Shown here: in pieces, positions 1 to 64,000 of the stretch
Layout of the letters: every line of letters begins with the position of its first letter
Numbering within the stretch: position 1 is the stretch's first letter
IMG/VR virus record: IMGVR_UViG_3300032298_001038
Span: 1 to 64,000 of that record
Length of the DNA stretch: 64,000 nucleotides
DNA from: a virus
Reading direction: 5' to 3' (one strand)
The notes under the pieces: generated by a model
The model's input: the letters and a program-made list of their open reading frames with translations, nothing else
What the model was told of the DNA's origin: nothing
Database searches by the model: none
Translations under genes and position numbers: made by a program

Positions 1-1
1 A

Positions 2-1354
2 CTTTTTCATCAACCCGGCAGACCAGTCCGGATTGAGGAAAGAACTGGATTCCTCCAGCGCCGCATTACGCCGACCCAACGAGGGCCGGTAATTATGCAG
101 CCAGACGACTCGGAGCACCGTCTTGAGTGCCGCGATCTGCTCGTAACGAGCAACCGCGTCGTGGTCGCCCAGCAGGACGACAACACGAACCTTGAAACGA
201 CTCTGGCCAGCGCAAACGTCTTCGTAGATTTTTTTGATCTCGTTGACGTCGCTGGTAACCGGTTTTCCGTTCAGCCACGGGAAGTAGTTCTCGTCGGAGG
301 CTACCTCGCCGTTGCAGTGCGGGAAAACCAGCACGTCGGAGCCAGAAACTCCGGCGTACCCAGCCGCGTTAGCGAGGTCACAGGCGATCTGGGCCTGCTG
401 CTCGCAACTCGGCGAAATGTCTGGAAGAAACAGCGCGACAGGGCGACCACTGACGCTGTCTTCCTTGAGGGCGTTTTGCAACGGACGCCGGACAAGCATC
501 CTGTTAACAAGTTTACGCGCACTCAATACAGGAATCGGACCCAGTTGGGCACCTGAAGTCCCTGCCTGCAAGACAAGCCGATTAATCAGTTCGGCCATCT
601 GACTCCGCAACTTTTGCGGAACACGCCGCAACCTCCCGTGGGAAGTTGTCAGGTGTTTCCGGGCGGAGAGCGAGGGACCCGACTTGCCGGGGACGGGTTT
701 CACCGCCGCCTGCTTGCGCGTCTCTCGCAACAACTTCTTTGCCTGCTGGAGATTCTTTGCGGCCTCAGCAGAGTTCGGGTTCTGCTGCGCAGCCCGCACG
801 GCCTGCCGAAACATCTCCTTAGCCTGCTGCAACACCTGCTGCGGGTGCGGCTGCTGGGGTTGGGCGGGCGCAGAACCGGTTGGCTGCGCACGCGACTGCC
901 CCTGCTGCGGCTGAGATTGCGGGTCAGGCTCGCCGGGGCCGTTCAGGCCGGGAGGCGGTTCCGACTGGCTATCTGAGCCTTGACCGCCCTGCTGCGGTTG
1001 CTGCGGCTGGTCGCCTTCCTGATCCTGCTGCGGCTGCTTTTCAGCGGCCTCGCGTTCCAGTGCGTCTAGAACGTCAGAAAGATCGGATTCGGGACCGTAC
1101 CGCCGCGCCAACGAGTCGATTAAAGACTGCGGGTTAGCAGTGCGGCCAGCGCGGCCACACTCAGCACAACCACACGTGTTCTTAATCAACCCGTTGTTAA
1201 GCACTACACGCCGGAAGCGGTTGTGCCCTGCCACGAAATTGGCCAGCCGGGCCACGGTAGACCGCTCACTGTAAATGTCGTCATCAATGACGGTGCCGCC
1301 GGCACGCCGAGACGCGCTCAGAAACTTCTGCATGTCTCGAAGAGTTAAAGCCAT
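2..1354 (-). CDS. vWA/MIDAS-like partner of MoxR ATPase (runs off window start; not in ORF track)
   Basis: Manual translation from ATG 1354 (SD AAGGAGG) is open to base 2. It has a Q/P-rich linker, then LFLPDISPSC (DxSxS MIDAS-like) and VVVLLGDHD, and lies directly downstream of the AAA+ gene. Confidence 0.65.
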   Translation of the reverse strand, partial: MALTLRDMQKFLSASRRAGGTVIDDDIYSERSTVARLANFVAGHNRFRRVVLNNGLIKNTCGCAECGRAGRTANPQSLIDSLARRYGPESDLSDVLDALEREAAEKQPQQDQEGDQPQQPQQGGQGSDSQSEPPPGLNGPGEPDPQSQPQQGQSRAQPTGSAPAQPQQPHPQQVLQQAKEMFRQAVRAAQQNPNSAEAAKNLQQAKKLLRETRKQAAVKPVPGKSGPSLSARKHLTTSHGRLRRVPQKLRSQMAELINRLVLQAGTSGAQLGPIPVLSARKLVNRMLVRRPLQNALKEDSVSGRPVALFLPDISPSCEQQAQIACDLANAAGYAGVSGSDVLVFPHCNGEVASDENYFPWLNGKPVTSDVNEIKKIYEDVCAGQSRFKVRVVVLLGDHDAVARYEQIAALKTVLRVVWLHNYRPSLGRRNAALEESSSFLNPDWSAGLMKK

Positions 1355-1386
1355 GGGGCATGACCTCCTTTCGTGGCGTGGGTGTA

Positions 1387-1420
1387 GGGGGCGCGATTCC
1401 CGCCACAGAATCGCGCCCCC
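1387..1420 (-). other. 13-bp intergenic hairpin without U-tract
   Basis: GGGGGCGCGATTC / GAATCGCGCCCCC, 8-nt loop, between AAA+ and vWA genes. Confidence 0.6.
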
Positions 1421-1425
1421 ATTAA

Positions 1426-2259
1426 CTACTTCCGACCGAACTCGCCGAACAGGACCGAACCCGGCGATCGAACTTCACGTTCAATCGCGCTGCGGTCCTT
1501 CGGGTCCTTTACGAGGAACCCGTCAATCAGCGCGTCGGTATCCGCCGCGGACTCCACCAAAACACGAGACCGCAGAAGTTCGCGCAACTCCTGAAGACTC
1601 GGCTTGGATTCGCCGCGGGTCCGGATGGCGTTGGCCATGCGAACCACCAGCCGACAGGCCCCGCCGGGCGCACCGGTCGACTTCCGCAGAACGTCGACTT
1701 CGATGTGCTCGGGCAGGAACTCCATGATCACGCGAAAACACCGCCGCTTCACGGCCTCCGGCAAGTCCGTCTCTTCGTTCGCGGTGAGCACGATGAAGAG
1801 CCGGCGCAGGTTGGCCTGATGCATGTGGTGTCGGGCGTCGGGTACCCGACCATGCTGGAGAAAGTCCAGAATGAGCGGGTAGAACCGACTGCCAGCCTTC
1901 TCCACCTCGTCGAGAGTGATCACGACGTCGTGGTGTGCCGTCGCCTTAACAGCGCGCAGCAACTGGCCGTCAAGGTACGCGTCGTCAGCGTGTTCAACGC
2001 CGACCGCGACCTTTCCGATGTCCACACCCTGATTTACCTCTTCATTGGTCAACCACGGGTGGCACGGAATGAAGTAATGCTTGGCCTTCCTGCCGCGCGC
2101 GAAGCACTCGGCAAAGAAGGTCTTTCCAGTTCCGGGCGCGCCCACAAGGAGCGCGGCCCGAACCGTGTCGGTGACGAGGGCCAGCAACTTTGCGGCCAGA
2201 CTCTCGCGACGACGAGCATGGTAGCCGGGCAGCAACGTTTCGATTGCGGACATGCGCAT
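1426..2259 (-). CDS. MoxR-like AAA+ ATPase
   Basis: Walker A GAPGTGKT, Walker B ITLDEVEK, sensor LTAN, R-finger AVKRRC; SD AGGAG. Confidence 0.85.
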   Translation of the reverse strand: MRMSAIETLLPGYHARRRESLAAKLLALVTDTVRAALLVGAPGTGKTFFAECFARGRKAKHYFIPCHPWLTNEEVNQGVDIGKVAVGVEHADDAYLDGQLLRAVKATAHHDVVITLDEVEKAGSRFYPLILDFLQHGRVPDARHHMHQANLRRLFIVLTANEETDLPEAVKRRCFRVIMEFLPEHIEVDVLRKSTGAPGGACRLVVRMANAIRTRGESKPSLQELRELLRSRVLVESAADTDALIDGFLVKDPKDRSAIEREVRSPGSVLFGEFGRK

Positions 2260-2290
2260 CTCCTGTGTGATATAAAGCGTGCACTACAGA

Positions 2291-2318
2291 ATATGCCCGG
2301 ATTTTGCTATTTATTTAG
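2291..2318 (-). promoter_or_regulatory. Phage promoter-like motif CTAAATA-N15-GCATAT
   Basis: Exact motif, 15-nt spacer, about 30 nt upstream of the AAA+ start; 1 of 9 copies. Confidence 0.8.
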
Positions 2319-2326
2319 CACCCCGC

Positions 2327-2360
2327 TGATATCTAAAAAAAGGGCCAACCACGCTGGCCC
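2327..2360 (-). terminator. Intrinsic terminator-like hairpin overlapping TTTAGATATCA element
   Basis: GGGCCA/TGGCCC stem followed by TTTTTTAGATATCA on the minus strand. Confidence 0.7.
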
Positions 2361-2376
2361 TGTGCGTTTCCGAACA

Positions 2377-2772
2377 TCACGCCGGCACCTCAACCGCGAG
2401 GCCGCCGTGCGCGTTTACCACCGCCTCCACAACTTCGACCGGAACCCAGCCGTAGACCGTCTCCGTCGGCTTTTCGGGGGATTCGGCGTACGCCATGAAC
2501 TCCTCGACGCGCTCCGACGGAAACCCGATCTCGACGGCGACCCATGGGCCGATGTTTTCCCGCGGCGAGCAGTACGTGTATTCCGAAGCCTGCGCAGAGA
2601 ATGTTAAACCATCGGCACACCTGATTCTTTTCATCTGGCGCATCATGGGAACTTTGCCTTCCCACGCTTTCGCCCAGTATTCGCCGCTCGCCTGCATCCG
2701 TCGAATTCTGGCGAGGCAGTCTTCGCGAAGATTGCTATCATCAGCCAGATAGTCGTTCAAGTTAAACGTCAT
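2377..2772 (-). CDS. Conserved phage hypothetical protein
   Basis: Start MTFNLND with SD AGGAG; SAQASEYTYCSPR...GFPS...TVYGWVPV motif recalled from phage proteins. Confidence 0.7.
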   Translation of the reverse strand: MTFNLNDYLADDSNLREDCLARIRRMQASGEYWAKAWEGKVPMMRQMKRIRCADGLTFSAQASEYTYCSPRENIGPWVAVEIGFPSERVEEFMAYAESPEKPTETVYGWVPVEVVEAVVNAHGGLAVEVPA

Positions 2773-2805
2773 GCTGAATACTCCTGATAGGTGCAATCGT
2801 CGTAA

Positions 2806-2843
2806 AAGCGCTGGCCCGGAGATTGCGACCCGGGCCAGCGCTT
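2806..2843 (-). terminator. Intrinsic terminator
   Basis: 14-bp perfect stem AAGCGCTGGCCCGG/CCGGGCCAGCGCTT, followed by TTTT on the minus strand. Confidence 0.7.
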
Positions 2844-2859
2844 ACGCTACCATACCGCC

Positions 2860-3381
2860 TCAGTTCTGGCTCGGCTCCCACCGTTTGTGGACCGTACCGC
2901 TGAGGGGCTGCGGAGTAATTGCCGCGGTCTTTGCGACCTTGGCCTTCGCAGCCTCGGCGGCGGCGAACTCCTCGTTTCGCTCCTTCTCCATCTTCTCGCC
3001 GTCAGCAAACAACTGCTCGGCGATGTGGTGAAAGTCGATCGAGGCCATGTACGCCGTGAAGACGCTTTCGGCAAACGTCATCGACGACGCCATCTCGTCG
3101 GCCGCCTTCTTGTGCGCCTCGTCGCCGGTCTCGACGGCGATCCGCATGAGCGTCACGATCTCGTTGAGCGTGCTGGCAATTGACTTGCCAACGACCATGG
3201 TGACCCACAGCCCCATGGCGGCGATCGCATCCCGGCGGTGTTCTTCGCACCACTCGGTCTTGCCCAACTTGTTGCGGCCTTCGAGCGCCATGGCGTACGG
3301 ATGGCCGTCCCACGGAATCTCATCGGCCTTCTTTCGGAACCGCTCCAGCGTGGTCTGCGTCGCCTCGTTAACAGCCTTCAT
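2860..3381 (-). CDS. Hypothetical early protein
   Basis: Start MKAVNE with SD GGAG, downstream of the promoter at 3463. Confidence 0.7.
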   Translation of the reverse strand: MKAVNEATQTTLERFRKKADEIPWDGHPYAMALEGRNKLGKTEWCEEHRRDAIAAMGLWVTMVVGKSIASTLNEIVTLMRIAVETGDEAHKKAADEMASSMTFAESVFTAYMASIDFHHIAEQLFADGEKMEKERNEEFAAAEAAKAKVAKTAAITPQPLSGTVHKRWEPSQN

Positions 3382-3462
3382 GTGGTAGTCTCCACCGCGC
3401 AGTGGAAATGGGATCGGCGGCGGTTGCGCGACCGTACGCCGATAAAAAACGTGCACTACCTA

Positions 3463-3490
3463 ATATGCCCGGATTTTGCCCGGTATTTAG
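3463..3490 (-). promoter_or_regulatory. Promoter-like motif CTAAATA-N15-GCATAT
   Basis: Exact motif; shares extended identity with the 2291 copy. Confidence 0.8.
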
Positions 3491-3544
3491 GGTGTTACGA
3501 AACGTCGGCCCAAATGATTCAGGGCAGAGGTTTTGTCACATTTT

Positions 3545-3689
3545 CGCAATTCGCGAATTGCGTAAATCTTTGTCGCGCAAAGAGTTGCGACGAAAAAAAG
3601 TATTTTGACGCAAGTGTTTGATACGCAAAGACTTAGAGCGAATAGGTAATACCCGCACGCTCTAAGTGCTTACGCCGCAAACACTTGCG
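3545..3689. repeat. 18-bp palindrome plus three 29-bp 11-7-11 imperfect palindromic sites
   Basis: CGCAATTCGCGAATTGCG at 3545-3562; sites at 3561, 3609 and 3661 with arm consensus YSYAARTSYTT. Confidence 0.75.
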
Positions 3690-3726
3690 ACAAATGTTCC
3701 ATATTCCAGAAAACGGAACGTCAACT

Positions 3727-4716
3727 TCAATACCGGATACGGATCGCGTCGGTATAGGCACTGTACTTGTAGTTCGACGTGACTTCGCCGTAGCAGCCCT
3801 CAAGGTTGATGCTGGCCTTCGTCGCGCGAACCCACTCCCGATAAGCCTGCCAGCGCGCTTGGCCGGCACGCTCGTAAGCGGCTTCCTTGTTCTGGTCGTC
3901 TACCTGAATACCGCCGGCGGAGTATGACAGTTGATTGCGCCTGAATTGCTCCGCCACCATAAAGAACAGGTTGGCGCAAATACCCTCCAACCAATGATAT
4001 CTAAACGGGAAGTTCTTGGTCGTAAATGTGCGGATCGGCGGCGGTATCTCATTCCAATACATCACCGGGCGGCCAATAGCCAGCGCGATCTCGGCGTCGT
4101 CGAACATCAGGTGCTCAAGCAGGTAACTCTCGCTCGGAGCCGAGTCGCGCAAATGTAGGCGAATCTCGGCGATGCTGGGCGGACCGCTATTTAACCCGCT
4201 GCGGCTGTCGAAGGCGCTGCGGTTAATAATGACGTAAAACGTGTTCGAGAATACGACGCACGGCAAACCAGCCTCTTCAGCCGGGATGTTGATCAGTGCC
4301 ATCTCGCCGTAAAAGATGCCCGGGATGCCGACCAGATTCTTGGTGAGTGCGACTTCAACTTGCCCCGTCGCGGCGGCGACGATGGTCGCGTCAACTTGAA
4401 CAACGGGAGAAGTGTTGCTGAGCGCAATTTGGTCGCGAAGGCGTAAAACGACCTTCATGGGCAATTCATCGCAGGCCGACATATCCACAGGGAGGCCGTC
4501 TTTGTCGTGCATTTGCCACTGAATCGTGGCGCACTGGCCTTGGGTGATCGAGATAGCCCGCATGCGCGTGAGCACAGGCTGGCCGTTTTGTGACGATACC
4601 GGTGCGCTAACAATACTTTGCCCGGCGCAAGAGACTGGCGTCAATACGGGCGCGGTATTGCGGTTGTCGCAGCACTGTTCGAGGGCGTGAGACGTGGGTG
4701 TGGCGATGACGGCCAT
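3727..4716 (-). CDS. Putative head-tail adaptor/neck protein with N-terminal Ig-like domain
   Basis: Position downstream of MCP; beta-rich N-half; helical C-half with LSYSAGGIQVDDQNK typical of neck proteins. Confidence 0.5.
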   Translation of the reverse strand: MAVIATPTSHALEQCCDNRNTAPVLTPVSCAGQSIVSAPVSSQNGQPVLTRMRAISITQGQCATIQWQMHDKDGLPVDMSACDELPMKVVLRLRDQIALSNTSPVVQVDATIVAAATGQVEVALTKNLVGIPGIFYGEMALINIPAEEAGLPCVVFSNTFYVIINRSAFDSRSGLNSGPPSIAEIRLHLRDSAPSESYLLEHLMFDDAEIALAIGRPVMYWNEIPPPIRTFTTKNFPFRYHWLEGICANLFFMVAEQFRRNQLSYSAGGIQVDDQNKEAAYERAGQARWQAYREWVRATKASINLEGCYGEVTSNYKYSAYTDAIRIRY

Positions 4717-4750
4717 GAATGCTCTCCCGTTTTAGTTAAGTATACAAACA

Positions 4751-4783
4751 GAAAGGGCCGGCCGATAATCGGCCAGCCCTTTC
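4751..4783 (-). terminator. Intrinsic terminator after head operon
   Basis: GAAAGGGC-GGCCGA / TCGGCC-GCCCTTTC hairpin, followed by TTTCTGTTTG. Confidence 0.75.
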
Positions 4784-4807
4784 ACGTTTAACACTGCTAG
4801 ATACGAA

Positions 4808-5203
4808 TCAAGCGCCGGCCGGGCCGGTCGCGCCGGTCGCGCCAGTCGCACCGACAGTGGCAACGAAGTTATCGTTGCCGGTGCCCTGCCACGACGGGTT
4901 GTTGACACCAAGCACGCCGGTGGCGTTCATGGCAACTTCCCGAGTGGTGCTGCCGGTCACGCTCAGCAGGTAAACCGACGGCGACTTGACGATATCCAGC
5001 ATATTTTCTGTGAGCGCGCGTTCCAGCGCCTTGAACTTCCGCTGGCTGCGTTGCGCACCCAGTTTGGTCACAAGGTCGCCGGGAACGGTGTAAGTAGCGT
5101 TGTTTTCTAACGTCTTACCGTGCGCTCCCAGAAAACCGAACGTAAGGGTCTTACCCGAGACGTTCTTTACAGTCGTGTAAAGATCAGTTGTAGTAGTCGG
5201 CAT
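4808..5203 (-). CDS. Virion structural protein with short C-terminal collagen-like G-X-Y run
   Basis: In head operon; ends GATGATGATGPAGA. Confidence 0.6.
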   Translation of the reverse strand: MPTTTTDLYTTVKNVSGKTLTFGFLGAHGKTLENNATYTVPGDLVTKLGAQRSQRKFKALERALTENMLDIVKSPSVYLLSVTGSTTREVAMNATGVLGVNNPSWQGTGNDNFVATVGATGATGATGPAGA

Positions 5204-5218
5204 TTTTTACTCCATTCT

Positions 5219-5611
5219 TCAAGATGCGGATTGCATAGCCGCGGCGGCCGCGGCTTGCAGGGTCAATACAGCGTCGGCAATTTCGGGTTGGCCGGCGGCG
5301 AGAGCGGCCACGTCGTGAAACGCAGCCTGCTTCTCGTCGCCGCCATTTGTACCCGACGCCGCCGCGAGGACCGCATCCAGTTGCTGATTTACAGCAGCCA
5401 GACCACTGTGCCTTGCCGCAGCGGTTTTTTCCTGCTCAGCCGTATAGAGCACATGAAGTTTCTGGGCAGCGGTCCACATTTCCGTGGCTTCGGCTTCCGA
5501 CGCGGGCGTGATGCCGTGCGCCGAAAGTTTTTCAAAGAAATATGGGGCGGCAAGTTGCGTCACAACCGTGGCGTAAGCCTGCTCTGCCGCTTGCTTAACA
5601 GTATCAGACAT
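5219..5611 (-). CDS. Ala-rich head-associated protein with K-x-A motifs
   Basis: SD AAAGGAG; VKQA, EKTA and EKQA motifs. Confidence 0.65.
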   Translation of the reverse strand: MSDTVKQAAEQAYATVVTQLAAPYFFEKLSAHGITPASEAEATEMWTAAQKLHVLYTAEQEKTAAARHSGLAAVNQQLDAVLAAASGTNGGDEKQAAFHDVAALAAGQPEIADAVLTLQAAAAAAMQSAS

Positions 5612-5640
5612 GATTAGTGCTCCTTTGGTATTTATACGGC

Positions 5641-6567
5641 TCAGACAAACGTTACCTTCGCCAAACCATTCGTGTGGCCGAACGAGCCGCCTTGCGTGTT
5701 GTACGCAAAGTACTCAAGCATGAACGCTTCACGACGGATGTACATCGTGGTCGGTTCCAGTTCGTAGTTCTTGCCGATGAACTTCGGCGAGGCGAACATG
5801 TACAGCACATCGTTCGGAACGAGGTTCCGCTTGATCGTCACGATCCAGCGGCAGTTGAGGAAGTTCGTCTCCGCCCAACCGTTCTTGATGATGTCCTGCG
5901 AGAAATCACCGCCCATCTCGTCGCGGCCGAACTTCAGCAGTTCCTTGATGGTGATGTTATTCACCAAGCAAGTCTCCACTTCGAAGTGGCTGGGCGTCGA
6001 GGGCATAACCTTCAGGGCGTCAACGATCGTCTCGCGGGTGATCCCGCCCGAGATCGTGACGTTCTGCGGCACGCCGGACAGCGCGTTGTTGGTGTCGGCA
6101 GTACCGACGGCCACGTCGAGCGCCGTGATGAACTTGGAGTCCTCTTCGGCCAGCATGTCCTTGATCATGTTGTCCGACAGAACCTGACGGATGTCGATGA
6201 CGTACGTGCGCAGTTCGTCAACGTCCTTAACAGCGCGGGGCGACACGATCCGGTCAAACATGACGCGGTAGCGCGGGCCACGGATGTAGAAGTTGATCGG
6301 AAGCGTCGCGAACGGGAGCGACACGGCCGCCGGGGAATCGGGTTCCTTGTCGACAACCTTCACCGGCTTGTCCGTGTCAACCTGACGATCGAGTTCGTCG
6401 TTGGTGATGGTCAGCGGGGGAAGAATACGACGGTAGAACCCGTCTTCACGCATCTTGGTGCGCGTGAAGTCATTAACCGCATCAATGGCCTGCTTCTGCA
6501 TGCCGGGGGTATCAAGTTGCTCAAAAAGCGTCTCGTTGAGCAGTTGAACTTCTTGCTGAGTGGGCAT
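5641..6567 (-). CDS. Major capsid protein (HK97/encapsulin-like fold)
   Basis: About 308 aa, downstream of protease, scaffold and decoration genes; HK97-like pattern (spine-helix region QVLSDNMIKDMLAEEDSKFI, C-terminal beta strands). The start is likely MPTQQ, not MEV. Confidence 0.8.
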   Translation of the reverse strand: MPTQQEVQLLNETLFEQLDTPGMQKQAIDAVNDFTRTKMREDGFYRRILPPLTITNDELDRQVDTDKPVKVVDKEPDSPAAVSLPFATLPINFYIRGPRYRVMFDRIVSPRAVKDVDELRTYVIDIRQVLSDNMIKDMLAEEDSKFITALDVAVGTADTNNALSGVPQNVTISGGITRETIVDALKVMPSTPSHFEVETCLVNNITIKELLKFGRDEMGGDFSQDIIKNGWAETNFLNCRWIVTIKRNLVPNDVLYMFASPKFIGKNYELEPTTMYIRREAFMLEYFAYNTQGGSFGHTNGLAKVTFV

Positions 6568-6571
6568 TGTA

Positions 6572-6587
6572 AAGACCTCCATGTCTT
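6572..6587 (-). promoter_or_regulatory. CsrA/RsmA-type hairpin over the MCP Shine-Dalgarno
   Basis: AAGAC-ATGGAG-GTCTT. Confidence 0.6.
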
Positions 6588-6605
6588 CTATTAGGGTTGG
6601 TTAGT

Positions 6606-7199
6606 TCAGGCTTCCCAATCGGTAGCGCCGGGGAGCCAGACGCACCAGAACGAGAGGGCATCAATTCCATTGTGGTTAGTAGCGACACCGCTGGACACCA
6701 CGCCGACCACCGGCGTCTCAAACTGCGTGACACCCTCGTTCGTCAGGCGGCCATCGGTGGCAGCCGGGGAAGCGGTGGTTGTGGCAGTCAGAAGTTGACC
6801 GGGCACGTAGGTGGTCTCGGTGGCCACGAACTCCGTCGAGGAGATTTCGTAACCGCCCGTGGCCACGAGGCCGGACATCTTTCCAGTCGGGGCGACAGCA
6901 ATGTGCATGAAGTTGGCAGCGGTCTGCGTGGCGTTGGCACCGCCAGCGCCTTGACCCTGACCCCAACCCGGATTGCTGACGTCAGCGTCTTCGCTGCCGT
7001 TGAGCAGGAAGATGGCAACGTTCGTCTGGTGAACACCGGGGACGAAATTGCCGTTAGAGTCAACGTGCACGACGCGACCGCGCTTTACAACGAAGTCAAC
7101 GTCGGGGGACAACTTCGCTGCGTAATCCAGCGAAGCCATGTCGAACCAGCCCTTCTTTACGTCAAGGCCGTGAGTGAACATTTGCTCAGGAGCAGGCAT
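6606..7199 (-). CDS. Putative capsid decoration/cement protein
   Basis: Immediately upstream of MCP; Gly/beta-rich, 197 aa. Confidence 0.5.
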   Translation of the reverse strand: MPAPEQMFTHGLDVKKGWFDMASLDYAAKLSPDVDFVVKRGRVVHVDSNGNFVPGVHQTNVAIFLLNGSEDADVSNPGWGQGQGAGGANATQTAANFMHIAVAPTGKMSGLVATGGYEISSTEFVATETTYVPGQLLTATTTASPAATDGRLTNEGVTQFETPVVGVVSSGVATNHNGIDALSFWCVWLPGATDWEA

Positions 7200-7201
7200 T
7201 G

Positions 7202-7219
7202 TTAGACCTCCATGTCTAA
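7202..7219 (-). promoter_or_regulatory. CsrA/RsmA-type hairpin over SD
   Basis: TTAGAC-ATGGAG-GTCTAA. Confidence 0.6.
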
Positions 7220-7234
7220 AGAGTTATATTCCAA

Positions 7235-7660
7235 TCAGGTAGTGGGCGGATTGAGACCGAGACCAGTGAACAACTTAATGTCGCTGGCCTTGAGGCGACC
7301 ATCGCGGGCACCCACATACCCGCTCGTCAAACTTTTCTCGGGGTCATAGGAAGCAGCCTTCTGCTGACCCACGGGTGTGCCAAGTCGCGCCATCTCGGCG
7401 GCGTTCTTGTGGCCGGCGAGTTTGACGACAAGTTCCATCGCGCGCACCGGATCGTGAAGCGCCTTTTCGAGGGCTTCCTTCTGGTGGGCTTCGATACGTT
7501 CATGTTCAACGCAGGCTTCAACGGCAGCCGGAATAAGCGAGGCCAACTTCTCAGCCTGCTCTTCCTGCGCCTTGATCGCCGCGGCGGCCTTCGTCAGCGC
7601 CGCATCGGAATAACCGATGTAGTCGATGACCTTCTGTACAAGCGTGTTCTTATCGGACAT
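7235..7660 (-). CDS. Helical head-assembly protein
   Basis: In head operon; K-x-A motifs; SD within a CACGGAGG hairpin at 7663-7683. Confidence 0.65.
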   Translation of the reverse strand: MSDKNTLVQKVIDYIGYSDAALTKAAAAIKAQEEQAEKLASLIPAAVEACVEHERIEAHQKEALEKALHDPVRAMELVVKLAGHKNAAEMARLGTPVGQQKAASYDPEKSLTSGYVGARDGRLKASDIKLFTGLGLNPPTT

Positions 7661-7678
7661 TTGATAAACCTCCGTGAC

Positions 7679-8995
7679 TTATCGGTTAACGAGTTCCAGA
7701 ACGTGCTGCTTCATGACGTCACGGAGTTGGCGCGAACGCTTGGTGCGCGCTTCCTTGACCTGAAACTTGCCGGCACGCTTGAAATTTACAACGGCACGAC
7801 CGATGGCGTTAAGGTCGTTGGCAGCGGCCATCTTCGGGCCGGCTTCCATACCGCCCATTTCGCCACCACCAGCGCCACCTTCGGCAACGGCTTGCAGAAG
7901 CGCCTCGGGCGGGATGCCGAGTTCTTCAAGCGCCATGGCCAGTTCTTGAACGGCTTCTTCGTCGCTCGGCTCGCCGCCCGCGTCGCCTTCAAGCCCTTCG
8001 GCTCCTTCAGGAGCGCCACCCATCATGGCTTCCATACCGCCCTCGGGGGCCGGGGGAGCGTCGCTGGCGCCTGACGCGGCGTCACCGGCAGCGCTGTGGT
8101 CTTCACCGGCAGCGGCTTCGTCGGTCACGTCGGCGTTGGCTTGCTTAGCGGACAAAAAACCGATCAGAAGATCAGCCATCTCGTCGGCTTCGCGAAGCGT
8201 GTTAGCGCAAACTTCACGAACAGCGGCCTCAGCCGCCTCCTTCTCGACGCCGAGAGTGGCGGCGAGTTCGTAACCAGCGTCGTACGCGGCGGCCTTGCCA
8301 GCGCGCAACGAGGCGAGATCAGAACCCTCGATTTTGCCGTCATTGTCGACGTCCAGTTTGTGCTGGTCGCCCTTCAGGTTGCCTTTGCTTTTGTGCTCGG
8401 ACTTTTCTTCATCCGACTCTTCCGACTTCGACTCGCCCTTCTCGTGAAGAGCCTTGGCGAGCGCCGGAGGCATTTCGGCTTGCTTCAGATTCGCGGTGCC
8501 AAAGTTAATCAGGTTGGCAAGGATGTCGTTGCCAAGGTTGCTGCAAGCATCGCGGGCTTGCTTGAACGACACGCTGCTGTACTTCTCGCCGTCGTTGGTC
8601 TTGGCGGGATGCGACGTGCCCGGGTCATCCTTCGTTCCCTTGTAATCCTTTTCAGCGGCCGGGTCTTCGCCGGTGGCCTTGGCGTTCGTGCCGATGTTTA
8701 ACTGCACGTCGTCCTGCCGGCCGTCCTGCGACATCTCGGGGGTGTTGTCAACCGAGAGCGCGCCCTGCTGTTGCTTGATGTCGGCTTCGTACTCGCGGGC
8801 ACGCTCGCCTTCCGGGGCGTCCTGCACGTCGTTACCAACACTTACGGACGGATGCGTCGAAGCGCCTTGATATCCACCCGGATCAGCGGGGACGGGGCCA
8901 GCCTTCTTTTCAGCGGCGGCCTTGACCGAACTCTGCGAAATCTCTTCCGCGAGAGCATTAAGTTGAGCGAAAAGGGAACGTTGCATCCGTGCCAT
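7679..8995 (-). CDS. Putative scaffold protein (acidic, low complexity, many K-x-A sites, EF-hand-like loop)
   Basis: Between protease and MCP; very D/E/A/G-rich; DVDNDGKIEGSD loop. Confidence 0.6.
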   Translation of the reverse strand: MARMQRSLFAQLNALAEEISQSSVKAAAEKKAGPVPADPGGYQGASTHPSVSVGNDVQDAPEGERAREYEADIKQQQGALSVDNTPEMSQDGRQDDVQLNIGTNAKATGEDPAAEKDYKGTKDDPGTSHPAKTNDGEKYSSVSFKQARDACSNLGNDILANLINFGTANLKQAEMPPALAKALHEKGESKSEESDEEKSEHKSKGNLKGDQHKLDVDNDGKIEGSDLASLRAGKAAAYDAGYELAATLGVEKEAAEAAVREVCANTLREADEMADLLIGFLSAKQANADVTDEAAAGEDHSAAGDAASGASDAPPAPEGGMEAMMGGAPEGAEGLEGDAGGEPSDEEAVQELAMALEELGIPPEALLQAVAEGGAGGGEMGGMEAGPKMAAANDLNAIGRAVVNFKRAGKFQVKEARTKRSRQLRDVMKQHVLELVNR

Positions 8996-9041
8996 GTTTA
9001 TCTCCTTTGAGGCCTAACCGTTATGAACGATTAGCGTCGTT

Positions 9042-10502
9042 TCATGTGACATAATTTTGCAGTACACAGTGGTTTGCTGTCAACAAGTTATTCCGGTATT
9101 TTTCACTGGCGGCAGCGTAAGCAGCAATCTTATACAAAGCGTAGTGCTTCGCAAGAGCAGTTTCTGCGTTTGTGCTGGCCCGCTTTTCTGTCTGAGGTTT
9201 TACAGGTTTAACGTTACGAATTGCGGCTAAATAGGCACGTTTTTCAAGGTTATCGATTAACGTGCTGTGCGTACGTGCAACCTTTTCGGCCCAAAGCCTT
9301 ACGGAGTCTGACGCGCTATCTGCCGGATAAAACTTGTTGTTTTCCAACGAGGAAACGATGTCTTCTTCTGCCGCGAGTTTCGAAAAAACGTTTGGCAGCG
9401 CGTTTGTCACTGCCTCAACGAGTTCAACATTAGCAGATTTGACCGTAAGTGCCAAGAAATCCCTTACAGACAGGATGACTCCGGCGTCGGCTAGTCCGCG
9501 TAATACCTCCGCCATTTTAGCAAATGGACAGGCGTTTATATCAAGCGCAGGCTGTACAGACGGGTGCGCGGCGAGGGCCATCTGAGTCCAACCGTTGGGA
9601 TTGTTAACAGATTCTTGCTCGGCTTGCGCCAGTTGTTGCAGGGCGTTGAATTGCTGCGCGGCGCGCTTCGACGCCATGGCCGAATCCAGACCGTACGGCA
9701 TCGTGACGCCCAGTTGCTCGGCCAGTTCTGCGCCTGAAACCATGGTTCCCGCAGACGCCGCTTTCTCCAACCGGCCCGATACGTAAGCGATACGGTCCGC
9801 CGGGCGGAACACGTGAGAAATGTCGAAAAACGAGCACTTGATGTTGTCGGCGTGGAGGATGTGGCCGTCCTCCAACACCCGGCCCATGTGGTGTTTTAAA
9901 CCGCCGGCTTTGCAGTGCCCGCCGTTCTCAATCGAGTCGCAGTATTCGGCGCGGGTGCGGGCTTTATTGCCGCAAGACGAACAAATATCAAAAGGGATTT
10001 TGCACGCCATGGAAACCGGGATGTCCTTGCCGGAACCCAGTTTTTCCATCTCTTTGTCGGCCAGCAAACCGCCGTTACGGTCGGCGGCCTCCTTCGAGCC
10101 GTTCAGCGCGCAGATCAGTTCGATCCGCTTCATCGGCTCGTTGTAGTACGACGCCTTTACAATGCCGAAACTCTTGGCCGGATTCTTGTTGGCGTGGTCG
10201 CGGTAGAATCGTGCAAACTTTTCAAACGTGTGATGATCTTTTTTGCACGTGTCGCGGCTAAAGCCGTCGCCGTTGCGGTTCGGGCCGTAGTCTTCAGTAG
10301 CACCAATAGCGATCAGGTGCACAGGAACTTCATCTTTTGCGAATTTAATGTGCGATACCTTTTCGACAAACTCGGCTCCGGCGCGCTTTACAAACGCCTG
10401 CTTGTCGTGGCCTATGATGCCGCGATTAGATACTTTAATCAGCGCGGCGACCGGCTCGCTGAAGTCCTGCGAGTTCGGCTGAATAACTTTGATCATGCTC
10501 AT
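9042..10502 (-). CDS. Putative prohead maturation protease with Zn-finger insertion and C-terminal extension
   Basis: FYRDH and VSMAC candidate His/Ser; CKIPFDICSSCG...C...C; canonical position upstream of scaffold and MCP. Confidence 0.65.
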   Translation of the reverse strand: MSMIKVIQPNSQDFSEPVAALIKVSNRGIIGHDKQAFVKRAGAEFVEKVSHIKFAKDEVPVHLIAIGATEDYGPNRNGDGFSRDTCKKDHHTFEKFARFYRDHANKNPAKSFGIVKASYYNEPMKRIELICALNGSKEAADRNGGLLADKEMEKLGSGKDIPVSMACKIPFDICSSCGNKARTRAEYCDSIENGGHCKAGGLKHHMGRVLEDGHILHADNIKCSFFDISHVFRPADRIAYVSGRLEKAASAGTMVSGAELAEQLGVTMPYGLDSAMASKRAAQQFNALQQLAQAEQESVNNPNGWTQMALAAHPSVQPALDINACPFAKMAEVLRGLADAGVILSVRDFLALTVKSANVELVEAVTNALPNVFSKLAAEEDIVSSLENNKFYPADSASDSVRLWAEKVARTHSTLIDNLEKRAYLAAIRNVKPVKPQTEKRASTNAETALAKHYALYKIAAYAAASEKYRNNLLTANHCVLQNYVT

Positions 10503-10510
10503 GTGTAGAC

Positions 10511-12418
10511 CTACAGCAGGTTGAGGTTTCTGTCTTTGATCTCGCCAATGGCTTTGTCGCGGTCGGCGCGGAGTTTATCCATTTCGAGAATCTGCTTTAC
10601 GTCAAAGTCCGCTAACTGCCCGGACTCAAGACGCTTGCGCAACAACGGCCGGATCATGCCCGGGGCGTCGATAAGGCTGGGCGCTAATTCCGCAATTTCG
10701 TTAAACGCCATTGCTACGTCCTGCGGGTCATAGCCGGAAATAACGGAATCATTCAAAACCATATCGTGCAGCACGCTCTTGGCGCGGATAGTCTTCAGCG
10801 CGTTTTCGTGCGTCGGGTCCATGAGTTTTTGGTACTGCTCGCGGACAACCTTCTTGGAGTCTGTATCTTTGATCGGCGACAAGTCGCTCAGATTTTTGGC
10901 GCCCAACAACCCGCCGACGAATTTAATCGGCGTGTCCATCTTGGGCGCAAGGTCTTTTACGGCTTTGCCAAAATCGCCGCTGATGCCCTTTACCTTAGTT
11001 TTGAACTCATCTTGCTTCTTGGCAATCTCTTTTTGCTGGAACTCTTCGTCCATAAGCCGGGCTGCCTCGGCTTGTTCTGCGGTTAAATCTTCTTCACGTA
11101 ATTTGCGCGCATATTGCATGTCGCGTTCTTGCTGCACTCTGTTGTTTTCGTTTTGATTAAACAACGCGTCTTGCAGTTTTTCGTCATCAGCCTGCATCTT
11201 GGCGGCGTCTTCTTCCTGCATCTGGCGGTGTGTCGATTCGTCGCGTTCTTGCTGCACGCGATTGACTTCGCGTTGGTTAAACAAAGCATCTTGCAGTTTT
11301 GCGTTATCGGCCTCTTGCTCCTCGCGCGCAAATGCTTCTGCCGGCGTTTCTGGTACAAGTTTTTTGCCCATGTTTTCGAATCGCGCGCGTTCCCGTTCCG
11401 CCGCGTCGAGTTTATGCGCTTGGCTGCGGACGTAATCGGGGCTGACGTTCGGGATGCCTAACCGGTCTGCAAATTCTTGTTGAAAGTTTTTATCGCCGCC
11501 AATGTAATTTGGCGGCTTTTTTGCCGCTGACTTTAACGTCAAAGGCTCTTCGACTTTTTCGGCAAGGATTGAGCCTGTAAGAAATTCTGGCGCGGTTTTC
11601 TTACCAACCGCTTCGGCTTTTTTTGAGGATGTCTTCGCCTGAGCGGCGTTGTAAGCGCCAACGGAATCAAGCACGTTCTGCACTAGTCCGTATACCGCGT
11701 CGTCGCCGAAGTGCTTTTTGTTTGTGTCCGCTTGCTTCGTGAAGTGCGGATAAACAGCCGCAACCTTTTGCAGCACAGAAACACCCTGCACGCCAAACCG
11801 AAGATTTACTTCGCGCAAAGCGTCGCCAAACGACATGTTGCCCGGCGTGCGGAAGTACACGTTCAGGTCGTCGAGGGCTGTGGCGGCCTTGCTATAAGCA
11901 GCGGTGGCTTGGCGGCGGGTTTCCTCTTCTGCGCGATGAGCGGCCATCTTTTGACTCTGCGAGCGAACAACAGCGGCGTGTTCGTCGCGCGGCGGCGGTG
12001 TCCACGTCTTTTCAGGCAGGGCCACTTTTGCCGCGGCGGACTTTTGCATCTCGTCCTTCCTGCGCGCAAGCATCCCAGCGACAGGTAGCGCGTATTCAGT
12101 CGAGACAACCTCGGCGCGTTTGATGGCGGACGAAGATTTCACTGTTTCAGGGTACAGGGCTTTAAGAACGTCGTTCACGTCAGCCAGCGGGAAGTCAGCG
12201 GCTTTTTCCAGCGTGCTGTCGCTCTTCTCGCGCTGCGTCGTTGTGCGGCCGGTGTTATAGGCGTGCACCATGAGGTTGATGTGGCCCGCTGGAATATCGT
12301 GCTCGCGGGCGCTTTTAATGATTGCGTCTGTCGGTGCAGCCCCGTCATTTACGAGCGCGGCAGCCTTTTCGATAGCGCTGATTAACTTACGCTCGGCGTC
12401 TTTGCTGAGTGAACGCAT
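10511..12418 (-). CDS. Large helical, Cys-free virion protein with K-x-A sites
   Basis: 635 aa, no Cys, at least 7 K-x-A motifs, internal 40-aa duplication. Confidence 0.65.
   Translation of the reverse strand: MRSLSKDAERKLISAIEKAAALVNDGAAPTDAIIKSAREHDIPAGHINLMVHAYNTGRTTTQREKSDSTLEKAADFPLADVNDVLKALYPETVKSSSAIKRAEVVSTEYALPVAGMLARRKDEMQKSAAAKVALPEKTWTPPPRDEHAAVVRSQSQKMAAHRAEEETRRQATAAYSKAATALDDLNVYFRTPGNMSFGDALREVNLRFGVQGVSVLQKVAAVYPHFTKQADTNKKHFGDDAVYGLVQNVLDSVGAYNAAQAKTSSKKAEAVGKKTAPEFLTGSILAEKVEEPLTLKSAAKKPPNYIGGDKNFQQEFADRLGIPNVSPDYVRSQAHKLDAAERERARFENMGKKLVPETPAEAFAREEQEADNAKLQDALFNQREVNRVQQERDESTHRQMQEEDAAKMQADDEKLQDALFNQNENNRVQQERDMQYARKLREEDLTAEQAEAARLMDEEFQQKEIAKKQDEFKTKVKGISGDFGKAVKDLAPKMDTPIKFVGGLLGAKNLSDLSPIKDTDSKKVVREQYQKLMDPTHENALKTIRAKSVLHDMVLNDSVISGYDPQDVAMAFNEIAELAPSLIDAPGMIRPLLRKRLESGQLADFDVKQILEMDKLRADRDKAIGEIKDRNLNLL
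11121..11310 (-). repeat. 120-bp-period in-frame tandem duplication
   Basis: KLQDALFNQxExNRVQQERD at 11121 and 11241. Confidence 0.85.
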
Positions 12419-12419
12419 G

Positions 12420-13358
12420 TTATTCTCCCGGGAAACCTAATTTTTGGATATCGGCAGTGTTTTCGAGTTTACCGCCGGCGGCAATAACTAACATCTCGTC
12501 GCCGCGTAATTCTGCTGCTCCGTTATCAAAGGGTAACATTTTTGCCCCTTCGGAATCCAGTTTTGTACCAATTTGAAAGGGTAGAGACGTCAGCATTACG
12601 CCGATATTGTCGACGATTGACGACTGGGCTTTCATGACGTTGTCGCTGTTTTTCTCGATCTCCACGTATTTTACAAAAGACTCGATGAGCGGCAGTTGGG
12701 TGTGCGTATTGACCTGCACCGTTAGGCTGGCCAGCGCCGCCTTGTACTTCATCGAACTGATAGCAAAATCTTGGAAAAACGTCCCGACGCCGTCGGCCGA
12801 CTGCGGTTTGGCAACGTCGGTGCCGCGGTTGATTACGGCGTCGAGAACAAGCGGACCGCCTTTGTACGCTAGCAGTTTCCAGAGCAGGTCGTAGTGCCGC
12901 TCCTGAAGCCCGCGGGTCACGGCATCCGCCATGATGACGTTTTGTACGTAATCCAGATTGTTAAGCCTGTCGCGGACATCGAAAAAGACGTTGATGTACG
13001 CGGTGATAATGCCCGGGTCAGTTCCGATCTTCTCGGCGATCTGCGCGTCTGACTCGCCGGCCAAAACGCGGGCCTCAATACCCCAGCGCGTCGGGTTCTT
13101 GTCCGCCAGCCAGATAGAGTGCGCCCAGAAAAGTTCTTTATCGCGCAGAATGAGGGCGTACATAGCGTTACGCCTGTTACCCGCCCGCTCAGCGTGGCGC
13201 TTTAAACGCACAGCCCGGCGAATCCACGTAAAACCGTCAGACCCGTCGATTTTTCGAGTCGGTTTTTGACCGCCGCCGTCAATTTCCTGCGCACGCAACC
13301 ACTTCCAATGGGGGGCGCGGCAAGGGTTATCACGAAATGCGGGATTTAAAACGTTCAT
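12420..13358 (-). CDS. Hypothetical protein, possible HTH segment
   Basis: ESDAQIAEKIGTDPGIITAY resembles a helix-turn-helix; coupled to the next gene. Confidence 0.55.
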   Translation of the reverse strand: MNVLNPAFRDNPCRAPHWKWLRAQEIDGGGQKPTRKIDGSDGFTWIRRAVRLKRHAERAGNRRNAMYALILRDKELFWAHSIWLADKNPTRWGIEARVLAGESDAQIAEKIGTDPGIITAYINVFFDVRDRLNNLDYVQNVIMADAVTRGLQERHYDLLWKLLAYKGGPLVLDAVINRGTDVAKPQSADGVGTFFQDFAISSMKYKAALASLTVQVNTHTQLPLIESFVKYVEIEKNSDNVMKAQSSIVDNIGVMLTSLPFQIGTKLDSEGAKMLPFDNGAAELRGDEMLVIAAGGKLENTADIQKLGFPGE

Positions 13359-13367
13359 ACAAATAAA

Positions 13368-13595
13368 TTACGAGTACGTCCCGCCATCAATAGTGGCGTT
13401 ACCGATATCGCCGCCGGAGCCGATTGTGGCGGTGGTGCCGTCTTCGCGCCCAATGTAAAGCGTGTTTTCGTCCTCGCCATACACCAGTTCGCCGGGCTGT
13501 AAGTTTACGGGCGCCCCTTGATTGACGTCCACCGCCGGCCGACGCCGCGTCGGCAACCGCAATACGCGAAAGATACGTGTAATAAGCCCGCTCAT
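13368..13595 (-). CDS. Small fibre/tropism-N-terminal-like protein (paralog of 14769-15101)
   Basis: PxNxQPGExxYxxxENxLYxGxEDxT motif shared with the paralog. Confidence 0.55.
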   Translation of the reverse strand: MSGLITRIFRVLRLPTRRRPAVDVNQGAPVNLQPGELVYGEDENTLYIGREDGTTATIGSGGDIGNATIDGGTYS

Positions 13596-13710
13596 AATAC
13601 CACCAAGAAATAATGCAAGATCGTTTTGTTATTTTAAATCCGCGGGTCTAAAACACGTGTGTTGCCCGCGTACACACACGCGCGCGCGACACGCACCGCC
13701 AAGCATAGCG

Positions 13711-14763
13711 TTAAACATTTTGGTCGACAAACCCGAAACAGACTGTGCAGTAATATTCGGCAGCACCGTAGTAAAACTTCACACTACTCATTGTTCCGTC
13801 GATTCGAATAATGTTGAACCCTTCTGCGCCAGTAAATTGTGTGTACTGAGTAACACCTACGGGATTTTGATATGTCGTCTCGCCGCCTGACTCCCAGATT
13901 GGCGTAAACGGTTTTGGATCACCATTCTCGTCCTGCACCTCTACTGGGACCGCCGTGCCTCCATTACCGACGCTAGCAAACGCGACTAGGGCGTCTGTGA
14001 CAGGCGAACTAAACACCGCCGTAAACACACCGGCCTGCGTGTTTGCAATTTGCTTGCCGCTGCTTGGTACGCCGTATTCTGTCGGAAAAGTGCCAGCCGA
14101 GTACATGCCGCCGTGCTCAAACATCCCGCCGCCACTTTGGGTAATCGCGACTGTGATATTGTTCTGCCCGATTCCAGACGCCGTGGTGGAGTCTACGCTA
14201 AGCATTCGCATCCACTTAAAACCAGAATCGCCAGTGCACGAAAAGTCATCGCAGGTTGCTAACGGGTTGTAATTGTCGGCGGCTGGATTCATGCAGCCAT
14301 AGACGCACGGAATACATGACCCGTCATCGCAGGTCGCGCTGGGGTTGTAGTTTGTGGCCGTGTCATCTGTGCAACCATTAACGCACGGCGGGCAAACTTG
14401 CTCAGCCGCATACGGCGCAGGCCAATTTACAAGCCAAGGCCGCGCCGCATAACTGTATGCCCGCGCAAGTTCTCCGTACGTCGCATTTGTGTAAAGCCAC
14501 ACGCCCGTCTCGTAGCGAACAACTTCATCCCCGTATTGATAAGTTGCGCGCCCGTAAGGCGCATAAGGAATAGGAGAAAGCGTGCGCTCGCCCGCGACCC
14601 AGCCCGTCATTTTGACCGGAGCAGTTGCCTCAGAACAACACGAATCGCCGCGACAGAACACCAACGTATCGCCTACAAATACGCGTTCAACATCGTCATC
14701 GCCTATTTTGATAGACGTGATATTAGCGCTGCCTATGTATGTATCGCTGTCTACTCTTGGCAT
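13711..14763 (-). CDS. Putative receptor-binding/surface protein with two GCxD..A.NY...A.CDD.SC repeats
   Basis: Cys-rich repeats GCTDDTATNYNPSATCDDGSC and GCMNPAADNYNPLATCDDFSC; beta-rich C-terminal domain. Confidence 0.55.
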   Translation of the reverse strand: MPRVDSDTYIGSANITSIKIGDDDVERVFVGDTLVFCRGDSCCSEATAPVKMTGWVAGERTLSPIPYAPYGRATYQYGDEVVRYETGVWLYTNATYGELARAYSYAARPWLVNWPAPYAAEQVCPPCVNGCTDDTATNYNPSATCDDGSCIPCVYGCMNPAADNYNPLATCDDFSCTGDSGFKWMRMLSVDSTTASGIGQNNITVAITQSGGGMFEHGGMYSAGTFPTEYGVPSSGKQIANTQAGVFTAVFSSPVTDALVAFASVGNGGTAVPVEVQDENGDPKPFTPIWESGGETTYQNPVGVTQYTQFTGAEGFNIIRIDGTMSSVKFYYGAAEYYCTVCFGFVDQNV

Positions 14764-14768
14764 AGCGA

Positions 14769-15101
14769 TTACTCGGCAACAATGTAGTACACAGTTGCCG
14801 GGTCTTTAGTCGCCAGCGCGTTGTACCCGGCTTGAGTAATTTTGACGATGTTTGTAAGAACTGTCCCGCCTGTAAGTCCAGTAATGTCGCTCTCTACGTA
14901 GTTGTTATCCGCGCCGCCAACCTGCACAGCAGTTGTGTCTTCAAGACCGGCGTACAGTTTGTTTTCTTCTACGTCGTACAGTATCTCGCCCGGCTGCACG
15001 TTAATTGGCGTCGGGTCTACTTCGCTGACAACCTCGCGGCGACGGTTCGGAAAGTGAAGCGCCCGGAACACACGTGTCGGGTCTGGGGTTTCTTCAGACA
15101 T
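14769..15101 (-). CDS. Small fibre-associated protein (paralog of 13368-13595)
   Basis: Shared N-terminal motif; C-terminal KITQAGYNALATKDPATVYYI fibre-like module. Confidence 0.55.
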   Translation of the reverse strand: MSEETPDPTRVFRALHFPNRRREVVSEVDPTPINVQPGEILYDVEENKLYAGLEDTTAVQVGGADNNYVESDITGLTGGTVLTNIVKITQAGYNALATKDPATVYYIVAE

Positions 15102-15119
15102 CGTTGCACCTTGTTAAAG

Positions 15120-15539
15120 TTACCGCAGCATCGGCGTCTCAACAGTAACCGTCAGCACAAAATTTTTGCTTCCCGAGCCGTTCGGTTTAATCCACAGATA
15201 TAAAAAACGCTGCGGCACAGACGGTGTTCCGTCGCGGTTTAAGTACGCCACATTGACGTTAGTATTTTCAGCGATTGCCACAACGTCAGGGTCAACGACT
15301 ACGTCGGCGAAATCGGCGAGGCTTAACACGTGAAATGCCTCAGCCGGCAGTGACGCGTTCGGCTCTGTTTCTTGGTTGCTAGAGTACAAGTCGGCGTCGA
15401 ACTTGTCGTCGTCGCCGGTTACCTGCACAAGCGAATAGCCGCGCAAAATACCGCGGTGCGGCGCGCGCACCGGGATTACGGTTTCTTGCCCGCTAACAGC
15501 CGTGAAAGATGTCGTTCCAGACCAAATCGTACTTGCCAT
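15120..15539 (-). CDS. Hypothetical structural protein
   Basis: 139-aa beta-rich ORF in the structural operon. Confidence 0.6.
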   Translation of the reverse strand: MASTIWSGTTSFTAVSGQETVIPVRAPHRGILRGYSLVQVTGDDDKFDADLYSSNQETEPNASLPAEAFHVLSLADFADVVVDPDVVAIAENTNVNVAYLNRDGTPSVPQRFLYLWIKPNGSGSKNFVLTVTVETPMLR

Positions 15540-15550
15540 ATTTTCACCTA

Positions 15551-17953
15551 TTACGAGGCTCCAGCGGTAGCGGCGAGATCAACGTCTTGCGCTTCCTCTT
15601 CCGGATACGGTTCAATTGTCTTTTGCTTGAGGAACAGAATTACGTCGCCCAACATTTCAAACGCGTTGCGGAGCGAGTCTTCCAGTTCCGGCATGTCGGC
15701 TTTGCCGTAACGATCGGCAAACCGGTCGCCGTGCCAGTAGAACATGAACAGGATGCGGCCCAACTTGTCGAGGCCCTTGGTCAGTTCGCCCATGTACCGG
15801 TCAACGAGACCATCGTCGCGCACGGCGCGCAACATCGTGCCGATCATGGCGGTGTCGAATACCTCGCGCTGACCGCTCTGCGCCGCACCGAGCACGTGCT
15901 GGATCGACTTCTGATCCAATTGCGTGTTCGGATTGTAAACGCTGCGGTCAGTCTGGCTTGCGGACATGCCGGGAACCGGCGCGCCGACGTCGATGCCGAG
16001 TTGTGTCGGAACGCTGGTGCCCATAATGGTTTCGCCGCCCATGACCGGGCCGGGATCAGCCGGCGCGCTGGGCGCGTTGTTAATCATCATCGGGCTGCCG
16101 TACGGGTCGGCGTACTTGATGTGGCACGCAAACTTGCGGCGGGCTTTGGCGTTGGCCAGTAACGTGCGGGCTGCGTCTTCACGCAGGCCATGACGTGCAA
16201 CAAGCGACGCCAAAGCATTCTTTTCCGACAACTCTTTTTCAATGAGTTGCTTCTTCGGACTGTGAATCTCGACTGCCGTGCCGTTGTGATAAATCGTCAC
16301 GCTGCCGAGTTTCTGCATCAGCGAGAGTTGCGCGTCAGCAAGGTTGCCCGGCATCAGCGGCGGATTGGCGCTTTCGCCGCAGCCGCAAGCGTCTTGCCCG
16401 TCAGCCGTTTCGGCGTCGTCTTCGCCCGGCGCGCACTTCAACAACTTGTACCCTTCGGGCACAAAGATGTCGCCCATGCTGAAGCGAAGTTTCGAGCCTC
16501 CCTTTCCGTTCAGGTGAATGCGCACGCCGTCGCGGTACTTGTCGTAGTTCAGCGGGTCGGTGTAGCAGCAGGGAGAGATTGAACCCTTGGGCGGGAATTT
16601 GGAATGGTCTTCCATGTGGACTTCGTAAGCGTTGCCGCCAAACTCAGTCTCGCCGTATTCGCGAATAACGCGGAACGGGACAGTCGTGTCGCCGTTCTTG
16701 TGAATCGCCATGTAACGGCCGCTCTTCGACACACTGTTGGCGTCGGAAAGGCCGTTGTACCACGAATCAAACTCGTCGCCTTCAACACGGCTCAGACAGA
16801 ACACGTGGTCGGCGCGGGTGTTGATCCACTCCGGCTTGCCTTCCGTGCGGACGACGGTGACAAAGTCGCTGCGCTTGCTCGGCCCCATCGGGTAGACAGC
16901 GATATAGCACTTTTCCACGTCGCCCGGCTTGACGAGCACCATGTACAGGCCGCTTTCGGTCGGATTGAATAACTTCTTCTCGACCTGAATGTTGTAGGGG
17001 ACAGACACGTTGTCGCGGTCGCGGATGTCTTTGATCAGAATCCCGTCGCGCAGCAACTTTTCTTGGTCCTCTTCGGTGTAGCCCGGCGGGAGCGCCGTCT
17101 GCATCGTCGCGTCGTACGTGATGACCTTCAGCGTGGCCATAGCCTTGGGTTTTTCGGGCGCTTCGGACAACACGCTCGCGACCTTGTGGTTCGCGGCGGC
17201 CTCACGGGCCTTCGCCGTACCGATTGCCTCGCTAATAATATCTAAACCGTGAAACTCGTCGATCGCCTCGGCGAGGTGTGGTGCAAACTGGCAGGTTTTA
17301 ACAAGCGCGGCAATAGTCTCCATGCCGGCTTGCTTCAGAAACGCCTTGAGATTTAACTTGTGGCCCAACTCTTCAAAAGCCAATTTGGTGTTCATGGTTG
17401 CCGTCTTCGCCAGTGTCGGCAGCACGGCGGTCATCATTTCCTTGAGCGTGGGCTGCGCCGAACCGAACTTGGCCGGAGACCGTGACAACTGCGTAAAATC
17501 GGGTTGGCGCTGGCCAAACTGCGTCAGGTTCTTGTCGATACCGCTGCCGAGAATGCTGGGCTTGCGATTAATGAGGTAATTGACCCAGTTTTCCTTGAGC
17601 GGCACGAACATGTCCTGATTCTTGATATACAGGAGTTCGTGCCCCTTGAGGTCGCCGTTGAGGAAGAATACGGGCGCGTACAACCACATCGACCCAACCT
17701 TAAACGCAAAAACGCCAACAGCCTTGGTGTTTTCTCGGTTTCGGTCGAGGAGTTGGAACCCGATCTCGTGATCCATTAACTTGGGCGCGCCATCGCGGAG
17801 ATAGGCGTGAGCGAGGTTTGAAAACGCCTGCTCAAACGCCATGTCGTCGCCTCGGCCGCCGATTTCGGCAACCTTGGTCTGGGTACGGTCATAGGACCGG
17901 ACGACGTTTAACCAATGCTTCCACGATGCTTCTTTAGTCTTTTTGTTGTACAC
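15551..17953 (-). CDS. Large conserved virion/head protein with K-x-A sites
   Basis: About 800 aa; probable GTG start 8 nt after GGAGG; LAKTA, LKQA and IKYA motifs. Confidence 0.65.
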   Translation of the reverse strand: MYNKKTKEASWKHWLNVVRSYDRTQTKVAEIGGRGDDMAFEQAFSNLAHAYLRDGAPKLMDHEIGFQLLDRNRENTKAVGVFAFKVGSMWLYAPVFFLNGDLKGHELLYIKNQDMFVPLKENWVNYLINRKPSILGSGIDKNLTQFGQRQPDFTQLSRSPAKFGSAQPTLKEMMTAVLPTLAKTATMNTKLAFEELGHKLNLKAFLKQAGMETIAALVKTCQFAPHLAEAIDEFHGLDIISEAIGTAKAREAAANHKVASVLSEAPEKPKAMATLKVITYDATMQTALPPGYTEEDQEKLLRDGILIKDIRDRDNVSVPYNIQVEKKLFNPTESGLYMVLVKPGDVEKCYIAVYPMGPSKRSDFVTVVRTEGKPEWINTRADHVFCLSRVEGDEFDSWYNGLSDANSVSKSGRYMAIHKNGDTTVPFRVIREYGETEFGGNAYEVHMEDHSKFPPKGSISPCCYTDPLNYDKYRDGVRIHLNGKGGSKLRFSMGDIFVPEGYKLLKCAPGEDDAETADGQDACGCGESANPPLMPGNLADAQLSLMQKLGSVTIYHNGTAVEIHSPKKQLIEKELSEKNALASLVARHGLREDAARTLLANAKARRKFACHIKYADPYGSPMMINNAPSAPADPGPVMGGETIMGTSVPTQLGIDVGAPVPGMSASQTDRSVYNPNTQLDQKSIQHVLGAAQSGQREVFDTAMIGTMLRAVRDDGLVDRYMGELTKGLDKLGRILFMFYWHGDRFADRYGKADMPELEDSLRNAFEMLGDVILFLKQKTIEPYPEEEAQDVDLAATAGAS

Positions 17954-17957
17954 AGGC

Positions 17958-17973
17958 GCCACCTCCATGCGGC
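17958..17973 (-). promoter_or_regulatory. CsrA/RsmA-type hairpin over SD
   Basis: GCCGC-ATGGAG-GTGGC (one G-U pair). Confidence 0.55.
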
Positions 17974-18000
17974 AGACAATAAACTAACAACTCTACTAAT

Positions 18001-19941
18001 TTACAGTGTTCTTGGCTCGGAGCCTAGCGGACTTGCGGGGGTTTGAAAGGCTTTTTGGGGGTTAGATTCAGTTTTCCACCCACTTGTCGCGCCAGAAACG
18101 CCAAATTGCTCGCCCCGCGCGAGCGCAGGCACGTAACTGCTACCTTCGGTATCGCTCTTCAACCCGCGGTGAACACTGTTTAAAAATCCACGTTCTTGAT
18201 ACGACCCCAGCATACGCGTCATCCAGTCAGGATCGTTTGAAATGTTGGCCATGCCGCGCACCATCTCGGACTCGAAGGGCGGCGGCTCTTTATGGGCCTG
18301 AATATTGTTTATGCCGTACTTTTTCAAGTTGTCCGCGACGCTTTTAGTTATTTTTGTGCCGATCGAATAGTGCAAGACCGGTTCTTCCAGATAATGATTC
18401 ATAAGCGTATTCGGCGCAGATGCCACAGCGCCCGAACGCGGCTTCCACGACCGTTCCAGCATTGAATATGGAATAACGTCGTCTGGGGCGTAGTCGCCGT
18501 ATTCGTCGTTCAGCCTGACGTGGTTGATCAGCCCGCGCGCCACTAGTTCGATGTTACGCCGGTGGGCTGTGATGCCGGAATTACCAAGCACTTGCCGCAT
18601 GGCTTGCACGAAGTACTTACGCCCTTCACCGACGCCTTTGTGTTTAACAATCTCGGCGGGGTTGGGCATGCCGTCTGACAGTACGTCGCCGGCTTCCAGT
18701 GCGTCGCCTTTCTTGACGCTCACTTGTCGGTCTGCCGGGACGTAGTGATCTTCACCGTCAACGGTGACGTAAAAGCCGCCCTGCGCGGCTGGGCGAATTT
18801 CTTGCACGCGGCCTTCGCGCTGCGTGTGCGTAGCGCCGTCGGGGTAACGTCGTGGAACTTGCACAAGCGCGTTAATAGCCTTGAAGCCGCCAATCGACTT
18901 TGCCCCGCCTACGCCACCCGAGTGCTTCGACGACAACTGCGACTGCGACACCGGCTCAGACAGCGCTTGCGCAGCCGCAATGCCGACGTAATCACCAACG
19001 GGTGGCACGCGGCCCTTTTCGCGATAGCCGACGTCTTTCGCGTATACGCCGCCATCCTCCGGACCGCCGACCAGCGGACTGCGCACTAAAATATCTTTAA
19101 CGCCCATCGCCTTGATGTCTTTGAGAATTTTGGGCGTGAGTACCGTGTTGCGCTTGTACGGGCCGACAGGTCGCGCCAAAAACGACCCTTCGTTATCCGG
19201 GTCGTCAACGTCGGACGGCAGGCCGCGGTTGTGCGCCGTTACCAGCCGCGCTTCGTCATCGTCGTCATCCGCGGTGACAAGGAGGCGGTGCGCCATCTGC
19301 GTAAGTTGCTTGCCATAAAAACCGGCGTCAGCGGTGGCGGTCTTCACGTCAATCACGCCCTTACGCGTACCGAACGATGCCGCGAAGTATTCAGCCGGCG
19401 TCAAGCCGCGACTGTAACTCCGCAGCACCGGCAGCGGGATTGGGTTATCACGATGGTCGACATATTGCATGTCAGCGCCAATCAGCGAGTTCAACATAAA
19501 CTTGTTGCCCGTGGCGCCGGCCAGCACTTGGTGCGCAAGCGGGTTGTTGGCGTCGCGAGCCTCGTTAAACACGTCTTCAACAAGTTTCTGCTGCGTTTCA
19601 GCCGCAAGTTTCAGAATTTTTAACTCGCGCTCTTTGTCCGAGAGGTTAGTGTCCGCAAGAATTTGACGCAGTTCTTTGCGGACTTTGATTTGCGCGTGGC
19701 GGCTCGCAAACGTCGGCCGAATGTCTTTCAGCCCCATCGACAACCCACCCGTGGTGTACGCCACGTCGCGGGAAACATCGTGAATCTTCTTCATCACCTC
19801 GCGGTACCGGTCAGGGTATTTTTTTGCTAGATCGGTGGCCAACGCGCCCATAGCCTTCTTGTCCAACACGCGTTCGTAATCACGCATGTCGTCCGGAAGG
19901 GCTTCGTTGATCATTAACTGGCCAAGGGTAGTTTTTAACAC
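18001..19941 (-). CDS. rpoC: DNA-directed RNA polymerase beta' subunit, C-terminal half
   Basis: TTLGQL; bridge helix GLTPAEYF...RKGVIDVKTATADAGF; trigger loop GIAAAQALSEPVSQ...KHSGG; no Cys. Confidence 0.92.
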   Translation of the reverse strand: MLKTTLGQLMINEALPDDMRDYERVLDKKAMGALATDLAKKYPDRYREVMKKIHDVSRDVAYTTGGLSMGLKDIRPTFASRHAQIKVRKELRQILADTNLSDKERELKILKLAAETQQKLVEDVFNEARDANNPLAHQVLAGATGNKFMLNSLIGADMQYVDHRDNPIPLPVLRSYSRGLTPAEYFAASFGTRKGVIDVKTATADAGFYGKQLTQMAHRLLVTADDDDDEARLVTAHNRGLPSDVDDPDNEGSFLARPVGPYKRNTVLTPKILKDIKAMGVKDILVRSPLVGGPEDGGVYAKDVGYREKGRVPPVGDYVGIAAAQALSEPVSQSQLSSKHSGGVGGAKSIGGFKAINALVQVPRRYPDGATHTQREGRVQEIRPAAQGGFYVTVDGEDHYVPADRQVSVKKGDALEAGDVLSDGMPNPAEIVKHKGVGEGRKYFVQAMRQVLGNSGITAHRRNIELVARGLINHVRLNDEYGDYAPDDVIPYSMLERSWKPRSGAVASAPNTLMNHYLEEPVLHYSIGTKITKSVADNLKKYGINNIQAHKEPPPFESEMVRGMANISNDPDWMTRMLGSYQERGFLNSVHRGLKSDTEGSSYVPALARGEQFGVSGATSGWKTESNPQKAFQTPASPLGSEPRTL

Positions 19942-19947
19942 GGCAAG

Positions 19948-20163
19948 TCATTTCGGCGGAACAAGTTCTCGTACGGTCGGCGCGTTGTTGAGGCCGACCA
20001 TGTTGAGTACGGTTTTGAAATCACTATCCCCAACTGCCGAGTACAAAATGCCGTCTACAAGGTGCGTAGCGACAAAAATTGGATTACCCAAATCGTCTTC
20101 GATCACGACGCTATGGGCTTTTTGGTCGGCAGGAATTAAGTTGTGCTGCGTTTTAACGAGCAT
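19948..20163 (-). CDS. Small hypothetical protein between RNAP genes
   Basis: 71 aa, coupled to neighbours. Confidence 0.55.
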   Translation of the reverse strand: MLVKTQHNLIPADQKAHSVVIEDDLGNPIFVATHLVDGILYSAVGDSDFKTVLNMVGLNNAPTVRELVPPK

Positions 20164-20896
20164 TGTCCGTCAAACTCCGGTGCAACGCTTTCGCTGCGCT
20201 GACTTTTGCTTGAAGATCAATGTTCAAAATCTCAGCGGCAACGGGCTGACCAACACGCGAAACAGCGTGCTGCTCGACGCGCTCCCACCAGTTCGCCTGC
20301 TTGCCAGCAGCAGCCGGATCAGCCGGCGGCGCGCCGGGAGGCAGCGGACCTCCGGGAGGCAGCGGGCCGCCCGGCGCTTGAGGACCGCCTGCCGGGGCCG
20401 GAGGCGGCGCCATCGGACCACCGGGGAGCGCGGTTTCGGCCGGCGGGGCGCCGGTTGTGCCGGGAGGAAGTACAAGCGACTCAGGCGCAACCTGCACGCC
20501 CATCGCGTTCATGATCGCGGTGAGTTGCTGCTGCATGTTGTACAGCCGGTAGTCAAGCATCTGCATCATTTGTTCTGGCTTTAACTTCTGACCAGCACCG
20601 GCGCCGGCAGGACCGGCGGCTTGCGGAGTAGCCGGCGGAAGCGCGCCAAGCATCGACGGGTCCATCATGCCCGGAGGAGCGGCAGCCGGAGGAGCGCCAC
20701 CACCCGCGGCGGCGGCAGCCTGCGCCGGATCAACGGGCTGTTGCGCGCCAAGCGCGTCAGGAGTCATGGGAGGCATGCCGACCTGCTGGGACTGATCAGC
20801 GCCCATTTGGCCGCCCTGCGGCGGCACAACCGCCGACTTTTCAAATACCCGGCGGCTCGCAAGCGCCAGCAGTTCCGGATTTACCGTGTAGGACAT
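20153..20896 (-). CDS. Pro/Ala/Gln-rich Cys-free protein with K-x-A sites
   Basis: FEKSA and GKQA flank a low-complexity core; start MSYTV. Confidence 0.65.
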   Translation of the reverse strand: MSYTVNPELLALASRRVFEKSAVVPPQGGQMGADQSQQVGMPPMTPDALGAQQPVDPAQAAAAAGGGAPPAAAPPGMMDPSMLGALPPATPQAAGPAGAGAGQKLKPEQMMQMLDYRLYNMQQQLTAIMNAMGVQVAPESLVLPPGTTGAPPAETALPGGPMAPPPAPAGGPQAPGGPLPPGGPLPPGAPPADPAAAGKQANWWERVEQHAVSRVGQPVAAEILNIDLQAKVSAAKALHRSLTDNAR

Positions 20897-20897
20897 A

Positions 20898-20913
20898 TTT
20901 ACCTCCATGTAAA
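20898..20913 (-). promoter_or_regulatory. CsrA/RsmA-type hairpin over SD
   Basis: TTTAC-ATGGAG-GTAAA. Confidence 0.6.
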
Positions 20914-20916
20914 CAA

Positions 20917-23900
20917 TCAGGCCTTATCTTCCACAATGTGTACCGGCGTGTCCACGTCGATATCGCCCCGTCGGTAGGCGGCGAGGGCGTCTTTTTTCGT
21001 GCGGTAAACGCGCGGCTTAGATTTGTTGTTAACCTTGCTTGAGGCTAAGTATACACCAGTCTGGTAGTCTTTGTTTGGTACATAATGGGCTTTGAAGTTA
21101 GACGCTGCGAAAAGGTTTTTGCTGGGCAGCATCTTTTCGACGGCTTCCTTGGCGGCTTCTTCGGTGCTGGGCACGTGGTACTGCATCGCGTCGCCGTCGA
21201 AATCGGCCCCGAAGCCTTTTGTGATAACCGGGTTTACTTCCATGACCTTGTTTTTTGTTAACCGCGGATAAAACGCCATAACGCCGTACCGGTGTAGAAC
21301 GGGCGCGCGGTTAATGACGATGGGCTTCGCGTTCATTTGCGTGTTTAATTCGGCAAACGCTTCTTTGTTGCGCTCTTCGACTGCCCGCATCGCGTTCATT
21401 CGCGGCATGCCGCGCCTGATCAGCCCGCGGACGACAAACGGCTTGTAAATGTCCCACGCTTTGTCTTCTGGCAGGGCTACCTCGTCCATGTCGAGGTCCG
21501 GGTTGGGCGAGATTACGGCCCGGCCGACAAGGTCCACAGTGCTCGACAGCAGTTTGCGCTGCATCGTGCCAAACTTCGGACTGTCACCAAATATCTTTGA
21601 CAAGAAACCGCGCACGTTCCGTTCGACGTTCTTCGGGTGTTGCGGATCGCCAAGGCCGGACACCGCCTTCATCGAGTCGTATAACGACAACCGCTCGCCG
21701 CCGACGTCGGAAAGCAGGCCAGAGGCTTCCTTCAGCACGTTGTTCGACTCAAGCAGTTCTTTGTACAGATAGTTAGCGTCGTCGATAAGTTGCATCTTCT
21801 TCGCGCCCATCGTCGAGACTGGGCGGAACGCTGGCGGCAGCACGCCGACCTTGGTTTGCATCCAGTCTTTCGGATGGACGCCAGTGGCTTCTGCGCCCTT
21901 CAAAAACGCGAGCCGGCGCACGGCCGCGTCGCGCAACGTCTTGCGACCAGATTTGATGTCTGCGCGCGCTTGCTCGATTGCGCGCGGAAGGTTCACAGAC
22001 TTTAACGCTTCGTGAATCGCTGTTGGTCCGGTCTTGTTGCCCAACTTCTCTTGACCGGCGAGCACGGCGCGGAACTTCTTTTCGGTCAAGCCTAGCGTTC
22101 GCCGAATCGGCTCTTCCATGATCGGGTTCGGCATCGGCTCGTGTAATGTTATTTTTGACCAACGATTGCCGTTGTGACCGCCAGTCAGCGTCTCGTCGAA
22201 CAGCCCGCCTTTAACCGGCTTCAGGTTGCCCTTCCAGTCGACGGTCTCGGCGTTCTGAATCTCGCGATCGCCGGCTAACTCTTCGACGTTCTTGTCAGTC
22301 AACGCCATGATGTGCGTCTTCGAGCCGGTGCGCACAGCGTTTACGCCAGCGCCGCGAAGTTGATTGACAAACTTCTCGTACACGTGCGGCACCTTCGGCA
22401 GCGGCGGGTCATACCCGGCCATGAACTGCGTCCAGTATTCGGGGTTGGCTTGGCCGCGTACCATCTTGGCGTCGCGCACAACCTTGCCGGCGCCGTGAGA
22501 CAAAAGCGCGCCCAGTTCCAGCATGCCGACGCGCTTAGCGCCTTCGCTGCCGCCCTTGGCGGGCGTGCCTTCAGCCGTATACCCGCCGATCGACCGCCCC
22601 TGACCTTTAGACTCAGCCGTGTGGTGCAGTTTCATAAAGAAACGGTTGCCGGTCAGCACGCCACGAATCTTGCGGCCAGTTTCTGGGTCAATCAGGTCTT
22701 CAGTGTCTGTCAGCCCGTGCTTGGCCAACTCCGCGGCGGCCATCTCGACCAGATCGTTATCGTTATCGAAGTCTTTGATCTTGAACGGCTGGCCAGTCTT
22801 TTCAGAAACTTTGCCCAACGCGGCTTCGATGATCTGCGCAGGGTTTACGCGATTAATTAAGCCGAGCGGGCTGACAAGAATTTCGAGCGGCCGGCCTTGC
22901 CCGTCTTGCGGCATCTGATTGTCAGGAACAATCTCCGACACAACGCCCTTGTCGCCGAAGCGGCCGGTAATCTTGTCGCCGACCTCCATCTGCGACTTCG
23001 ACTTCACGACGACGGACACGCCCTTCTTGGTGTGCTCCACGTCAGTCACGACGCCCGGCGAGTGATGCTCCCACGTCATCGTCTCGTTCGCGAACGCGCC
23101 CGCCCGGCCGCGGTGTACTTTGCCGTAAACCTGATCGCGCTTCTTGGCGACGAGCACCAGCGGGTCGCCAAAATTGACGATCGTGCCTTTTTTGATTGCG
23201 CCGTTATCGTCAAAGTTCTCCAGCATCTTTTTGTCGTACTCGCTGGGAAACAAACTGACGAAAGCCTTCTTGCCGACGTGGGTGTTGTCATCCCACTCGG
23301 CTTCGTGCTGATACATGTGCTGGCTGGTGAGTTTCTTGGCAGCCGATTCAGATATCACAACGGCGTCTTCGTAGTTGCGCCCGCGGAACGGCGTATAGCC
23401 CACGCGCAAATTTAAACCCAGCGCAGCCGCGCCGCCTTTATCAGTAAAGTTACTGGTAGCGATCAGTTGGCCGGGCTTCACGACATCGCCGGGCTTTACC
23501 GTCGGCGTCTGCGTCCAGAACGTCTTCCGATTGAACGGCATGTCGTTGTATAAGTCGATCGTGTGCTTCTGGCCGTCCTTGTCGCGAATGATCATCTCGT
23601 CTGGCGTGACTGCGACAACTTGCCCGCCGACTTGGGATTTAATTGCGCCTAACTTTTCGCCCATCTCGTCTTCGTGCGAAACGCTTCCGTCACCGTCGAA
23701 CTTGGCGGATTGCACGAACGGCGACTCAGCGTTTTCGAGCGGGAGCGCCTGCGTAAACATACGGCTACCCATGATGACGCGCTGGCCTTTTACCATGCTT
23801 TTCATCGGCACCATGTTGGTCAGCGACGAAAACGTGTTGTCCATGTTCGGAACGGTGTACTGCGCGTCTTTGCGCGGCACGTACTTAATCTTGCCGTTTA

Positions 23901-25347
23901 CAAGCGCCGCGACCATCGGCAGGTCCGACTTGTCCTCGCCCGGGAACATGAGCGGCATGTCCGCCAGTTCTTGCGGCGTCTTGTACTCCGTCTCGCCGGT
24001 GTTGGCGTTCTTGACGGGCACCACAAACGTGTGCAGGTTGTTGCCCAACTTGCGCGCCCCGGCAGCGAAGCGCATGTCTACGCCCACCTTGCCAGACTCC
24101 GGCGTGCGGAGATAGTCGATAAAGCCGAAGTGGCTGGGCTGCACGCTGCGCGACTCCGCCGGCACGGCGTCCAGCGAGCCGATGCCGCCTTCGCCGAGCC
24201 GGGTCACGCGCGTCTGGTGGTCAAAAATTTCAGCCGGGTTGATTTCTTCGAGGCTCGACCCCAATCCCGAGCCAATGAGCGCCGCGGTGATCGACTTGTT
24301 AAAGATGCCGCTGGGGATGTGGTCCAGCGTCTTCTTCGCGGTGGCTTTCCAGAGCAACTGCCGCAGGGCCGACTTGTCTTTCACGAACCGTTCCGATATC
24401 AAATCTTCCGGGCCAAAGACTTGCTGGAACGTCATGCTATCGCGGTCGTCGCTTTCGGCTTCCTTGCGATTGACCGCGATAAGTTTTTTGGTGATGTCCA
24501 GAATGGCGTCTGGCGTCAGATTCTTGTACGGCGTGCCCAACGTGCGCTTCGTAACCTCTTCGTCCAACTCCGTCTTGGCAAACTCCGCGGCGATAGCCTT
24601 GATCTTGGCTAACTGGTCCGCTGCCGGGTCTGGCTTAAATACGAGCCGGCTGTAAAGTTTATCCAGCGTGCCGGCGTCGCCTTTCTGCATGTTTACGGCG
24701 GCGATCTCGTTGCCCCACGCTTCCCGTATCTGCTTTTCTTGCACGCCGAGTGTCTTCAGCAGCGGCATGAGCGGAATCTTAGCCTGCCCGATCTGGATTT
24801 GAAACTCGCCGGTTTTGGGGTCCATGTAATAACGGTGCGAGCGGCCTTTGCCGGGCAGCGTGTTAACGTGCGATTCCAGTTCGCCGTTATCTTTCTCGCG
24901 CGTGAACACGCCCGGCCTGAGTCGCAGTTGATGTGCCAGCGTGTATTCGACACCTTTGTTTACAAACGTACCTGAGTCGGTCAGATATGGCACATTTGCT
25001 ATCGTAGCCTGTCGCGAAGCGACAGGCTTTTCCGAGCCATTTTCTATTAAAGTCCACGTGCCCGTTAACTTTCGGGCAAGTGTGCCGCGAGTTAATACAG
25101 CCTTCTTTTGATCTTTACGCGAATAGCGCTCAGGCCCCGCGTAACCCACGTTCGTGAGTTTAAGGGTGTAAAGATCGTTCTGGATCGGCTCAATGCCTGA
25201 CGCAGAACGCAGCGCCTCGTTAAAGATGTTATCGCGCAGGGCGTTAATATCGCCGAATGCGCGGGTCTGTTGCTGCGGAGGAGCAAGAGGCGGAAGAGCC
25301 GGAACTGTCTGCGGTTTCAGCGGCGGCAAGGGGTCGGACATGGTCAC
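20917..25347 (-). CDS. rpoB-rpoC: RNA polymerase beta subunit fused to beta' N-terminal half (catalytic DFDGD)
   Basis: beta motifs GTFVNKG, RTPESGKVG, GDKITGRFGDKG, KLHH...KRVGMLE, followed by beta' motifs KGGLFD, VLPPAFRP, NRAPVLHR, GADFDGDAM; no Cys. Confidence 0.95.
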   Translation of the reverse strand: MTMSDPLPPLKPQTVPALPPLAPPQQQTRAFGDINALRDNIFNEALRSASGIEPIQNDLYTLKLTNVGYAGPERYSRKDQKKAVLTRGTLARKLTGTWTLIENGSEKPVASRQATIANVPYLTDSGTFVNKGVEYTLAHQLRLRPGVFTREKDNGELESHVNTLPGKGRSHRYYMDPKTGEFQIQIGQAKIPLMPLLKTLGVQEKQIREAWGNEIAAVNMQKGDAGTLDKLYSRLVFKPDPAADQLAKIKAIAAEFAKTELDEEVTKRTLGTPYKNLTPDAILDITKKLIAVNRKEAESDDRDSMTFQQVFGPEDLISERFVKDKSALRQLLWKATAKKTLDHIPSGIFNKSITAALIGSGLGSSLEEINPAEIFDHQTRVTRLGEGGIGSLDAVPAESRSVQPSHFGFIDYLRTPESGKVGVDMRFAAGARKLGNNLHTFVVPVKNANTGETEYKTPQELADMPLMFPGEDKSDLPMVAALVNGKIKYVPRKDAQYTVPNMDNTFSSLTNMVPMKSMVKGQRVIMGSRMFTQALPLENAESPFVQSAKFDGDGSVSHEDEMGEKLGAIKSQVGGQVVAVTPDEMIIRDKDGQKHTIDLYNDMPFNRKTFWTQTPTVKPGDVVKPGQLIATSNFTDKGGAAALGLNLRVGYTPFRGRNYEDAVVISESAAKKLTSQHMYQHEAEWDDNTHVGKKAFVSLFPSEYDKKMLENFDDNGAIKKGTIVNFGDPLVLVAKKRDQVYGKVHRGRAGAFANETMTWEHHSPGVVTDVEHTKKGVSVVVKSKSQMEVGDKITGRFGDKGVVSEIVPDNQMPQDGQGRPLEILVSPLGLINRVNPAQIIEAALGKVSEKTGQPFKIKDFDNDNDLVEMAAAELAKHGLTDTEDLIDPETGRKIRGVLTGNRFFMKLHHTAESKGQGRSIGGYTAEGTPAKGGSEGAKRVGMLELGALLSHGAGKVVRDAKMVRGQANPEYWTQFMAGYDPPLPKVPHVYEKFVNQLRGAGVNAVRTGSKTHIMALTDKNVEELAGDREIQNAETVDWKGNLKPVKGGLFDETLTGGHNGNRWSKITLHEPMPNPIMEEPIRRTLGLTEKKFRAVLAGQEKLGNKTGPTAIHEALKSVNLPRAIEQARADIKSGRKTLRDAAVRRLAFLKGAEATGVHPKDWMQTKVGVLPPAFRPVSTMGAKKMQLIDDANYLYKELLESNNVLKEASGLLSDVGGERLSLYDSMKAVSGLGDPQHPKNVERNVRGFLSKIFGDSPKFGTMQRKLLSSTVDLVGRAVISPNPDLDMDEVALPEDKAWDIYKPFVVRGLIRRGMPRMNAMRAVEERNKEAFAELNTQMNAKPIVINRAPVLHRYGVMAFYPRLTKNKVMEVNPVITKGFGADFDGDAMQYHVPSTEEAAKEAVEKMLPSKNLFAASNFKAHYVPNKDYQTGVYLASSKVNNKSKPRVYRTKKDALAAYRRGDIDVDTPVHIVEDKA

Positions 25348-26372
25348 ACCCCTTGGTCGTCATGCGGTTCTTTCGTGGCAGCCACGTCTTTGACCTGCGC
25401 TAATTCCTGCGGATCAATCCAGACTGGCATTGTGTCTTTCATGCGATCCTTGGCCGCCAGAGCCTTGGCCAGATTCTTCGCTGAGGACGCGGCCATGGTC
25501 TTGTCATACATGTATTTGCCGCCGATCAGGCCGCCGCCGAGCGTCGCGCCAGCGGCTGCCACGCCGTACATGTTGGGCAAGTCGTGAAAAATGGACTTAA
25601 GGATAGGCAAACGAGACGGATCAACGTAGCGGAGATAATCCGACCAGTCGGCTTTCTTTTCGGTATACACGTCATAGGCTTGATCGAGCATGTCGGTAAC
25701 CGAGGACTTCTTCTCTTTTTTGCTATCTTTGTCGTCGTCCTTCAGCAACTCATCAAAATACTGCCGGCGAGCGGACTCAACGTTGTCATATTGTTCTTTT
25801 TTCTTCTCGGCTTCGGCGTACGGCTCAGCGGCCATATCGTAAAGCGTCTTTCCGCCCAGCACGCCGAGACCAGCGCCGCCAGCGTTCATCATCGCGTTCC
25901 AGCCGGTATATCCAGAACCGCGATTAAAAAGCGGCTTACCTAAGATCGGCTCCAAAAACGGGAGATACGAGCGCGGCGTGTTCTTGCCCAAAAACTCGTG
26001 AACAGGCTTGGTGTTTAAACCCGCGCCCACGCCAGCACCTGCAAGCCCGCCCAGCAACGCATTCCGCTTCTTCGTCTTCTCGTCCGACAACGCAGACGCC
26101 AAGATCGCACCAGCCGCGCCGCCAACAGCCGGCGCCGCAACCGTATACGCGTCAAAAGCCAATTTCTTTTGCTCAGGAGCCGGCAGTAATTCAGGCGTAT
26201 CAAGCGCGACGTCATTGTAGTCGGGCGTTACGGGCTTGCTGCGCGCCAACTGATCTTCAAAGCGCTTCCGCAGTTTCTTGGCCAAGTAGTACAGCCCGGT
26301 GGCCGAAGCCCCGACGCCGGTGCCTAACAGGACATTGTTAAAGATTTCTTTGCCGTCTTCTGCGTAGCCCAT
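25344..26372 (-). CDS. Gly-zipper virion protein (Cys-free, K-x-A sites)
   Basis: Several GxxxG hydrophobic helices; KKLA, KKSS and EKKA. Confidence 0.65.
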   Translation of the reverse strand: MGYAEDGKEIFNNVLLGTGVGASATGLYYLAKKLRKRFEDQLARSKPVTPDYNDVALDTPELLPAPEQKKLAFDAYTVAAPAVGGAAGAILASALSDEKTKKRNALLGGLAGAGVGAGLNTKPVHEFLGKNTPRSYLPFLEPILGKPLFNRGSGYTGWNAMMNAGGAGLGVLGGKTLYDMAAEPYAEAEKKKEQYDNVESARRQYFDELLKDDDKDSKKEKKSSVTDMLDQAYDVYTEKKADWSDYLRYVDPSRLPILKSIFHDLPNMYGVAAAGATLGGGLIGGKYMYDKTMAASSAKNLAKALAAKDRMKDTMPVWIDPQELAQVKDVAATKEPHDDQGV

Positions 26373-26384
26373 AGTCGCCTGCCG

Positions 26385-26732
26385 TTATTTGGGCGGAATC
26401 ATGCCGTAAACTTGGCACCACTCCAGCCAGACTCTGTAATGTTTGTGTTCTTCGTCCCAGTGATCGGAACGTTTTTGCGCCATATACCAGCCGTTGACCA
26501 TTTTATCATTGATGTCGTCAAATTCGGCCTTTTGCTGCTCATCCCACAATTCGAACATCCTAGACTTGAAGTCGAGCCGGAAATCAATGTTTTCCAGTTC
26601 GCCGTCTTTTAAGTTTGGGGCAGTTCCGGGCGGCGCAATGACAGGAAAACCTTCAGGTGTTCCCGGCCAATACAACCGATGATTCCCGTGCTGACCCCCG
26701 GCTACCTCTTGAAAATACTTCCTTGTACTCAC
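26385..26732 (-). CDS. Hypothetical protein
   Basis: 115-aa ORF in operon. Confidence 0.65.
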   Translation of the reverse strand: MSTRKYFQEVAGGQHGNHRLYWPGTPEGFPVIAPPGTAPNLKDGELENIDFRLDFKSRMFELWDEQQKAEFDDINDKMVNGWYMAQKRSDHWDEEHKHYRVWLEWCQVYGMIPPK

Positions 26733-26744
26733 AGGAGCCTTTCG

Positions 26745-27251
26745 TTAGCGCGAGGTTTCACGAGCCTGCCGATACTTCTTGTAGGCTTTCTGGGCCTTGA
26801 GTCGATCAGAGTAGACCTTGTATGTATCCGATAATTCTTTTGATTTAATCTCGTCTTCGTCAATCGGTTCTTCGTCTAACTTGGCTTTGCCGTAACCGAG
26901 CGCGGCGCCACCCAGAAGGCCCGCTGCTCCGCCAATGCCAATACCAGCAAGGCCGAGGTCTTTAGCCGCTGAAAGGCCGCCGTTAAGCAAGAAAGGACTA
27001 GCAAGAATGCCCGCGGTGCCTACGGTCTTTGTTGCGGCGCCTGTGCGGGCAGCAATTGGCGCAAGGCGGGCGGCGAGGGCCGGGGCAAAACGCGCTAACA
27101 ATCCAGTGCCTGTGCCGCCGAGAAATGTGGGAAGAAGTGCGCTTTTTTCAAACGCTTCCTTCACCTGTTCGGGTTCAAGGCCCATTTCAAAGCATCGGGC
27201 GGCGAAACCCATCTTGAAGGCCGTCTTTTCGTCAATGCTATCAAAATCCAT
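26745..27251 (-). CDS. Gly-zipper virion protein
   Basis: EKTA and EKSA in the leader; GLAGIGIGGAAGLLGGAALG helix. Confidence 0.65.
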   Translation of the reverse strand: MDFDSIDEKTAFKMGFAARCFEMGLEPEQVKEAFEKSALLPTFLGGTGTGLLARFAPALAARLAPIAARTGAATKTVGTAGILASPFLLNGGLSAAKDLGLAGIGIGGAAGLLGGAALGYGKAKLDEEPIDEDEIKSKELSDTYKVYSDRLKAQKAYKKYRQARETSR

Positions 27252-27252
27252 G

Positions 27253-27753
27253 TCACTCTCCCGGCAGAATTAACTTTTTGGGGGTATTCGGCGTAGCCCC
27301 CATTGTAAAGTCTGGAGCGACGTATTTTCCAGTATCTCGGCCTAAAGGAAGCGCGCCGGGAAGTGAAGTCGTAAAATTAGCCCCCGACGCCAACGAAATC
27401 CGGCTCTTGCGGTTCGGGCGGTGCTTCATGAACCACGCATCGACTTCCGGGTCCGAGCGGTCGCCTTGCTCCTTAGCCTCGTTCGTGCAGGCAATCATTT
27501 CTTCAATAGCGCGAATCAGGTCAGAGCGGTCAGCAGACAACCACGACGCCTTAGACGGGTTTTCGGCGGCGACGTGGCGCAGACGGGCGGCTTCGTCGGA
27601 AAGGGCCTGTGCACGCAGCAGGAATTCTTTACGAGTCAGGACGTAGAACTCGCCCGTGTCCTCGTCGTGCAAACAGACAAATCCGTTTTCCGCGTAAAAC
27701 TTGAGGCCGCGGAACCTGTAGCACTTCCCTGTGACTTTTTTCAGATCGGGCAT
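27253..27753 (-). CDS. Hypothetical protein
   Basis: 166-aa ORF abutting the next gene. Confidence 0.65.
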   Translation of the reverse strand: MPDLKKVTGKCYRFRGLKFYAENGFVCLHDEDTGEFYVLTRKEFLLRAQALSDEAARLRHVAAENPSKASWLSADRSDLIRAIEEMIACTNEAKEQGDRSDPEVDAWFMKHRPNRKSRISLASGANFTTSLPGALPLGRDTGKYVAPDFTMGATPNTPKKLILPGE

Positions 27754-27866
27754 CCTTGCACCTTATGTCGCCTATATCGAACGTCAGCCTCCGTAACGTC
27801 TTGTATATCTGACATTACGCGTTTCGGCAACGGTAATCTAGTTCGGGATTATTGCGCCACAGGCAA

Positions 27867-28148
27867 TTATCGCGAAATAGTCTGCCCGAGCGTGGGATCG
27901 CAGTCGGGGCACTTGGTCCAGCCATGATCATCGCCCGTCCTGACTCGCCCAGTGCCCTTGCAGGTCGTGCAGTCCTTTGTGGGGACTTTGGGCTTTACGG
28001 GCGCTGCTTCAGGAATAAGAGCAGAATAAGCAGCCTCTGAAGCGACCAGAGCGATATAGTCTTTTTGAGGCGCGGCGTTGTCATGATACAGCCCCGGCGA
28101 AAAAAGACCGAGCACGAACGCGATAAGCGCCGTTAACCAGTTAGGCAT
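27867..28148 (-). CDS. Membrane-anchored protein with DnaJ-like CxxCxGxG zinc finger
   Basis: N-terminal hydrophobic segment; CTTCKGTG...CPDC. Confidence 0.6.
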   Translation of the reverse strand: MPNWLTALIAFVLGLFSPGLYHDNAAPQKDYIALVASEAAYSALIPEAAPVKPKVPTKDCTTCKGTGRVRTGDDHGWTKCPDCDPTLGQTISR

Positions 28149-28237
28149 GCTTGTACCCTTTAATATTTTGAAGGTTTGAGCGGTTGAACACAAATTTCTT
28201 ATGTCGTTCCGCGTAACATATCAAAACCGATATGTCG

Positions 28238-29263
28238 CTAAATGTTACCTAATGCACCATATGACTTGAGTTTCTTGGGCGGCCAGCCGTTGACGCCCGA
28301 GAAAGCGATCATGGAGCGGTTCTTGATATCGGACCAACGTGCCCAGAACGAGCCGATTGGGATATCGATGTTCGTGCCCAGAATGCGGCGAGGTCCGTCA
28401 TTCCACGCGCCCCACGAATTTTGGACCAACACCAGCGGTTCTTTATACAGCGTCTTAATTACGTCGCGATCGTCCACGGCCAGATAGGCGAGGGCGTGCG
28501 CCCAAGACCCACGTCTGGCTGACACGCCATGCTCATCCCTATCACTTGAAAATCCTTCCGAGCCGCATGAACTAATGCAATAACCGTTGGCAATCAGGTC
28601 GCGAAGTTGTTCGTAATCTTCGACGTCGGTCGCAGTGCGTACCAAGTGGTCTTTGCCGATCTCCAGCCACGACTCAGGCGGCGTTTTGGAACCATAGATG
28701 CCGGCGTTGCGGGCGGAATATTGCGTGAAATCGACGTTGATTTCGTCGTACTTCTTGCGGAGCCACAGACCAGACTCGCGCAAGGCTACACGCGCGGCGG
28801 AATCGCAACTCCATCCGTCCCCGCCGTGCCGGCGCCAATTGTAAAACGCTTCAGTAGCGATGACGCCGTTTAAACGCGCTGTGTCGCTCACTTCCGGCGC
28901 GCCTTCAAGCCGCCCGGAAACTTCGTCGGGCTTGCCGCTTGTAATTTCGCAGCACATGGTGCCAAGGCACGCGTTTCGTGTACTCCAACTGACACAGTCG
29001 CCGCGGCCCTGCGCTCCGCCCGGGAGACAGTCAGGATACAGCGCCAGAATTTCCATGAACGCGAGGCTTAACTTATTTTTGCCAGTCTCTTCAAGGCCGT
29101 ACGACTGGCACGCCATCGCGCCATTCGGGATACCGCCCGCGGCCGCAACTTCTTCCCACAGTTTCGCACGCTCTTCGGGATCGGAGTACGCGCCGACGAA
29201 ACCCTTCTCGTAAGCGTCAACTACGTCGTATACGTTGTCAAAAAATTGTTCGGTGTCGGCCAT
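28238..29263 (-). CDS. Papain-like (C1-type) cysteine peptidase
   Basis: QGRGDCVSW (oxyanion Gln and catalytic Cys), WAHAL (His), LVQNSWG (Asn). Confidence 0.85.
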   Translation of the reverse strand: MADTEQFFDNVYDVVDAYEKGFVGAYSDPEERAKLWEEVAAAGGIPNGAMACQSYGLEETGKNKLSLAFMEILALYPDCLPGGAQGRGDCVSWSTRNACLGTMCCEITSGKPDEVSGRLEGAPEVSDTARLNGVIATEAFYNWRRHGGDGWSCDSAARVALRESGLWLRKKYDEINVDFTQYSARNAGIYGSKTPPESWLEIGKDHLVRTATDVEDYEQLRDLIANGYCISSCGSEGFSSDRDEHGVSARRGSWAHALAYLAVDDRDVIKTLYKEPLVLVQNSWGAWNDGPRRILGTNIDIPIGSFWARWSDIKNRSMIAFSGVNGWPPKKLKSYGALGNI

Positions 29264-29334
29264 GGCTTTGTAGGTGTTAGGGTTAGGCCCCGCCGCCCGT
29301 CAGGACGGCGGGGCACCAACCGGTGTGTTAAACG

Positions 29335-29826
29335 TTACGCGTTAGTAACGTCTTCGTCAGTTCCGCCCTCCGGAGCCTCGTCCGAGACGGTGGTTTCGCT
29401 GACCAGCGACACGCCCAGCGCACCCGGAGCAGCGGGCGGCAGGGTATCGACGGCCACAAACATCATCTCAGCGGGTTCAGATCGGTTGCCGGCGTCGTCT
29501 ACGTCGACGAGCCGTAAAACAACCTCAGCATTCTGCGGCGCCTCTAGGACGCCGAGATCAACTGCGTAACCCGGGAACGAAGCAACAGGTTGCTCCACCC
29601 CGTTGATAACCACGCTGAGTTCGCGTGATACAACGTCGCCATCGACGACGGGAGCAGCGGAAACAGCGTAAGTTAAAACGTCAGTCATAGATTCTCTCCT
29701 TTGCTCATAAACAGACAAACGCGGCGTTTTTGGGCGCCGCGTCAACACGTCTCTTATGATAACAAAAAAAAGAAACAGGAGCCACGCGCCGACGATGACA
29801 GCAGTAATCGTGCACGATGCGGGCAT
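29335..29826 (-). CDS. Ig/FN3-like domain protein with optional N-terminal TM (second start at 29688)
   Basis: DVDDAGNRSEP FN3-like motif; SD GGAG at 29826 and AAAGGAG at 29688. Confidence 0.6.
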   Translation of the reverse strand: MPASCTITAVIVGAWLLFLFFVIIRDVLTRRPKTPRLSVYEQRRESMTDVLTYAVSAAPVVDGDVVSRELSVVINGVEQPVASFPGYAVDLGVLEAPQNAEVVLRLVDVDDAGNRSEPAEMMFVAVDTLPPAAPGALGVSLVSETTVSDEAPEGGTDEDVTNA

Positions 29827-29849
29827 GACGCGACTCCGTGATAGCGGTA

Positions 29850-30284
29850 TTACTTACGCGCCGAGGCTGCAACAACTTCGCAGGCTTTGACGAGACGCTG
29901 CTGTGTTTCAGGATTATTCGGCAGCACGTCATCGGTGCCGACCGTCTTCTTGAACACGTCTTCAATCGCGACGTCGAGGCCTTCGTACTTGCCGGGAGTT
30001 TCCATAGCGAGTTGCAGCGTGTTGGCCTGATAGTCAGACCAACGCTCTGTCGTCTTGATTCGGACGCCGTTATCGCGGCGCAGCACGGTCGCCATCGCGT
30101 CGTATACACCAGCAATGTGCGCTTTGTCTTCCGGCGTGGCTTCGGCCAAGATTTTAACGATGGTGGCGTCTGTCTCGACATCGACGGGTGCGGGAACCGG
30201 CTTCGGAGTCGGCAGGCTGATGCCGTTCGGAAAAAACAGCGCCACCAACAGCACGAGGCCAGCAACCCAAACTAATTTCTTCAT
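29850..30284 (-). CDS. Signal-anchor/secreted protein
   Basis: MKKLVWVAGLVLLVALFF leader, Pro-rich linker. Confidence 0.65.
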   Translation of the reverse strand: MKKLVWVAGLVLLVALFFPNGISLPTPKPVPAPVDVETDATIVKILAEATPEDKAHIAGVYDAMATVLRRDNGVRIKTTERWSDYQANTLQLAMETPGKYEGLDVAIEDVFKKTVGTDDVLPNNPETQQRLVKACEVVAASARK

Positions 30285-30308
30285 GGGAAATACTCCAAAT
30301 CTGGTTTA

Positions 30309-30593
30309 TCAGACGTTCTTGGCCGGCGGGGTGTGCTCAACAATGACACGCAGAAGACTGGTGCACGCTTCGACGCCCTGCTGGCAACCTTCGGACGCCA
30401 ACTTATCGCGCAGTTCGGTGACCGAGATCAGGTCGTCAACGATTGTTACGGCAATCGACTTAGGCGCCGCGGCGGGGGTTTCAACGCCGCCACGCTTCAG
30501 CAAACTCTTCAATAACGCCAACAGTTCCTTGCGGTAAGCCACGGCGACAACACCGACGAATACACCAAGCGCAAGCATTTGAAACTGAGTCAT
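30309..30593 (-). CDS. Single-TM protein
   Basis: LALGVFVGVVAVAY; SD AAGGAG. Confidence 0.65.
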   Translation of the reverse strand: MTQFQMLALGVFVGVVAVAYRKELLALLKSLLKRGGVETPAAAPKSIAVTIVDDLISVTELRDKLASEGCQQGVEACTSLLRVIVEHTPPAKNV

Positions 30594-30625
30594 GGTTTTC
30601 TCCTTAAAGATATCCAGTGATTTTA

Positions 30626-31453
30626 TCAAGTTTTGGGTACCAGCACATAAGGCCGCCCGTTAATGACAATGGTGCCGCCAACTTTTAGGGCGGCATCTTT
30701 TGTAATCGGGTACTTCTTCGTGCGCTTACCGTATAACTTTACGATTTCTTCAATATCGCCCTTTTGTGGCGACGTGACGTTGGGGTCATAGTAGGGCGCC
30801 ATCAGGTTGCCGTTGTTTAAATGCGGCAAGCCGAGCGCGTGGCCAAGTTCGTGGCAAATGACGGCGACAGCCATGTTAAACGACCACGGCTCCGCTTCGT
30901 CGTACATTTGCTCTAGTTGCACGTTGTGCGCCACGCCACACGGCAACTCGCTCCACGCTAATGTCCCGCCGCGGTTGTCGAGGTTGTATTTCTTGCCGCT
31001 GCCAGACTTGGCGTAAATATTGGCGCGCTCGTAGCCGTCCACGCGTGTCGGCTCGATGTTGCATACTTCAGCCCACTGACTGAACGCGACGTCATACGCG
31101 TCACGCACCTGCTCTTCCGTGATGCCGGGCATCTTGACGTCGTGATAGTACGTGATCTTCGGCATCGGCCACTTGCACGGCTCGCCGTTCGGGTCGGTGA
31201 TGCCGAAGTCCGGCAGGCCACAGCGGCGGCGGTTCAACCGGTGCGCGGTGACGTCGTCAATGCAGCCGCACTCGTCGATGCCGTTGAACTTTTGATAGGC
31301 GCAGATTGCCTTCTCTAGTTCCTTGCCGCGGATCGTTTTGACTTTAGACCACGATTTCCCCTCGAAATAACCGAGGTTGAAAAGATACTTAAGCGCTTCC
31401 TGCGGCGGAATTACATTGTTATCCGCCGTAGGCTTCTTTGGCTTCCGTGCCAT
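30626..31453 (-). CDS. Matrixin (M10/MMP-like) zinc metalloprotease with PG-binding-like prodomain
   Basis: HELGHALGLPH, Met-turn LMAPYY, cysteine switch RRCGLPD. Confidence 0.88.
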   Translation of the reverse strand: MARKPKKPTADNNVIPPQEALKYLFNLGYFEGKSWSKVKTIRGKELEKAICAYQKFNGIDECGCIDDVTAHRLNRRRCGLPDFGITDPNGEPCKWPMPKITYYHDVKMPGITEEQVRDAYDVAFSQWAEVCNIEPTRVDGYERANIYAKSGSGKKYNLDNRGGTLAWSELPCGVAHNVQLEQMYDEAEPWSFNMAVAVICHELGHALGLPHLNNGNLMAPYYDPNVTSPQKGDIEEIVKLYGKRTKKYPITKDAALKVGGTIVINGRPYVLVPKT

Positions 31454-31456
31454 ACA

Positions 31457-31870
31457 TCACCCGTTTTCTTGCTCGCGGGCGAGTCGGAGCAATTCTTGAA
31501 TTGTCTCCGCGTCTGCCCGTTCGCTCACCTCGTACAATGCCGTTACTAATGGATTCACCGCGGTTGGGCTGGCCTGATCGCCGCCGCACCGCTCACGCCA
31601 TAACTTATTCAGCCGACGACGAAGCCGCATAAGTTGCCGCGGGGGCAGCGTGCGGATATCGCGGATGTCCTGCGCAATCTGCTCGTCATCTCGCTTGTTG
31701 CGGCAGTGAATGATTACTTGCACGATGATCGAAATGATCATGATGATCGTAATCGGGTCAAACTGCACATTTTGCTCAGAATGAAACGCCAATTCCTTGG
31801 CGATATCATCGTGCAACGCTGACAAGTTTGGCGACGACTTGATCCGATCAGCCAGAGCGCCTTCGGTCAT
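31457..31870 (-). CDS. Membrane protein
   Basis: ITIIMIISIIVQVII hydrophobic helix. Confidence 0.65.
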   Translation of the reverse strand: MTEGALADRIKSSPNLSALHDDIAKELAFHSEQNVQFDPITIIMIISIIVQVIIHCRNKRDDEQIAQDIRDIRTLPPRQLMRLRRRLNKLWRERCGGDQASPTAVNPLVTALYEVSERADAETIQELLRLAREQENG

Positions 31871-31873
31871 GGG

Positions 31874-32248
31874 TCACCTCGCCTGTAAGGCCTGAATGCG
31901 GGCAAACGTCACGTCTTCAGCCATACGCAACTTGGCCGCAACAATCTGCTTGCGCACTTCTTGCCGGCCGGTCAAAAACTTCCAGACCAGCAAGCCGTTC
32001 ACGAGAATAACCTGCGACGCGCCGAGCAGGGCAGTGACGGCCTTCGTTACGTTTTCAACTTGCGAGTGGTCCAGCCAGCCAACCAGCGCCAGCACGGCAA
32101 TCAGGTTACTCGCGGCTGTAATAGCCATGGTCCAGAACTCGGGCGTCAGCCACTTATCAAGACCTTCCAACGCCGTGCCCTCGACCGCTTCGCCAAACGT
32201 GCGCAACTCTTCGCGCACCGTGTTTACACTCTTTTTCGGTGTCGACAT
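31874..32248 (-). CDS. Holin-like two-TM protein
   Basis: TPEFW followed by two TM helices and a basic C-tail; heads the protease cassette. Confidence 0.5.
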   Translation of the reverse strand: MSTPKKSVNTVREELRTFGEAVEGTALEGLDKWLTPEFWTMAITAASNLIAVLALVGWLDHSQVENVTKAVTALLGASQVILVNGLLVWKFLTGRQEVRKQIVAAKLRMAEDVTFARIQALQAR

Positions 32249-32258
32249 AAAGCCTCCT

Positions 32259-33587
32259 TTAACGATTACCAAACATTGAAGGTACGATAGCATGCATCAT
32301 TCCGCCCCACAACCCCATGTCTTGTAACTTTTCCTGTCCGGCAGGTGTTAAACCGGCTAGCGCAGATAAAGCCCGGCCAGCCATGTTTGCCGTGGCTAAA
32401 CCGACACCGGCAGATGCGATACCGCGGATTACGTCTACAGGGCGAATAATCGGGGAGTTATGCGCAGTGCTGATGCCGGTCATTAAACCTGTCGTGGCAG
32501 CAGCAAACTGGGGCGGCGTGTAGTTCTGAAAGTTATTGGTATACATGCCGCGCTGTACGTCGCCCCACGCAGCCTGATTAAACTGCGGCACGTTTACGAC
32601 AGGCGCAAACAGGCTGGGCTGCCGTAACTGCGACGGAAACTGCTGGAAACTTTGTTTTACTTGTTCGGCGCTGCTTTTCTTAACCGCCGCCGGAAGAGGG
32701 TCATAGCCCGGGATACCTACGGCGGGATCGGCTTCGCCCATACCGACCCAGTGCTGACGAACCCGGTCAACGTGCTCGCGCTGCGCCGGTAACAACTCTT
32801 GCGGCCGATTAAAATTTGCGACTTGAATACCGCCAAGGAGCGTTTGATCGTCTGTCATCACGCCGTTGGTAAATGCTTTGCGGTCGCCTTTTGACAGGTT
32901 ATCGACATCAAACATCGGCGCGTTGGGTCTGTTCGCTGGCGCGGTGAACATGCCGTTAAGCGGCTGGCCTTTCGCAGCAAGACGCGCGGCGGGCGTGTAT
33001 TTCGAGACGTCGGCGTCGTTGCGGGTGATAAGCCCCGACCAGAAACCCTTGCCAGTGCGCCGGCCGTTGGCGTAAGCGTTCATAGCGCCTAAACCAGCGC
33101 CGGCACCAAGGCCGAGCAGGCCGAGATTCTTGCGCAACTTGCCGCGAGAGACGTACCGCTCTGGAAACAGGTTTTCAGCCAGCGTGCCCGCACCGTAGCC
33201 GAGGCCGCCGAGCATCAGGCCGGACACAATCGCGTTCGAGAGCGGTGTTGGGCCGAGCAGGGCTTTGTTCGAAAAGTCCCACACATGGCTAAGGCCCGGA
33301 ATCGCGGCTTTCTTGATGATGATTTCTTTTTCAAGATCGGGCTTCTCGTTGATGTCGCGCAACCGAAAGCACTGCCCGTTATCGAGGTGGCCTAATTTGA
33401 CGGTGCGCGTGACGTTCGGGCGATAGCAGACCAGAACGTCTTCGTCGACTAGCCATGTAGCCGTGCTGCCGGCTAAATCACCGGTCATAGCCGCGATCTT
33501 GGTGTAGGCGTGAGCAATCTCCATCGCGCGCGGTAAAAGTTCTGCTACGCGCGCAGGAACGGCTTGCCATACAGAGATGTCGATCAT
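32259..33587 (-). CDS. Gly-zipper virion protein with K-x-A/S sites
   Basis: IIKKAA separates a Cys-containing N-segment from Cys-free Gly-zipper modules. Confidence 0.65.
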   Translation of the reverse strand: MIDISVWQAVPARVAELLPRAMEIAHAYTKIAAMTGDLAGSTATWLVDEDVLVCYRPNVTRTVKLGHLDNGQCFRLRDINEKPDLEKEIIIKKAAIPGLSHVWDFSNKALLGPTPLSNAIVSGLMLGGLGYGAGTLAENLFPERYVSRGKLRKNLGLLGLGAGAGLGAMNAYANGRRTGKGFWSGLITRNDADVSKYTPAARLAAKGQPLNGMFTAPANRPNAPMFDVDNLSKGDRKAFTNGVMTDDQTLLGGIQVANFNRPQELLPAQREHVDRVRQHWVGMGEADPAVGIPGYDPLPAAVKKSSAEQVKQSFQQFPSQLRQPSLFAPVVNVPQFNQAAWGDVQRGMYTNNFQNYTPPQFAAATTGLMTGISTAHNSPIIRPVDVIRGIASAGVGLATANMAGRALSALAGLTPAGQEKLQDMGLWGGMMHAIVPSMFGNR

Positions 33588-33602
33588 TATCCCGTATCCT
33601 CG

Positions 33603-33872
33603 CTATTTCGACCGGAAGCCGAATATGCCTTTAATAAACCGCACAGTGCCGCGCAGCAAAAGATACAGCCACGCGATAAAGCCGCTGATAGCAAAAAAAA
33701 CAATTGCCGGGACGCTCACGAATACCGGCCAGAGTTCCTTTAAGTTTACCTGACGCAGCGTTAACCACACACGCATCCACGGCGTACGATTCGGACTATC
33801 ATCGGGAATTGGCGGGATTACAGGCTGCGGGTCGGTCTTTTTGGGTTTTAACCAGCCGTCAATCCAACTCAT
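33603..33872 (-). CDS. Small membrane protein
   Basis: C-terminal TM helix. Confidence 0.6.
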   Translation of the reverse strand: MSWIDGWLKPKKTDPQPVIPPIPDDSPNRTPWMRVWLTLRQVNLKELWPVFVSVPAIVFFAISGFIAWLYLLLRGTVRFIKGIFGFRSK

Positions 33873-35836
33873 TTCGGCCTCCCAAACACTGTGTTCATGA
33901 AACTATCGCCGTAGCGTCCAATGACTTGGTCGACCATCGGCTCTTCTTCCATTTCATTGTTCATGGCTTTCATGGCCAGTTGATACCGGTAGTTGGGATC
34001 AAGTGTCGCCATGTAGCGCTGCTGGTTGATTTTGGCGTTGCGCATGAAGTCGCCGCGCTGTTTCACCTGCATTAACTGCTCTTGGATGTTTTCGGCCACT
34101 GTTTTGTCGTAGTTGTATGTCAGCGGCCGGTTTAACCCGTAAGAGTTGTATAGCGCGGTGGCATATGCGCTCCGGGGCTGACGATATGCGGCTTTGACAG
34201 ACTCAGGGATCGCGGTTGGCTCGACGTGGAACCGGAACTTCGTCGGCTTGTGCGTAATTCCCTTGTGGTACGGCTTCGGGTCGTCTACGTGCCAGTCTTT
34301 AGGCGCTTTAGCCATGAGCCGCCGCAAGATTTCAGTTTTGTGCGCGTACCTTTTGTTATCTGAATGGTCTTTAGCCGCGCGGAGTTCGTCGAGAATGCGC
34401 GCTTGGGATTCCGCCTGCTTCTTTTGCTCTTCTTGCTCGTCTGGCTGCTGGGGGTTCGGTAACTGCTGCCCTGACGGCGGAAGTGCGGGCGGAGGAACAA
34501 CACCGAAAGCCACGTCGTTTGTTACCGGCGGAGGCATTTCGGGCGGCGCAGTCAGGTCTTCGGCTAGTTCTGGCGGCTTTGGCGGTTTGGGAACTGGCGG
34601 AAGTGCAGGATTGTTGGCTGCTTTTTCAATCGCTTCTACTTTTTTGTAGTAGGACGCGTCTTCTTGCAGATGATCTTTGGCAATTTCTTTGGCGACTTGA
34701 CCATTGTTTGTGTGTTCGTGCTCATGCTGCGCTCCTGCGGCTAATGCTTTCTGAGAAATTTCCCGATCGGGAACATTGTCGGCTTTTCCACCCGGTAACA
34801 GGTCTTTTTGTCCCGAGCGGGAAAGTTTTGTTCCCGTACGGGCAAATTTTGCGGCTTTCTTTAACGCCGGCGCCAATAATGCTTTAATGTCTGGCCCCAT
34901 ATAGTCGGCGCCTTCGGGCAGTCCATGCGAAAGCGTGACCACAGCGTCAGAACCAACACTAGCGTTAAAGTTTCCGGGTTTGAGTTTGTGCTTGGGCAGT
35001 TCCAGATAATGCTCGTGCTGCCATCCTTCGCGCGGATCGTTACCTAAAGCGCGGAAAGCGGTTGGTTTGATTTTCACGCCGAGTTCTTCGAATAACTCAC
35101 GCGCAGCAGCCTGTTCTGGTGTTTCGCCCGTTTCGATACCGCCACCGATAAATCGCCGTTTGCCGATGTTTTCCGGCCACTTCGAGTTATTGAGCGTTTC
35201 CATCAAATACTGGTCTTTGTACGGCACGACGACGCGCACACGGGGCTGCGGGCTTTTAGCGGCGGCGGCTTTGCGCACACTATTGGCCTGCAACACGCTT
35301 TTCCGGCGCACGGCAACAGTAATGTGGAACGGGTGGCCATTTACGAACGGCTGCAACCCGTAACTCTTGCGAATAGCCGACAACATGGGCGACGAGACTT
35401 GCAGCGCCCATAACTTGCTGACGCCGTCGACATTCCGGGGGGTGATCTCTTTCAGGTGGCCGAGGGAGTAGCCAACCATGTGCCCGCGTTCGTTGATATT
35501 CTCCGGGCCGATCTTTTTGACTTCATCGGCAGTCATGACGGAGATATGCGCGTTCAAGACGTCGCTGGCTACGTTGGGCACGTTCATGGTGCCTGCCAGC
35601 GGAAGTTCGGCCCCGGGGGCAGTCATCGCGTCGTAGATGCCCCGGACAAGCGCGTTCGGGACGGAGAGAAGAAGCCAGCCGCTTTTGGCGACATACAGCC
35701 GGCCGGCGAGGGCGTGGCTGGTGGCGGCTTGTTTTTCATTACGCGCAAGCCAGCCGACAGCGTTGCCGATGCTGTATTCGCGTTGGGAGTTCAGCGGCTC
35801 GCGCCATGAACCGTCAAGAATAGAAAAGCCGTCCAT
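33869..35836 (-). CDS. Polyprotein: 2H phosphoesterase + Nudix hydrolase + DUF5661-like + two unknown modules
   Basis: HISV/HITV 2H motifs; complete Nudix box GGIETGETPEQAAARELFEELGV; EHEHT...IAKDHLQE...YYKK; K-x-A at each junction; no Cys. Confidence 0.85.
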   Translation of the reverse strand: MDGFSILDGSWREPLNSQREYSIGNAVGWLARNEKQAATSHALAGRLYVAKSGWLLLSVPNALVRGIYDAMTAPGAELPLAGTMNVPNVASDVLNAHISVMTADEVKKIGPENINERGHMVGYSLGHLKEITPRNVDGVSKLWALQVSSPMLSAIRKSYGLQPFVNGHPFHITVAVRRKSVLQANSVRKAAAAKSPQPRVRVVVPYKDQYLMETLNNSKWPENIGKRRFIGGGIETGETPEQAAARELFEELGVKIKPTAFRALGNDPREGWQHEHYLELPKHKLKPGNFNASVGSDAVVTLSHGLPEGADYMGPDIKALLAPALKKAAKFARTGTKLSRSGQKDLLPGGKADNVPDREISQKALAAGAQHEHEHTNNGQVAKEIAKDHLQEDASYYKKVEAIEKAANNPALPPVPKPPKPPELAEDLTAPPEMPPPVTNDVAFGVVPPPALPPSGQQLPNPQQPDEQEEQKKQAESQARILDELRAAKDHSDNKRYAHKTEILRRLMAKAPKDWHVDDPKPYHKGITHKPTKFRFHVEPTAIPESVKAAYRQPRSAYATALYNSYGLNRPLTYNYDKTVAENIQEQLMQVKQRGDFMRNAKINQQRYMATLDPNYRYQLAMKAMNNEMEEEPMVDQVIGRYGDSFMNTVFGRPK

Positions 35837-35852
35837 GGCAAACCCGTAACGA

Positions 35853-36053
35853 TTACTGACGGGTCATGACGGCTGTGGCGGCAGTTTTTTCAATACTCTG
35901 CCGGGTGTGTTCTGCGCCGTGAACATGGGCTGACAAAAACATCACCCAGCCGCATAGAAAAGTCATCACCCACGCCATGAGGCTCATCTGATTACGAATG
36001 TGTTGGTCGATCATCGTTGTTGGCATTGTCGTGAGGGCAGTGGAGTTCATCAC
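35853..36053 (-). CDS. Small membrane protein
   Basis: One TM helix; overlaps the upstream gene, so the start is uncertain. Confidence 0.45.
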   Translation of the reverse strand: MMNSTALTTMPTTMIDQHIRNQMSLMAWVMTFLCGWVMFLSAHVHGAEHTRQSIEKTAATAVMTRQ

Positions 36054-36372
36054 GGTCCCTTTCGTGATTGATGATGACTTTAATACCAGCGCCGGCCAGA
36101 AGCGAGATCAAAACGTCTGTGATCGTTGACCCGCCCATGCCTGCCAGCACGCAAATTCCTATTAATCCGTGAACGTTGGCGGCTTCTCGGTAGTTTTGAT
36201 ACCAAATCAGCGAAATGGCGAGGCCCAGAAAGCCCGAATTAAGCATAGCGCTGACAATGGCTAGTTTAGAAAGTTTGCGGCTAAAACGCAAAAGCGTCGC
36301 CAAGCCGGCAAACGCTGATACGCCAAAAGCCGCGGCAAATACGGATAAAGACACAATAGTCTCGTCGAACAT
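35992..36372 (-). CDS. Holin-like (LydA-type) multi-TM protein
   Basis: Three hydrophobic helices with small-residue patterns (SGFLG, AGMGG). Confidence 0.5.
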   Translation of the reverse strand: MFDETIVSLSVFAAAFGVSAFAGLATLLRFSRKLSKLAIVSAMLNSGFLGLAISLIWYQNYREAANVHGLIGICVLAGMGGSTITDVLISLLAGAGIKVIINHERDRDELHCPHDNANNDDRPTHS

Positions 36373-36413
36373 GTTTTTAACTAATGTGCGTAGGCCGACT
36401 TACGTGTGAAATA

Positions 36414-36647
36414 TGGTGTGTACCGCAAGCCCCCGCGATCCCCTTTCCGCGGGTCCGACCCTGACCGAAATCAGGGCTTCACGGCAACTTTCGAGGGCAA
36501 GAAATTTCGCCCTGTGTGGTATTTGCCGCGCCTCCGATCGTGTTCACGACTAAACCTGACCACGAAACCATGTTGCGCTCGCTGCATCCCTGCATTGGCC
36601 GCAACCCTAACCGACCGACCACCACGGCCAACTTACGGTACACACCA
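36414..36647 (-). ncRNA. Unknown ~234-nt multibranch structured RNA
   Basis: 16-bp closing stem plus at least 5 internal helices; three G-U pairs only on the minus strand. Confidence 0.7.
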
Positions 36648-36655
36648 ATTTTACA

Positions 36656-36692
36656 AAATCGCAGTGCGGCGACGGAAATGCCGCTGCGATTT
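36656..36692 (-). terminator. Terminator-like hairpin
   Basis: AAATCGCAG/CTGCGATTT stem running into TTTTG. Confidence 0.55.
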
Positions 36693-36729
36693 CCGCCATA
36701 ATTTGCCAAAGAACAAAAAACTGCGGCTA

Positions 36730-37185
36730 TTAGATATAGCGTCGCGGTTCGTCGCTGCATAGGCCGGCTGGTTCGGCGCTGGCGAGCCAGTCCGGCGGCG
36801 CGGTTTCAGGCAGCATCGCAATGGACCGGTCGATAAGTTCGTGCGGCGGCAACGTCCAGATAAATTGCGCGCTGGTCAGCGACATAAAACTATCGCTATT
36901 CAGAAAACAATGCGCATTAATGTTGCAGAGCGCGTCGATCGTTTCGGCGTTGTGGGCGCGGCACCAAATGCGCTGTTTAGACAGCATTGCCGGCGGAGCC
37001 ACGTTATACCCGCCGTCAAACGGTAGTAAAAAACTACCTTTGTGGAATATCACATCAATGCAGACGTGCCAGCCTTCTTTCAGGGCTTTTTGAACATACG
37101 CGAGCGTATTTTCAAGTTCAGGCTGGCGGCCGTCGGTGTTCCCCAGATGCGAAATAATAATGCCACTAAAAGCCTGCTTACGCAT
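36730..37185 (-). CDS. GDPD-like (glycerophosphodiester phosphodiesterase) domain protein, degenerate
   Basis: ISHLGN...ENT...AL..G..VCID pattern; HRG, EID and GHD catalytic motifs altered. Confidence 0.55.
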   Translation of the reverse strand: MRKQAFSGIIISHLGNTDGRQPELENTLAYVQKALKEGWHVCIDVIFHKGSFLLPFDGGYNVAPPAMLSKQRIWCRAHNAETIDALCNINAHCFLNSDSFMSLTSAQFIWTLPPHELIDRSIAMLPETAPPDWLASAEPAGLCSDEPRRYI

Positions 37186-37284
37186 TGCGACATCCCTGTC
37201 TTAACAGTCAACGCAAGATGTATAAATGGAAACGCCCATCGTACCACTGGCAGATGGGCGCGTCCACGCGGTTAGAAAATTTTG

Positions 37285-38319
37285 TCAGAGCACTTTCGCA
37301 GCGATCAGACAGCCGCGCGCAACCGCGTGAAGCGGGTCACTCGCGTGGCGAACTTCCTTGATCGGCAACGGGAAACCGTTCTCGACAATTTTTTGCTCGA
37401 ACATCTTGACGAACCCTTGCGCCTGCGTCGTGCCGCCGGCGAGGGCGATGAGCAGCGGATTCTTGAACTTGGGCAGCAGTTTGTGCCCGCGCAGTGCGTT
37501 CGCGAGTTGCTTCGTCGTATAGTCGATGAGCCGTTCGTAGTACGCACTCACCGCCGCGAGCACAGGATTGTCGTTCTGCTCGCCAATCACAAACTCGCCG
37601 TTCTCTTTCTCGGCCTGCACAACGCTGTCAGGCTCGCCGGTGGCGATGCCCGCCATGCGATCGATCCAGTCGCCGGACTTGGTGGTGGAGAACGTGACAG
37701 TCGGCTCGCCGTTGAGCATGACGCAGCAGTTCACCATACCAGCGCCCCACGAGAGCGCGACACCGGTGTAGTCGTCGTTCTCCAACTCCGAGTAGCACAG
37801 CGCTTCAGCCTCGTTGATGGCGCGGGCGCTGTAGCCTTGGCCATGAAGCACGGTCTTCACCACGTCTTCGTGATAGCCAACGTCAAACTCGTCGTCTTCT
37901 TGATCGACGGGCTGCGCGGGGATGCAGAACACCAGTTTCTCGTCAGGCTCGCTGGCGGTGCCGCACACCTGCTGAAGAATGTACGCCAGCACGCGCTTGG
38001 CTTCTTTTTCCTTGGGGCTAACTACGCCGCGGTACATCGGGCGCTTGGCAGAGTCATTGCGCTCGATCGCCTTCTCGATGGCGTCTTGGCCGAGAATGAT
38101 GAACGCGCCGTCGGCGTCCTTGACAAAAACTTTGCCTTGCAACCCCTTTTCGATCATCTTCGTCGCGACCGGAGTCGTGGGCTTGATAACAAAAAAAGCG
38201 TCACGGAAGTCTGTGTACTTCACGTAGCCAAACTTGTCGTCGCTCGTGTAACTCATCGGGGCTTCACCGTCGGAAGCCAAGACGATAAACGATGTACCGA
38301 CGTCTAAACCTTTCGCCAT
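37285..38319 (-). CDS. Actin-like ATPase (MreB/MamK/volactin-like)
   Basis: GLDVGTS (phosphate 1), INEA (connect 1), SWGAGMVN (phosphate 2), LAGGT (adenosine), ARG (connect 2). Confidence 0.85.
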   Translation of the reverse strand: MAKGLDVGTSFIVLASDGEAPMSYTSDDKFGYVKYTDFRDAFFVIKPTTPVATKMIEKGLQGKVFVKDADGAFIILGQDAIEKAIERNDSAKRPMYRGVVSPKEKEAKRVLAYILQQVCGTASEPDEKLVFCIPAQPVDQEDDEFDVGYHEDVVKTVLHGQGYSARAINEAEALCYSELENDDYTGVALSWGAGMVNCCVMLNGEPTVTFSTTKSGDWIDRMAGIATGEPDSVVQAEKENGEFVIGEQNDNPVLAAVSAYYERLIDYTTKQLANALRGHKLLPKFKNPLLIALAGGTTQAQGFVKMFEQKIVENGFPLPIKEVRHASDPLHAVARGCLIAAKVL

Positions 38320-38328
38320 ATTCTTCTC

Positions 38329-38472
38329 CTATTTCGTGTTCCACATGAGCGCGACGTTGGCGCAGCAATAACTAGCCCAGATAAAAAACCCGGGCGTGTT
38401 GCCTTTGTATCCCTGCTCGACTGCGACATACGCGTAAATAATCGCGACAAAGAACAGTAACGGGACGCTCAT
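38329..38472 (-). CDS. 47-aa two-TM protein (not in ORF track)
   Basis: MSVPLLFFVAIIYAYVAVEQGYKGN...; coupled to neighbours. Confidence 0.55.
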   Translation of the reverse strand: MSVPLLFFVAIIYAYVAVEQGYKGNTPGFFIWASYCCANVALMWNTK

Positions 38473-38579
38473 TTCTGCTTCAGTTTCTTTTCAAGTTTCT
38501 GAATGTACTTTGCCTGCTCTTTGAGTTTGCGACAGGCTTTTTTGACTTTCTTTTTCGACCATTTGTCCCAGAAACTCAT
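38469..38579 (-). CDS. 36-aa Lys-rich peptide (not in ORF track)
   Basis: MSFWDKWSKKKVKK...; TGATG and ATGA overlaps with neighbours. Confidence 0.5.
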   Translation of the reverse strand: MSFWDKWSKKKVKKACRKLKEQAKYIQKLEKKLKQK

Positions 38580-38938
38580 CACTTCCCCTTGAGTTGTGCC
38601 AGCCGAGAAACCGACTCGTTAATTTTGTCTTGTTTCGCGGTCGTCGTGCCGAGTTCTACTTCGGAGCCTTTTTGGATGTCTTTCGTGCTGATTTCTGTGA
38701 CGACCGTGCGCGTGTCGATGTCGATTTTTTCGGCGACGGCTTGCGCTTGGGTTTCGCTGGCGGGGCGCTTGGCGGTTCGTTCCATTCTTTGCGCGAAAAA
38801 TCCAGTGGCTTGGGGGAGTTGACTTGCTCCTTCGTGCCACTCTCGGAGCCGAACGTAAATATAGTCAAGGCGCGCACATAGATAACCAGCAAAAACGCCA
38901 GCGATAATGCCACCAATAAAGAATGCATACGTAGTCAT
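38579..38938 (-). CDS. Membrane-anchored protein upstream of actin
   Basis: N-terminal TM; SD GGAGG; C-terminal amphipathic helix SVSRLAQLKGK. Confidence 0.65.
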   Translation of the reverse strand: MTTYAFFIGGIIAGVFAGYLCARLDYIYVRLREWHEGASQLPQATGFFAQRMERTAKRPASETQAQAVAEKIDIDTRTVVTEISTKDIQKGSEVELGTTTAKQDKINESVSRLAQLKGK

Positions 38939-38967
38939 AACTCCTCCGCGCAAAACTAAAGTATACC

Positions 38968-39228
38968 TTAAGTTTCGTGCGTTTTAAGTCGCTCTTGCTG
39001 TTGTTCGTCGTACCGCAGAATTTCTTGCGCATCAAATACGTCTGGCGCGCACTGGGCCGCGGCATAGATATCATAAGGCCGCGGATAGTGTTTTAACAAC
39101 CACAGCGCCTCACGCCGGACAGCCTTGGGAATGCGCTTGATGCCGTTTTCGTTGTACGGGCTGATTAACCGCACCAGAAAGTCGTGCACGCTGACGACTG
39201 CGCGCGTGCGTTCATTGGGAAGTGTCAT
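38968..39228 (-). CDS. Conserved phage hypothetical protein
   Basis: MTLP.ER..A...LKHYP motif. Confidence 0.65.
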   Translation of the reverse strand: MTLPNERTRAVVSVHDFLVRLISPYNENGIKRIPKAVRREALWLLKHYPRPYDIYAAAQCAPDVFDAQEILRYDEQQQERLKTHET

Positions 39229-39237
39229 GAGCGTGGC

Positions 39238-39723
39238 CTAAAATTCGATGGTGCCGCCGTTGAAGGTATAAGACACGCCAAGGCGCTCGTCTAGTAATTC
39301 GATCTGCACGCCGGATTCGCGCAGCATCTGGTCTGCCGCAGCAATAGACTCAGCCCAGCGTCCATTGGCTTGCGACCGCGGGACCGTGTGGCCAACAACG
39401 CGAGTAATGCCCGCCAGAATAATCGCGCGAGCACAGTCGGCGCAGGCAAACCACGGGCAGTACAGCGTGGCGTTGTGCGTCCTGATTCCTGCCTTGGCGG
39501 CAGCAAAGATTGCGCCCCGTTCTGCGTGCTCAACGAACTGGTACTTCGCCGGGCGTGCCAGTCGGGCTTCGCTGACAACCACTTCGGGTGGCAGGCGGTT
39601 CGCGGCCACAACGATTTCACCAGACGCGGCCCGAAGAAGCGCGCCATTTTGCGTGTGCGGGTCTTGGCTCTCCATCTGCCCAACTTTGCAGGCTTCGCGG
39701 AGGTAGATAGCGTCGTGCGTCAT
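39238..39723 (-). CDS. dCMP/cytidine deaminase
   Basis: HAE and PWFACADC zinc motifs. Confidence 0.9.
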   Translation of the reverse strand: MTHDAIYLREACKVGQMESQDPHTQNGALLRAASGEIVVAANRLPPEVVVSEARLARPAKYQFVEHAERGAIFAAAKAGIRTHNATLYCPWFACADCARAIILAGITRVVGHTVPRSQANGRWAESIAAADQMLRESGVQIELLDERLGVSYTFNGGTIEF

Positions 39724-39980
39724 GCGTGCCAGTTGCCCATGTACTTAACAGCGATATACGTCCCGATAAACGCGCCGCAGGCCAACGGGATCAAGTACCA
39801 TGGGTTGTGCAGGTAACTCATCACGCCGTACGCGCCCAGACTGTACAGCGCGGCGCTGATGGCGCTGGCACGCCACGCTTGCTGCCGGCTGACACACAGC
39901 ACGTACAACGCATAGAGAATGTCAAAAAAGACATAGACGACAAATACCGTCGCCGCTGTGGACCAGTTAAATTCTTCCAT
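39720..39980 (-). CDS. Small multi-TM protein
   Basis: Three hydrophobic helices; ATGA coupling. Confidence 0.65.
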   Translation of the reverse strand: MEEFNWSTAATVFVVYVFFDILYALYVLCVSRQQAWRASAISAALYSLGAYGVMSYLHNPWYLIPLACGAFIGTYIAVKYMGNWHA

Positions 39981-39982
39981 GA

Positions 39983-40459
39983 CTACAACTGCTCCTCTGC
40001 GTCAAAGTGTGTGTTCAAAGCGTCAGCGAATCGGTCGGAAATCTCCCATATCTCATCACCTTCCGCCTCTTCGCCAACTTCGACTTTGTTGCGCCGCACG
40101 ACGACTTCGTACGCACAGAAGTATGGGTAGACGTCGACGTAAAGCCGCTGGCACCCGTTGGCTTCGGTCAACATGCTCGGCTCTTCTTCAATCTCTTCCC
40201 ACGTCATATCGTCCGGCGGAAGCATAAAAGAAAATTGCACGTGCCATGGCGTGGCGTTGTCGGTGTCGACGTACACGGGCGTCAAACCCACCTCTTCGGT
40301 CAGCACGTCGAGCCAGCCGAACAAATCCTGCATAAAGCAGTCATGCGAACTTTCGTACCACGGTAAACCGGCGCGGTTACCTGTGTCGCCGTTCACGTCG
40401 GCGTACTGCACGGACTCAATCGTCTGCCAGATGTGTTCCATCAAACGCGCGTACGCCAC
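39983..40459 (-). CDS. Acidic hypothetical protein
   Basis: 158-aa ORF in operon. Confidence 0.6.
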   Translation of the reverse strand: MAYARLMEHIWQTIESVQYADVNGDTGNRAGLPWYESSHDCFMQDLFGWLDVLTEEVGLTPVYVDTDNATPWHVQFSFMLPPDDMTWEEIEEEPSMLTEANGCQRLYVDVYPYFCAYEVVVRRNKVEVGEEAEGDEIWEISDRFADALNTHFDAEEQL

Positions 40460-40474
40460 AGTTGTCCTCCCTAT

Positions 40475-40792
40475 TTAATTATCCCGGTCATGTTCAAAGA
40501 TTTTGCCGCCAGTGGCGAGTAACGCCATTGCCAGCAAACCGCCAAGAACAGCGCCAACGTAACCGACTACATGCGCGACTAGCCACAGCGCGTACTGAGT
40601 CTTCGGCCACATTGCAGGATTAAGAAAATAGGGCCAGATGTGCCACGCGGTAAAACCACCAAACCACAGCACACCGATGTGTATCCATAGCCGCGACCAT
40701 TCCGCGCTAACGCGCTGCTGCTCCTGCTCGTCGAGCATAGCCAGCCGGGCACGTTCTTCTGTTTCCAGTTCGCGGGACGTTTGCGGCATCAT
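40475..40792 (-). CDS. Two-TM protein
   Basis: Hydrophobic helices. Confidence 0.6.
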   Translation of the reverse strand: MMPQTSRELETEERARLAMLDEQEQQRVSAEWSRLWIHIGVLWFGGFTAWHIWPYFLNPAMWPKTQYALWLVAHVVGYVGAVLGGLLAMALLATGGKIFEHDRDN

Positions 40793-40797
40793 GCCAC

Positions 40798-41067
40798 CTA
40801 GACAATCGCGCCGGCTTGGATCATGCCGGAAAAGATATCAAAAGCCTTCTTGCAGCGCAGGTCGTGCAGTTCGCGCAGGCCGATCAGGGCGTTTGCCACG
40901 CGCTCACGATCCGTAGATTCGTCGGTCAAGGCGTCCAGCACGATATCGAGATCGTCGACGACGTTGCCGCAGGCAATAATCGCTTGTTCAAGGTCAAAGC
41001 GGTCCATCGTAGTGCTCCTGTCGATTTCGGTGAGAACTTGGGCTAATTCAGCCAATTCGCGTTGCAT
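40798..41067 (-). CDS. Hypothetical protein
   Basis: Helical acidic ORF; start uncertain. Confidence 0.5.
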   Translation of the reverse strand: MQRELAELAQVLTEIDRSTTMDRFDLEQAIIACGNVVDDLDIVLDALTDESTDRERVANALIGLRELHDLRCKKAFDIFSGMIQAGAIV

Positions 41068-41590
41068 AGCAAGCCCCGTCGTCGCGGCGGATTGAGTAAC
41101 CACAGTGTTGTAATCGTTGCATTAAGGCTTGCGCGTCCGGCAGCGGGACGAGGCCGTTATTCTCAAAAAATATCTCACGCGGCCGTTGTGCGCAAGTGTC
41201 TAAAAAGTCGTTCAAAATAATCGCGTCGTGGCCTTCGGTGTCAATCTTTAAATAGTCGATCTCGCCGATGCCGTGCTTGTCGAGCAGCGCTTTAATCCTG
41301 ACGACCGGTACGGTATCCGCGCGCAGAATCTCAGCGGGCAAACCGGCATGATGCTTGTGCGGTTTGCCCACAGAATTACAGCCGCGCAGCCACGTGTCGA
41401 GTTTGCGCGGCGCAATCTCGTCGGGGTCGACGTAATAGATATCGACCGTGCCCGTGTAGTTCGACACGGCCACGTTTTCCTTCCGGCACGGAGGCAGCCG
41501 GTCGAAATAATACTTCAGCGGTTCGATAAACAAACCGTCGGCTAGGCCGGCGGACGTCTCGAAGTCGCAGGTGCCGATTTCAACAATCAT
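41048..41590 (-). CDS. FkbM-family methyltransferase
   Basis: VEIGT, IEP, NVAVS and LKIDTEGHD motifs. Confidence 0.8.
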   Translation of the reverse strand: MIVEIGTCDFETSAGLADGLFIEPLKYYFDRLPPCRKENVAVSNYTGTVDIYYVDPDEIAPRKLDTWLRGCNSVGKPHKHHAGLPAEILRADTVPVVRIKALLDKHGIGEIDYLKIDTEGHDAIILNDFLDTCAQRPREIFFENNGLVPLPDAQALMQRLQHCGYSIRRDDGACYATRIG

Positions 41591-41596
41591 CGTAAA

Positions 41597-41668
41597 CTGC
41601 CCGGGTAAGACTCGAACTTACAACCCCAGCATTAACAGTGCCGTGCACTACCATTGTGCTACCGGGCA
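41597..41668 (-). tRNA. trnN-GTT: tRNA-Asn (GUU), CCA not encoded
   Basis: Acceptor TGCCCGG/CCGGGCA; D-arm GCAC-AATGGTA-GTGC; anticodon arm CGGCA-CTGTTAA-TGCTG; T-arm GTAAG-TTCGAGT-CTTAC; discriminator G. Confidence 0.92.
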
Positions 41669-41806
41669 TCATCTTGGCCCCGTGTCTGTCGTATTGCCGC
41701 TGTCACTCGTGAGCAGGTGCAGCATCAACACGGCCGCGACACACCACAGTATCTCCGTCATGACTTTACTTTCGTAGCGCAAAATATACCGACGGTATAT
41801 TCTCGA

Positions 41807-42343
41807 TCACTTTCCTAAAAATTTGAACGGATCGTGACGCGTGTTCCGCAGCATTTGCCGCAGGTCGTTCGCCATGATGCGGCGCATGCGCTCGGCGTCT
41901 TCGTAACTGTCTTTGAGTTGGTCTTCATAGAACACGGTGAGGTAGCGCGCCGTCACCGGGAACGCGGCAGACAACTGATCGAGTTGTTGCAGCCGCTTCG
42001 TGTAGTTCTCGACAACGTGCATCTCCAGTTCGATCGCGTGCGTGATCGCGTCTTCGGCGTTACTAAACGTCGAAAACGACGCCGATGACTGCGTCGGGTT
42101 GGGGTAGTTCAGCCCGTATAGCCGGTCCAGAAACGCCTGCACATGCAGCATCTCGCCTTTCGCTGCGTCCGTAAAAAATTCGCGGTATTCTGTGGCGTGC
42201 ATGCCGGTAATCGCCGCCGAGTGGTACAAGTAAAACTTGAGATGGGTCCACTCGTTCTGGAGATCGTTGTTTATCAACTCCAGAAATGCCGGCAACGTTA
42301 AACCGGGTTCACCGACCGGGCCGGGATCGCCTGCGTGACTCAT
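41807..42343 (-). CDS. Ferritin-like (four-helix, diiron-type) protein
   Basis: E...Y..H, EMLH, ELE..V...Y and E..D...M patterns. Confidence 0.7.
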   Translation of the reverse strand: MSHAGDPGPVGEPGLTLPAFLELINNDLQNEWTHLKFYLYHSAAITGMHATEYREFFTDAAKGEMLHVQAFLDRLYGLNYPNPTQSSASFSTFSNAEDAITHAIELEMHVVENYTKRLQQLDQLSAAFPVTARYLTVFYEDQLKDSYEDAERMRRIMANDLRQMLRNTRHDPFKFLGK

Positions 42344-42984
42344 GACTGAAACTCCTTTTCGTCATCTCGGGTTATCACATCCGGCGTAAAGTCCGGATGC
42401 AGCGCCGGGCGGTAATCATAATGGTCAAAGTCTGCGGTGACTAGGGGGGCTGACAGCAGATCGTCGATGCGGAGATTGAAACAATCCCACTTGAACCGCC
42501 AGCCACCAAAACCAGCCGGGTCGATGTCGCCGCGCTTGTAAAACAACGCCTGCGCAAAAAACGCTTCTTTGGGCATTAAACCCAGCAGCCACGCCTTCGA
42601 GAAATCTTTGAGAACACGCACGAACGCGTAGTAATCGCACTGCTGCTCGGCGTTGCTGGCGGCAATCGAACAGTTGTAGTGCTGCTGCGGCGCGGAGGTG
42701 CAGCGTTTAGTTTTTACTTCGATGCGCCCCAGTATTTCCGGGTCCAGCAGGTCGTAGTGAAAGATCGATTCGCCTTGAGAGCGCAGAAACCCGTAATAGT
42801 CGCGGAACAACTCTTCGCCCACCAGTCCCGCGAGCATGCCTTCGCCTTCGGTGATCGAGTTGTTTAAGTGCGCCCGGCCGTAGCGCGCCGCGAACAACTT
42901 TGTCATTTCTTTTTCACGGGCGCGGGCATTGGCTATTTGACGCTTGGCCGGCACAATCTCCAACAATTTGAACTTGGTGGGCAT
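42340..42984 (-). CDS. PD-(D/E)xK nuclease-like protein
   Basis: GE...YDL...IEVKTK motif. Confidence 0.6.
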   Translation of the reverse strand: MPTKFKLLEIVPAKRQIANARAREKEMTKLFAARYGRAHLNNSITEGEGMLAGLVGEELFRDYYGFLRSQGESIFHYDLLDPEILGRIEVKTKRCTSAPQQHYNCSIAASNAEQQCDYYAFVRVLKDFSKAWLLGLMPKEAFFAQALFYKRGDIDPAGFGGWRFKWDCFNLRIDDLLSAPLVTADFDHYDYRPALHPDFTPDVITRDDEKEFQS

Positions 42985-43023
42985 GCGAATCCTTTCGCGT
43001 TCGTGCGTCCGTGCACGATTGCG

Positions 43024-43923
43024 TCAGCCAGCGCGTTGGAGTTCTTGAATCCACGCGCGCTTGATGACTGACCAATCGAATGTCTTGCCGACCTCCAAGG
43101 CGGCCTGACACATATGAGCGTACAACTCCGGCTCGTTTTGTAAAGTCCGAATTGTATTGCTAGCGCTAGCAATGAAAGCATCTTCTTCCATCGGTAACAT
43201 AATGCCGGCGCCTGAGTTGGCTATTTCAGGAAAGATACCGACGGGCGTGCCCAGTGTTGGTATCCCAGCCGCGGCGGCTTCAATGGCCACGTACGGGTTG
43301 CCTTCGACTAGCGAGCAAAACATGACAAGATCGACTTCGTGATACAGCCGATCAGCCACGAAAAAAGGCACGTTTTCGCGGTTCCAGAGCGTTAAGCCGG
43401 TGTTCTCGGCGACGCTCTTCGCCAGATATCCGCGCTTGATATCGAACTCGCCGTCCTTGCGGTGCCAGCGGCCGAAGTAGCCCAGTTTAGATATTTGAGT
43501 GGGCCGCTCGCGCTGGTAATTTGCGCAATTGACGCCGACGCGTAAAAACGTCGGGACGCGTTTGATCCCGTGCGAAAACGATACAGCCCTCAGCGGCTCG
43601 GAGACGACGGCGTATCCCCGCAGTCGTTCGAAATAGCCCGCTGGAAATCGACGGAGTGCGTCCACGATGTCGAAGTCGAGGTGGACATGGCCGTAGCATT
43701 TTTCAAGTGGGATGCCGTATGTGTCGTGAAGGAAGAAACATCCCACGGGTGTGGAGAAGAATAGATCGTACTTCTGCTGCATCCGGTCTGTGTTTTCGCG
43801 TTCTTGGACTTTCCCCCAGTCGAATATGTCACAATCCACCTCCGGATACAGGTTCTTTGCCAGTTCGTTGAATATCTTGCCGAAGACCCAGTTGTTCTCG
43901 ATAAAAAACAAGACCCGCTTCAA
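43024..43923 (-). CDS. GT-B (GT4-like) glycosyltransferase
   Basis: KRG...SLVEGNPYVAIEAAAAGIPTL motif. Confidence 0.85.
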   Translation of the reverse strand: MKRVLFFIENNWVFGKIFNELAKNLYPEVDCDIFDWGKVQERENTDRMQQKYDLFFSTPVGCFFLHDTYGIPLEKCYGHVHLDFDIVDALRRFPAGYFERLRGYAVVSEPLRAVSFSHGIKRVPTFLRVGVNCANYQRERPTQISKLGYFGRWHRKDGEFDIKRGYLAKSVAENTGLTLWNRENVPFFVADRLYHEVDLVMFCSLVEGNPYVAIEAAAAGIPTLGTPVGIFPEIANSGAGIMLPMEEDAFIASASNTIRTLQNEPELYAHMCQAALEVGKTFDWSVIKRAWIQELQRAG

Positions 43924-44016
43924 GTGATGACTCCTGTCGGGGAGCCACTACTTTAGCGGGTCTTTCCGCACCTGTAAACGGCACTTGAGTGCTTTTCGGT
44001 TGGGGCCGAACGGGTG

Positions 44017-46092
44017 CTAGTTGTGCGATACTTTAAGTTCGGCTTTGTTACCTCGGCGGGTGTTAACCCAGCGACCTTTTTGGCCGCGGGCGCGATACTT
44101 TTTCAGCCATTCGTCGGCGACTTCTTCAGCCGTCTTCTCGGTCTTCTTTTTTTTCTTCTTGCTGCCAATCGGGCGGCACGAGTTTTCGCTGTACGGCGCT
44201 TTGCCCGGCGCGGGTTCATAGCCCTTCCAGCAGCGGGCTTCTTTCGCCCACTGGTGTGCAAGATTGTAGCCGTGCTCGACCGACGTTTTTTGTCGCATAC
44301 CTAACAACCCGGAACCCATTTCTTTAGCCCAATTAGTCCATGTCGGTTTTGAATACTCTTCACCCGTTCGCAGGTGCTGGTTAAGCGCGCTATCTTGGTC
44401 GGCGTATTGCGAACTCAATGTGCCAACGTTCTTTGCGGCCAGTTGCGCTTCTTCGGGGGACAAACCCATATTCTCCAGCATCCGCGGCGTCATACCGCCC
44501 ATGCTATTCAACATTTGAATTTGACCAAGTTGCTCTCTGCCCGCTGCAACTTGCTTGGCCGCACCTTCGCGCGACGGCACCGTCGCCCACCCGCCGCCGC
44601 CTTTAATTTGCGCAACCGGGTCTTTTGCTAGCAAAATTTGCTTCTGCTGGTCTGTCAGTTTTTCAGGCACCATGCCCATCGACTTGCCGATGCCACTTAC
44701 AGCGTCAGCCATGAAGTTCTGCGCGCCCTGACCAAACATACCGCCACCAGCGCCAGCCAGACCTGCGGCGCCAAGGCCCAGCAAGCCAAGCATTCCCATT
44801 CCCCCGCCACCACCGAACATACTGCCGAGTATGCCCAGAAGACCGCCACCCAAGCCAATCCCCATCATCCACTTCATCGGCTCGGGCATGTTTTGATAAC
44901 CCTGCATGACACTCTGCAACATGCCGCCCTGCTCTTGCGGGCCAGCGCCGGGATTCTGCTGCCGCAACTTCGCAAACTCTTCACGGATGTAGGCGTTGCC
45001 GGCCTTGTCCACCTCGGCCTGAAAAGCCTTGGCCTGCGGCGTGTCTTTGCCGGCATGTAAGTCAGCCATGCCTTGTTTCATTTCCGGATTGCTGTCCATC
45101 ATCTGTTGCACATGCTGCTGCGCCAGTTGCTTTTTCTCGGCGTCCGGCATGTCGCTATTCAACTTGGCCATGACGTCCGTGTTCGCCTGCTGCTTCTGGT
45201 CCGGCGTCATCGGCGTCGCGGGTTTGGCGGCGCCGTCGGTCGGCGTGTTTTGTGTTGGCTGCGCGCCCGGCTGTTGCTGCGTGGCGGCCGTTTGTTGCGG
45301 CGCGCCTTGCTCGGGAGCGGGCGTCGGTGCGGTCTCTGTCCCGCCAGATAATTGTCGTACACCTTCGAGTGCCGCGGGCAATGCGGCCTCGGTGCCAAGC
45401 GTGGCTGCGGTACCGCCAGCAGTCATCGCGCCACCGCCGGCCGCTGTTAATCCAGCCGCGGCGGCGACAGGAACAGCCGCTGCCGTCGCAGTCGCGCCGC
45501 CAGCAATACCCATTGCCGTTTGCCCCCAGCCCTTAAGGCTTTCTTCGCCGCGCTCTGTGCTCGTCTGCGTCGTCCACGGGTTGTACCACCGATCAAGCAC
45601 GTCAACGTACGACCCGTAGCCTGTGTGACTTTTCGGCCCCGGCGTTGTCTGACTTTGTTGCGCGCGCATCTGCGCGAATGTTTGCGGGTCGACTTGTTGC
45701 CGGTTTGTCGCCAGTGCGGGTTGCGCCGGCTGACCTGATTGCGCAGCAGCCACAGACGCGGCATTTTGCTGTGCACGAAGTTGCGCCGTGGTTGGCTGCG
45801 CAGCGGGGGCCGCGGGCGTTTGCCGCGAAAAAATAGAATTGTTGCCAGCCGGTGCCGCGCCAATCGAAGCAGACGCTAACCCAGTGGGTTTAGGCTGCGG
45901 GGGCATCAACGGCTTCGCGCCGCCGCCCGGCTTGTTAAACGAGAACGATTGCGCCTGTTCAGTCAGGCCTTTCGGCATCGGCGCGGCCGGTTTCGGCGCC
46001 GTTACGCTTTTCGGTAATCCGGCGCCCGTTGGGTTGTCTGTGAGAAACGCATATTTGCGCAACGCCGATTGTACGTGCTTCGGAAGTGCCAT
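44017..46092 (-). CDS. Low-complexity/Gly-zipper virion protein with C-terminal CWxGY mini-module
   Basis: P/Q/A-rich, Gly-zipper helices; KEA-RCWKGYEP...SCRP; EKTA. Confidence 0.65.
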   Translation of the reverse strand: MALPKHVQSALRKYAFLTDNPTGAGLPKSVTAPKPAAPMPKGLTEQAQSFSFNKPGGGAKPLMPPQPKPTGLASASIGAAPAGNNSIFSRQTPAAPAAQPTTAQLRAQQNAASVAAAQSGQPAQPALATNRQQVDPQTFAQMRAQQSQTTPGPKSHTGYGSYVDVLDRWYNPWTTQTSTERGEESLKGWGQTAMGIAGGATATAAAVPVAAAAGLTAAGGGAMTAGGTAATLGTEAALPAALEGVRQLSGGTETAPTPAPEQGAPQQTAATQQQPGAQPTQNTPTDGAAKPATPMTPDQKQQANTDVMAKLNSDMPDAEKKQLAQQHVQQMMDSNPEMKQGMADLHAGKDTPQAKAFQAEVDKAGNAYIREEFAKLRQQNPGAGPQEQGGMLQSVMQGYQNMPEPMKWMMGIGLGGGLLGILGSMFGGGGGMGMLGLLGLGAAGLAGAGGGMFGQGAQNFMADAVSGIGKSMGMVPEKLTDQQKQILLAKDPVAQIKGGGGWATVPSREGAAKQVAAGREQLGQIQMLNSMGGMTPRMLENMGLSPEEAQLAAKNVGTLSSQYADQDSALNQHLRTGEEYSKPTWTNWAKEMGSGLLGMRQKTSVEHGYNLAHQWAKEARCWKGYEPAPGKAPYSENSCRPIGSKKKKKKTEKTAEEVADEWLKKYRARGQKGRWVNTRRGNKAELKVSHN

Positions 46093-46101
46093 AAATATCC
46101 C

Positions 46102-46620
46102 TTACTCACTGCACCGAAAAACCATCGAGTACCGTAATGCGCTGACGGGTTTGATTTCGTGCTGCCACTCGTAGCGAATCTCGTTCCGCATCTGCACCAG
46201 ACTGCGCGGCGGCAACTCCACTACGATGTCGGCTTCGTCCTGTTTTGTAAATACCATTGTGGCCGGGGATGCCAGACTCAGCACCGTGATCACAGGACCA
46301 GCCTGCATCGGATCAATGTGCGGGCGAATGACTTGCCCCGGATAATACTCGTTTATTGTAATCGAATCGGGCTTTACATGCGTATGCTGGGCCTGCGCTA
46401 ATTTCACGCACAGCCAGTCGAGGTGCGCGGGAATTTTCCCGTCCAGCACGTCTTTAAACGGCTTGGGAGACCCGAAGCGCACGATCGCGTTTCGGTCCCG
46501 CACGCCAGTTCTGGGCCGGTCGGGCATGTACACCCGAATGTGCAACAGCAGTTCGGCTTCTTCCGACGGCGTAATAAACTCCGGATACAGCACAAGGCCA
46601 AGCGCGACGTGGTTTTTCAT
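46102..46620 (-). CDS. AlkB-like 2OG-Fe(II) dioxygenase
   Basis: INEY.PGQ.I.PHID...HEI...RYSMVFR. Confidence 0.85.
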   Translation of the reverse strand: MKNHVALGLVLYPEFITPSEEAELLLHIRVYMPDRPRTGVRDRNAIVRFGSPKPFKDVLDGKIPAHLDWLCVKLAQAQHTHVKPDSITINEYYPGQVIRPHIDPMQAGPVITVLSLASPATMVFTKQDEADIVVELPPRSLVQMRNEIRYEWQHEIKPVSALRYSMVFRCSE

Positions 46621-46624
46621 AGCA

Positions 46625-47251
46625 TTATCGCCGGGGAATGGGCGGCAATAACTGCGAGTTGGGTACGGCACCCTTGGCCAGATTCGTGTTCGCCACTGGA
46701 ACGCGATTACCCTGATCGTTCATGATGGTGGGATTGTTGGGGTTCGCCGCGTTGGCCGGCGGGACGGGCGCAGGCCGCGGCTGTTGGGGTTTCGGCACAG
46801 GCGGAGCCGCGGGCGGCTGCGGCGCTGCGGGCGCTTGTGGCGCGCCAGCCTGCTGCTGCGGCAAGCCTTGCACCGACGACAGCGGCGGTTTGTAGCCCGG
46901 CTTACCCTGCTGCGCAAACACGGGGTTATAGCGCTTCCCCGTATTCGTCGCGAACGTGCGCATGTTGTTAAATGTCCGCACATGCTGCGCCATCGGGCCG
47001 CGCATCGGGCGAGCCTGCGGCGCCTTGGCGAACTGCTGATTGATATGCCAGATGTCACGCGCGCTGGCACCTTGCAACTGCTCAGCGGACATATGCGGCA
47101 ACCCAGCGTGCTGCCACGCTTCGGCCGGCAAGTTTAACTTCGCATAGCGCTGCCGGAGCGCGTTGTAATCAGGGTCGCCGGGCGCGCCAGTGTCGGGCAC
47201 GCTCGCGGCGATCTTCTGGCGCAACAGCAAGCCAAACTTAAAAGCATTCAT
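46625..47251 (-). CDS. Pro/Gln-rich Cys-free protein
   Basis: N-terminal AFKFGLLL..KIAA motif. Confidence 0.6.
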   Translation of the reverse strand: MNAFKFGLLLRQKIAASVPDTGAPGDPDYNALRQRYAKLNLPAEAWQHAGLPHMSAEQLQGASARDIWHINQQFAKAPQARPMRGPMAQHVRTFNNMRTFATNTGKRYNPVFAQQGKPGYKPPLSSVQGLPQQQAGAPQAPAAPQPPAAPPVPKPQQPRPAPVPPANAANPNNPTIMNDQGNRVPVANTNLAKGAVPNSQLLPPIPRR

Positions 47252-47531
47252 CGTCGCTCTCTGTATAGTTCGGGGACTTCTCGTGGTCTTGTTCGGGGCG
47301 GCAATGCCCGCCGTCGCAGCAGGTCTCGTTGATCGTCCGGCAGCGGGAGCAGACCATTTTGCCGCGCATGTCCATCAGATCGCCGCCGCAGACATAGCAG
47401 GTAATCATTGTAACATACTCCTTACTGCCGCGGACGTGGCGGGGAAGATACGGGCAGTTCACGCATTTGTTTCCGCAGCAGACTCCGTGTTGTAAAAGCA
47501 CCTGCCGGGAAAGCGGAGCGGGCCGCGTCAA
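47238..47531 (-). CDS. Cys-rich zinc-binding protein
   Basis: CCGNKCVNCPY (DUF5522-like) plus CxxC...CxxC...CC. Confidence 0.55.
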   Translation of the reverse strand: MTRPAPLSRQVLLQHGVCCGNKCVNCPYLPRHVRGSKEYVTMITCYVCGGDLMDMRGKMVCSRCRTINETCCDGGHCRPEQDHEKSPNYTESDDECF

Positions 47532-47875
47532 ATGTGCGCGGTGGTGAATCGCTGCTCGTAGGCTGCATAAATTTCAGCGTACGCCACGCCCCACGCCGCG
47601 TCGTGAGCGAGTTTATTAAAAGCCTCGTCCGTGGCGGCGTTGTCCAGCCGGTGATTCCACGCCCGGGCATGTGCCCACTCATGGATCAATACATCCATGG
47701 CGCGGCTCTCGTCCAGACCCTTGTCGATCTGGATGTGAAACTTTTTCCCCTGTTTCCAGCAGCGCCCTTCAAGTTTTGTTAACTTGACGCGGCGCACACT
47801 GACGGGGAACGCTGCGGCGCACTCATCCTTGAGCATCCGCAGGAGAGACTGGTATTGTTTAAATCGAGCCGCCAT
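47528..47875 (-). CDS. Small zincin-like metallopeptidase
   Basis: LIHEWAH (HExxH) and a downstream H. Confidence 0.6.
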   Translation of the reverse strand: MAARFKQYQSLLRMLKDECAAAFPVSVRRVKLTKLEGRCWKQGKKFHIQIDKGLDESRAMDVLIHEWAHARAWNHRLDNAATDEAFNKLAHDAAWGVAYAEIYAAYEQRFTTAHI

Positions 47876-47949
47876 GCTCCGTCTCCTGTAGGCATCCTTG
47901 CCACAGGGACGATTGTATCAGGCTGAGAAAGCCGCGACGAACGCTATTT

Positions 47950-50319
47950 TTACAGGCCAAATTGCGCCCGCAACCACGCATTTGCAACGGGATTTTGGGC
48001 TGTTTCTTCCGGCTCCGCGTCCAAAATACTTGATATCTTTACGCTCGGACCCTCGGGCGGAGGAGCGCCACCTTCTTCACGGAGAATGCGCCGGAACGCC
48101 TCGTTGATCTCTTCTTTCTCCGCGGTGAGTCGTTCCAGTACTTCGTCGCCGGTGCGCTGGCGTTTGGCGCCGAATAAATACTTCCCGATCAGGCCCGGCT
48201 CAGTCGATTCGGTGAGGTACCGCCGGACAAGCACGTTGCGCAGGTCTTCAGGCAGTCCCGCGTGGCTGTCAAAGCGCAGACCACGGCCGCGGGCTTGTTG
48301 GCTGCGGGCTTCGTTCCAGTGCGGGTCCAGAAGTTGAATTAAACTCGTGCCCTTCGTGCTAATCCCTTCCGCCGCGGCCGGCCCGAGAAGCAGGGCTTTG
48401 CTGCGCCCTTCGTTGTAGTCTTTCAGGGCTTTCTGCCGGTCTTTCAAGGGGATGCCGCCATGAAACACGCCATACGGAATCTTGTCCCGTTCAAGGGCCG
48501 CAGCATAGGGGTTCACGCCCGAATCAATGAAGTTCGAGTAGATGATGGCTTTCTTGCGCGGGTCTGATTTAATCGTCTCTTGAAAGTCCTGATACGCCTT
48601 TTGCATCTTGCTGGACTGCTCGAACGCCTTGATCGGATTCTTGTCTTTGCGGAACGCCTGCGTGGACAAACTCACTTGGCGCAGGCCGTTCAAGAACGAG
48701 TTCATCTTGGCCAGTTCTTCGCGCGACAGTGGGAACTCTTGGTCTAACTTCCACAAGAAGCCGGGCGGAATGCGCGTGCGAATGGCGTTCTGAATCTTCT
48801 GCTGTGCGTCGGACATCGGCACGCGCACGATCTCTTCATTAACGTTCACGCCTTCAGGAGTCTTGCTGGGGTGATAGTCCACTTTGCCCTTGAGCAGTTC
48901 ACGCAGTTCGTCTTCGTTCTTGACGTAGGCTTTCTCGCCCGGCTTTGCGCCCCTGAACCAACCCAACCAGCCCGGGCCGACTTTCTTGTAGCCCACGTAC
49001 TTCTCTTCGAACTGCTCCGGAGAAATCTTCTGGTTGTTCAGCATCGAGAGCAGGCTGGCCAAGTCGGTCGGCGCATTGGTGATCGGCGTGCCCGTGAGCA
49101 AGAGTAAACGCTTGGCTTGGCGCGCGGCCTCTGTAGCCGCGCGGGTGCTGGCGGCGTCGGGATTACGTAACCGGGCAGCCTCGTCCATGATCAGCGTGTC
49201 GGGCGGCTTCTTGAACTGCTTGCCCAAACCCAACCCGGTGTAACTCATGATCTCAGGCTTGGACCCGGTCGTGAACTTGTCGATCTCTTTCTGGAAGTTC
49301 GCGCGCAGACTCGCCGGGACCACGACGCCGTAGTCTTCTTGATATTTTTGTTTGGCGGCTTCGGCAGCAGCAATAGCCGAGAGAGACTTGCCGGACCCTA
49401 GGCCGTGATAGACCAGTAAGCGCGGGTCGTCGCCGGTGAGTTTGTCGGCAATGCGCTGTTGGTGCTCTTGGAGTTGGACTTCTGGTAATAAGTCGGCTTG
49501 CTTTTCCGGTTGTTCGTGTTGAATGTACTTAGCCGGAATTTTCTGCGTAGTGTACTGGTCGGTCATGAGCATATTGAGCGGCCACGGAAACAACGGCTGC
49601 ACAGCAAAGTCATCAGGGAGTTCTACTTTCAAGCGCGCGTCGCCGTACCCAGAGTTCAACTGCGGATGTGTGGCTAGAAACACCCGACGTTCGTAACCCG
49701 GAATGTCGGTCGGGACGCCGGAGTCAGCCCCAGTACCAGCAAATTCCGGGTCAAGACCGCGCTCCAAAATAGACTTGAGGTTTTTGCTGGCGGTGCCGTG
49801 ATAAAACGTTTTTGCAGCCTGCTTCTGCTGCGCCAGATGCCGCTGCGTGGCTTTGGTCTTGTACGCGTCCAGCATCTCGGCAACGCGCTGCTGCTCTTCA
49901 GGCGACACGAGCGTCGTCGGGTCAATTGCCCAGTTGCGCAGCGCCCAGCCGCGTCGGGGTGTGGGGTTCTTGGCAAACGGACCGCCATGGCGGGCTTTGA
50001 AACTCAGCCAGCGCTTGATCTGCCGGGTGTCTTCGTCCGGGATTCTGCGGCCACTGGTGTAACGCTTGTACCACTGCGCCCAGCCCTTGGGATCGTGCTC
50101 GCTGACCCATTCAGGCTTCCACTCGCCAAGACTGGCTAACCGCGGGCCTTGGCCGCGGTACAGCGCGTCGTACACGCCAAGGTTCTCCAGTTGCTCCGGG
50201 GTGTAGTCCGGCGCAAACGCGGCGTCGAGAGCCTGCAACTTCTCCGTGGCTGTCTTCAAGATAGCAGCCGGAAGATAGTCCGCGTCCAAGATAGATTTGC
50301 TGGGCTGCCTACTTGTCAT
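47950..50319 (-). CDS. Polyprotein: unknown domain + ADP-ribosyltransferase-fold domain + SNF2/SF2 helicase
   Basis: DPKGWAQWY.RY..GRR...D..QI.RW; YHGT...SIL..GL...VFLA...IP.KYI; HGLGSGKS, DEAA, TGTP and QARGRGLR; KQA at both junctions; no Cys. Confidence 0.85.
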   Translation of the reverse strand: MTSRQPSKSILDADYLPAAILKTATEKLQALDAAFAPDYTPEQLENLGVYDALYRGQGPRLASLGEWKPEWVSEHDPKGWAQWYKRYTSGRRIPDEDTRQIKRWLSFKARHGGPFAKNPTPRRGWALRNWAIDPTTLVSPEEQQRVAEMLDAYKTKATQRHLAQQKQAAKTFYHGTASKNLKSILERGLDPEFAGTGADSGVPTDIPGYERRVFLATHPQLNSGYGDARLKVELPDDFAVQPLFPWPLNMLMTDQYTTQKIPAKYIQHEQPEKQADLLPEVQLQEHQQRIADKLTGDDPRLLVYHGLGSGKSLSAIAAAEAAKQKYQEDYGVVVPASLRANFQKEIDKFTTGSKPEIMSYTGLGLGKQFKKPPDTLIMDEAARLRNPDAASTRAATEAARQAKRLLLLTGTPITNAPTDLASLLSMLNNQKISPEQFEEKYVGYKKVGPGWLGWFRGAKPGEKAYVKNEDELRELLKGKVDYHPSKTPEGVNVNEEIVRVPMSDAQQKIQNAIRTRIPPGFLWKLDQEFPLSREELAKMNSFLNGLRQVSLSTQAFRKDKNPIKAFEQSSKMQKAYQDFQETIKSDPRKKAIIYSNFIDSGVNPYAAALERDKIPYGVFHGGIPLKDRQKALKDYNEGRSKALLLGPAAAEGISTKGTSLIQLLDPHWNEARSQQARGRGLRFDSHAGLPEDLRNVLVRRYLTESTEPGLIGKYLFGAKRQRTGDEVLERLTAEKEEINEAFRRILREEGGAPPPEGPSVKISSILDAEPEETAQNPVANAWLRAQFGL

Positions 50320-50554
50320 AAAAGTTATCCGTGACTTTCAGCAGCGCCAGCAACCCCAGAATAGCCGAGAGCAGGCCGAGATATTTAGCCCATGTGAAGA
50401 TCGTGGCGAACCAGTAGATACCCAACCAAATCGCCATCCCCGCAACGAGAATGGCCAAGATATTAAAATGCCGCCACGCCAATACGTACGCGATCGGCCC
50501 GCAAAGAAAGACGGCGCAGAACAGGCCGAAGACTAACAGCGCCAGACTCTCCAT
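50309..50554 (-). CDS. Multi-TM small protein
   Basis: Hydrophobic throughout; start MESLAL. Confidence 0.6.
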   Translation of the reverse strand: MESLALLVFGLFCAVFLCGPIAYVLAWRHFNILAILVAGMAIWLGIYWFATIFTWAKYLGLLSAILGLLALLKVTDNFYDK

Positions 50555-50556
50555 GA

Positions 50557-50652
50557 CTAGCCTCGCAGATACAGCAGAAACCACGTCAACGTTCCGGCCA
50601 TGGTTGCCGCCAGCGTTGCCATCGTGAACAGGAATGTGTTTAAGTGCTTCAT
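50557..50652 (-). CDS. 31-aa membrane peptide (not in ORF track)
   Basis: SD GGAGG; MKHLNTFLFTMATLAATMAGTLTWFLLYLRG. Confidence 0.45.
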   Translation of the reverse strand: MKHLNTFLFTMATLAATMAGTLTWFLLYLRG

Positions 50653-50664
50653 GGTCGCCTCCAG

Positions 50665-51531
50665 TTATTTGGGGTCATCGGGCAGTTTGAACTCGACTAC
50701 TTCGAAGTCCAAGGCTGCTCCCGTTGTCGCCCGTGCGGCCAGCGCCAGTTCGTACTTCTCGATCTGCGATTCTACCCAATTGGCGTATAAACTGACACGG
50801 GTAAATGCACTTTCGTCGCCATACGTGCCGTCGGGTTTCTTATCAACCGCCATGAGAAAAGAGTTAATACCGGCGAGTTCATTGCCGATAAACATCCCGC
50901 CGCCCGAGTCGCCCGGCGAGATCATAAACTCCAGCGGAAACCGCCCAGCACCCGTGGTGGGCTTGCAGACTAATACCCCACGCTCCGTGCCTTCGACAGC
51001 GTTATGCCCAGCCCGTTTCTTGCCGTCAGAGAGCGTGCAGCCGGTGTGAAACGTGCCCGTCAGGCCGTAGCCGGCAATGGTGATCGCCTTGCCCAGTTCG
51101 TCCTGCTTTTTGTACAGCGCCGGGTAAAAGTCCAGTTTAAAATCCTTGGGCGAGTAGCACAGCGCCAGATCGTAAAAGCCGATGTTATCGCCATTAAATT
51201 CCTTGGGTACGATGACGTCGTTGAGCACGTACACGTCGTCGTTGTCTTTGATCACCGCATGAACCGTGGCGCCTTCGACCACGTGGGCGGCGGTGAGCAC
51301 CCAATTGGGCCTAATGATTACGGCCGACCCGTACTGGACGGCCGGCCGTGTCTTGCCCGTGTCTGTGTCAGGAATCTCGCTAATCGCCCGGTAGCGGACG
51401 ACCGACGGAAACTGCTTGCCAAAATCTTGGTACTTGCTGTCGGGCGTGTTCGGGTCGCGGGTTCCGGCGTGTAGCCCGTCAAGTGCCGACAGAAAAAATA
51501 ACAACGTTGTCAGTAGTGCGCGAATAAACAT
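50665..51531 (-). CDS. Secreted trypsin-like (S1) serine protease
   Basis: Signal peptide; TAAH, DLAL and GDSGG catalytic triad. Confidence 0.9.
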   Translation of the reverse strand: MFIRALLTTLLFFLSALDGLHAGTRDPNTPDSKYQDFGKQFPSVVRYRAISEIPDTDTGKTRPAVQYGSAVIIRPNWVLTAAHVVEGATVHAVIKDNDDVYVLNDVIVPKEFNGDNIGFYDLALCYSPKDFKLDFYPALYKKQDELGKAITIAGYGLTGTFHTGCTLSDGKKRAGHNAVEGTERGVLVCKPTTGAGRFPLEFMISPGDSGGGMFIGNELAGINSFLMAVDKKPDGTYGDESAFTRVSLYANWVESQIEKYELALAARATTGAALDFEVVEFKLPDDPK

Positions 51532-51535
51532 GCGG

Positions 51536-51547
51536 CACCTCCATGTG
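51536..51547 (-). promoter_or_regulatory. CsrA/RsmA-type motif over SD
   Basis: CAC-ATGGAG-GTG. Confidence 0.45.
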
Positions 51548-51607
51548 ATAGAAAGCCATGGGTCCCGTTGTTTATTTTACTTTCCGCACTCCGCAAATTG
51601 TTAACTT

Positions 51608-52339
51608 TTACAGCCGCCGCAGAATTTGCGCGACCAACGGGTGTCGCACGACGTCTCCGGGGGCGAATTCGTGGACGCCAATGCCCCTGACGCCGCGCAA
51701 CTTATTGACGACTTCGAGCAGGGCCACGCCGTCCGGACGATGGCCGCCGGGAAGATCACTCTGCTGCGGGTCGCCTGTGACGATGACCTTGGTATTGACT
51801 CCGACGCGCGTCAGAAAGAGTTTCAGTTGCGTGTAGTGCGCGTTCTGGGCCTCGTCGAAAATACAGATAGCATTGTTGAACGTCCGGCCGCGCATGTAGC
51901 ACAGCGGCGCGAGCACGACCGCCTTGTTGATCGCCTCGCGGGCCGCTGACTGCTTGCCCAGCATCTCGTCCATCGCGTCGTACAGCGGCTGCATGTACGG
52001 GTTGACTTTCTCGCCGAACGAGCCGGGCAGAAAGCCCAACTTCTCGCCCGCTTCGACGATCGGCCGGGTGAGCACGATCTTCTCGCACTGCTTGGCGAGC
52101 ACCGCTTTGATCGCGTGCGCCATGGCCAGAAACGTCTTGCCCGAACCAGCCGAGCCGAGCAAGAACGTGATGTCGTTTTCTTCGACGAGTTTAACTGCGG
52201 CTTCTTGTGATTTCGTGCGCCAAACAATCTCAACCGACGAAGAAACATTTTGCTCTTGCTTGGTTCTCCGCGTCTGTTTCCGTTGTTCTCGCCGCGCGGC
52301 CTTGTTGGCTTTGCTGGCGACACGTTTGGCCATGGTCAC
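51608..52339 (-). CDS. phoH: PhoH-family ATPase
   Basis: GSAGSGKT, RPIVEAGEKLGFLPG, YMRGRT, DEAQN, GD..QSDL. Confidence 0.95.
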   Translation of the reverse strand: MTMAKRVASKANKAARREQRKQTRRTKQEQNVSSSVEIVWRTKSQEAAVKLVEENDITFLLGSAGSGKTFLAMAHAIKAVLAKQCEKIVLTRPIVEAGEKLGFLPGSFGEKVNPYMQPLYDAMDEMLGKQSAAREAINKAVVLAPLCYMRGRTFNNAICIFDEAQNAHYTQLKLFLTRVGVNTKVIVTGDPQQSDLPGGHRPDGVALLEVVNKLRGVRGIGVHEFAPGDVVRHPLVAQILRRL

Positions 52340-52368
52340 GCCATCCGGGTTGTAAAACTAGTAGCAAA

Positions 52369-53163
52369 TCAGTGCTGCGTGCGTTGCGCCAGTTGGGCGC
52401 CAAAATCCTGTGCGGCCGACATCTTGCCGAAGTGGTCCATGGCTGCGCCGCCCAGACCACCAGCAATGCCGCCCATGCCAGCGCCGCGAAGAGCGCCAGA
52501 CAGCATGCCTCGGCTGCGCTTGCGGACGTTGCCGTCCTCGTCTTCGTACTCTTCTTCGCCGGGCATCATCGCGCCAGCCAGACCACCAAGGCCGGCACCG
52601 AGCAAACCGCCACCAACAGCGCTGCCAAAGCCCTGTGCGGTCTGCGGGTTCATGCCGACAGCCCCGCCCAGCGCGCCGCCAAGACGTTGTAACCCGCCAC
52701 CGATGTACGGCAGTGCGCCGCCAGCAACACCTGCCGCGCTGGTCGCCAGTCCGACCGGGTGCATCATGTACGAGCCAACGCCTTTTTGGCCCACGAGCAT
52801 ACGCGGCACTAAGTTCTTCCATGTCTTCGTCGCGTTGTTGGCGACGCTGGGCAGAATACCTGTAGTCGCGACGGCCTTGGTGCCCTGCCAGAGTTTGTTG
52901 GCGTTGCTTACTAACGACTTGCCGCCGAGACGCCACAGGCCACGGGCAAGCGCACCGTACGCTTCTTTTTCAAGACCATTATCTTCTGCGTGCACACGAG
53001 CAACCATGGCAACTTTACGCTGAAACTCGTCTTGGCTGAGCCGCTTGTGCGCCGTCGAGATCATCTTCGGCTTGATGTCGCTCGTACCCTCGCCAGCGTC
53101 GTGGACTTGCATCTTCGGCGCAGTGGTTTCGGGCGGGCAGCAGTTCTTTGTTTCGTTGCTCAT
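52369..53163 (-). CDS. Gly-zipper virion protein
   Basis: EKEA after a Cys-containing leader; Gly-zipper hairpin; C-terminal AQDFGAQLA. Confidence 0.65.
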   Translation of the reverse strand: MSNETKNCCPPETTAPKMQVHDAGEGTSDIKPKMISTAHKRLSQDEFQRKVAMVARVHAEDNGLEKEAYGALARGLWRLGGKSLVSNANKLWQGTKAVATTGILPSVANNATKTWKNLVPRMLVGQKGVGSYMMHPVGLATSAAGVAGGALPYIGGGLQRLGGALGGAVGMNPQTAQGFGSAVGGGLLGAGLGGLAGAMMPGEEEYEDEDGNVRKRSRGMLSGALRGAGMGGIAGGLGGAAMDHFGKMSAAQDFGAQLAQRTQH

Positions 53164-53198
53164 GGTCGTTCCTTTTGATAGTTAAATGCGCCCGTGAT

Positions 53199-55904
53199 TT
53201 ACATCACGCGGGCGCCCATTGTGGAGTTGAAGTTCGTGGGGCCTTGGCTCAGTCCGGCCGCGGGAGACGCCGACGGCATCGGCCCGGGCGCCGGAGACTG
53301 GACCGGCATCGAGTTCTGTAATGCAGGCGCCGGAGGGACACTGGCGCCCATTGTCGCGCTGGCATCCGCCGGGCCTTGCGGAATTACCGGCGATTGCGGT
53401 GCAGGATTCTTCGCGGCTTCAGCCTTGGCGGCCTCGACCAAGTCAGGCTGCATTGTCGCGTCGGTTGAAATACCCTTTTCAGGAGACCCGGCGCCTTGCT
53501 GTTTCGAGGCCAGATGCGCCTCTAACAGCGCACGAATCTTATCGCCGCCGAAGTAGCCAGCCGCACCGCCAGCCGCCCCGCCGACGGCCGCGCCACCAGC
53601 CAAGCCACGCAGCGCGCCCATCAAACGAGACCGACGCTTACGCCGGCCAGTCATCGGGTCTGTTTCGTGTCCCGGAGCCAGCGCGCCAAACAACGCACCG
53701 CCAGCGCCGAGCGCGGCGGCACCCGCACCTGCACCAAGGCCAGCGTCGCCCAAGTTGGCTGTCTTTACTTCAGGCTTTTTCTTCTTGGCGTCGTTCTTGC
53801 CAGCACGGCTTCCCAGATACGCGGCGCCACCAAGGAGACCTGCTGTTCCCAGACCAGCCGCAGCATACGGCGTGTACTTCGAGTTCATGATCTGCTGGAG
53901 CATTCCCGGCTCATCGCGCAGCGCCATATTTCCCAGCGCGCCAAACAACGCACCGCCAGCACCAGCAGCGCCTACGCCGCCTGTGATCTTGGCCCATTGC
54001 GGCAGCGCGTTCAGGCCTTCAGCAGCCCGACCGGCGTAACCCTTCGCGGCGTCTAACCCAGTGGTTGCAGCGCCAGAAGCGTTACGCCCCAGCCGTTGCA
54101 GCCGCGCCATCATGCGGAGATACGTGCTGATGGCCTGCTTTTCCATCGGATTGTTCGTGGCCTTCGTCAACGCGTACCAGTTCATACTTGCAGCCTTGGG
54201 CATCTCGTAGTCTCCTTCGTCTTCTTCACGTTGCGGGCGCTTCTTTTTCTTGTTACGGCGCGATAAATAATCAGCCAACGCAATGGCACCCAAACCACCG
54301 GCGCCAATCGCCGCATAGGGAGCGTAGGGCTTAAGTTGGTCGAGCATGGACGGCGGCGGGGGAGCGTCGGGCTTGAGCCACTTGAGCAAGTTACTGCCCG
54401 CGCCCATGCCAGCCCCCACAGCGTCCTGACCCTTCTGGCCAATGAAACTCAGCGCACTGCCGATGCCCTTACCGGCACCGATGCCCATGCGCTTGGCGGT
54501 ATCGAGGTTCTTGTTGAAGTACTCCCAATACACCTTGTCGTTCAGTTTTTCTTCCGCCGAACGGGGCCGAGAGACAGCCCCAGTGCCAGACGACGCCGAC
54601 ATGTCGGGGATCATCGCCGGCGGACGCCACTTGCCGCCGCCACTTGCAGCCGGAGCACCAGCAGGAGCCGGCGCATCAGCCATGTTGATTGGCAGGCCAG
54701 TCGTGGGCGAGATCGGCATGCTGGCGCTCGACGGGTCAAAGCCCGGAGGCGCGCTCATGGCCAGACCGGGCGAGGGCGGAATGCTTGCGCCCATCGTGGC
54801 ACTGGTGTTCAAGTCAGCATGCTTCTTGAGCAGTTCAGCGTAAGCCGCCATCTTCTCGGCCAGCGTCAGCGTTGTGTTATTTAAAAGCGCGTGGGCTTCC
54901 TTCTTTTTCGTCGCAGGAATGTTACCGTCTTCGTCTTCTGCCGGACCCACAAGCGCGTCGGCTAACGCTTTGCCGCCAGCGTGACCAGCCATGCCGCCGA
55001 ACGTGCCACCCACGCCGGCGCCCAGCGTCGCAGCATTACCGACGTTCGACAAACCTTGGTAACTCTTCGGCGCGCCGGTCAGGCCGATGACGGCGCCGCC
55101 ACCAAGACCAGCACCCACGGGAAGTCCGGCGCCAATGCCGAGTCCAGTTCCGGCGCCCATGAGCATTCCGCGGGCCATGCCGCGCAGTTTGTTCTTGGAG
55201 GTAACCGCGCCAGCAGCACCACCCACTGCGCTCCCGAGAACGCCAGTGCGCAAAAGGTAATTCAGCAGCAATTGGGTTTCGGGTTTCATCGCCTGCTTCT
55301 CGTTCTCGCTCATGGAAACATCCTTGTTAATACTCGATGATTTGTGTCGTTCATTATAGCGGGCACGTGCATCCGCCATATCAGAAGTTCGCTTACTAAA
55401 ACGTTCCGTGGGCCTGTAATATCTGGCCCGCGCGGTGGCTACGATCTTGTTGTTATCCCAGCCCAGAAAGTCGGCTTGGTACTGCGGGTCGGCTTCTAAG
55501 TCTCGCTTCGCGGCGCCCTCGGGCATTCTCCGCATGAGTTCTTCTAAACCTTCGTTCTTGGCTTCTCGGTCCATGCCGGCTGCAATGGCGGCCAAGCCAC
55601 CGGCGCCCAAGCCGCCGATCAGCGCGCCCATTCCCGAGTAACCTTTGCCGTCTGAACCGTGTGCAGTACCACCGATTGCGCTGCCGATTCCAGCCCCAAG
55701 TAACCCCGCCGGCACGCCAAAGATCAGGCCAGTCTTCAGGGGGCTGGCCATGAGGTCGGGAATCGGCGTCCCGTAACTCTGGAAGATGCGCGGCAGCCAG
55801 CGTTTCTTGCCGGCTTCCAGTGCGTCCTCCTCGTGGGGCGCTAACGTTCGGTGCGCCGAGATGTCAGGAATACCGCTCTCGGCACGTTTAATTTTCTCAC
55901 TCAT
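53199..55904 (-). CDS. Large modular Gly-zipper polyprotein (Cys-free)
   Basis: At least 6 K-x-A sites separating hydrophobic GxxxG modules; repeated SATMGASxPP motif. Confidence 0.7.
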   Translation of the reverse strand: MSEKIKRAESGIPDISAHRTLAPHEEDALEAGKKRWLPRIFQSYGTPIPDLMASPLKTGLIFGVPAGLLGAGIGSAIGGTAHGSDGKGYSGMGALIGGLGAGGLAAIAAGMDREAKNEGLEELMRRMPEGAAKRDLEADPQYQADFLGWDNNKIVATARARYYRPTERFSKRTSDMADARARYNERHKSSSINKDVSMSENEKQAMKPETQLLLNYLLRTGVLGSAVGGAAGAVTSKNKLRGMARGMLMGAGTGLGIGAGLPVGAGLGGGAVIGLTGAPKSYQGLSNVGNAATLGAGVGGTFGGMAGHAGGKALADALVGPAEDEDGNIPATKKKEAHALLNNTTLTLAEKMAAYAELLKKHADLNTSATMGASIPPSPGLAMSAPPGFDPSSASMPISPTTGLPINMADAPAPAGAPAASGGGKWRPPAMIPDMSASSGTGAVSRPRSAEEKLNDKVYWEYFNKNLDTAKRMGIGAGKGIGSALSFIGQKGQDAVGAGMGAGSNLLKWLKPDAPPPPSMLDQLKPYAPYAAIGAGGLGAIALADYLSRRNKKKKRPQREEDEGDYEMPKAASMNWYALTKATNNPMEKQAISTYLRMMARLQRLGRNASGAATTGLDAAKGYAGRAAEGLNALPQWAKITGGVGAAGAGGALFGALGNMALRDEPGMLQQIMNSKYTPYAAAGLGTAGLLGGAAYLGSRAGKNDAKKKKPEVKTANLGDAGLGAGAGAAALGAGGALFGALAPGHETDPMTGRRKRRSRLMGALRGLAGGAAVGGAAGGAAGYFGGDKIRALLEAHLASKQQGAGSPEKGISTDATMQPDLVEAAKAEAAKNPAPQSPVIPQGPADASATMGASVPPAPALQNSMPVQSPAPGPMPSASPAAGLSQGPTNFNSTMGARVM

Positions 55905-55952
55905 GTGTGCGCCGTCCGTGGCTGCAAGACCGAAGAAAGTCCGGCGGGAAGA

Positions 55953-56348
55953 CTAGCCCTTGCCGAACAAGAATTTATCGATCTCTGGATTATAACGCGA
56001 GACCACTTGGCCCGCATAGTTCGCTAAAGCACCCGTGCCGGCGCCAATACTTCCCTGCTGGAGCGCCCCAAGCCACGGTTTAATTTTCTTCTTGGAGATC
56101 ACGCGGCCTTCGTCGTCCAAGGTCTCGTTATACCCGGGAAACATGTAGCCCTTCACGCTGCCGATTGTGCCGCCCACGCCCGCCGCAATCAGGGCTTGGC
56201 GGAGAGATTTATAGTCCGCGGGAAGCCGGGCCGCGCCTTCGTTATCGAACAAGCCGGCCAAGATGCGCGGCGCGTCAAACGGTGACAGGCTGGCGACCTT
56301 TTCGCCGAACAACCGGGCCGCATTTTTTTTGCTATCAGAAGCCAGCAT
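55953..56348 (-). CDS. Gly-zipper hairpin protein
   Basis: ARLFGEKVA leader; PG...DDEG..K hairpin loop. Confidence 0.65.
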   Translation of the reverse strand: MLASDSKKNAARLFGEKVASLSPFDAPRILAGLFDNEGAARLPADYKSLRQALIAAGVGGTIGSVKGYMFPGYNETLDDEGRVISKKKIKPWLGALQQGSIGAGTGALANYAGQVVSRYNPEIDKFLFGKG

Positions 56349-56353
56349 AGTGA

Positions 56354-56986
56354 TTACATTCCGGCCGCGCGGCGAAGGGCGTCAAACTGGTCCCACGAAT
56401 CAGTCAGGCCCTTCCACTCGGCGGGGTTTAAGTCGCTGAACCCCACGGGCTTGACGCGCGGGACTTTCAATGTGCCCTCGGCCATGCGTTGGGCGCCGAT
56501 CGAGTTCGTAACAAGTTCTTTAATCTTGTTGCCTTGCTGGCCAAAAAACTTGCTCACGTCACCGAAAGATTCGGGGTTTATAGTCCGTGCGGCCGTGTCG
56601 CCGATCGTCCGCAGGCTATTGCGCGTATGGTTGGCGACGTAGCGCGCAGCATCAGCGCCAGCGCCGGTAGCGTTCTGGAAGCCGCCATGGACAGCCTGCA
56701 CAGCCTCGTCGGCTTGGCTTCCAATCTGGCCCAGATACTTCGTGGCAAGGTCTTTGATCTTGGACTGGTTTACGGCCTTCGCAGCCGCGGTCATGCTAAA
56801 CGGCACAGGCATTGGAGGTGGCGGCCTGCGCATCATCTTCGCAACACCGCCGAATGCTTTCCCCAGCGCCGGAGCAGCCCGAGCAGCCATCGCCAACGGA
56901 TTCGCCTGCTTCTCGGTCGTACTCACAGTGTTAGCCACATACTCGCCGAACATGTGGGCCGCGGTTTTGTTATCAAAGGCCATCAC
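56354..56986 (-). CDS. Ala-rich Cys-free protein with K-x-A sites
   Basis: NKTAAHMFGEYVA; EKQA. Confidence 0.65.
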   Translation of the reverse strand: MMAFDNKTAAHMFGEYVANTVSTTEKQANPLAMAARAAPALGKAFGGVAKMMRRPPPPMPVPFSMTAAAKAVNQSKIKDLATKYLGQIGSQADEAVQAVHGGFQNATGAGADAARYVANHTRNSLRTIGDTAARTINPESFGDVSKFFGQQGNKIKELVTNSIGAQRMAEGTLKVPRVKPVGFSDLNPAEWKGLTDSWDQFDALRRAAGM

Positions 56987-57063
56987 TTGAATTCCTTGAA
57001 GTTGACGTGCTGCCTAATTGGCATCTGGCTTTGCTTTGTGCCAATTAGGCAGATGAGATTTAG

Positions 57064-58803
57064 TTATTTGGGGCCGGGAAAAAGGGACTGCCCAACAGCG
57101 CCACGAGTGCCGCCAAGCAGGGCTGAACGCACAGTGGGCGCGCCGCCACCAGCAGCCGGCGTCACATTAGTTTGGCCGCGGCCCATGAGTTGGTTCATCG
57201 CTGTCGTGCCTCGTTGCACGCGCTGCTGGTACGCCTGTGTCTGCTGCGGGCCGACGAGGTTCCCTAACTGCACGCGCGGGTCATTGGGGTTGGTAGTCGG
57301 CCCCAGAGCAAACGGCGCCGCGGCCAACTTCAGGCCGAACTCCATCGCGCTGGAGCACTTGCAGTTCCACTTGCGCAGGGACTTGTTAATCCGCGAATCA
57401 GGGTCGGACTTCGTCTTGGCGCCGGTGTTCACGCGCTTCATGCCGCACATGCGTGAGCAGAACGAATTCTGGCGCTTCTTCGCCTCGCCCTTGGGGTTCT
57501 TCTGGGTCACAGGAGCCTTGAGATTCCCACCGTGCTCGCGCTCGTAACTCTTGCGCCCCTTCTCGTTCAGGCCGCCTGCTTCGTTCTTGCCCTCACTTCT
57601 TTGCCATGCCGGCGTGCCTGCTTCCTTCTCGCTCTTGCTCTCGTCTTTCTTCTTCTTCTTTTTGCCGCTTCCTACGGGCCGGCAGGAGTCTTCGCTAAAG
57701 GGTTTCTTGCCCGGCACCGGCTCGTATCCAGCCCAGCAACGCGCGATCTTCATGACATATTCAGCGCTGTACTTTTCCATCACGGCGACTTTCTTTTCAG
57801 AGGGTTTGTAGCACGACCCGCCCGGCTTTCGGCACGAGCAGGACTGGGAGCATTTGCAGGTCTGGACCGTATCGCCGCAGCCACACGAGCAGGGCATATG
57901 CTTGTCAGTTTTGCTATCAGAACTCGCGGCTTTACGCCCGGCAAGTTCTTCTTCAAACTCTTCGCTGTAATAGTCTACATCCAGCGGGTCGACAGTGTTA
58001 AGGTCCATGAGTTTGGTCAGGGCTTCGCTGCGGGTGGCGTGTTTTATTACTTCAGCCGTCTTGGAACTGTCGGGGCTATTCTTGGCGCCGAACGCTGCAT
58101 TCCCGTTGATTACCCCTGTCGTCGAGAGCGCGCCGAACGCATTAATCGGGTTGAATTGTGGATGCGACCCGCCACCGACAGGTCGCGTGGGATACTGGTT
58201 ATTGGGCTGAGATTGCTGGGATTGCGCCGGTGCTTGGGCCAGTCCCATCGGCGGGAGAATATTAACACCCCCGACAGGGTATTGTTTAATTCCGCGGTTT
58301 CGGCCAATTCTGCGCGCCACACGTCCCTCGCGCTCAGCCCTCATGTTCTCCAGCGTTTGTTCAATATGCGGCGACAGGACCACAGAAAGTTTCGTCAGCA
58401 AATCATTTATAGCGTTTTTGGGTTTATCCCCACACCCTTCGCCCACGTTCATGCCTGTAGGAATCTCGCTTGAAATCTGTCCTTTTGCGCGCTCTTCCCC
58501 TGCATAAACCGGCTTGGAACTGTGGGGGATGTCTACGCGTTCTTGCTTGGAATCAGCGGTCTTATCAGTTTTGCTCATGGTAGTATTAGCAATATCGATA
58601 CGGCTAGACTTACAATTATTCACATATCTGTTAACAAAAGTTAAAGCAGCCGTATATGCGCTTTTCTCCGTAGTATCGTCTTTGGCTTTATTTGCGTACA
58701 TCGGGAGTTTCTTTTTGGTGGGATACTCGTGTGCCCAGCGCTTGGCTATCTCAGGATGTTCGGCCCAGAGAAACCGGCGTTGTTTTTCTGACTTAAAGGG
58801 CAT
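57064..58803 (-). CDS. Mosaic polyprotein of mini-modules (MPFKS, metallothionein-like, CWxGY, DUF6321-like)
   Basis: Each module is bounded by K-x-A (EKSA, DKTA, SKTA, RKAA, KKVA, MKIA, EKEA, LKLA). Confidence 0.7.
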   Translation of the reverse strand: MPFKSEKQRRFLWAEHPEIAKRWAHEYPTKKKLPMYANKAKDDTTEKSAYTAALTFVNRYVNNCKSSRIDIANTTMSKTDKTADSKQERVDIPHSSKPVYAGEERAKGQISSEIPTGMNVGEGCGDKPKNAINDLLTKLSVVLSPHIEQTLENMRAEREGRVARRIGRNRGIKQYPVGGVNILPPMGLAQAPAQSQQSQPNNQYPTRPVGGGSHPQFNPINAFGALSTTGVINGNAAFGAKNSPDSSKTAEVIKHATRSEALTKLMDLNTVDPLDVDYYSEEFEEELAGRKAASSDSKTDKHMPCSCGCGDTVQTCKCSQSCSCRKPGGSCYKPSEKKVAVMEKYSAEYVMKIARCWAGYEPVPGKKPFSEDSCRPVGSGKKKKKKDESKSEKEAGTPAWQRSEGKNEAGGLNEKGRKSYEREHGGNLKAPVTQKNPKGEAKKRQNSFCSRMCGMKRVNTGAKTKSDPDSRINKSLRKWNCKCSSAMEFGLKLAAAPFALGPTTNPNDPRVQLGNLVGPQQTQAYQQRVQRGTTAMNQLMGRGQTNVTPAAGGGAPTVRSALLGGTRGAVGQSLFPGPK

Positions 58804-58997
58804 GCGGTTATCCCGTCGTATGTCCACCAGAAATGCAATGTACACCCGGGCAGTGTATATGCGCCAACGAGTGTAGCGTCAGCCGGTAGAGAAATATGCT
58901 GTTTTTCCCAAGCATGGATGTATCGGGTATTTTCGCAAAAGTGGGCTGAGAGGTAAAGGGCTTTGTTATTTATGTCGGGAACAGGGGATATGCGCTC

Positions 58998-59059
58998 TGA
59001 TATCTAAAAGAAACACGCGGTGGTCCGGGTGATTAGGCCCGGACTACCTGTGTTCCTTT
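58998..59059 (-). other. Two-tier hairpin + TTTAGATATCA element (no full promoter)
   Basis: Inner GTCCGGG/CCCGGAC and outer imperfect stem; GCATAT 4 nt downstream. Confidence 0.65.
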
Positions 59060-59060
59060 T

Positions 59061-59103
59061 AAAGGTACGCTGGTCAGGCCTAAAGCCCGACCGCGTACCT
59101 TTT
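59061..59103 (-). terminator. Long hairpin after first early gene
   Basis: AAAGGTACGC-GGTCGGGC / GCCTGACC-GCGTACCTTT. Confidence 0.55.
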
Positions 59104-59106
59104 TTG

Positions 59107-59742
59107 TTACAGCCCGACGAGGAAGCCCTGAGCGGCAGCCAGCAGGGGTTCGTGGGAAATCTCGTCCAGATGGTGCATTGCCTGAATCTGCATTTGCACT
59201 CCCATCTGCCGGAAGAACGAATGCCAGAAGCCGCCCGTGATGGGGTTCTTCGGCATGGCTTTCCCGACCGTCTCAATGAACAGGCCGGCGAGTTTGACCC
59301 TCACCGCCTGCTCGTCCATCGACAGGTCGTTCCAGCCCGTCATGTTCCCGATAGCATTGGCGAACTTGATGTGCGCCAAGTCGCCGTCGCCACTGTCCTG
59401 TTCTTCAGCCTCCATCAACGGCGCACGGTTGATGGTGGTGTGGGTCTCAGCCGCGGGAGCCTTGTTCGCCCACGCAGTCGCAATCACTGAGACAGCGACG
59501 GCGAGTAGCACGAACGGCACGAAACCCTTCACGCGGTCCGGGGCCGAGCGGCAGACGGCACACCCGGCCATCCACAGAAAGCACGCCGCACCGAACGCGC
59601 CGAGCGCCATGACCACGTAGGACACGGCGACTTGTGCCGGAGTGCTCGCCGTCAGAAAGCACTCCTGATAAAACCCCACCACGCCATACCCGAGCATGAA
59701 GCCTCCGAGGGTACGCATGGCGGCAACAATCGTGTTCTTCAT
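59107..59742 (-). CDS. Early multi-TM protein
   Basis: Three TM helices plus a soluble C-terminal domain; SD GGAG. Confidence 0.65.
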   Translation of the reverse strand: MKNTIVAAMRTLGGFMLGYGVVGFYQECFLTASTPAQVAVSYVVMALGAFGAACFLWMAGCAVCRSAPDRVKGFVPFVLLAVAVSVIATAWANKAPAAETHTTINRAPLMEAEEQDSGDGDLAHIKFANAIGNMTGWNDLSMDEQAVRVKLAGLFIETVGKAMPKNPITGGFWHSFFRQMGVQMQIQAMHHLDEISHEPLLAAAQGFLVGL

Positions 59743-59763
59743 GATAGAACTCCATTGTTAGGG

Positions 59764-59831
59764 AAGCGTACGAACCCCAACACGACTACCCCACCCTTAT
59801 TAACCCTGTGTTAACAAGAGACGGTACGCTT
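59764..59831 (-). ncRNA. Structured 5' leader motif, copy 1
   Basis: P1 AAGCGTAC/GTACGCTT; P2 CTTGTTAAC/GTTAATAAG. Confidence 0.6.
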
Positions 59832-59836
59832 ATTAG

Positions 59837-59864
59837 ATATGCCCGTATATGCGCAAATATTAAG
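59837..59864 (-). promoter_or_regulatory. Promoter-like motif CTTAATA-N15-GCATAT
   Basis: One mismatch, 15-nt spacer. Confidence 0.75.
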
Positions 59865-59872
59865 TCGGGCTT

Positions 59873-59923
59873 TGATATCTAAAAACAAGCGCCCAACCCC
59901 GGGGGCGCTTGTGGCCCCCGGGG
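59873..59923 (-). terminator. Hairpin + TTTTAGATATCA element
   Basis: ACAAGCGCCC/GGGCGCTTGT + T-tract, with an alternative CCCCGGGGG stem. Confidence 0.65.
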
Positions 59924-59936
59924 ACAGACACCACGA

Positions 59937-60356
59937 CTACTCGTCGACGGGGCGCAGGTGCGAGTCCTGCGTCCGGGCGTAGTTCCACACGGCGTAGATC
60001 ACGTCGCGCACGGCGACGGTGCCCATCGCCACGCCCTTGAGGCGGTCGCGGCCGAGGAAGCGCGTGAGGCGCTTCGAAAAGGCCTCACCGCCCACCTGCA
60101 TGTCGCAGGCGAGGAGCAGTTCGAGGTCGGCCCGCGCCGCCTTCTCGGCGAGCAGGTCCCTGCACTGCTCGTCCGACATCGGCCCGTGCTCAGCGCGCAA
60201 GGCGTTGAAGCGCTCCTGCTCAGCCTTGAGGGCGAGCAGGCGAGCGGCGTGGTCCTGCTCGTTCTTGCGCTTCTTCTCAATCTGCGCGGCGGTCTTCGGC
60301 CGCTTGGTCTTGGTCGCCGTCGTGCCGTCCTTCTTGCCCTTGGTGTCCTTGGACAT
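59937..60356 (-). CDS. Lys/Arg-rich early protein
   Basis: Start MSKDTK, SD AGGAG; very high GC3. Confidence 0.65.
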   Translation of the reverse strand: MSKDTKGKKDGTTATKTKRPKTAAQIEKKRKNEQDHAARLLALKAEQERFNALRAEHGPMSDEQCRDLLAEKAARADLELLLACDMQVGGEAFSKRLTRFLGRDRLKGVAMGTVAVRDVIYAVWNYARTQDSHLRPVDE

Positions 60357-60382
60357 GATCACGTCTCCTACCCCGTCGGTGC

Positions 60383-60452
60383 AAGCGTACGAATCACCGA
60401 TGACAACCAACCCACTGTTATTAACCCTGTGTTAACAACAATCGGTACGCTT
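60383..60452 (-). ncRNA. Structured 5' leader motif, copy 2
   Basis: Same P1; P2 with a compensatory G-C for C-G change. Confidence 0.6.
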
Positions 60453-60457
60453 AATTA

Positions 60458-60485
60458 ATATGCCCGCATACGCGCAGATATTTAG
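60458..60485 (-). promoter_or_regulatory. Promoter-like motif CTAAATA-N15-GCATAT
   Basis: Exact. Confidence 0.8.
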
Positions 60486-60493
60486 TTGGGCTT

Positions 60494-60550
60494 TGATATC
60501 TAAAAAGCAGGCACAGCGGGCGGGCTTGCGCCCGCCACACCATGCCTGCT
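60494..60550 (-). terminator. Two-tier hairpin + TTTTAGATATCA
   Basis: AGCAGGCA/TGCCTGCT outer and GGCGGGC/GCCCGCC inner stems. Confidence 0.65.
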
Positions 60551-60596
60551 TCGTCGCGGGGTAGGGCGCACGATCGACGCGCCCTACCCCGCTCAC

Positions 60597-61178
60597 TCAC
60601 AGCGTGAGCGCGGCAGCCGGGGTGCGGCTGGCCGGCGCCTCGCGCAGGCCGACGTAGGCCAGCGTGAACGCGAGCGCCGCGATGACCGCGATCCACAGCA
60701 TGCCGACCACGCTGGCGCTGCCCGGCGCACCGGTGCAGACCCAAGCGCCGCCGCCGATGCTCACGTACTCGTTGCCACTGAGCGTGGCGGTCGAGTACAG
60801 GAACCCGGGCTGCACGTCAGCACCCACGGTGCGAACGATCACCGCGTCGCTGGTGGCGCCGAGGACACCACCGTCACGGCTGTCCCACGCCACGTTGGAC
60901 GTGGTGAACTCCGAGGCCGGCGGGGCGACGACCGCCACCACACCAGCCAGCGCCACGAAGGCAACGACCGGGGTGACGATGGACGCCACGATCCGAGGGC
61001 TGCGCTTCGGGGTGCTGCGGAGCGTGTTCGCCGCGGCGTCGCCCGCCGTGTTGAACACCTTGACGACCTGCTCCTTGGTCGTACCCGCCTTGACGACGTT
61101 CTCGACCTTGTTGAACAGGTGCGAGACGCCGTACAGGATAACCGCGGCGGTGGCGGCGAGGGCAATGTAACTGATCAT
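60597..61178 (-). CDS. Early three-TM protein
   Basis: Hydrophobic helices; SD AAGGAG inside a hairpin. Confidence 0.65.
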   Translation of the reverse strand: MISYIALAATAAVILYGVSHLFNKVENVVKAGTTKEQVVKVFNTAGDAAANTLRSTPKRSPRIVASIVTPVVAFVALAGVVAVVAPPASEFTTSNVAWDSRDGGVLGATSDAVIVRTVGADVQPGFLYSTATLSGNEYVSIGGGAWVCTGAPGSASVVGMLWIAVIAALAFTLAYVGLREAPASRTPAAALTL

Positions 61179-61255
61179 AGAACTGACTCCTTCGAAGGAG
61201 GACTACCAACCAGCCACAGAAACGGTGTGGCGCCGTCGCCCCGCGACAGGGCAAG

Positions 61256-61327
61256 TCTGTTCCTCACGAGTTGAACGTGAGACCACCGGAGATGTGGGGT
61301 GGTGGTTGCCGCCTACGGCAGAACAGA
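61256..61327 (-). ncRNA. 72-nt tRNA-like perfect four-way junction in promoter-proximal leader
   Basis: 7-bp closing stem, three hairpins, T-loop TTCAACT, no canonical anticodon loop. Confidence 0.7.
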
Positions 61328-61360
61328 TGCTGGTTTCACTGCTAACCAGCGGAACACTAG

Positions 61361-61388
61361 ATATGCCCTGTTTTGACCCGGTATTTAG
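61361..61388 (-). promoter_or_regulatory. Promoter-like motif CTAAATA-N15-GCATAT
   Basis: Exact; embedded in an 11-bp inverted repeat. Confidence 0.8.
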
Positions 61389-61412
61389 CCGGCAGGGCAT
61401 ATCGGGCGTATA

Positions 61413-61577
61413 TCACAGGCCCGAGAGGCCCATGTACACGCCGTAGGCAAAGCAGGCGCAGATGTAAGCGCCCACCGCAACCATCACACACAATGCGATG
61501 TTGCGGACCGTCCGAGTGACGAAGCGGACGGGGAGAACAAGGCCGTAGTAGAGAGCGGCGCAGAAAGCATAGGTCAT
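61413..61577 (-). CDS. 54-aa two-TM peptide (not in ORF track)
   Basis: SD AAGGGTGA; own promoter at 61678. Confidence 0.55.
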   Translation of the reverse strand: MTYAFCAALYYGLVLPVRFVTRTVRNIALCVMVAVGAYICACFAYGVYMGLSGL

Positions 61578-61677
61578 GGCTTCACCCTTTCAAGGTGACT
61601 ATCTGTGTGTCCCGCATGCAAAGTGCGCACTTTGCTGGTGCCCGGTACGCCCACAGATAACTAGACGCCCGTACTTA

Positions 61678-61705
61678 ATATGCGTGTAAATGCGGGAGTA
61701 TTTAG
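61678..61705 (-). promoter_or_regulatory. Promoter-like motif CTAAATA-N15-GCATAT
   Basis: Exact. Confidence 0.8.
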
Positions 61706-61708
61706 CCT

Positions 61709-61773
61709 TGATATCTAAACGAACGTGTGGGTGCCCGGGGCGTTAACCCCGGGCATGGCTTCCACACGTCGTT
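61709..61773 (-). other. Two-tier hairpin + TTTAGATATCA
   Basis: Inner TGCCCGGGG/CCCCGGGCA and outer AACGACGTGTGG/CCACACGTTCGTT. Confidence 0.7.
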
Positions 61774-61780
61774 GTTGCGA

Positions 61781-62227
61781 TCACCAGTCGCCGCCGTAGG
61801 CTTTTTCGCTGGCGGCGTACTCGTCGTCGCTCTCGTCGCTCTCGTCGCTCTCGTCGTCGACGAACTCCGCCATCGCAGCGCGGTGTGAGTCGCGGTCGTA
61901 CTCGATGGACTTGTTCCACCGAGCAGAGGACTGCGCCGCGTGATCGCGTGCTGTGCTTTGCACCCGATATACGAGACCCGACAACTCCGGCAGCGCAGCG
62001 TCGAAGAACGCCTGCACGCCGCTGGAGAGCCGGGTCAGGACGTAAACCGGCACGACGACGACCGCGAAGGCGGCCGACATCCAACAGAACTGGAAGGCGT
62101 TGTGGAGCCGGCGGCCGAGCCGCTTCCAGTCCTTTGTCCTCACCATCATGAGGGCCGTCCACACGACACACATGATGACGCCGGTGACAGCGGCGATACC
62201 GTAGAAGAACATTTGCTCAGTGGTCAT
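61781..62227 (-). CDS. Early membrane protein with acidic tail
   Basis: Start MTTEQ, SD AAGGAG; two TM helices; DDESDESDESDD tail. Confidence 0.65.
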   Translation of the reverse strand: MTTEQMFFYGIAAVTGVIMCVVWTALMMVRTKDWKRLGRRLHNAFQFCWMSAAFAVVVVPVYVLTRLSSGVQAFFDAALPELSGLVYRVQSTARDHAAQSSARWNKSIEYDRDSHRAAMAEFVDDESDESDESDDEYAASEKAYGGDW

Positions 62228-62323
62228 CTCTCTGCTCCTTACCCCGTGTTGCTGGTGGCTGAAGTTAGCCGCGGCGTACGTTCCGCACAGTCCAACGCGC
62301 AACAGATAATTGGACTGCATTAG

Positions 62324-62351
62324 ATATGCCGCAGAACACGGGAGTATTTAG
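62324..62351 (-). promoter_or_regulatory. Promoter-like motif CTAAATA-N15-GCATAT
   Basis: Exact. Confidence 0.8.
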
Positions 62352-62354
62352 CCC

Positions 62355-62414
62355 TGATATCTAAACGTGACGTGCACAACCCGGGTGTGACCCCGGGCTA
62401 TACACGTACACGTT
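62355..62414 (-). other. Two-tier hairpin + TTTAGATATCA
   Basis: Inner CCCGGG/CCCGGG and outer AACGTG-ACGTG/CACGTCACGTT. Confidence 0.7.
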
Positions 62415-62418
62415 GTGA

Positions 62419-62727
62419 TCAGTCGCGGAACAGCGCCTCCGGCGGGAGGTGCTTGCCCGTGACGTTATAGATCACGCCCTCAATGGCGCACTCCAACGCC
62501 GACGCACTGCGGGCGGCGAGGGAGTTGGGTTCCAGTTTCTTGTTAATCAAGAACTGCAACAGTCGCGCCGCCGCGACGATGTCGCGCGGCTGAGTGCCGG
62601 ACCAGTCGCTTTGATGCACGAACGCTTTAATGGCCGAACGCAGACGCTTGAGCGCCGCGTCGCCACCACCGAACAAGTCGTCGGCGCTCCCGAACAGCGA
62701 ATCATCGTTGTCAAACAGGTTAGCCAT
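62419..62727 (-). CDS. Early hypothetical protein
   Basis: SD AAGGAG; own promoter. Confidence 0.65.
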   Translation of the reverse strand: MANLFDNDDSLFGSADDLFGGGDAALKRLRSAIKAFVHQSDWSGTQPRDIVAAARLLQFLINKKLEPNSLAARSASALECAIEGVIYNVTGKHLPPEALFRD

Positions 62728-62800
62728 GGCTAACTCCTTATCGCGCTACCCCGGACATGGCGTTGTGTTGCTGCGCGAATAACAACACGTGCCTTATTGC

Positions 62801-62828
62801 ATATGCGTGTAAATACCGCGCTATTTAG
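62801..62828 (-). promoter_or_regulatory. Promoter-like motif CTAAATA-N15-GCATAT
   Basis: Exact. Confidence 0.8.
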
Positions 62829-62831
62829 TTG

Positions 62832-62891
62832 TGATATCTAAACGAGGCGCGAACAGCCGGGGCGTTACCCCCGGCGTCGCGACACCCGTTT
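62832..62891 (-). other. Two-tier hairpin + TTTAGATATCA
   Basis: Inner GCCGGGG/CCCCGGC; imperfect outer stem ending CGTTTAG. Confidence 0.65.
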
Positions 62892-62895
62892 ACTT

Positions 62896-63003
62896 TCACT
62901 CGCGGTCCTCCGTCTGAGCGGTGAGCATCGCGTCCTCGCACTTCTCACAGCGCTCCTCGTCGATCTCCACCGTCTCCCAACCGCAGCATTCGCAACGGGG
63001 CAT
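62896..63003 (-). CDS. 35-aa zinc-ribbon peptide (not in ORF track)
   Basis: MPRCECCG...RCEKCED; SD GAGGT; own promoter at 63105. Confidence 0.55.
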   Translation of the reverse strand: MPRCECCGWETVEIDEERCEKCEDAMLTAQTEDRE

Positions 63004-63104
63004 GACACACCTCTTGTGTTTTCGTGCTTCCTCCGGGCACGGCCGGGACTAATGCAAAAGCAGGGAGTCACCCGGGCCGCCAATACGTATCGGCGACTTA
63101 ATAG

Positions 63105-63132
63105 ATATGCCAGAGAAGCCGGCAGAATTTAG
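63105..63132 (-). promoter_or_regulatory. Promoter-like motif CTAAATT-N15-GCATAT
   Basis: One mismatch, 15-nt spacer. Confidence 0.7.
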
Positions 63133-63779
63133 TCCCACAGCCCTTCGAAGTACTTACCGAAGAGCGTCAACCCGCGCGTTTTTCTGTTTTGCCACGCGGT
63201 ATATCCGTCCTTGTCAAACTTGCCCCGGCGCATGGACTCGTCAAACGAAATGCCGGGTTCGCCGCGGGGTTTATCCGGATTCAAATCAGTGTGAAACTGG
63301 CTTTCGGCTTCGTCGTCCACAATCTGCTCGAACGCCCAGATCATTTCGCCCATCACCCAGTCCCAGCGTTTGTGGGTATTGTTATCTGTATACCCCATGT
63401 TGACCTGCGCGTCGGTCAGGGGTTCGGCGTTGGTGCTTTTGAGTTCGTCTGGCACGTCGTCATCGTCTACCAGAGCCGAACCGTGCTTGGTTTCTTTTAA
63501 CTGCTTGAGCAAGGGCAGGATGATGGGCGCGAGCGTGGAATCCATACCCCACGTGTCGTAATAATCGACGCGGATTCGAACCTTGCGCTTGTACCGTGCG
63601 TCAACCCATTCTTCGATCGCGCGCAGCCAACTAAACCGACGGCGAGCGATACGGTTGACGCGGTCGTACTCGTCGAGGTTAACGCGCTTTTCATTCAAAC
63701 CGTACCGCCAACGCAACAGTTTTTTAACCCAGCGGTAGGGTTGAAACCAGTGGTGGTACGGCCCGATGTAGACTTTCAT
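63129..63779 (-). CDS. Conserved phage hypothetical protein
   Basis: DTW.MD.TLA.IILP.LKQLKETKHG...VDD.DVP...WDWV..EMI.AF motif recalled from large phages. Confidence 0.75.
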   Translation of the reverse strand: MKVYIGPYHHWFQPYRWVKKLLRWRYGLNEKRVNLDEYDRVNRIARRRFSWLRAIEEWVDARYKRKVRIRVDYYDTWGMDSTLAPIILPLLKQLKETKHGSALVDDDDVPDELKSTNAEPLTDAQVNMGYTDNNTHKRWDWVMGEMIWAFEQIVDDEAESQFHTDLNPDKPRGEPGISFDESMRRGKFDKDGYTAWQNRKTRGLTLFGKYFEGLWD

Positions 63780-64000
63780 GCCGTGGTTCTCTTTTTGGGT
63801 TGTGGTTTAAACCTGTACCAACTGTGCTTGCAGTCTGGACACATCCACTCGCTCACGCCGTCGTAATGCTGCGGGTGGTCATACGAGTATTCGACGCCCA
63901 CAAGCCTGCTGAATTTGTAGGGCGGCGCATAACACTCTCGGATAGACGCCCGGAGTTCGTCGTCAGACTTGTCTTTACACCACTCTTGGGGGCGCAGGAC
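63776..64000 (-). CDS. Partial hypothetical protein (5' end outside window)
   Basis: Open frame ending ATGA on the next gene; YDGVSEWMCPDC motif. Confidence 0.55.
   Translation of the reverse strand, partial: VLRPQEWCKDKSDDELRASIRECYAPPYKFSRLVGVEYSYDHPQHYDGVSEWMCPDCKHSWYRFKPQPKKRTTA

Follow-up and report, generated by a model that had tools for sequence, protein, structure and literature searches.

The window analysed, a stretch of 64,000 nucleotides corresponding to positions 1–64,000 of the IMG/VR record IMGVR_UViG_3300032298_001038, derives from the complete 198-kb genome of an uncultured phage. Between nt 18001 and 25347 it carries four genes, all on the minus strand (as are the features located within them below) and arranged with tight, partly overlapping operon spacing: P0001 (nt 20917–25347, 1476 aa), P0003 (nt 20153–20908, 251 aa), P0004 (nt 19948–20163, 71 aa) and P0002 (nt 18001–19941, 646 aa). 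The ORF coordinates given in a preliminary description of this sequence were confirmed, including two genes of 71 and approximately 248 aa between the large ORFs; for P0003 the likely start is M5, leading to a product of 247 aa. The same description proposed that an RNA polymerase (RNAP) beta subunit is fused to the N-terminal half of beta', with the C-terminal half of beta' encoded separately, and both the order of the Pfam domains and colinear alignments with PDB chains support this architecture.

In the fusion chain P0001 the Pfam domains follow the order Rpb2_3 (aa 366–428), Rpb2_6 (PF00562, aa 577–924, 169 bits against a cut-off of 23.4, identifying the beta core), Rpb1_1 (aa 1151–1208) and Rpb1_2 (to aa 1404), with PF00623 scoring 85 bits. 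The beta portion (≈aa 1–1015, nt 22303–25347, the boundary drawn from PDB alignments being approximate) includes the beta double-psi barrel and is colinear and full-length, with aa 77–1001 aligning to aa 65–1051 of the 1100-aa Synechococcus beta; with cyanobacterial and other beta chains of the PDB, alignments start at aa 77–108 and end at about aa 1003, the best E value being 3.5e-67. The beta'-N portion (≈aa 1020–1476, nt 20920–22290) contains the N-terminal motif, the clamp helices and the catalytic barrel, is equivalent in PDB alignment to aa 159–544 of E. coli beta', and terminates at about E. coli beta' residue 555. When aligned to B. subtilis beta', aa 1029–1056 match aa 27–53 and aa 1079–1471 match aa 142–539; B. 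subtilis residues 53–142 are replaced by about 23 cysteine-free residues, and no beta' N-terminal zinc-binding domain was found in P0001 by this alignment. At the junction, the beta C-terminal motif AGVNAV runs directly into the beta' N-terminal motif MALTD...ETV...GGLFD, so that the "short linker" originally suggested is, if anything, an overstatement. The motifs quoted in support of the fusion (KRVGMLE, GGLFD and ADFDGD in P0001, TTLG at the start of the second chain) are all present in the translations. The catalytic Mg-binding motif ADFDGD was located from the translation at aa 1381–1386 (nt 21190–21207), and D1382, D1384, G1385 and D1386 are invariant in our alignment A1. It is preceded by Gly (GADFDGD) where the canonical NADFDGD has Asn, a position that is variable in the clade (GA in 129/203, NA in 37/203).

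The second chain, P0002, matches Pfam Rpb1_5 (PF04998) with 79 bits, and its residues 2–497 align to aa 659–1166 of Streptomyces beta', with the bridge helix and the trigger loop both visible, as had been proposed for the ORF starting at TTLG. Its content comprises the secondary-channel rim, the bridge helix, a trigger loop without insertion and the C-terminal region H. In bacterial numbering, P0002 takes up the beta' sequence within ≈5–26 residues of the point where P0001 stops, and the catalytic elements (beta barrel, DxDGD, bridge helix and trigger loop) are all kept over the two chains, lineage-specific insertions and the beta' zinc-binding domain being missing. That both products are much shorter than cellular subunits is right only in part, beta (≈1015 aa) and beta' (≈456 + 646 = 1100 aa) being near the size of the smallest bacterial enzymes.

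The two cellular arrangements to which this layout had been compared are apt but neither accounts for it. Helicobacter and its relatives have fused rpoB and rpoC genes, joining the beta C-terminus to the beta' N-terminus, and engineered E. coli beta-beta' tethers are active. P0001 shows the same direct joining in one polypeptide; however, the Helicobacter-type fusion includes the whole of beta' and still uses alpha2 and omega, whereas the phage beta' is cut after the catalytic barrel, its C-terminal half is found within the fusion protein of no relative, and homologues of alpha and omega were not found (see below). In cyanobacteria and plastids beta' is split into rpoC1 (gamma) and rpoC2, in the same inter-domain region after the double-psi barrel, but gamma is not fused to beta. 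P0001 ends at about residue 563 of the 626 residues of gamma, and RpoC2 residue 51 aligns with P0002 residue 63; the cyanobacterial cut is thereby estimated, in approximate PDB chain numbering, to lie 10–60 residues downstream of the phage cut. A complete Helicobacter-type fusion and an rpoC1-rpoC2-type split were both rejected on these grounds.

Among phage enzymes, the phiKZ/AR9-type RNAPs resemble the one described here in being phage-encoded double-barrel enzymes without alpha or omega, with beta' split just after the catalytic barrel (PMC7598289), and PHROG beta'-N families end near the P0001 end. Nevertheless, their beta is in two or three unfused pieces, they come in two paralogous sets, of which one is carried in the virion, and no sigma-70 homologue is present (PMC7598289, PMC7824862). 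The source phage has instead an intact, fused beta, a single PF00562 match and a sigma-70-family gene, thus excluding it from this type, and its RNAP is much closer to cellular RNAP (E ≈ 1e-67 with PDB beta chains versus 7e-28 with the best PHROG phage-RNAP-subunit family). The mReC phages, environmental tailed phages many of which come from lakes, likewise encode cellular-like beta and beta' (PMC7481178, Weinheimer and Aylward 2020). In the published table these are separate beta (≈1145 aa) and beta' (≈1415 aa) genes lying tens of genes apart, a layout different from that of the two-chain clade, and no fusion is described (PMC7481178).

The search with PF00562 gave one match in the source genome and one in each of five near-complete relatives, and no second RNAP set was found by it in the source genome. 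A sigma gene lies at nt 178077–178883 of the genome (Sigma70_r3, 36.8 bits, above the cut-off; r4, 22.6 bits), whereas no Pfam match to sigma region 2 was obtained from the source genome. Its product matches gp10 of Salmonella phage Arash (BLASTP E = 9e-21), and the gene occurs in all five relatives in one copy each. Its co-occurrence with the RNAP genes and its homology point to this protein as a putative partner of the two-chain enzyme. In the complete 198-kb genome no match to PF01000, PF01193 or PF01192 was obtained at E ≤ 0.1, and host alpha and omega may serve; the same profiles were positive in 14/14 control genomes, although they would overlook a replacement that has diverged strongly or is not homologous at all, a part that P0003 or P0004 might play.

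We propose that nt 18001–25347 is the operon for the phage's only RNA polymerase, a bacterial-type double-barrel enzyme made of two chains. Taken as a whole, the explanation we consider probable is that this sole enzyme works with the phage sigma and is packaged, P0003 and P0004 being partners rather than core subunits. The covalent beta-beta' tether would stand in for the alpha dimer as assembly platform, since in bacterial RNAP the C-terminus of beta lies next to the N-terminus of beta', as is evident from the Helicobacter and engineered E. coli fusions. The cut after the catalytic barrel would fall in a permissive inter-domain region, the one where cyanobacteria, plastids and phiKZ/AR9-type RNAPs have their split too, and the phage sigma would direct the enzyme to phage promoters. 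A more far-reaching version, in which two catalytic chains and their own sigma form a minimal, self-sufficient machine without alpha or omega, packed in the capsid and injected, with P0003 and P0004 as dedicated assembly or packaging partners in the freshwater branch, is possible but is put forward here only tentatively.

Concerning the two intervening genes, P0003, which has no Pfam or PHROG family, is made up of an N-terminal helix, a disordered stretch rich in Pro, Gly, Ala and Met, a central helix and a C-terminal helix, and its ESM Atlas model is mostly disordered. P0004 is predicted to be a small beta-rich protein with five strands and one helix (AlphaFold2 pLDDT 92.7), for which the PDB yielded no fold match (Foldseek E > 0.6; VIA-align Z ≤ 2.5), RNAP subunits such as omega included. 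Of 111 related loci, 89 gave a match to the P0003 HMM, and wherever the locus was inspected the gene lies between the two RNAP genes. The P0004 HMM gave exactly one match in each of 89 loci, including those of relatives with an RNAP as little as 41–45% identical; in all 89 the gene is downstream of the fusion gene, and in some loci it stays directly upstream of the C-half gene despite the insertion of other genes. As judged from these matches, both genes are conserved, single-copy and linked to the RNAP genes across the freshwater clade. Such constancy of copy number and position, the tight operon spacing and the confidently predicted fold of P0004 are what would be expected if P0003 and P0004 were stoichiometric RNAP subunits, functionally substituting for alpha or omega, an alternative that we regard as unlikely. 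Against it, neither family has an HMM match in the loci of Arash or of Vibrio phage D69, where the same two-chain enzyme occurs (in D69 two small genes lie between the halves, neither of them matched), P0003 is modelled as mostly disordered, P0004 has no structural match in omega or another RNAP subunit, and both diverge much faster than the RNAP chains (45–60% versus 73–77% identity). Being undetected in the Arash and Vibrio loci examined, P0003 and P0004 would therefore not be core subunits of this enzyme type but at most clade-specific partners, possibly accessory factors acting, for example, in assembly, packaging or regulation.

The packaging of the enzyme is suggested by phage Arash (OQ632216.1), whose enzyme likewise consists of two chains, gp206 of 1525 aa and gp216 of 606 aa, fused and cut at the same points as here. 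P0001 aligns to gp206 with 32% identity over 97% of its length and P0002 to gp216 with 25% identity over 94%, each in a single tblastn alignment. Homologues of sigma gp10 and of the SNF2 helicase gp217, as well as of the portal, capsid, terminase and several structural proteins, are common to both genomes, which also share the co-directional order fusion gene, beta' C-half, gp222-like, major capsid protein and gp233-like. Besides the low identity of the chains, Arash differs in having nine unrelated genes between the RNAP halves, some on the opposite strand, and its RNAP genes are adjacent to the portal gene, whereas in the source genome they are ≈65 kb from it. In mass spectrometry of Arash virions gp206 was the most detected protein (3516 spectra), accompanied by gp216 (1210), helicase gp217 (1148) and sigma gp10 (467); the paper labels the chains simply beta and beta', leaving the fusion unmentioned (PMC10585845). 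By analogy with this relative, only 25–32% identical, and from the synteny with head genes in the source phage itself, the enzyme would be produced late, alongside the head proteins, enter the capsid and be delivered with the DNA so as to start early transcription.

It might instead be a non-virion RNAP, made during infection for middle and late genes, with the Arash signal representing carry-over and with host RNAP, perhaps together with the phage sigma, transcribing the early genes. Carry-over was raised by the Arash authors themselves, who noted that abundant infection-phase proteins could contaminate virion preparations (PMC10585845); moreover, each genome has one RNAP set, unlike phiKZ-type phages with their separate virion set, and the sigma-70-family protein could in principle work with the core RNAP of the host, an arrangement described for many large phages (PMC7598289). 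We judge this reading improbable, considering that gp206 tops the proteins of the Arash virion, that gp216, gp10 and gp217 were detected with it, and that in both phages the RNAP genes lie in the midst of the head genes and point in their direction.

Very unlikely is a third alternative, namely that the mature enzyme does not consist of two chains, either by cleavage of the beta/beta' junction by the head protease or by trans-splicing of the beta' halves. Phage head proteases do process many packaged proteins, and the abundance of inteins in the fusion-gene family would fit splicing, but the junction is a direct conserved continuation without a linker or recognisable cleavage motif, and the ≈5–26 beta' residues that separate the two chains leave no room for split-intein halves.

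The two-chain layout recurs in IMG/VR, where at least 563 stretches show it and the contigs reach ≈235 kb, and it spans more than 150 clusters at 50% identity. The best 150 cluster representatives at 50% identity (43–59% identical to P0001) were all of the fused type, the intein-free ones matching across the junction in one stretch and the rest keeping the conserved C-terminus of beta'-N, and the best 120 relatives in a set of 5.8 billion proteins all had PF00562 and PF00623 in one protein. None of the ≈270 related proteins retrieved contained the beta' C-half within the fusion protein, and all end within ≈10 residues of the same point, the C-half gene lying downstream on the same strand, at 0.86–5.9 kb or more than 7 kb. 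The four-gene cassette was present in every locus of L004–L037 (fusion 73–95% identical) extending far enough downstream. Among cultured phages, the layout occurs in Arash (gp206/gp216) and in Vibrio phages D69, D148 and D181, in the last two of which the same paired matches are interrupted by a homing-endonuclease insertion. In these alignments neither the site of fusion nor that of the cut changes across a very large phage clade. That the fusion is a pseudogene, or was created by misassembly, a frameshift or wrong gene calling, is an idea for which no support was found; it is ruled out for practical purposes by the uninterrupted reading frame of P0001, by the conserved junction, which hundreds of separate assemblies share with the finished genomes of cultured phages, and by the 100% peptide coverage of Arash gp206 in mass spectrometry (PMC10585845). 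The assembly error contemplated in the preliminary description is hence set aside; the unfamiliarity of the layout stood in so far as no description of a fused-and-split RNAP was found in the literature searched, although it is the norm in this clade and not a peculiarity of the window. Inteins are very common in the fusion-gene family.

Cellular RNAPs need an alpha dimer to join beta and beta', and, to our knowledge, phiKZ-type RNAPs dispense with alpha by no established route and use no recognisable sigma. The two-chain clade, whose RNAP is much closer in sequence to the bacterial enzyme than the phiKZ-type ones, would represent a third solution, in which beta and beta' are covalently tethered, beta' is cut at a conserved place after the barrel, and a member of the sigma-70 family is recognisable as partner. 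If the enzyme works with just its two chains and sigma, it would be the smallest multisubunit RNAP that depends on a sigma factor, and could reveal for which functions alpha, omega and the zinc-binding domain are indispensable; were the minimal machine outlined above to hold true, it would also be the simplest one known, with Arash as a tractable model. Grown in culture on a laboratory strain of Salmonella, Arash makes the biochemistry of the enzyme directly testable. Since this large clade is frequent in metagenomes from freshwater, annotation pipelines naming the first chain "beta subunit" miss a recurrent feature, and the NADxDGD filter applied in the mReC study (PMC7481178) would exclude the GADFDGD of P0001.

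Four co-directional minus-strand ORFs exactly fill the interval 18001–25347 of the window, which spans nt 1–64,000 of a complete IMG/VR phage genome (198,312 bp, with direct terminal repeats). The fusion chain P0001 (nt 20917–25347, 1476 aa) is followed, after a gap of 8 nt, by P0003 (nt 20153–20908, 251 aa), which overlaps P0004 (nt 19948–20163, 71 aa) by 11 nt, and a further gap of 6 nt separates the latter from the β′ C-half, P0002 (nt 18001–19941, 646 aa), an operon-like spacing. By Pfam search, P0001 contains Rpb2 domains 3 and 6 followed by Rpb1 domains 1 and 2, and P0002 contains Rpb1 domain 5; P0003 and P0004 had no match. Aligned with RNAP chains of known structure, the β portion of P0001 was colinear and full-length (e.g., residues 77–1001 versus 65–1051 of the 1100-aa Synechococcus β) and was followed by β′ sequence equivalent to E. 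coli residues 159–544. Streptomyces β′ 659–1166 aligned with P0002 residues 2–497, with recognisable bridge-helix and trigger-loop sequences, and a C-terminal region H motif was identified by eye after the aligned part. The β::β′-N fusion with a separate C-half, as read in the preliminary description, is therefore borne out, both in the ORF coordinates and in the domain content.

A scan of nt 15000–27500 for sigma-70 promoters and terminators did not retrieve matches above chance, aside from a hairpin at nt 15454–15472 (minus strand), the sole plausible terminator of the region, having a 7-bp GC-rich stem and a T-run. This hairpin lies directly past an 805-aa ORF that comes after the β′ C-half gene, and is a possible end point of the operon. 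Among the flanking ORFs, ten searched against Pfam and PHROG and ten more against PHROG, only a NUDIX domain, a protease and one weak glycine-zipper match were detected.

The preliminary description had named an assembly error as an outcome that would overturn its reading. This was rejected, since the same layout recurs across phage records, IMG/VR loci and protein sets. By tblastn against 50,697 phage records, the cultured Salmonella phage Arash was found to encode both chains, gp206 (1525 aa, 32% identity to P0001 over 97% of its length) and gp216 (606 aa, 25% identity to P0002 over 94%), and both were likewise matched in Vibrio phages D69, D148 and D181. A first IMG/VR scan identified 34 loci at 73–95% identity, with the four-gene cassette present in every locus extending far enough downstream, and a profile-based scan retrieved at least 563 stretches, on contigs up to ≈235 kb. 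PF00562 and PF00623 occurred in one protein in all of the best 120 matches of a 5.8-billion-protein search, and all of the best 150 matches of an exhaustive search among 1.84 billion cluster representatives (43–59% identity) were of the fused type, the intein-free ones aligning across the junction unbroken and the rest retaining the β′-N C-terminus. None of the ≈270 retrieved relatives carries the β′ C-half or is a full β to β′ fusion, and their C-terminal ends fall within ≈10 residues of one point. Where found, the C-half gene is on the same strand, 0.86–5.9 kb downstream of the fusion gene; otherwise it lies more than 7 kb off. Gene neighbourhoods of distant relatives were read from IMG/VR loci. 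The recurrence of the layout, together with the constant end point, indicates that in a large phage clade the fusion and the cut are both ancient and fixed.

Two PHROG families of 1191 and 1216 aa (24349 and 25354) could have represented unsplit phage relatives; they are probably host contamination, because their lengths fit Firmicutes RpoB/RpoC and the "phage" records matching at full length are unannotated contigs with host-like rpoB-rpoC. In 185,579 GTDB species genomes the fusion was present only on MAG contigs resembling binned phage, thus giving no reliable host. Partial β or β′ matches were also noted in the tblastn list, in ten Rhizobium phage records and several others, including Cobetia Carin-5, Yersinia YerA41, Vibrio Va2 and E. 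coli IME392.

The layout is thus not confined to this genome, and is a real and widespread variant of phage multisubunit RNAP without description in the literature searched: neither the paper on mReC phages (Weinheimer and Aylward 2020, PMC7481178), nor two jumbo-phage papers of 2020–2021, nor a jumbo-phage review from 2026, nor full-text searching yielded an account of a β::β′-N fusion with a separate C-half. The preliminary interpretation is accordingly supported in part. Among known enzymes the nearest is the RNAP of Arash and the Vibrio phages, a type of which the one studied here is a distant member; its mechanism we largely infer. It differs from phiKZ/AR9-type RNAPs, in which β is split, two enzyme sets are present and a sigma-70 homologue is absent, from Helicobacter-type fusions, which include the whole β′, and from cyanobacteria, where the gamma subunit is free. 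In mReC phages, β (≈1145 aa) and β′ (≈1415 aa) are encoded by separate genes, tens of genes apart.

At the junction, the β C-terminal motif AGVNAV runs directly into the β′ N-terminal motif MALTD...ETV...GGLFD, and this continuation is kept among 22 aligned relatives (40–50% identity); therefore, instead of the short linker originally proposed, there is essentially none. The β′ zinc-binding domain (B. subtilis residues 53–142) is replaced in P0001 by ≈23 cysteine-free residues. The C-terminal end of P0001 corresponds approximately to E. coli β′ residue 555, and, when several bacterial chains are used for numbering, P0002 starts within ≈5–26 residues of it, so that the cut is clean and leaves no space for split-intein halves. 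Rejoining of the two β′ halves by a split intein was rejected, as the chain ends abut β′ sequence with no residues to spare. Judged from the numbering of PDB chains, the boundary between cyanobacterial rpoC1 and rpoC2 falls within this inter-domain region as well, at an estimated 10–60 residues beyond the phage cut. A review reports that β′ is split in that region in phiKZ/AR9-type phage RNAPs too (PMC7598289).

The catalytic motif of P0001 (nt 21190–21210) reads GADFDGD, versus the canonical NADFDGD. In cellular RNAP, the Asn of this motif contacts the substrate ribose. Across the clade, all three aspartates are invariant; the canonical Asn position is occupied by Gly in 129 and by Asn in 37 of 203 sequences, with Ala, Ser or Thr occurring there too. 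Variation extends to the residue that separates the first Asp from the second (F, Y, N, H, A).

The fusion gene is also an intein hotspot. An in-frame insertion of ≈331 aa interrupts a conserved β motif in the IMG/VR locus L024 (9228–10269), and likewise in L033, L059 and L082; in L024 its first residue is a Cys after RTPE, it ends with GN before Ser, and it contains a LAGLIDADG-like block. Fusion relatives (P0064, P0128, P0151 and others) are as long as 3350 aa and match in as many as six stretches, and many relatives have an insertion at the DFDGD motif or adjoining it. In Vibrio phages D181/D148 the fusion gene, annotated in the record as four hypothetical pieces, is broken by ≈0.9 kb including an annotated homing endonuclease; this interruption could be either an intron or the insertion of a free-standing homing endonuclease.

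HMMs of the two small proteins were built from positional orthologues. The P0004 HMM gave one match per locus in 89 loci, always downstream of the fusion gene, reaching relatives whose RNAP is only 41–45% identical; the P0003 HMM matched 89 of 111 loci, and in those inspected the gene sits between the two RNAP genes. Both proteins evolve faster than the RNAP chains. P0004 is predicted with confidence to form a small fold of five strands plus one helix (pLDDT 92.7), for which solved structures offered no match (Foldseek E > 0.6; VIA-align Z ≤ 2.5). P0003 has a conserved helix at its N-terminus, then a long disordered stretch rich in Pro/Gly/Ala/Met/Asp, and two further helices, one central and conserved, the other C-terminal; ESM Atlas models it as mostly disordered and gave no lead for either protein. 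In the freshwater branch, P0003 and P0004 are genuine genes linked to the RNAP; their HMMs had no match in the Arash or D69 loci, and a core-subunit role in this type of enzyme is excluded for both.

PF00562 had a single match in the genome and in each of five near-complete relatives. No homologue of alpha (PF01000, PF01193) or omega (PF01192) was found in the genome, all control genomes being positive. A sigma-70-family protein of 268 aa is encoded outside the window (genome nt 178077–178883, minus strand; L116:1459–2265), with Sigma70_r3 above the Pfam cut-off and region 4 near threshold. It is homologous to the virion-associated sigma of Arash, gp10 (E = 9e-21), and all five tested relatives had a single copy. 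A second Arash sigma, gp196 (C-terminal part only), has no homologue in the genome.

In purified Arash virions, gp206 was the most detected protein (3516 spectra, 100% coverage), alongside gp216 (1210 spectra), the helicase gp217 (1148) and gp10 (467); the authors, who do not mention the fusion, suggested that these proteins act as infection begins or, alternatively, that abundant proteins were carried over (PMC10585845). Our genome shares with Arash a co-directional gene order in which fusion and C-half are followed by homologues of gp222 (structural protein, nt 9042–10502), of gp226 (major capsid protein, nt 5641–6582) and of gp233 (structural protein, nt 3727–4716), all on the minus strand. 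Given the detection in Arash virions and this shared order, we lean, by homology, towards an RNAP that would be packaged in the virion and injected. The C-terminal SNF2-type helicase part of a 789-aa protein (nt 47950–50319, minus strand) is a homologue of Arash gp217 (35% identity over 454 aa). In Arash, the gene of this virion-abundant protein comes directly after the β′ C-half gene, whereas here it is located ≈25 kb away and its product carries extra N-terminal modules.

What the first reader, a model, noticed from the sequence alone, without database searches (positions are those of the whole stretch)
33869..35836. Cys-free polyprotein of nucleotide-processing modules: 2H phosphoesterase + Nudix
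Seen: 2H domain (HISV and HITV; about 35273-35725), Nudix domain with a full box (about 34859-35263), a DUF5661-like module (about 34625-34804), a Pro-rich spacer and two unknown modules, each separated by K-x-A. Established: phage 2H enzymes such as T4 Acb1 degrade CBASS cyclic nucleotides, and Nudix enzymes cleave NAD/ADPR-type and capped nucleotides. Inference: injected anti-defence cargo against nucleotide second-messenger immunity. Substrates are unknown.
Basis: partly seen in the sequence, partly recalled or inferred. Interest (0 to 1): 0.8.

Follow-up and report, generated by a model that had tools for sequence, protein, structure and literature searches.

The report
Modular phage 2H–Nudix effector polyprotein
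A 198-kb uncultured freshwater phage encodes a cysteine-free protein built from separate enzyme modules (a 2H phosphoesterase, a Nudix hydrolase and three unknown domains) joined by a short Lys-x-Ala tag that also marks the capsid protein's propeptide, so it is probably cut into pieces in the phage head and delivered with the DNA; neither the cutting, the delivery nor the targets have been shown.

Summary
ORF 33869-35836 (minus strand, 655 aa, no Cys) carries Pfam 2H-SAK, NUDIX and DUF5661 at the stated places, with intact catalytic motifs. It is the one-per-genome, syntenic core gene of a clade of ~200-kb phages.

In relatives, the stretch between the 2H and DUF5661 modules is a swappable cassette. 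It can hold 0-2 Nudix modules, a P-loop kinase, a GNAT, an acylphosphatase-like module or a metallothionein-like Cys-rich mini-module.

K-x-A lies in low-confidence linkers and is near-invariant at three junctions. It bounds every inserted module, and it is the only K-x-A in the capsid protein, at the propeptide border and conserved as far as cultured phage Arash. This supports processing by a head protease but does not prove it.

Virion delivery is an inference. The one analogue is Arash, where particle LC-MS detected an Acb1-family 2H enzyme and a Nudix protein.

The 2H module is not an Acb1-family member, so substrates stay open: immune signalling nucleotides or RNA ends.

New here: module M4 (aa 476-550) is a widespread ~70-aa domain absent from Pfam (689 cluster representatives), and one sub-clade has a catalytically dead 2H module.

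The scan met this family and the K-x-A theme before on other genomes. Verdict: a tidy new variant of the known phage polyvalent proteins.

The parts
33869..35836 (-). Whole ORF: 655 aa plus TGA stop, no Cys. It is the one-per-genome core gene of the clade.
   Evidence: Synteny is conserved in three distant relatives.
35726..35836 (-). N-terminal conserved segment, aa 1-37, ending in K35-Q-A37. Candidate propeptide or targeting segment.
   Evidence: Y21, G24 and L30 are invariant; K35 and A37 are kept in >=90%. K-x-A is present here in 111/114 homologues. pLDDT is below 50 over aa 23-40.
35264..35725 (-). 2H phosphoesterase module, aa 38-191 (Pfam 2H-SAK), with H97-x-S99 and H171-x-T173. It ends in K189-A-A191.
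   Evidence: Pfam E 7e-10 for the module alone. The catalytic tetrad is intact in 129/142 relatives. K189 is invariant. The ESM Atlas structure search gives TM 0.76 to a viral 2H-SAK cluster.
34841..35263 (-). Nudix hydrolase module, aa 192-332, with a complete Nudix box at G232-V254. It ends in the K326-K-A-A-K-F-A332 cluster.
34616..34840 (-). DUF5661 module, aa 333-407 (helical; HEHEHT...AKEIAKDHL...YY), ending in K405-A-A407.
   Evidence: Pfam E 3.4e-9. It is present in every aligned family member (occupancy 1.0) and is a single copy in this genome. It recurs next to a LigT-type 2H domain in the 2,039-aa Rctr197k_173 protein.
34412..34615 (-). Pro-rich low-complexity spacer, aa 408-475.
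   Evidence: pLDDT is below 50 over aa 411-464. Only 16-30% of relatives have it. Its K473-Q-A475 site is not conserved (23/114).
34187..34411 (-). Module M4, aa 476-550: two helices plus a three-stranded sheet (AKDHSDNKRY ... DDPKP ... GITHxPTKFRFH), ending in V-K548-A-A550. A widespread mobile domain that is not in Pfam.
   Evidence: pLDDT is 80-90. Pfam has no hit. The exhaustive profile search finds 689 representatives at E<=1e-3 and 303 at E<=1e-10, in proteins of 72-1684 aa.
33872..34186 (-). Module M5, aa 551-655: helical, function unknown, largely confined to this family.
   Evidence: It is present in every aligned family member (occupancy 1.0). It contains no K-x-A in any of 29 non-redundant sequences. 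It also exists as a stand-alone protein of 99-100 aa.
33603..33872 (-). Downstream 89-aa membrane protein, translationally coupled to the target (ATGA overlap). Conserved neighbour.
   Evidence: A 90-103-aa gene follows the target in all three relatives examined.
5641..6582 (-). Major capsid protein. Its only K-x-A (K30-Q-A32) lies at the putative propeptide border.
   Evidence: K and A are invariant in relatives down to 54% identity, while x varies. It is 28% identical to the Arash capsid protein gp226, whose K27-E-A29 aligns exactly.
50665..51531 (-). S1 (trypsin-fold) serine protease. One of two candidates for the K-x-A processing enzyme.
   Evidence: Pfam Trypsin E 4e-15. The catalytic triad motifs are intact, the only PDB sequence hits are elastases, and there is no Asp at the position equivalent to trypsin residue 189.
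9042..10502 (-). 486-aa ORF in the slot of the head module usually held by the protease (upstream of a scaffold-like ORF and the capsid gene). It has 14 K-x-A against 5.2 expected. This is the other candidate for the processing enzyme.
   Evidence: It matches phrog_2774 over aa 75-245 and has no Pfam or PDB hit. The protease role is inferred from gene order only.

Best explanation
This is a phage-type polyvalent (multi-effector) protein, built as beads on a string.

The modules, in order, are:
- a 37-aa conserved N-terminal segment
- a catalytically intact 2H phosphoesterase of the 2H-SAK family
- a catalytically intact minimal Nudix hydrolase
- DUF5661
- a Pro-rich spacer
- two further modules, M4 and M5

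Each junction is a flexible linker carrying Lys-x-Ala. This is the same motif that bounds the propeptide of the phage's major capsid protein.

The most likely mechanism has three steps, all inferred:
1. The chain is co-assembled into the prohead.
2. A phage protease cuts it after the K-x-A sites into free modules.
3. The modules are carried in the particle and enter the cell with the DNA. There the two enzymes hydrolyse phosphoester or pyrophosphate bonds of nucleotides or RNA ends before any phage gene is expressed.

I put degradation of host nucleotide or ADP-ribose-type immune signals slightly ahead of RNA-end remodelling as the purpose.

What is shown: the domain content, the intact catalytic motifs, the modular cassette behaviour, the conservation and placement of K-x-A, and the family-wide avoidance of Cys.

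What is inferred: cleavage, packaging, injection and substrates.
For: Domains and active sites:
- H97, S99, H171 and T173 are invariant or near-invariant. The tetrad is intact in 129/142 relatives.

Modularity:
- Cutting the variable region at K-x-A gives tight length classes: Nudix type 1 at 133-141 aa, Nudix type 2 at 156-171, P-loop kinase at 187-191, and the Cys-rich mini-module at 34-38.
- Relatives add a kinase, a GNAT or a second Nudix.
- Natural split forms exist: M4+M5 alone, and M5 alone.

K-x-A:
- It is near-invariant at three borders.
- It lies in linkers with pLDDT below 50.
- In 29 non-redundant sequences it appears 16 times in the folded cores against 76 expected, and 148 times in linkers against 64 expected. 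The mirror motif A.x.K gives 69 and 45.
- The capsid protein has a single K-x-A, at its propeptide border, conserved down to 54% identity and in Arash at 28% identity.

Cys avoidance: 0.11% Cys in the family outside the mini-module, against 1.54% genome-wide.

Analogy to known systems:
- In Arash, which shares the capsid protein and encodes a bacterial-type RNAP, particle LC-MS detected the RNAP. It also detected gp143 (14 peptides) and gp138 (9 peptides) (PMC10585845). I identify gp143 as an Acb1-family 2H enzyme and gp138 as a Nudix protein.
- DUF5661 recurs with a 2H domain and InPase domains in the giant polyvalent protein Rctr197k_173.
- Iyer et al. 2017 (PMC5512222) predicted that the 2H domains of phage polyvalent proteins are injected RNases or degraders of signalling nucleotides.
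Against: - There is no direct evidence of cleavage, packaging or injection for this clade.
- The gene does not lie in the head module. It sits in a conserved block with small membrane proteins, an M10 peptidase and volactin.
- K-x-A is not enriched genome-wide (321 observed, 303 expected).
- The putatively packaged RNAP is not depleted of K-x-A (11 observed, 10.4 expected). The motif alone therefore cannot be sufficient for cutting.
- Depletion in the folded cores ranks only 10th lowest of 236 motifs once shared ancestry is controlled for.
- Arash gp143 and gp138 have no K-x-A, contain Cys, and are not orthologues of the target's modules. The Arash authors themselves warn that abundant enzymes may be carry-over.
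- Five relatives keep a well-conserved 2H fold with both catalytic motifs destroyed, so catalysis is not always needed.
- 44/142 relatives hold a Cys-rich module in the same chain.
Confidence: 0.5

Rival explanations
1. RNA-end healing or remodelling kit rather than a degrader of signalling nucleotides. The 2H module would open 2',3'-cyclic phosphate RNA ends, or ADP-ribose 1'',2''-cyclic phosphate. The Nudix module would remove 5' pyrophosphate or NAD caps, or hydrolyse ADP-ribose. The kinase found in relatives would phosphorylate 5'-OH ends. The result would be either repair of tRNAs cut by host anticodon nucleases, or faster decay of host mRNA at the start of infection.
For: - The 2H module belongs to Pfam 2H-SAK, not Acb1.
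- The ESM Atlas structure search links it to fungal proteins that combine RNA_ligase, PTP-SAK, an AAA_33 kinase and 2H-SAK.
- Relatives insert an SKI/AAA_18-type P-loop kinase and a second Nudix with weak similarity to the Nudt16 decapping enzyme.
- NCBIfam's weak hits include RNA pyrophosphohydrolase (RppH) models.
- A weak Tpt1/KptA-like signal (E 9e-4, 16 bits, below the cut-off) lies in the neighbouring Cys-free SNF2 polyprotein.
- Arash particles also contained the RNA ligase RtcB, gp120.
- Iyer et al. 2017 favour an RNase role for these 2H domains as one of two options.
Against: - This genome has no RNA ligase: PF09414 and RtcB are both absent. It also has no macro domain.
- All Nudix hits fall far below every NCBIfam family cut-off and cover only the Nudix box.
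- The kinase matches are generic P-loop matches.
- The Tpt1 signal is below threshold.
Confidence: 0.25
2. Not virion cargo. The protein would be a cytoplasmic multi-domain enzyme made during infection. K-x-A would then be either a linker habit of this clade or a site for a cytoplasmic phage protease (for example the S1 enzyme), which releases the modules inside the infected cell.
For: - The gene lies outside the head module, in an operon with membrane proteins.
- T4 Acb1 is known only as an enzyme active in infected-cell lysates (PMC9117128).
- K-x-A is not enriched genome-wide, and the RNAP is not depleted of it.
- An S1 protease, an unusual type for head maturation, is encoded among the K-x-A-rich genes.
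Against: - The same motif marks the capsid propeptide border from this clade through to Arash. This ties the protease to head maturation.
- The strong Cys avoidance is shared with the RNAP and other large proteins. This fits a life spent outside the cell.
- Arash particles contain analogous enzymes.
Confidence: 0.2
3. The protein is mainly a structural or ejection component. The 2H fold, M4 and M5 would serve as an internal-head or ejection-channel protein working with the adjacent membrane proteins, and the enzyme activity would be secondary or dispensable.
For: - A sub-clade keeps the 2H fold at 55% identity with both catalytic motifs mutated (NAHL instead of HSHT). Its K-x-A borders are intact.
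- The constant parts of the family are 2H, DUF5661, M4 and M5, while the other enzymes come and go.
- The gene is translationally coupled to a conserved membrane protein.
Against: - 91% of members keep the catalytic tetrad.
- 59/60 Nudix modules keep a complete Nudix box. This indicates selection on catalysis.
Confidence: 0.1

Closest known systems
Phage-type polyvalent proteins (Iyer, Burroughs, Anand, de Souza, Aravind 2017, PMC5512222)
   Same: Several unrelated effector domains sit in one polypeptide. The 2H domain is listed there as specific to the phage type, and Nudix and GNAT are described as fused or neighbouring partners of the InPase domain. Those proteins are predicted to be packaged in the head, injected and processed into separate units. 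DUF5661 also occurs in a classic example that I examined: Rctr197k_173, with two InPase domains, DUF7178, DUF5661 and a LigT-type 2H domain.
   Different: This protein is small (655 aa). It has no MPTase (zincin) autoprocessing domain. The junctions instead carry a K-x-A motif shared with the capsid propeptide. The protein is a syntenic core gene of one clade, with a defined cassette slot for swappable modules.
T4 Acb1 (gene 57B), the anti-CBASS 2H phosphoesterase (Hobbs et al. 2022, PMC9117128; Pfam PF23474)
   Same: It is a phage-encoded member of the 2H superfamily, with two H-x-T/S motifs and a similar domain size of about 150 aa.
   Different: It belongs to a different sequence family. 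The target hits 2H-SAK at 7e-10 and has no Acb1 hit at E<=1. BLASTP gives E 2.3 and hhalign a probability below 1%. Acb1 is a stand-alone protein. Cleavage of 3'3'-cGAMP or cA3 has not been tested for the target.
Head-protease-processed internal and injected proteins of T4 (IPs and Alt; gp21 cuts at L/I-x-E) and phiKZ (gp175 cuts at S/A/G-x-E)
   Same: The concept is the same: a short tripeptide site shared by the capsid propeptide and by cargo proteins, cut inside the prohead, with the products ejected together with the DNA. The details of T4 and phiKZ are from my own knowledge and were not checked here.
   Different: The motif here is K-x-A and not Glu-based. The cargo is a multi-enzyme chain. 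The protease has not been identified: the candidates are the 486-aa ORF at 9042-10502 and the elastase-like S1 protease at 50665-51531.
Salmonella phage Arash gp143 (Acb1-family 2H) and gp138 (Nudix), both detected in particles by LC-MS (PMC10585845)
   Same: Arash shares a capsid protein (28% identity, with an aligned K-x-A site) and encodes a bacterial-type RNAP. A 2H enzyme and a Nudix enzyme, encoded about 3.5 kb apart, are both found in the particle preparation.
   Different: In Arash these are separate small proteins. They have no K-x-A, they contain Cys, and they are not orthologous to the target's modules. Carry-over in the preparation is possible.
Eukaryotic 'Swiss Army Knife' RNA-repair proteins (RNA ligase + PTP-SAK + AAA_33 kinase + 2H-SAK)
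   Same: They share the same Pfam 2H family, and the ESM Atlas structure search gives TM 0.57-0.60 by query. Some relatives of the target have a kinase partner.
   Different: The phage has no ligase or PTP domain. The nearest relatives of the target's 2H module are stand-alone viral 2H proteins of 150-210 aa.

Membership tests
2H phosphoesterase superfamily / Pfam 2H-SAK (PF22547) | Two H-x-T/S motifs about 70-80 residues apart | tested here: met
   H97-I-S99 and H171-I-T173 are 74 residues apart. The tetrad is HSHT or HTHT in 129/142 family members.
2H phosphoesterase superfamily / Pfam 2H-SAK (PF22547) | Profile score above the curated cut-off | tested here: met
   The module alone scores 39.6 bits against a cut-off of 27.
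2H phosphoesterase superfamily / Pfam 2H-SAK (PF22547) | Two-lobed alpha+beta 2H fold | tested here: inconclusive
   The ESM Atlas structure search gives TM 0.76 to a 2H-SAK cluster and 0.49-0.65 to LigT-type clusters. My own model has pLDDT 50-88 in this domain.
Acb1 anti-CBASS nucleases (PF23474) | Sequence membership in the Acb1 profile | tested here: not met
   There is no hit at E<=1. The positive controls do hit: T4 57B scores 2.7e-60 and Arash gp143 scores 1.3e-15. hhalign probability is below 1%.
Acb1 anti-CBASS nucleases (PF23474) | Hydrolysis of 3'3'-cGAMP, cUA or cAAA | not testable with these tools
   This needs a biochemical assay.
Nudix hydrolases (PF00293) | Nudix box G-x5-E-x7-R-E-U-x-E-E-x-G-U | tested here: met
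   G232...E238...R246-E-L-F-E-E-L-G-V254, read. The box is complete in 59/60 family Nudix modules.
Nudix hydrolases (PF00293) | Nudix alpha/beta/alpha fold | tested here: met
Nudix hydrolases (PF00293) | Assignable substrate subfamily (MutT, RppH, ADPRase, NudC) | tested here: inconclusive
   Every NCBIfam hit scores 16-28 bits against cut-offs of 95-259 bits, and the hits cover only the Nudix box.
Phage polyvalent proteins (Iyer et al. 2017) | Two or more unrelated effector domains in one polypeptide of a phage | tested here: met
   The target carries 2H, Nudix, DUF5661, M4 and M5. Relatives add a kinase, a GNAT and an acylphosphatase-like module.
Phage polyvalent proteins (Iyer et al. 2017) | Packaged in the virion and delivered to the host | not testable with these tools
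   Only indirect support is available: the K-x-A motif shared with the capsid protein, Cys avoidance and the Arash analogue.
Phage polyvalent proteins (Iyer et al. 2017) | Own processing peptidase (MPTase/zincin) domain | tested here: not met
   The protein has no peptidase family hit and no HExxH motif. This is a frequent feature of the class, not an obligatory one.
Head-protease-processed virion cargo | Junction motif shared with the capsid propeptide site and conserved across relatives | tested here: met
Head-protease-processed virion cargo | Demonstrated cleavage products | not testable with these tools
   This needs proteomics with semi-specific searches, or a co-expression experiment.

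The most novel reading that the evidence does not exclude
The clade uses a plug-and-play effector cassette. Any small enzyme or peptide flanked by K-x-A can be dropped into one slot of a conserved carrier chain. The head protease releases it, and it is delivered ready-made with the DNA. In this reading M4, an undescribed ~70-aa domain present in at least 689 protein clusters and in proteins of up to 1,684 aa, is the general adaptor that recruits such chains into capsids across many uncultured phage lineages.
Probability: 0.3. Interest if true: 0.8.

Novelty: new variant of a known kind. Interest (0 to 1): 0.55.

Why it matters
If the K-x-A sites are real cut sites, this family is a compact natural system for loading several ready-made enzymes into a phage particle. 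Its module borders can be read directly from the sequence, which would help annotate the very large 'dark' proteomes of uncultured jumbo phages.

It would also show that phosphoesterases able to act on immune nucleotides or RNA ends can be delivered at time zero, rather than expressed after entry. That changes how defences based on signalling molecules or tRNA cleavage should be expected to fare against such phages.

The idea can be tested cheaply, because a cultured distant relative (Arash) has the same capsid site and already has published particle LC-MS data.

The M4 domain is a sizeable family that still lacks a Pfam model.

Tried and rejected
**Fold searches**
- The single-sequence fold was useless (pLDDT 40) and cost one of my two fold jobs. 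As a result I could not fold the 2H, M4 or M5 modules on their own.
- Whole-chain fold searches (Foldseek against PDB and against viral models, and VIA wide) returned only Nudix rows. The requested structural comparison with Acb1 was therefore not done.

**Sequence searches that found nothing useful**
- A profile of Nudix-less homologues against PDB sequences gave only chance P-II hits at E about 1.
- PHROGs gave no hit for the 2H module.
- Nucleotide (blastn) and protein (tblastn) searches of the whole protein against cultured-phage genomes found nothing. Only the DUF5661 module matched.
- The ESM Atlas had no usable hit for aa 476-655.
- HMMs of each module found no second copy in this genome, so there is no shared targeting peptide.
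- NCBIfam gave no Nudix or kinase subfamily.
- RNA ligase (PF09414), RtcB and Macro are absent from the genome. The T4 gp21-type protease search (PF03420) was uninformative because its controls did not respond.
- My last word-indexed homologue search, on M4 alone, returned only the family itself. Source names for the giant M4-bearing proteins were almost all missing.

**K-x-A statistics that did not support the idea**
- Genome-wide enrichment of K-x-A: none.
- Depletion of K-x-A in large proteins of this genome: counts were too low to decide, and the RNAP is not depleted.
- My first test of depletion in the folded cores overstated its significance. With all 236 a.x.b motifs as a control, K.x.A ranks 10th lowest.

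**Other**
- Arash gp143 and gp138 carry no K-x-A and are not orthologues of the target's modules.
- The RNA-repair paper that introduced the 'Swiss Army Knife' proteins (PMC5062991) is not held. What I say about the origin of that name is from memory.
- Complex prediction, read mapping and the metagenome scans were not used.
Full report
**1. The observation**

The window is the left third of a complete 198,312-bp virus record with direct terminal repeats. Almost all genes run on the minus strand.

ORF 33869-35836 (minus) encodes 655 aa without a single Cys. The genome averages 1.54% Cys, so the chance of this is about 4e-5.

Pfam places three domains:
- 2H-SAK at aa 95-179
- NUDIX at aa 217-288
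- DUF5661 at aa 359-405

PHROGs sees only the Nudix part.

The two 2H motifs are H97-I-S99 and H171-I-T173. The Nudix box G232-V254 is complete.

**2. The family**

The protein has hundreds of homologues from metagenomes, many of them on contigs of 192-209 kb. In three distant relatives the gene order is the same:
- volactin, then a ~150-aa gene, then a non-coding gap
- a small membrane protein and a micro-ORF
- this gene
- a 90-103-aa membrane protein and a 336-354-aa protein
- two small genes, an M10 peptidase with a PG-binding domain, and finally the RNAP

In the window, the gene's TGA stop overlaps the ATG of the downstream membrane protein. No promoter-like or terminator-like site interrupts the strand.

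It is therefore a core, single-copy gene of a phage clade and not a stray accessory gene. No module has a second copy in this genome.

**3. Anatomy**

Alignment of 120 homologues separates constant parts from variable parts.

Constant parts:
- aa 1-37
- the 2H module, aa 38-191
- DUF5661, about aa 346-407
- M4, aa 476-550
- M5, aa 551-655

Variable parts:
- Nudix, present in about half of relatives
- the Pro-rich spacer, present in 16-30%

An AlphaFold model built on 66 sequences (mean pLDDT 70) folds each module with confidence. It leaves aa 1-9, 23-40, 180-194, 331-353 and 411-464 below pLDDT 50.

In relatives, the slot between the 2H and DUF5661 modules can hold:
- one or two Nudix modules, the second type weakly similar to Nudt16
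- an SKI/AAA_18 P-loop kinase
- a GNAT
- an acylphosphatase-like module
- a ~35-aa mini-module, TTYDCxCSGPCxCPxxCxCK

**4. K-x-A**

In the target the motif occurs at aa 35, 189, 326-330, 405, 473 and 548.

Conservation across the family:

| Junction | Sequences with K-x-A |
|---|---|
| N-terminal (KQA) | 111/114 |
| After 2H (GELKAA) | 114/119 |
| M4 / M5 (VKAA) | 114/120 |
| End of Nudix | 69/119 |
| End of DUF5661 | 71/119 |
| Spacer / M4 | 23/114 |

K189 is invariant. K35, A37 and K548 are kept in at least 90% of sequences.

Cutting the variable region after each K-x-A yields very tight length classes:

| Segment | Length (aa) |
|---|---|
| 2H tail | 16 / 27 / 35 / 40 |
| Cys-rich module | 34-38 |
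| Nudix type 1 | 133-141 |
| Nudix type 2 | 156-171 |
| P-loop kinase | 187-191 |

So each inserted module brings its own K-x-A, and the motif almost never falls inside a module.

In 29 sequences below 70% identity, the counts are:

| Region | K.x.A observed | K.x.A expected | A.x.K observed |
|---|---|---|---|
| Folded cores | 16 | 76 | 69 |
| Linkers | 148 | 64 | 45 |

A caution applies. When all a.x.b motifs are used as the control for shared ancestry, core depletion of K.x.A ranks 10th lowest of 236, and linker enrichment ranks 3rd highest of 108. The signal is good but not unique.

Across the genome the motif is not enriched (321 observed, 303 expected). The RNAP carries as many K-x-A as expected. 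The tripeptide can therefore act only where it is exposed.

**5. Link to head maturation**

The 313-aa ORF at 5641-6582 is the major capsid protein. It matches the annotated capsid protein gp226 of Salmonella phage Arash (28% identity over 96% of the length, E 9e-24).

It has exactly one K-x-A: GMQ-K30-Q-A32 followed by IDAVNDF. In 60-odd relatives down to 54% identity, K and A are invariant while x varies among Q, R, T, E and D. The rest of the protein stays essentially free of the motif. Arash has K27-E-A29 at the aligned position.

This is what a propeptide cleavage site looks like, and it ties the motif to head assembly.

Two candidate enzymes exist:
- A 486-aa ORF (9042-10502) lies where a head protease usually lies: after a 635-aa ORF and before a scaffold-like ORF and the capsid gene. 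It has 14 K-x-A but no recognisable family.
- A true S1 serine protease (50665-51531) lies among other K-x-A-rich genes. It has an intact catalytic triad, its only PDB sequence hits are elastases, and it has no Asp at the position of trypsin's residue 189. That would suit cutting after the Ala and not after the Lys.

Which of the two acts on K-x-A, if either, is not known.

**6. Cys avoidance**

The target shares its Cys-free state with the two RNAP chains, the SNF2 polyprotein (47950-50319) and the large ORFs at 10511, 53199 and 182339.

Across 142 family members, Cys makes up 0.11% of residues outside the mini-module. This is a selected property of the enzyme modules.

It fits proteins that spend long periods outside a cell. 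However, the Cys-rich mini-module carried by 44 relatives shows that Cys is not forbidden in the chain.

**7. What the enzymes are**

The 2H module is not an Acb1:
- Pfam has a dedicated Acb1 family. T4 57B hits it at 2.7e-60, while the module hits only 2H-SAK.
- BLASTP against T4 Acb1 gives E 2.3.
- hhalign of the family's 2H profile against T4 Acb1 and Arash gp143 gives probabilities below 1%.

Its nearest relatives are stand-alone viral 2H-SAK proteins of 150-210 aa. More remote structural neighbours are fungal proteins that join an RNA ligase, a PTP domain and a kinase to 2H-SAK, and bacterial LigT-type enzymes.

The Nudix module is a minimal MutT/RppH-sized Nudix with no assignable subfamily.

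The tetrad H-S/T-H-T is intact in 129/142 members. Five relatives (the P0139 group) keep the fold at 55% identity but read N-A-H-L.

The genome lacks an RNA ligase, RtcB and a macro domain. A weak, sub-threshold Tpt1-like signal lies in the SNF2 polyprotein.

The substrate question is open. The literature on polyvalent proteins offers the same two options for such 2H domains: RNase or RNA-end enzyme, or degrader of signalling nucleotides (PMC5512222; PMC7824862).

**8. An experimental analogue**

Arash is the only cultured relative I could find by its capsid protein, apart from three Vibrio phages with no such data.

Its particle LC-MS listed 116 proteins, headed by RNAP beta. [quoted passage not shown]

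Pfam shows what these are:
- gp143 (150 aa) is an Acb1-family 2H phosphoesterase (1.3e-15), not a ligase.
- gp138 (157 aa) is a Nudix hydrolase.
- gp120 is RtcB.

gp138 and gp143 lie about 3.5 kb apart, among other particle-detected genes. So in this broad lineage a 2H enzyme and a Nudix enzyme have been seen together in particle preparations.

Three limits apply. They are not orthologues of the target's modules and carry no K-x-A. The preparation may contain carry-over, as the authors note. And 116 of 272 proteins is a large share.

**9. The unknown modules**

DUF5661 also sits beside a LigT-type 2H domain in Rctr197k_173. That 2,039-aa protein has two InPase domains and DUF7178, and is a textbook polyvalent protein.

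An exhaustive profile search with the C-terminal 180 aa found 689 cluster representatives at E<=1e-3 and 303 at E<=1e-10. Most match only M4.

M4 is thus a mobile ~70-aa domain with no Pfam model. Its properties:
- It occurs in proteins of 72 to 1,684 aa, at any position.
- Those proteins are Cys-poor (0.38%).
- K-x-A lies within 25 aa on either side in about 65% of cases.
- It often occurs together with 2H-SAK, Nudix or DUF5661.
- One cluster is named at source as an SNF2 helicase.

M5 stays within the family. It also exists alone (99-100 aa) and as M4+M5 (187-192 aa). These are natural split forms that support module independence.

**10. Verdict**

The sequence facts are confirmed. The protein is best filed as a phage polyvalent protein in an unusually tidy form: a carrier chain with a cassette slot, and junctions marked by the capsid-propeptide motif.

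Processing by a head protease is probable (about 0.6). Virion delivery is plausible (about 0.5). The purpose is unresolved: I put roughly 0.3 on anti-signalling and 0.25 on RNA ends, with the rest on other or mixed roles.

The scan has already reported this family and the K-x-A theme on other genomes. The finding is therefore not new to the scan.
- the Arash link
- the explicit failure of the Acb1 membership test
- the module catalogue
- the dead-2H sub-clade
- the M4 domain

Noticed in passing
window 34187-34411 (aa 476-550 of the target): Module M4 is a widespread mobile domain of about 70 aa with no Pfam model. It has 689 cluster representatives at E<=1e-3, in proteins of 72-1684 aa. It is often found with 2H-SAK, Nudix, DUF5661 or an SNF2 helicase, and K-x-A commonly flanks it.
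   Followed up: partly
relatives P0006, P0019, P0037, P0049, P0081, P0099, P0120 (inserted after the 2H module): A metallothionein-like mini-module of about 35 aa (TTYDCxCSGPCxCPxxCxCK, 7-9 Cys) is bracketed by K-x-A. It is present in 44 of 142 family members whose other modules avoid Cys.
   Followed up: partly
relatives P0132, P0135, P0137, P0138, P0139; locus L005:8001-10292: A sub-clade keeps the 2H fold at 55% identity, but both catalytic motifs are destroyed (NAHISV became NANIAV, and FHITV became FHILV). The K-x-A borders are kept.
   Followed up: partly
L077:4966-5418 (Arash gp143) and L077:959-1432 (Arash gp138): Arash gp143 is annotated and published as an 'RNA ligase'. It is in fact an Acb1-family 2H phosphoesterase (PF23474, 1.3e-15). 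Both it and the Nudix protein gp138 were detected in the published particle proteome.
   Followed up: yes
window 50665-51531: An S1 (trypsin-fold) serine protease with an intact catalytic triad. Its only PDB sequence hits are elastases, and it has no Asp189 equivalent. It is encoded among K-x-A-rich, Cys-free genes next to PhoH. This is an unusual protease type for a phage structural region.
   Followed up: partly
window 49747-49851, inside ORF 47950-50319: A weak Tpt1/KptA-like match (RNA 2'-phosphotransferase; E 9e-4, 16 bits, below the cut-off) lies in the Cys-free SNF2-helicase polyprotein. If real, it would link to 2H chemistry through ADP-ribose cyclic phosphate.
   Followed up: no
L079:1556-7675 (Virus Rctr197k gene 173): This 2,039-aa hypothetical protein is a polyvalent protein with two InPase domains, DUF7178, DUF5661 and a LigT-type 2H domain.
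   Followed up: partly
genome G000:C1:154051-155256 (+), outside the window: My crude gene caller lists a 401-aa plus-strand ORF here with 16 K-x-A against 3.5 expected. This is the highest ratio in the genome. I did not examine it, and it may be a wrong-strand call.
   Followed up: no
window 10511-12418: A Cys-free 635-aa ORF lies just upstream of the protease-like ORF. All 14 of its K-x-A sites fall in the first 300 aa. It could be a portal or a further processed head protein.
   Followed up: no

What the first reader, a model, noticed from the sequence alone, without database searches (positions are those of the whole stretch)
36414..36647. Unknown ~234-nt multibranch RNA upstream of the holin-like gene
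Seen on the minus strand: closing stem TGGTGTGTACCGTAAG/CTTGCGGTACACACCA (16 bp, one G-U) enclosing TTGGCCG/CGGCCAA, TGCA-GGGA-TGCA, CGGCAA/TTGCCG with nested AGGGCGA/TTGCCCT, GCCCTGA/TCAGGGT and CCCGCG/CGCGGG. Three G-U pairs work only on this strand. An alternative reading gives a 12-bp stem with a free ACCA 3' end. One loop (CAGGGATG) matches the CsrA consensus, and GTGGT/ACCAC could form a pseudoknot. It follows a terminator-like hairpin and ends 42 nt before the holin-like start. It lacks tmRNA, RNase P and SRP signature motifs. Inference: a novel ncRNA or cis-regulatory leader.
Basis: partly seen in the sequence, partly recalled or inferred. Interest (0 to 1): 0.85.

Follow-up and report, generated by a model that had tools for sequence, protein, structure and literature searches.

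The report
Novel structured RNA of jumbo phages
A previously undescribed, intricately folded RNA of about 230 nucleotides is encoded once per genome by a clade of uncultured freshwater jumbo phages; dozens of compensatory mutations support its fold, and one invariant loop is a textbook docking site for the CsrA regulator that these phages also encode.

Summary
Window 36414-36647 (minus strand) folds far better than shuffles (z -5.7). A full-length homologue sits at the same genomic position in about 115 related viral and metagenomic contigs. In 42 distinct sequences, 96.7% of pair cells are canonical, against about 40% when partners are slid, and 51 of 71 pairs show compensatory changes.

The fold has eight helices around a G-rich, invariant junction. 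No Rfam 15 family matches at any threshold, in the window or in 15 diverse homologues. A motif scan of 185,579 prokaryote genomes gave one chance hit only. There is no conserved ORF and one copy per genome.

A conserved extended -10 box precedes the closing stem P1. A U-rich tail follows P1 in many lineages but not all. A holin-like gene always follows, then often tRNA-Asn, then a 2H-Nudix polyvalent protein.

Function is unproven. The best lead is that the invariant P3 loop spells CANGGANG, the CsrA/RsmE consensus. All six near-complete genomes encode a CsrA homologue, and CsrA-type hairpins sit on several phage ribosome-binding sites. I read it as a new RNA family that most likely docks CsrA. 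A riboswitch-like leader is the main rival. Transcription could not be tested.

The parts
36414..36647 (-). Whole structured RNA element, measured as the DNA inverted repeat. The transcribed RNA probably starts near 36641 +/- 3.
   Evidence: MFE z -5.74. Covariance model match 245 bits, E 5e-80, single copy in the genome. Homologues in every related locus.
36648..36655 (-). Extended -10-like promoter box TGTAAAAT (hexamer TAAAAT at 36648-36653)
   Evidence: A TAnnnT hexamer with at least 4/6 matches to TATAAT occurs in 61 of 62 distinct homologues, at a fixed offset in most. TG lies just upstream in 55 of 62. No -35 at sigma-70 spacing. The promoter role is inferred.
36655..36693 (-). Terminator-like hairpin of the upstream gene, followed by UUUUG
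   Evidence: Fold of 36654-36715 gives -20 kcal/mol. A hairpin of differing sequence lies in this place in many relatives (read by eye, not scored).
36703..36712 (-). TCTTTGGCAA box (TCTTTGACAA in relatives), a conserved intergenic motif of unknown role
   Evidence: Conserved in lineages that have a gene between volactin and the RNA. It lies 30-47 nt from the -10 box, so it is not a sigma-70 -35. It is not a general motif of the window.
36630..36647 (-). P1, 5' strand (the inner AAGUU is nearly invariant)
   Evidence: 14 of 16 pairs show compensatory changes. P1 length varies from 9 to 21 bp among lineages.
36414..36431 (-). P1, 3' strand (inner GGCUU), followed by a U-rich tail in many lineages
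   Evidence: Pairing. At least 5 T in 8 nt occurs in 42% of 62 sequences against 16% of controls, and the tail is absent in about 30%.
36613..36629 (-). P2 hairpin. Its loop bases 36618-36622 (GUGGU) form the 5' half of the pseudoknot.
   Evidence: P2 is 100% paired with 4 of 5 pairs compensatory. The pseudoknot is 100% paired with 3 of 5 covarying, e.g. U-A to C-G.
36605..36612 (-). J2/3, GGUUAGG(G), an invariant unpaired junction strand
   Evidence: Invariant columns G44-G49 of alignment A1.
36577..36600 (-). P3, a variable stem capped by the invariant loop CA-N-GGA-N-G (36585-36592, CAGGGAUG)
   Evidence: 6 of 8 pairs are compensatory. The invariant letters C, A, G, G, A, G coincide with the fixed letters of the CsrA/RsmE consensus CANGGANG, and the variable letters coincide with its N positions.
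36538..36565 (-). P4, a hairpin with a conserved internal loop (GGUCAG ... G-CG-G--CAC)
   Evidence: 98.9% of cells paired, 3 pairs compensatory, many invariant columns.
36531..36535 (-). J4/5, GG-N-GG, an invariant junction strand (the middle base varies)
   Evidence: Invariant G columns. The middle base is A, G, C or U, so this is not a conserved GGA.
36481..36529 (-). P5 (36523-36529 with 36481-36487) enclosing three parts: the 3' half of the pseudoknot ACCAC (36516-36520), the P5a hairpin (36494-36513), and the conserved GAAAGU (36487-36492)
   Evidence: P5 has 6 of 7 and P5a 5 of 6 pairs compensatory, with 100% and 98.4% of cells paired. Coordinates.
36458..36477 (-). P6, a hairpin variable in sequence, often with a UUCG loop
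   Evidence: 7 of 8 pairs compensatory.
36432..36453 (-). P7 hairpin with the invariant loop end GGGGAU (36438-36443). It abuts the P1 3' strand directly.
   Evidence: 99.3% of cells paired, 3 pairs compensatory, and the G-U closing pair is invariant in 42/42. It holds the second invariant GGA of the RNA.
35992..36372 (-). Downstream 126-aa membrane protein, holin-like. It always follows the RNA in the same orientation.
   Evidence: Synteny holds in every locus with enough flank. The holin-family likeness is a language-model lead only, score 0.90, and there is no Pfam or PHROG match.
33869..35836 (-). 655-aa polyvalent protein with 2H-SAK, NUDIX and DUF5661 domains. It is the next large gene of the same unit.
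   Evidence: Pfam: PF22547 at 7e-9, PF00293 at 4.5e-11, PF18905 at 1e-7. Synteny.
37189..37200 (-). CsrA-type hairpin GACAGGGAUGUC on the ribosome-binding site of the upstream 151-aa gene (36730-37185)
   Evidence: Genome-wide scan. GAC-A(A/G)GGA-N-GUC is conserved in front of the gene in relatives.

Best explanation
Shown:
- Window 36414-36647 (minus strand) encodes a member of a previously undescribed family of structured RNAs.
- The family occurs once per genome in a clade of uncultured ~200-kb freshwater jumbo phages.
- The fold has eight helices (P1, P2, P3, P4, P5, P5a, P6, P7) around a purine-rich invariant junction. A 5-bp pseudoknot joins the P2 loop to the P5 internal loop.

Inferred from sequence:
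- The RNA is transcribed from its own extended -10 promoter and forms the 5' end of a transcription unit.
- In many lineages the transcript can end at P1 plus a U-rich tail, giving a ~225-nt RNA. Otherwise it runs on into a holin-like gene, then tRNA-Asn in many relatives, then a 2H-Nudix polyvalent protein.

Inferred mechanism, my best guess:
- The RNA is a protein-docking regulatory RNA of a phage Csr circuit.
- Its invariant P3 loop (CANGGANG in a hairpin) and the invariant GGA of the P7 loop bind one dimer of a CsrA-family protein.
- That protein is the CsrA these phages encode, or the host's.
- Binding would titrate CsrA away from phage mRNAs that carry the same hairpin on their ribosome-binding sites, or would place the RNA and its downstream genes under CsrA control.
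- The role of the large conserved core beyond presenting these loops is not explained.
For: The RNA is real and the fold holds:
- z -5.74.
- RNAalifold gives 66 pairs, 47 of them compensatory.
- 96.7% of cells are paired against 36-43% when partners are slid; 51 of 71 pairs have double changes; 0 of 500 shuffles reach this.
- The pseudoknot is 100% paired with 3 covarying pairs.
- Invariant G-U pairs fix the strand.
- There is no conserved ORF, and lengths fall in all three mod-3 classes.

The family is new and confined to one clade:
- No Rfam hit.
- One copy in each of six ~200-kb genomes.
- All 94 viral and 21 metagenomic pattern hits share the same context.
- The motif scan of 185,579 prokaryote genomes found only a chance hit inside a coding gene.

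Own promoter:
- A TG-n-TAnnnT box lies at a fixed offset in 61 of 62 distinct sequences.
- One lineage keeps the box and inserts an extra 5' hairpin between it and P1.

CsrA link:
- The invariant letters of the P3 loop are exactly the fixed letters of CANGGANG. I recall this as the RsmE/CsrA consensus of Schubert et al. 2007 and the SELEX consensus RUACARGGAUGU of Dubey et al. 2005.
- The genome encodes a 67-aa CsrA (PF02599, 49.6 bits) with the MLVLSRK N-terminus. It aligns to B. subtilis CsrA and P. fluorescens RsmE structures.
- All 5 of 5 related genomes encode one too.
- This CsrA has no tblastn match in 50,697 phage records.
- The one distant huge phage I could test lacks both the RNA and CsrA.
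- Hairpin-type CsrA sites number 7 in the genome against 2.5 expected. One lies on the ribosome-binding site of the adjacent 151-aa gene, and is conserved in relatives. Another lies on the ribosome-binding site of a 704-aa ORF, and another in the 5' UTR of a 115-aa HExxH gene.
Against: - The RNA has only two invariant GGA sites. GGA is not enriched, at 6.2 per RNA against 5.7 expected. It is therefore unlike the multi-site sponges CsrB and RsmZ.
- The 64 invariant columns, the pseudoknot and the junction are far more than a CsrA docking hairpin needs. They look more like a ligand-binding aptamer or a ribozyme core.
- Co-occurrence of the RNA and CsrA within one clade is a single evolutionary event, not independent evidence.
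- The excess of CsrA-type hairpins is modest: 7 observed, and up to 6 in 30 simulations.
- GGA-in-loop motifs also resemble plain Shine-Dalgarno sequences.
- No binding, expression or transcript ends were tested.
- The fixed position directly upstream of one gene fits a cis-acting leader just as well.
Confidence: 0.4

Rival explanations
1. It is a cis-acting leader, a riboswitch or other sensor. The multi-helix junction would be an aptamer for a small molecule or ion. Possible ligands include nucleotide-derived signals relevant to the downstream 2H-Nudix enzyme. Folding of P1 would decide whether transcription stops at the U-rich tail or continues into the holin-like gene and the polyvalent protein.
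For: - The element lies directly behind a conserved promoter box.
- It is always upstream of, and in the same orientation as, the same gene in about 115 contigs, while the upstream neighbour varies.
- About 30% of lineages lack any U-tract, so there the RNA must be part of the mRNA.
- The invariant nucleotides concentrate in junction strands, in an internal loop and in a long-range pseudoknot. I recall this pattern from large aptamers such as lysine, cobalamin and FMN.
- Tandem conserved U-G pairs sit at the junction end of P1.
Against: - No expression platform was found. Pairing between the P1 3' strand and the spacer is no better than shuffles (mean z -0.04, 1 of 57 below -2).
- The spacer is unconserved and 9-62 nt long.
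- P1 is long (9-21 bp), so it should form with or without a ligand.
- A P1 enclosing 200 nt is an odd terminator stem.
- No Rfam riboswitch matches.
- The gene order of the whole region is conserved anyway, so synteny is weak evidence.
Confidence: 0.25
2. It is a trans-acting RNA that self-assembles or catalyses. It would resemble the large orphan RNAs of phages and prophages (GOLLD, ROOL) or phi29 pRNA. The 'pseudoknot' GUGGU/ACCAC could be an intermolecular kissing contact that builds multimers. Alternatively, the invariant core could be a new ribozyme.
For: - The RNA is complex, with 8 helices and 64 invariant columns.
- It is specific to phages, has one copy per genome, and lies next to a tRNA gene in many relatives.
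- Covariation cannot distinguish intra- from intermolecular pairing for the loop-loop contact. From memory, the same ambiguity arose for pRNA.
Against: - No sequence or model similarity to GOLLD, ROOL, raiA, OLE, pRNA or any ribozyme family in Rfam.
- At ~230 nt it is much smaller than GOLLD or ROOL.
- Nothing in the data points to a cleavage site or to multimerisation.
Confidence: 0.15
3. It is a scaffold or decoy for RNA damage and repair. It would be analogous to bacterial Y RNAs in rsr-rtc operons. The RNA would work with the neighbouring 2H-Nudix 'Swiss-army-knife' protein and tRNA-Asn to counter host anticodon nucleases.
For: - The RNA is constantly linked to the 2H-SAK/NUDIX protein.
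- A tRNA-Asn(GUU) gene lies between them in many relatives.
- Paired 5' and 3' ends that protect the RNA are typical of stable RNP RNAs.
Against: - No TROVE/Ro60 gene in the genome.
- No Y RNA or YrlA match in Rfam.
- ARAGORN sees no tRNA-like or tmRNA-like gene at the locus.
- The link is adjacency only.
- Polyvalent proteins of this kind are thought to be virion-delivered (PMC5512222, abstract only), which needs no RNA partner.
Confidence: 0.12
4. It is not a functional RNA. It would be a DNA-level element (cruciform or protein-binding inverted repeat), a hidden protein-coding gene, or chance structure.
For: - The outermost P1 pairs overlap the promoter box and may not be transcribed.
- Both strands fold better than shuffles.
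Against: - Invariant G-U pairs would be A-C mismatches on the other strand or in DNA.
- Eight separate helices covary.
- There is no conserved reading frame.
- The element is conserved over its full length in all related contigs, more tightly than the flanking genes.
Confidence: 0.01

Closest known systems
CsrB / RsmY / RsmZ family of CsrA-sequestering small RNAs
   Same: - It carries a hairpin loop spelling the CsrA/RsmE consensus CANGGANG.
- It is encoded in a genome that also encodes a CsrA protein and mRNAs with CsrA-type hairpins on their ribosome-binding sites.
- It has its own promoter and, in many lineages, a U-rich 3' end.
   Different: - Only two invariant GGA sites, against 4-22 in those sponges as I recall them, and no GGA enrichment.
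- A compact, pseudoknotted, junction-centred fold with many invariant non-GGA positions.
- No Rfam match to any Csr/Rsm RNA.
- I saw no GacA/UvrY box upstream (by eye).
- It is phage-encoded.
Large riboswitch aptamers (lysine, cobalamin, FMN, M-box classes)
   Same: - P1 closes a multi-helix junction.
- Invariant junction nucleotides.
- A long-range loop contact.
- It lies between a promoter and a downstream operon, in the same orientation.
   Different: - No match to any riboswitch model.
- No detectable expression platform.
- P1 is unusually long and variable in length (9-21 bp).
- The ligand is unknown.
Large orphan structured RNAs linked to phages and tRNA genes (GOLLD, ROOL; also raiA, OLE)
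   Same: It is a complex, well-conserved fold of unknown function. It is encoded by phages and lies next to a tRNA gene in many relatives.
   Different: It is much smaller than GOLLD or ROOL, has no sequence or model similarity to them, and is confined to one jumbo-phage clade. What I know of those RNAs is from memory and was not tested here beyond the Rfam scans.
Bacterial Y RNAs (YrlA/YrlB) of rsr-rtc RNA-repair operons
   Same: The 5' and 3' ends pair into a long stem, and the RNA lies next to RNA-repair-type enzymes and a tRNA gene.
   Different: No Ro60/TROVE gene, no tRNA-like module and no Rfam match.
Type III toxin-antitoxin layout (ToxI RNA, leaky terminator, toxN)
   Same: The gene order is the same: promoter, then non-coding RNA, then an (often) leaky terminator, then a potentially toxic protein gene. 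Here that gene is a holin-like membrane protein.
   Different: The RNA is a single complex fold, not tandem repeats. The downstream protein is not an endoribonuclease. This is a resemblance of layout only.

Membership tests
Any Rfam 15 family (4227 models) | Covariance-model score at or above the family's gathering threshold | tested here: not met
   Only tRNA-Asn at 41597-41668 is found in the window. Nothing at E<=10 in 36200-36900. Nothing but tRNAs at E<=1 in 15 diverse homologous loci.
CsrB/RsmZ-type CsrA sponge RNAs | At least one high-affinity CsrA site: GGA in a hairpin loop within CANGGANG | tested here: met
   P3 loop at 36585-36592. C, A, G, G, A, G are invariant in 55 distinct sequences, and the two N positions vary.
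CsrB/RsmZ-type CsrA sponge RNAs | Many GGA motifs (roughly 4-22), enriched over chance, mostly in loops or single strands | tested here: not met
   Mean 6.2 GGA per RNA against 5.7 expected from composition. Only two positions are conserved, in the P3 loop and the P7 loop.
CsrB/RsmZ-type CsrA sponge RNAs | Physical binding and sequestration of CsrA | not testable with these tools
   The complex predictor takes proteins only. This needs EMSA or ITC.
Riboswitch | Conserved aptamer: P1 closing a junction with invariant unpaired nucleotides and tertiary contacts | tested here: met
   Eight helices, 64 invariant columns mostly in junctions and loops, and a covarying pseudoknot.
Riboswitch | Expression platform: alternative pairing that competes with the aptamer and controls a terminator or the ribosome-binding site | tested here: not met
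   Duplex energy between the P1 3' strand and the spacer is no better than shuffles in 57 sequences (mean z -0.04). The U-rich tail is present in only part of the family.
Riboswitch | Specific ligand binding | not testable with these tools
   Needs in-line probing, SHAPE or ITC.
Y RNA / YrlA | A Ro60 (TROVE) partner gene in the genome, and a tRNA-like module in the RNA | tested here: not met
   PF05731 is absent from the 198-kb genome, and the control genomes ring. ARAGORN finds nothing at the locus.
Retron msr/msd or other RT-associated ncRNA | A reverse transcriptase gene adjacent to the RNA or in the genome | tested here: not met
   PF00078 is absent from the genome.
tmRNA / tRNA-like aminoacylatable RNA | A tRNA-like domain with a conserved 3' CCA end | tested here: not met
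   ARAGORN detects none. The ACCA end of the window is not conserved in relatives.

The most novel reading that the evidence does not exclude
These jumbo phages carry a self-contained viral Csr circuit, which to my knowledge has not been described. It would consist of a phage CsrA, a small regulon of phage mRNAs with CsrA hairpins on their ribosome-binding sites, and this dedicated RNA partner. The RNA would use a rigid, pseudoknotted scaffold to present two GGA loops to one CsrA dimer, a different design from the floppy multi-site sponges of bacteria. Equally novel, and not excluded, is a second reading: the conserved junction is an aptamer for a small molecule, so that the RNA combines a metabolite or immune signal with CsrA binding to time expression of the holin-like gene and the 2H-Nudix polyvalent protein.
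Probability: 0.3. Interest if true: 0.85.

Novelty: categorically new. Interest (0 to 1): 0.72.

Why it matters
Large, intricately folded RNAs with dozens of invariant positions are rare. They have repeatedly turned out to be ribozymes, riboswitches or the cores of RNP machines. This family is new to Rfam, has unusually clean covariation support, and is ready for the bench at ~230 nt with defined boundaries.

It belongs to uncultured freshwater jumbo phages, whose RNA biology is essentially unknown. It comes with a concrete, cheap test: binding to the phage-encoded CsrA through the P3 and P7 GGA loops.

If the CsrA link holds, it would show that phages import a whole post-transcriptional control circuit (protein, targets and antagonist RNA) rather than a single factor. 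If it fails, the RNA remains a strong candidate for a new aptamer or ribozyme class.

On the label 'categorically new': it refers to the RNA family and its fold, which no known family accommodates. The function may still prove to be of a known kind.

Tried and rejected
- **Expression data.** I did not try another route.
- **DNA similarity to 50,697 phage records.** Only a 41-nt, E 2e-3 match to Shigella phages, which I take as chance.
- **Motif scan of 185,579 prokaryote genomes.** One hit, in Kluyvera ascorbata. It lies inside a 543-aa ORF and has no profile match, so it is chance.
- **Search for extra tertiary pairs by pairwise covariation.** Hundreds of spurious C/U-G/A correlations arose from shared ancestry. 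Only the known pseudoknot stood out among unpaired columns. Abandoned.
- **TCTTTGACAA as the -35 of the promoter.** Rejected. It lies 30-47 nt from the -10 box, is absent where the RNA directly follows volactin, and is not a general promoter motif in the window.
- **Anti-P1 expression platform.** Not supported. In the window itself the spacer can pair with the P1 3' strand (-10.2 kcal/mol, z -0.86), but this is not conserved.
- **Multi-site CsrA sponge.** Rejected on GGA counts.
- **Y RNA, retron, and tmRNA or tRNA-like readings.** Rejected.
- **Hidden ORF.** Rejected.
- **Paralogues in the genome.** None.
- **Literature searches.** Searches for phage structured RNAs and for phage CsrA found nothing that describes this RNA.
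Full report
**1. Context.** The window is the first 64 kb of a 198,312-bp viral record with direct terminal repeats, and the element occurs once in it. The genes around the finding all lie on the minus strand:
- a volactin-family actin at 37285-38319 (PF25216, E 1.5e-58);
- a 151-aa protein at 36730-37185 (phrog_34507, function unknown);
- the element;
- a 126-aa membrane protein at 35992-36372;
- a 66-aa ORF;
- a 655-aa protein with 2H-SAK, NUDIX and DUF5661 domains at 33869-35836.

The 126-aa protein has no Pfam or PHROG family. A language-model search places it next to phage holin clusters at score 0.90, which is a lead only. No cultured phage is related. The volactin finds only two uncultured huge phages at 33% identity, and the 655-aa protein finds nothing.

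**2. The observation.** The minus-strand transcript of 36414-36647 folds to -110 kcal/mol. Shuffles average -85, so z is -5.74 and 0 of 200 shuffles fold as well. The plus strand is weaker, at -86 kcal/mol.

**3. Homologues.** Searches with the two flanking proteins fetched 93 loci from IMG/VR. A profile search found the element, full length, in every one of them, between the same genes. A pattern built from invariant motifs found 94 viral stretches and 21 metagenome stretches. All belong to the same phage clade and share the same context. From memory, the Ga-numbered metagenome samples look like lake and estuary samples, but I could not verify this with the tools. A second motif pattern scanned over 185,579 prokaryote genomes returned a single hit, inside a coding gene of Kluyvera ascorbata. 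It has no profile similarity, so I take it as chance.

**4. Structure.** I aligned 42 distinct sequences as A1.
- RNAalifold predicts 66 pairs, 47 of them with compensatory double changes.
- With the pseudoknot added there are 71 pairs. Of these cells, 96.7% form standard pairs, against 36-43% when the 3' partners are slid by 1-3 columns.
- 51 pairs carry double changes, and no shuffle out of 500 reaches the observed paired share, double-change counts or covariation score.
- Every helix is supported on its own. P1 has 14 of 16 pairs compensatory, P2 4 of 5, the pseudoknot 3 of 5 (100% of cells paired), P3 6 of 8, P4 3 of 9 (4 invariant), P5 6 of 7, P5a 5 of 6, P6 7 of 8, and P7 3 of 7 (4 invariant).
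- Invariant or near-invariant G-U pairs fix the strand. They include two adjacent U-G pairs at the junction end of P1 and the closing pair of the P7 loop. This rules out a DNA-level or antisense reading.
- Sixty-four columns are invariant. Most lie in unpaired strands: GGUUAG (J2/3), CA-GGA-G (P3 loop), GGUCAG (P4), GG-GG (J4/5), AAU-C-CAC and AAGU (P5 internal loop), and GGGGAUC (P7 loop).
- Sequence lengths fall in all three mod-3 classes, and no reading frame is conserved.

- The helix TTGGCCG/CGGCCAA is not conserved. The conserved helix is the local hairpin P2.
- P4 and the base of P3 were missed.
- The ACCA 3' end is particular to this genome.

**5. Is it known?** Rfam 15 gives nothing:
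- at gathering thresholds over the whole window, except tRNA-Asn at 41597-41668;
- at E<=10 on the locus;
- at E<=1 on 15 diverse homologous loci, again except tRNAs.

ARAGORN finds no tRNA- or tmRNA-like gene at the locus. The genome has no Ro60/TROVE gene and no reverse transcriptase. A covariance model built from A1 (R1) finds one copy in this genome. It also finds exactly one in each of five other near-complete ~200-kb genomes of the clade. It scores 176-254 bits on all 94 loci tested. It finds nothing in the 485-kb out-group phage LR745208. Four literature searches and one paper look-up found no description of the RNA. I therefore treat it as a new family.

**6. Transcription signals (inferred).** A TAnnnT hexamer precedes P1. 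It reads TAAAAT, TAAACT, TATAAT and similar.
- It was found in 61 of 62 distinct sequences, lying 20-23 nt upstream of the P2 loop in 49 of them, and has TG just upstream in 55.
- This matches an extended -10 box of the sigma-70 type. No -35 lies at the proper spacing.
- In one lineage the box is kept, and an extra hairpin is inserted between it and a shortened P1. This fits a fixed transcription start with a structured 5' end.
- P1 varies from 9 to 21 bp. Its outermost pairs reach into the box in the window, so they may not all be transcribed.
- A hairpin, the likely terminator of the upstream unit, precedes the box in the window and, by eye, in many relatives.

After P1, T-rich tails are enriched. 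At least 5 T in 8 nt occurs in 42% of sequences against 16% of controls. About 30% of lineages have none. So the RNA probably ends at P1 in some lineages and is the 5' part of a longer mRNA in others.

The spacer to the start codon of the 126-aa gene is 9-62 nt and unconserved. It shows no pairing with the P1 3' strand beyond chance (mean z -0.04). The alternative hairpin possible in the window itself is not significant (z -0.86).

**7. Synteny.** The downstream neighbour is always the 126-aa gene, followed by the 2H-Nudix protein. The upstream neighbour varies:
- the 151-aa gene is absent in several lineages, where the RNA lies 20-50 nt behind volactin;
- in other lineages 2-3 kb are inserted.

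In many relatives a tRNA-Asn(GUU) gene lies between the 126-aa gene and the 2H-Nudix gene. In this genome the tRNA-Asn gene is 5 kb away.

**8. The CsrA lead.** The invariant letters of the P3 loop spell CA-N-GGA-N-G in a hairpin, with the two N positions variable. From my own knowledge, this is the RsmE/CsrA recognition consensus, and it agrees with the SELEX consensus RUACARGGAUGU.
- A family search showed that the genome encodes a 67-aa CsrA (PF02599, 49.6 bits).
- It aligns from the N-terminus to B. subtilis CsrA (1t3o) and to P. fluorescens RsmE (2jpp), and keeps the MLVLSRK start. By my own comparison with E. coli CsrA from memory, it also keeps an Arg at the position of R44.
- All five related genomes tested encode one as well.
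- This CsrA has no tblastn match among 50,697 phage records.
- The out-group phage lacks it.

A genome-wide scan for hairpin-type CsrA sites gave 7, against 2.5 expected from Markov simulations (maximum 6 in 30). Besides the RNA's P3 loop, they include:
- the ribosome-binding site of the adjacent 151-aa gene (GACAGGGAUGUC, 7 nt before the start), where GAC-A(A/G)GGA-N-GUC is conserved in relatives;
- the ribosome-binding site of a 704-aa ORF (55317);
- a hairpin in the 5' UTR of a 115-aa HExxH protein gene (47891), which is followed by a GGAG Shine-Dalgarno sequence.

Against a sponge of the CsrB type, GGA is not enriched in the RNA (6.2 against 5.7 expected). Only two GGA positions are invariant, in the P3 loop and the P7 loop. 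That would suit one CsrA dimer per RNA.

**9. Reading.**
- That this is a real, new, phage-specific structured RNA on the minus strand is close to certain.
- How it works is open. I commit, at about 0.4, to a CsrA-docking regulatory RNA that belongs to a phage Csr circuit. The reasons are the exact consensus loop, the phage CsrA, and the CsrA-type sites on neighbouring and other phage ribosome-binding sites.
- The main rival, at about 0.25, is a riboswitch-like leader of the holin-like and 2H-Nudix unit. Its aptamer-like architecture and its fixed position behind a promoter argue for it. The missing expression platform and the long P1 argue against it.
- A self-assembling or catalytic RNA (0.15) and an RNA-repair scaffold or decoy (0.12) cannot be excluded.
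- The readings are not mutually exclusive. A CsrA-binding loop could be grafted on an RNA whose core does something else, and that core remains unexplained.

**10. Limits.**
- No expression data could be obtained.
- The host is unknown.
- The promoter, the terminator and CsrA binding are inferred from sequence only.
- All homologues come from one clade. Covariation counts therefore include inherited changes, although the slid-partner control keeps relatedness and still separates the structure clearly.
- Co-occurrence of the RNA with CsrA is one evolutionary observation, not many.

Noticed in passing
Own genome G000:C1:156245-156445 (minus strand; outside the window; L188:1459-1662): A 67-aa CsrA homologue is encoded by the phage (PF02599, 49.6 bits). 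All five related ~200-kb genomes tested have one too. It has no tblastn match among 50,697 phage records.
   Followed up: partly
window 37189-37200 (-): The hairpin GACAGGGAUGUC lies on the ribosome-binding site of the 151-aa gene. It is a near-perfect match to the CsrA SELEX consensus, and GAC-A(A/G)GGA-N-GUC is conserved in front of the gene in relatives.
   Followed up: partly
window 47876-47950 (-), upstream of ORF 47528-47875: The 5' UTR of a 115-aa HExxH (metalloprotease-like) gene has three features: a TACAAT -10-like box, a hairpin presenting AAGGAU (47891-47902), and a GGAG Shine-Dalgarno sequence. This is the typical layout of a CsrA-repressed mRNA.
   Followed up: no
window 55317-55328 (-) and genome 172894-172905 (-): Two further hairpin-type CsrA consensus sites. 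The first lies 7 nt before the start of a 704-aa ORF. Genome-wide there are 7 such sites against 2.5 expected.
   Followed up: no
L011:3494-3567, L045:3494-3567, L104:923-996, L120:2424-2498, L201:559-633; window 41597-41668: In many relatives a tRNA-Asn(GUU) gene sits between the holin-like gene and the 2H-Nudix polyvalent protein, in the same unit as the structured RNA. In this genome the tRNA-Asn gene lies 5 kb away.
   Followed up: partly
window 36703-36712 (-); e.g. L102, L110, L148 upstream regions: The conserved box TCTTTGACAA (TCTTTGGCAA in the window) lies 30-47 nt upstream of the -10 box, separated from it by a hairpin. The spacing is wrong for a sigma-70 -35, and the box is absent where the RNA directly follows volactin. 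Its role is unknown.
   Followed up: partly
L101, L103, L112, L132, L138, L163, L181 (upstream of P1): One lineage carries an extra GC-rich hairpin between the -10 box and a shortened P1 (9-12 bp), and lacks any U-rich tail after P1. In several members the downstream start codon is embedded in GGGAUG or GGAUG.
   Followed up: no
window 36380-36413 (-): The spacer contains ACGUAAGUCGGCC, a near repeat of the P1/P2 5' strand. It could pair with the P1 3' strand (-10.2 kcal/mol). This is not significant and not conserved across the family. A (C/G)GUAA(A/G)U-like motif recurs in the spacers of several lineages.
   Followed up: partly
window 37285-38319 (-): Volactin-family actin-like ATPase (PF25216, E 1.5e-58). 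It is highly conserved across the clade (70-97% identity), and its only matches in the phage records are two uncultured huge phages at 33% identity.
   Followed up: no
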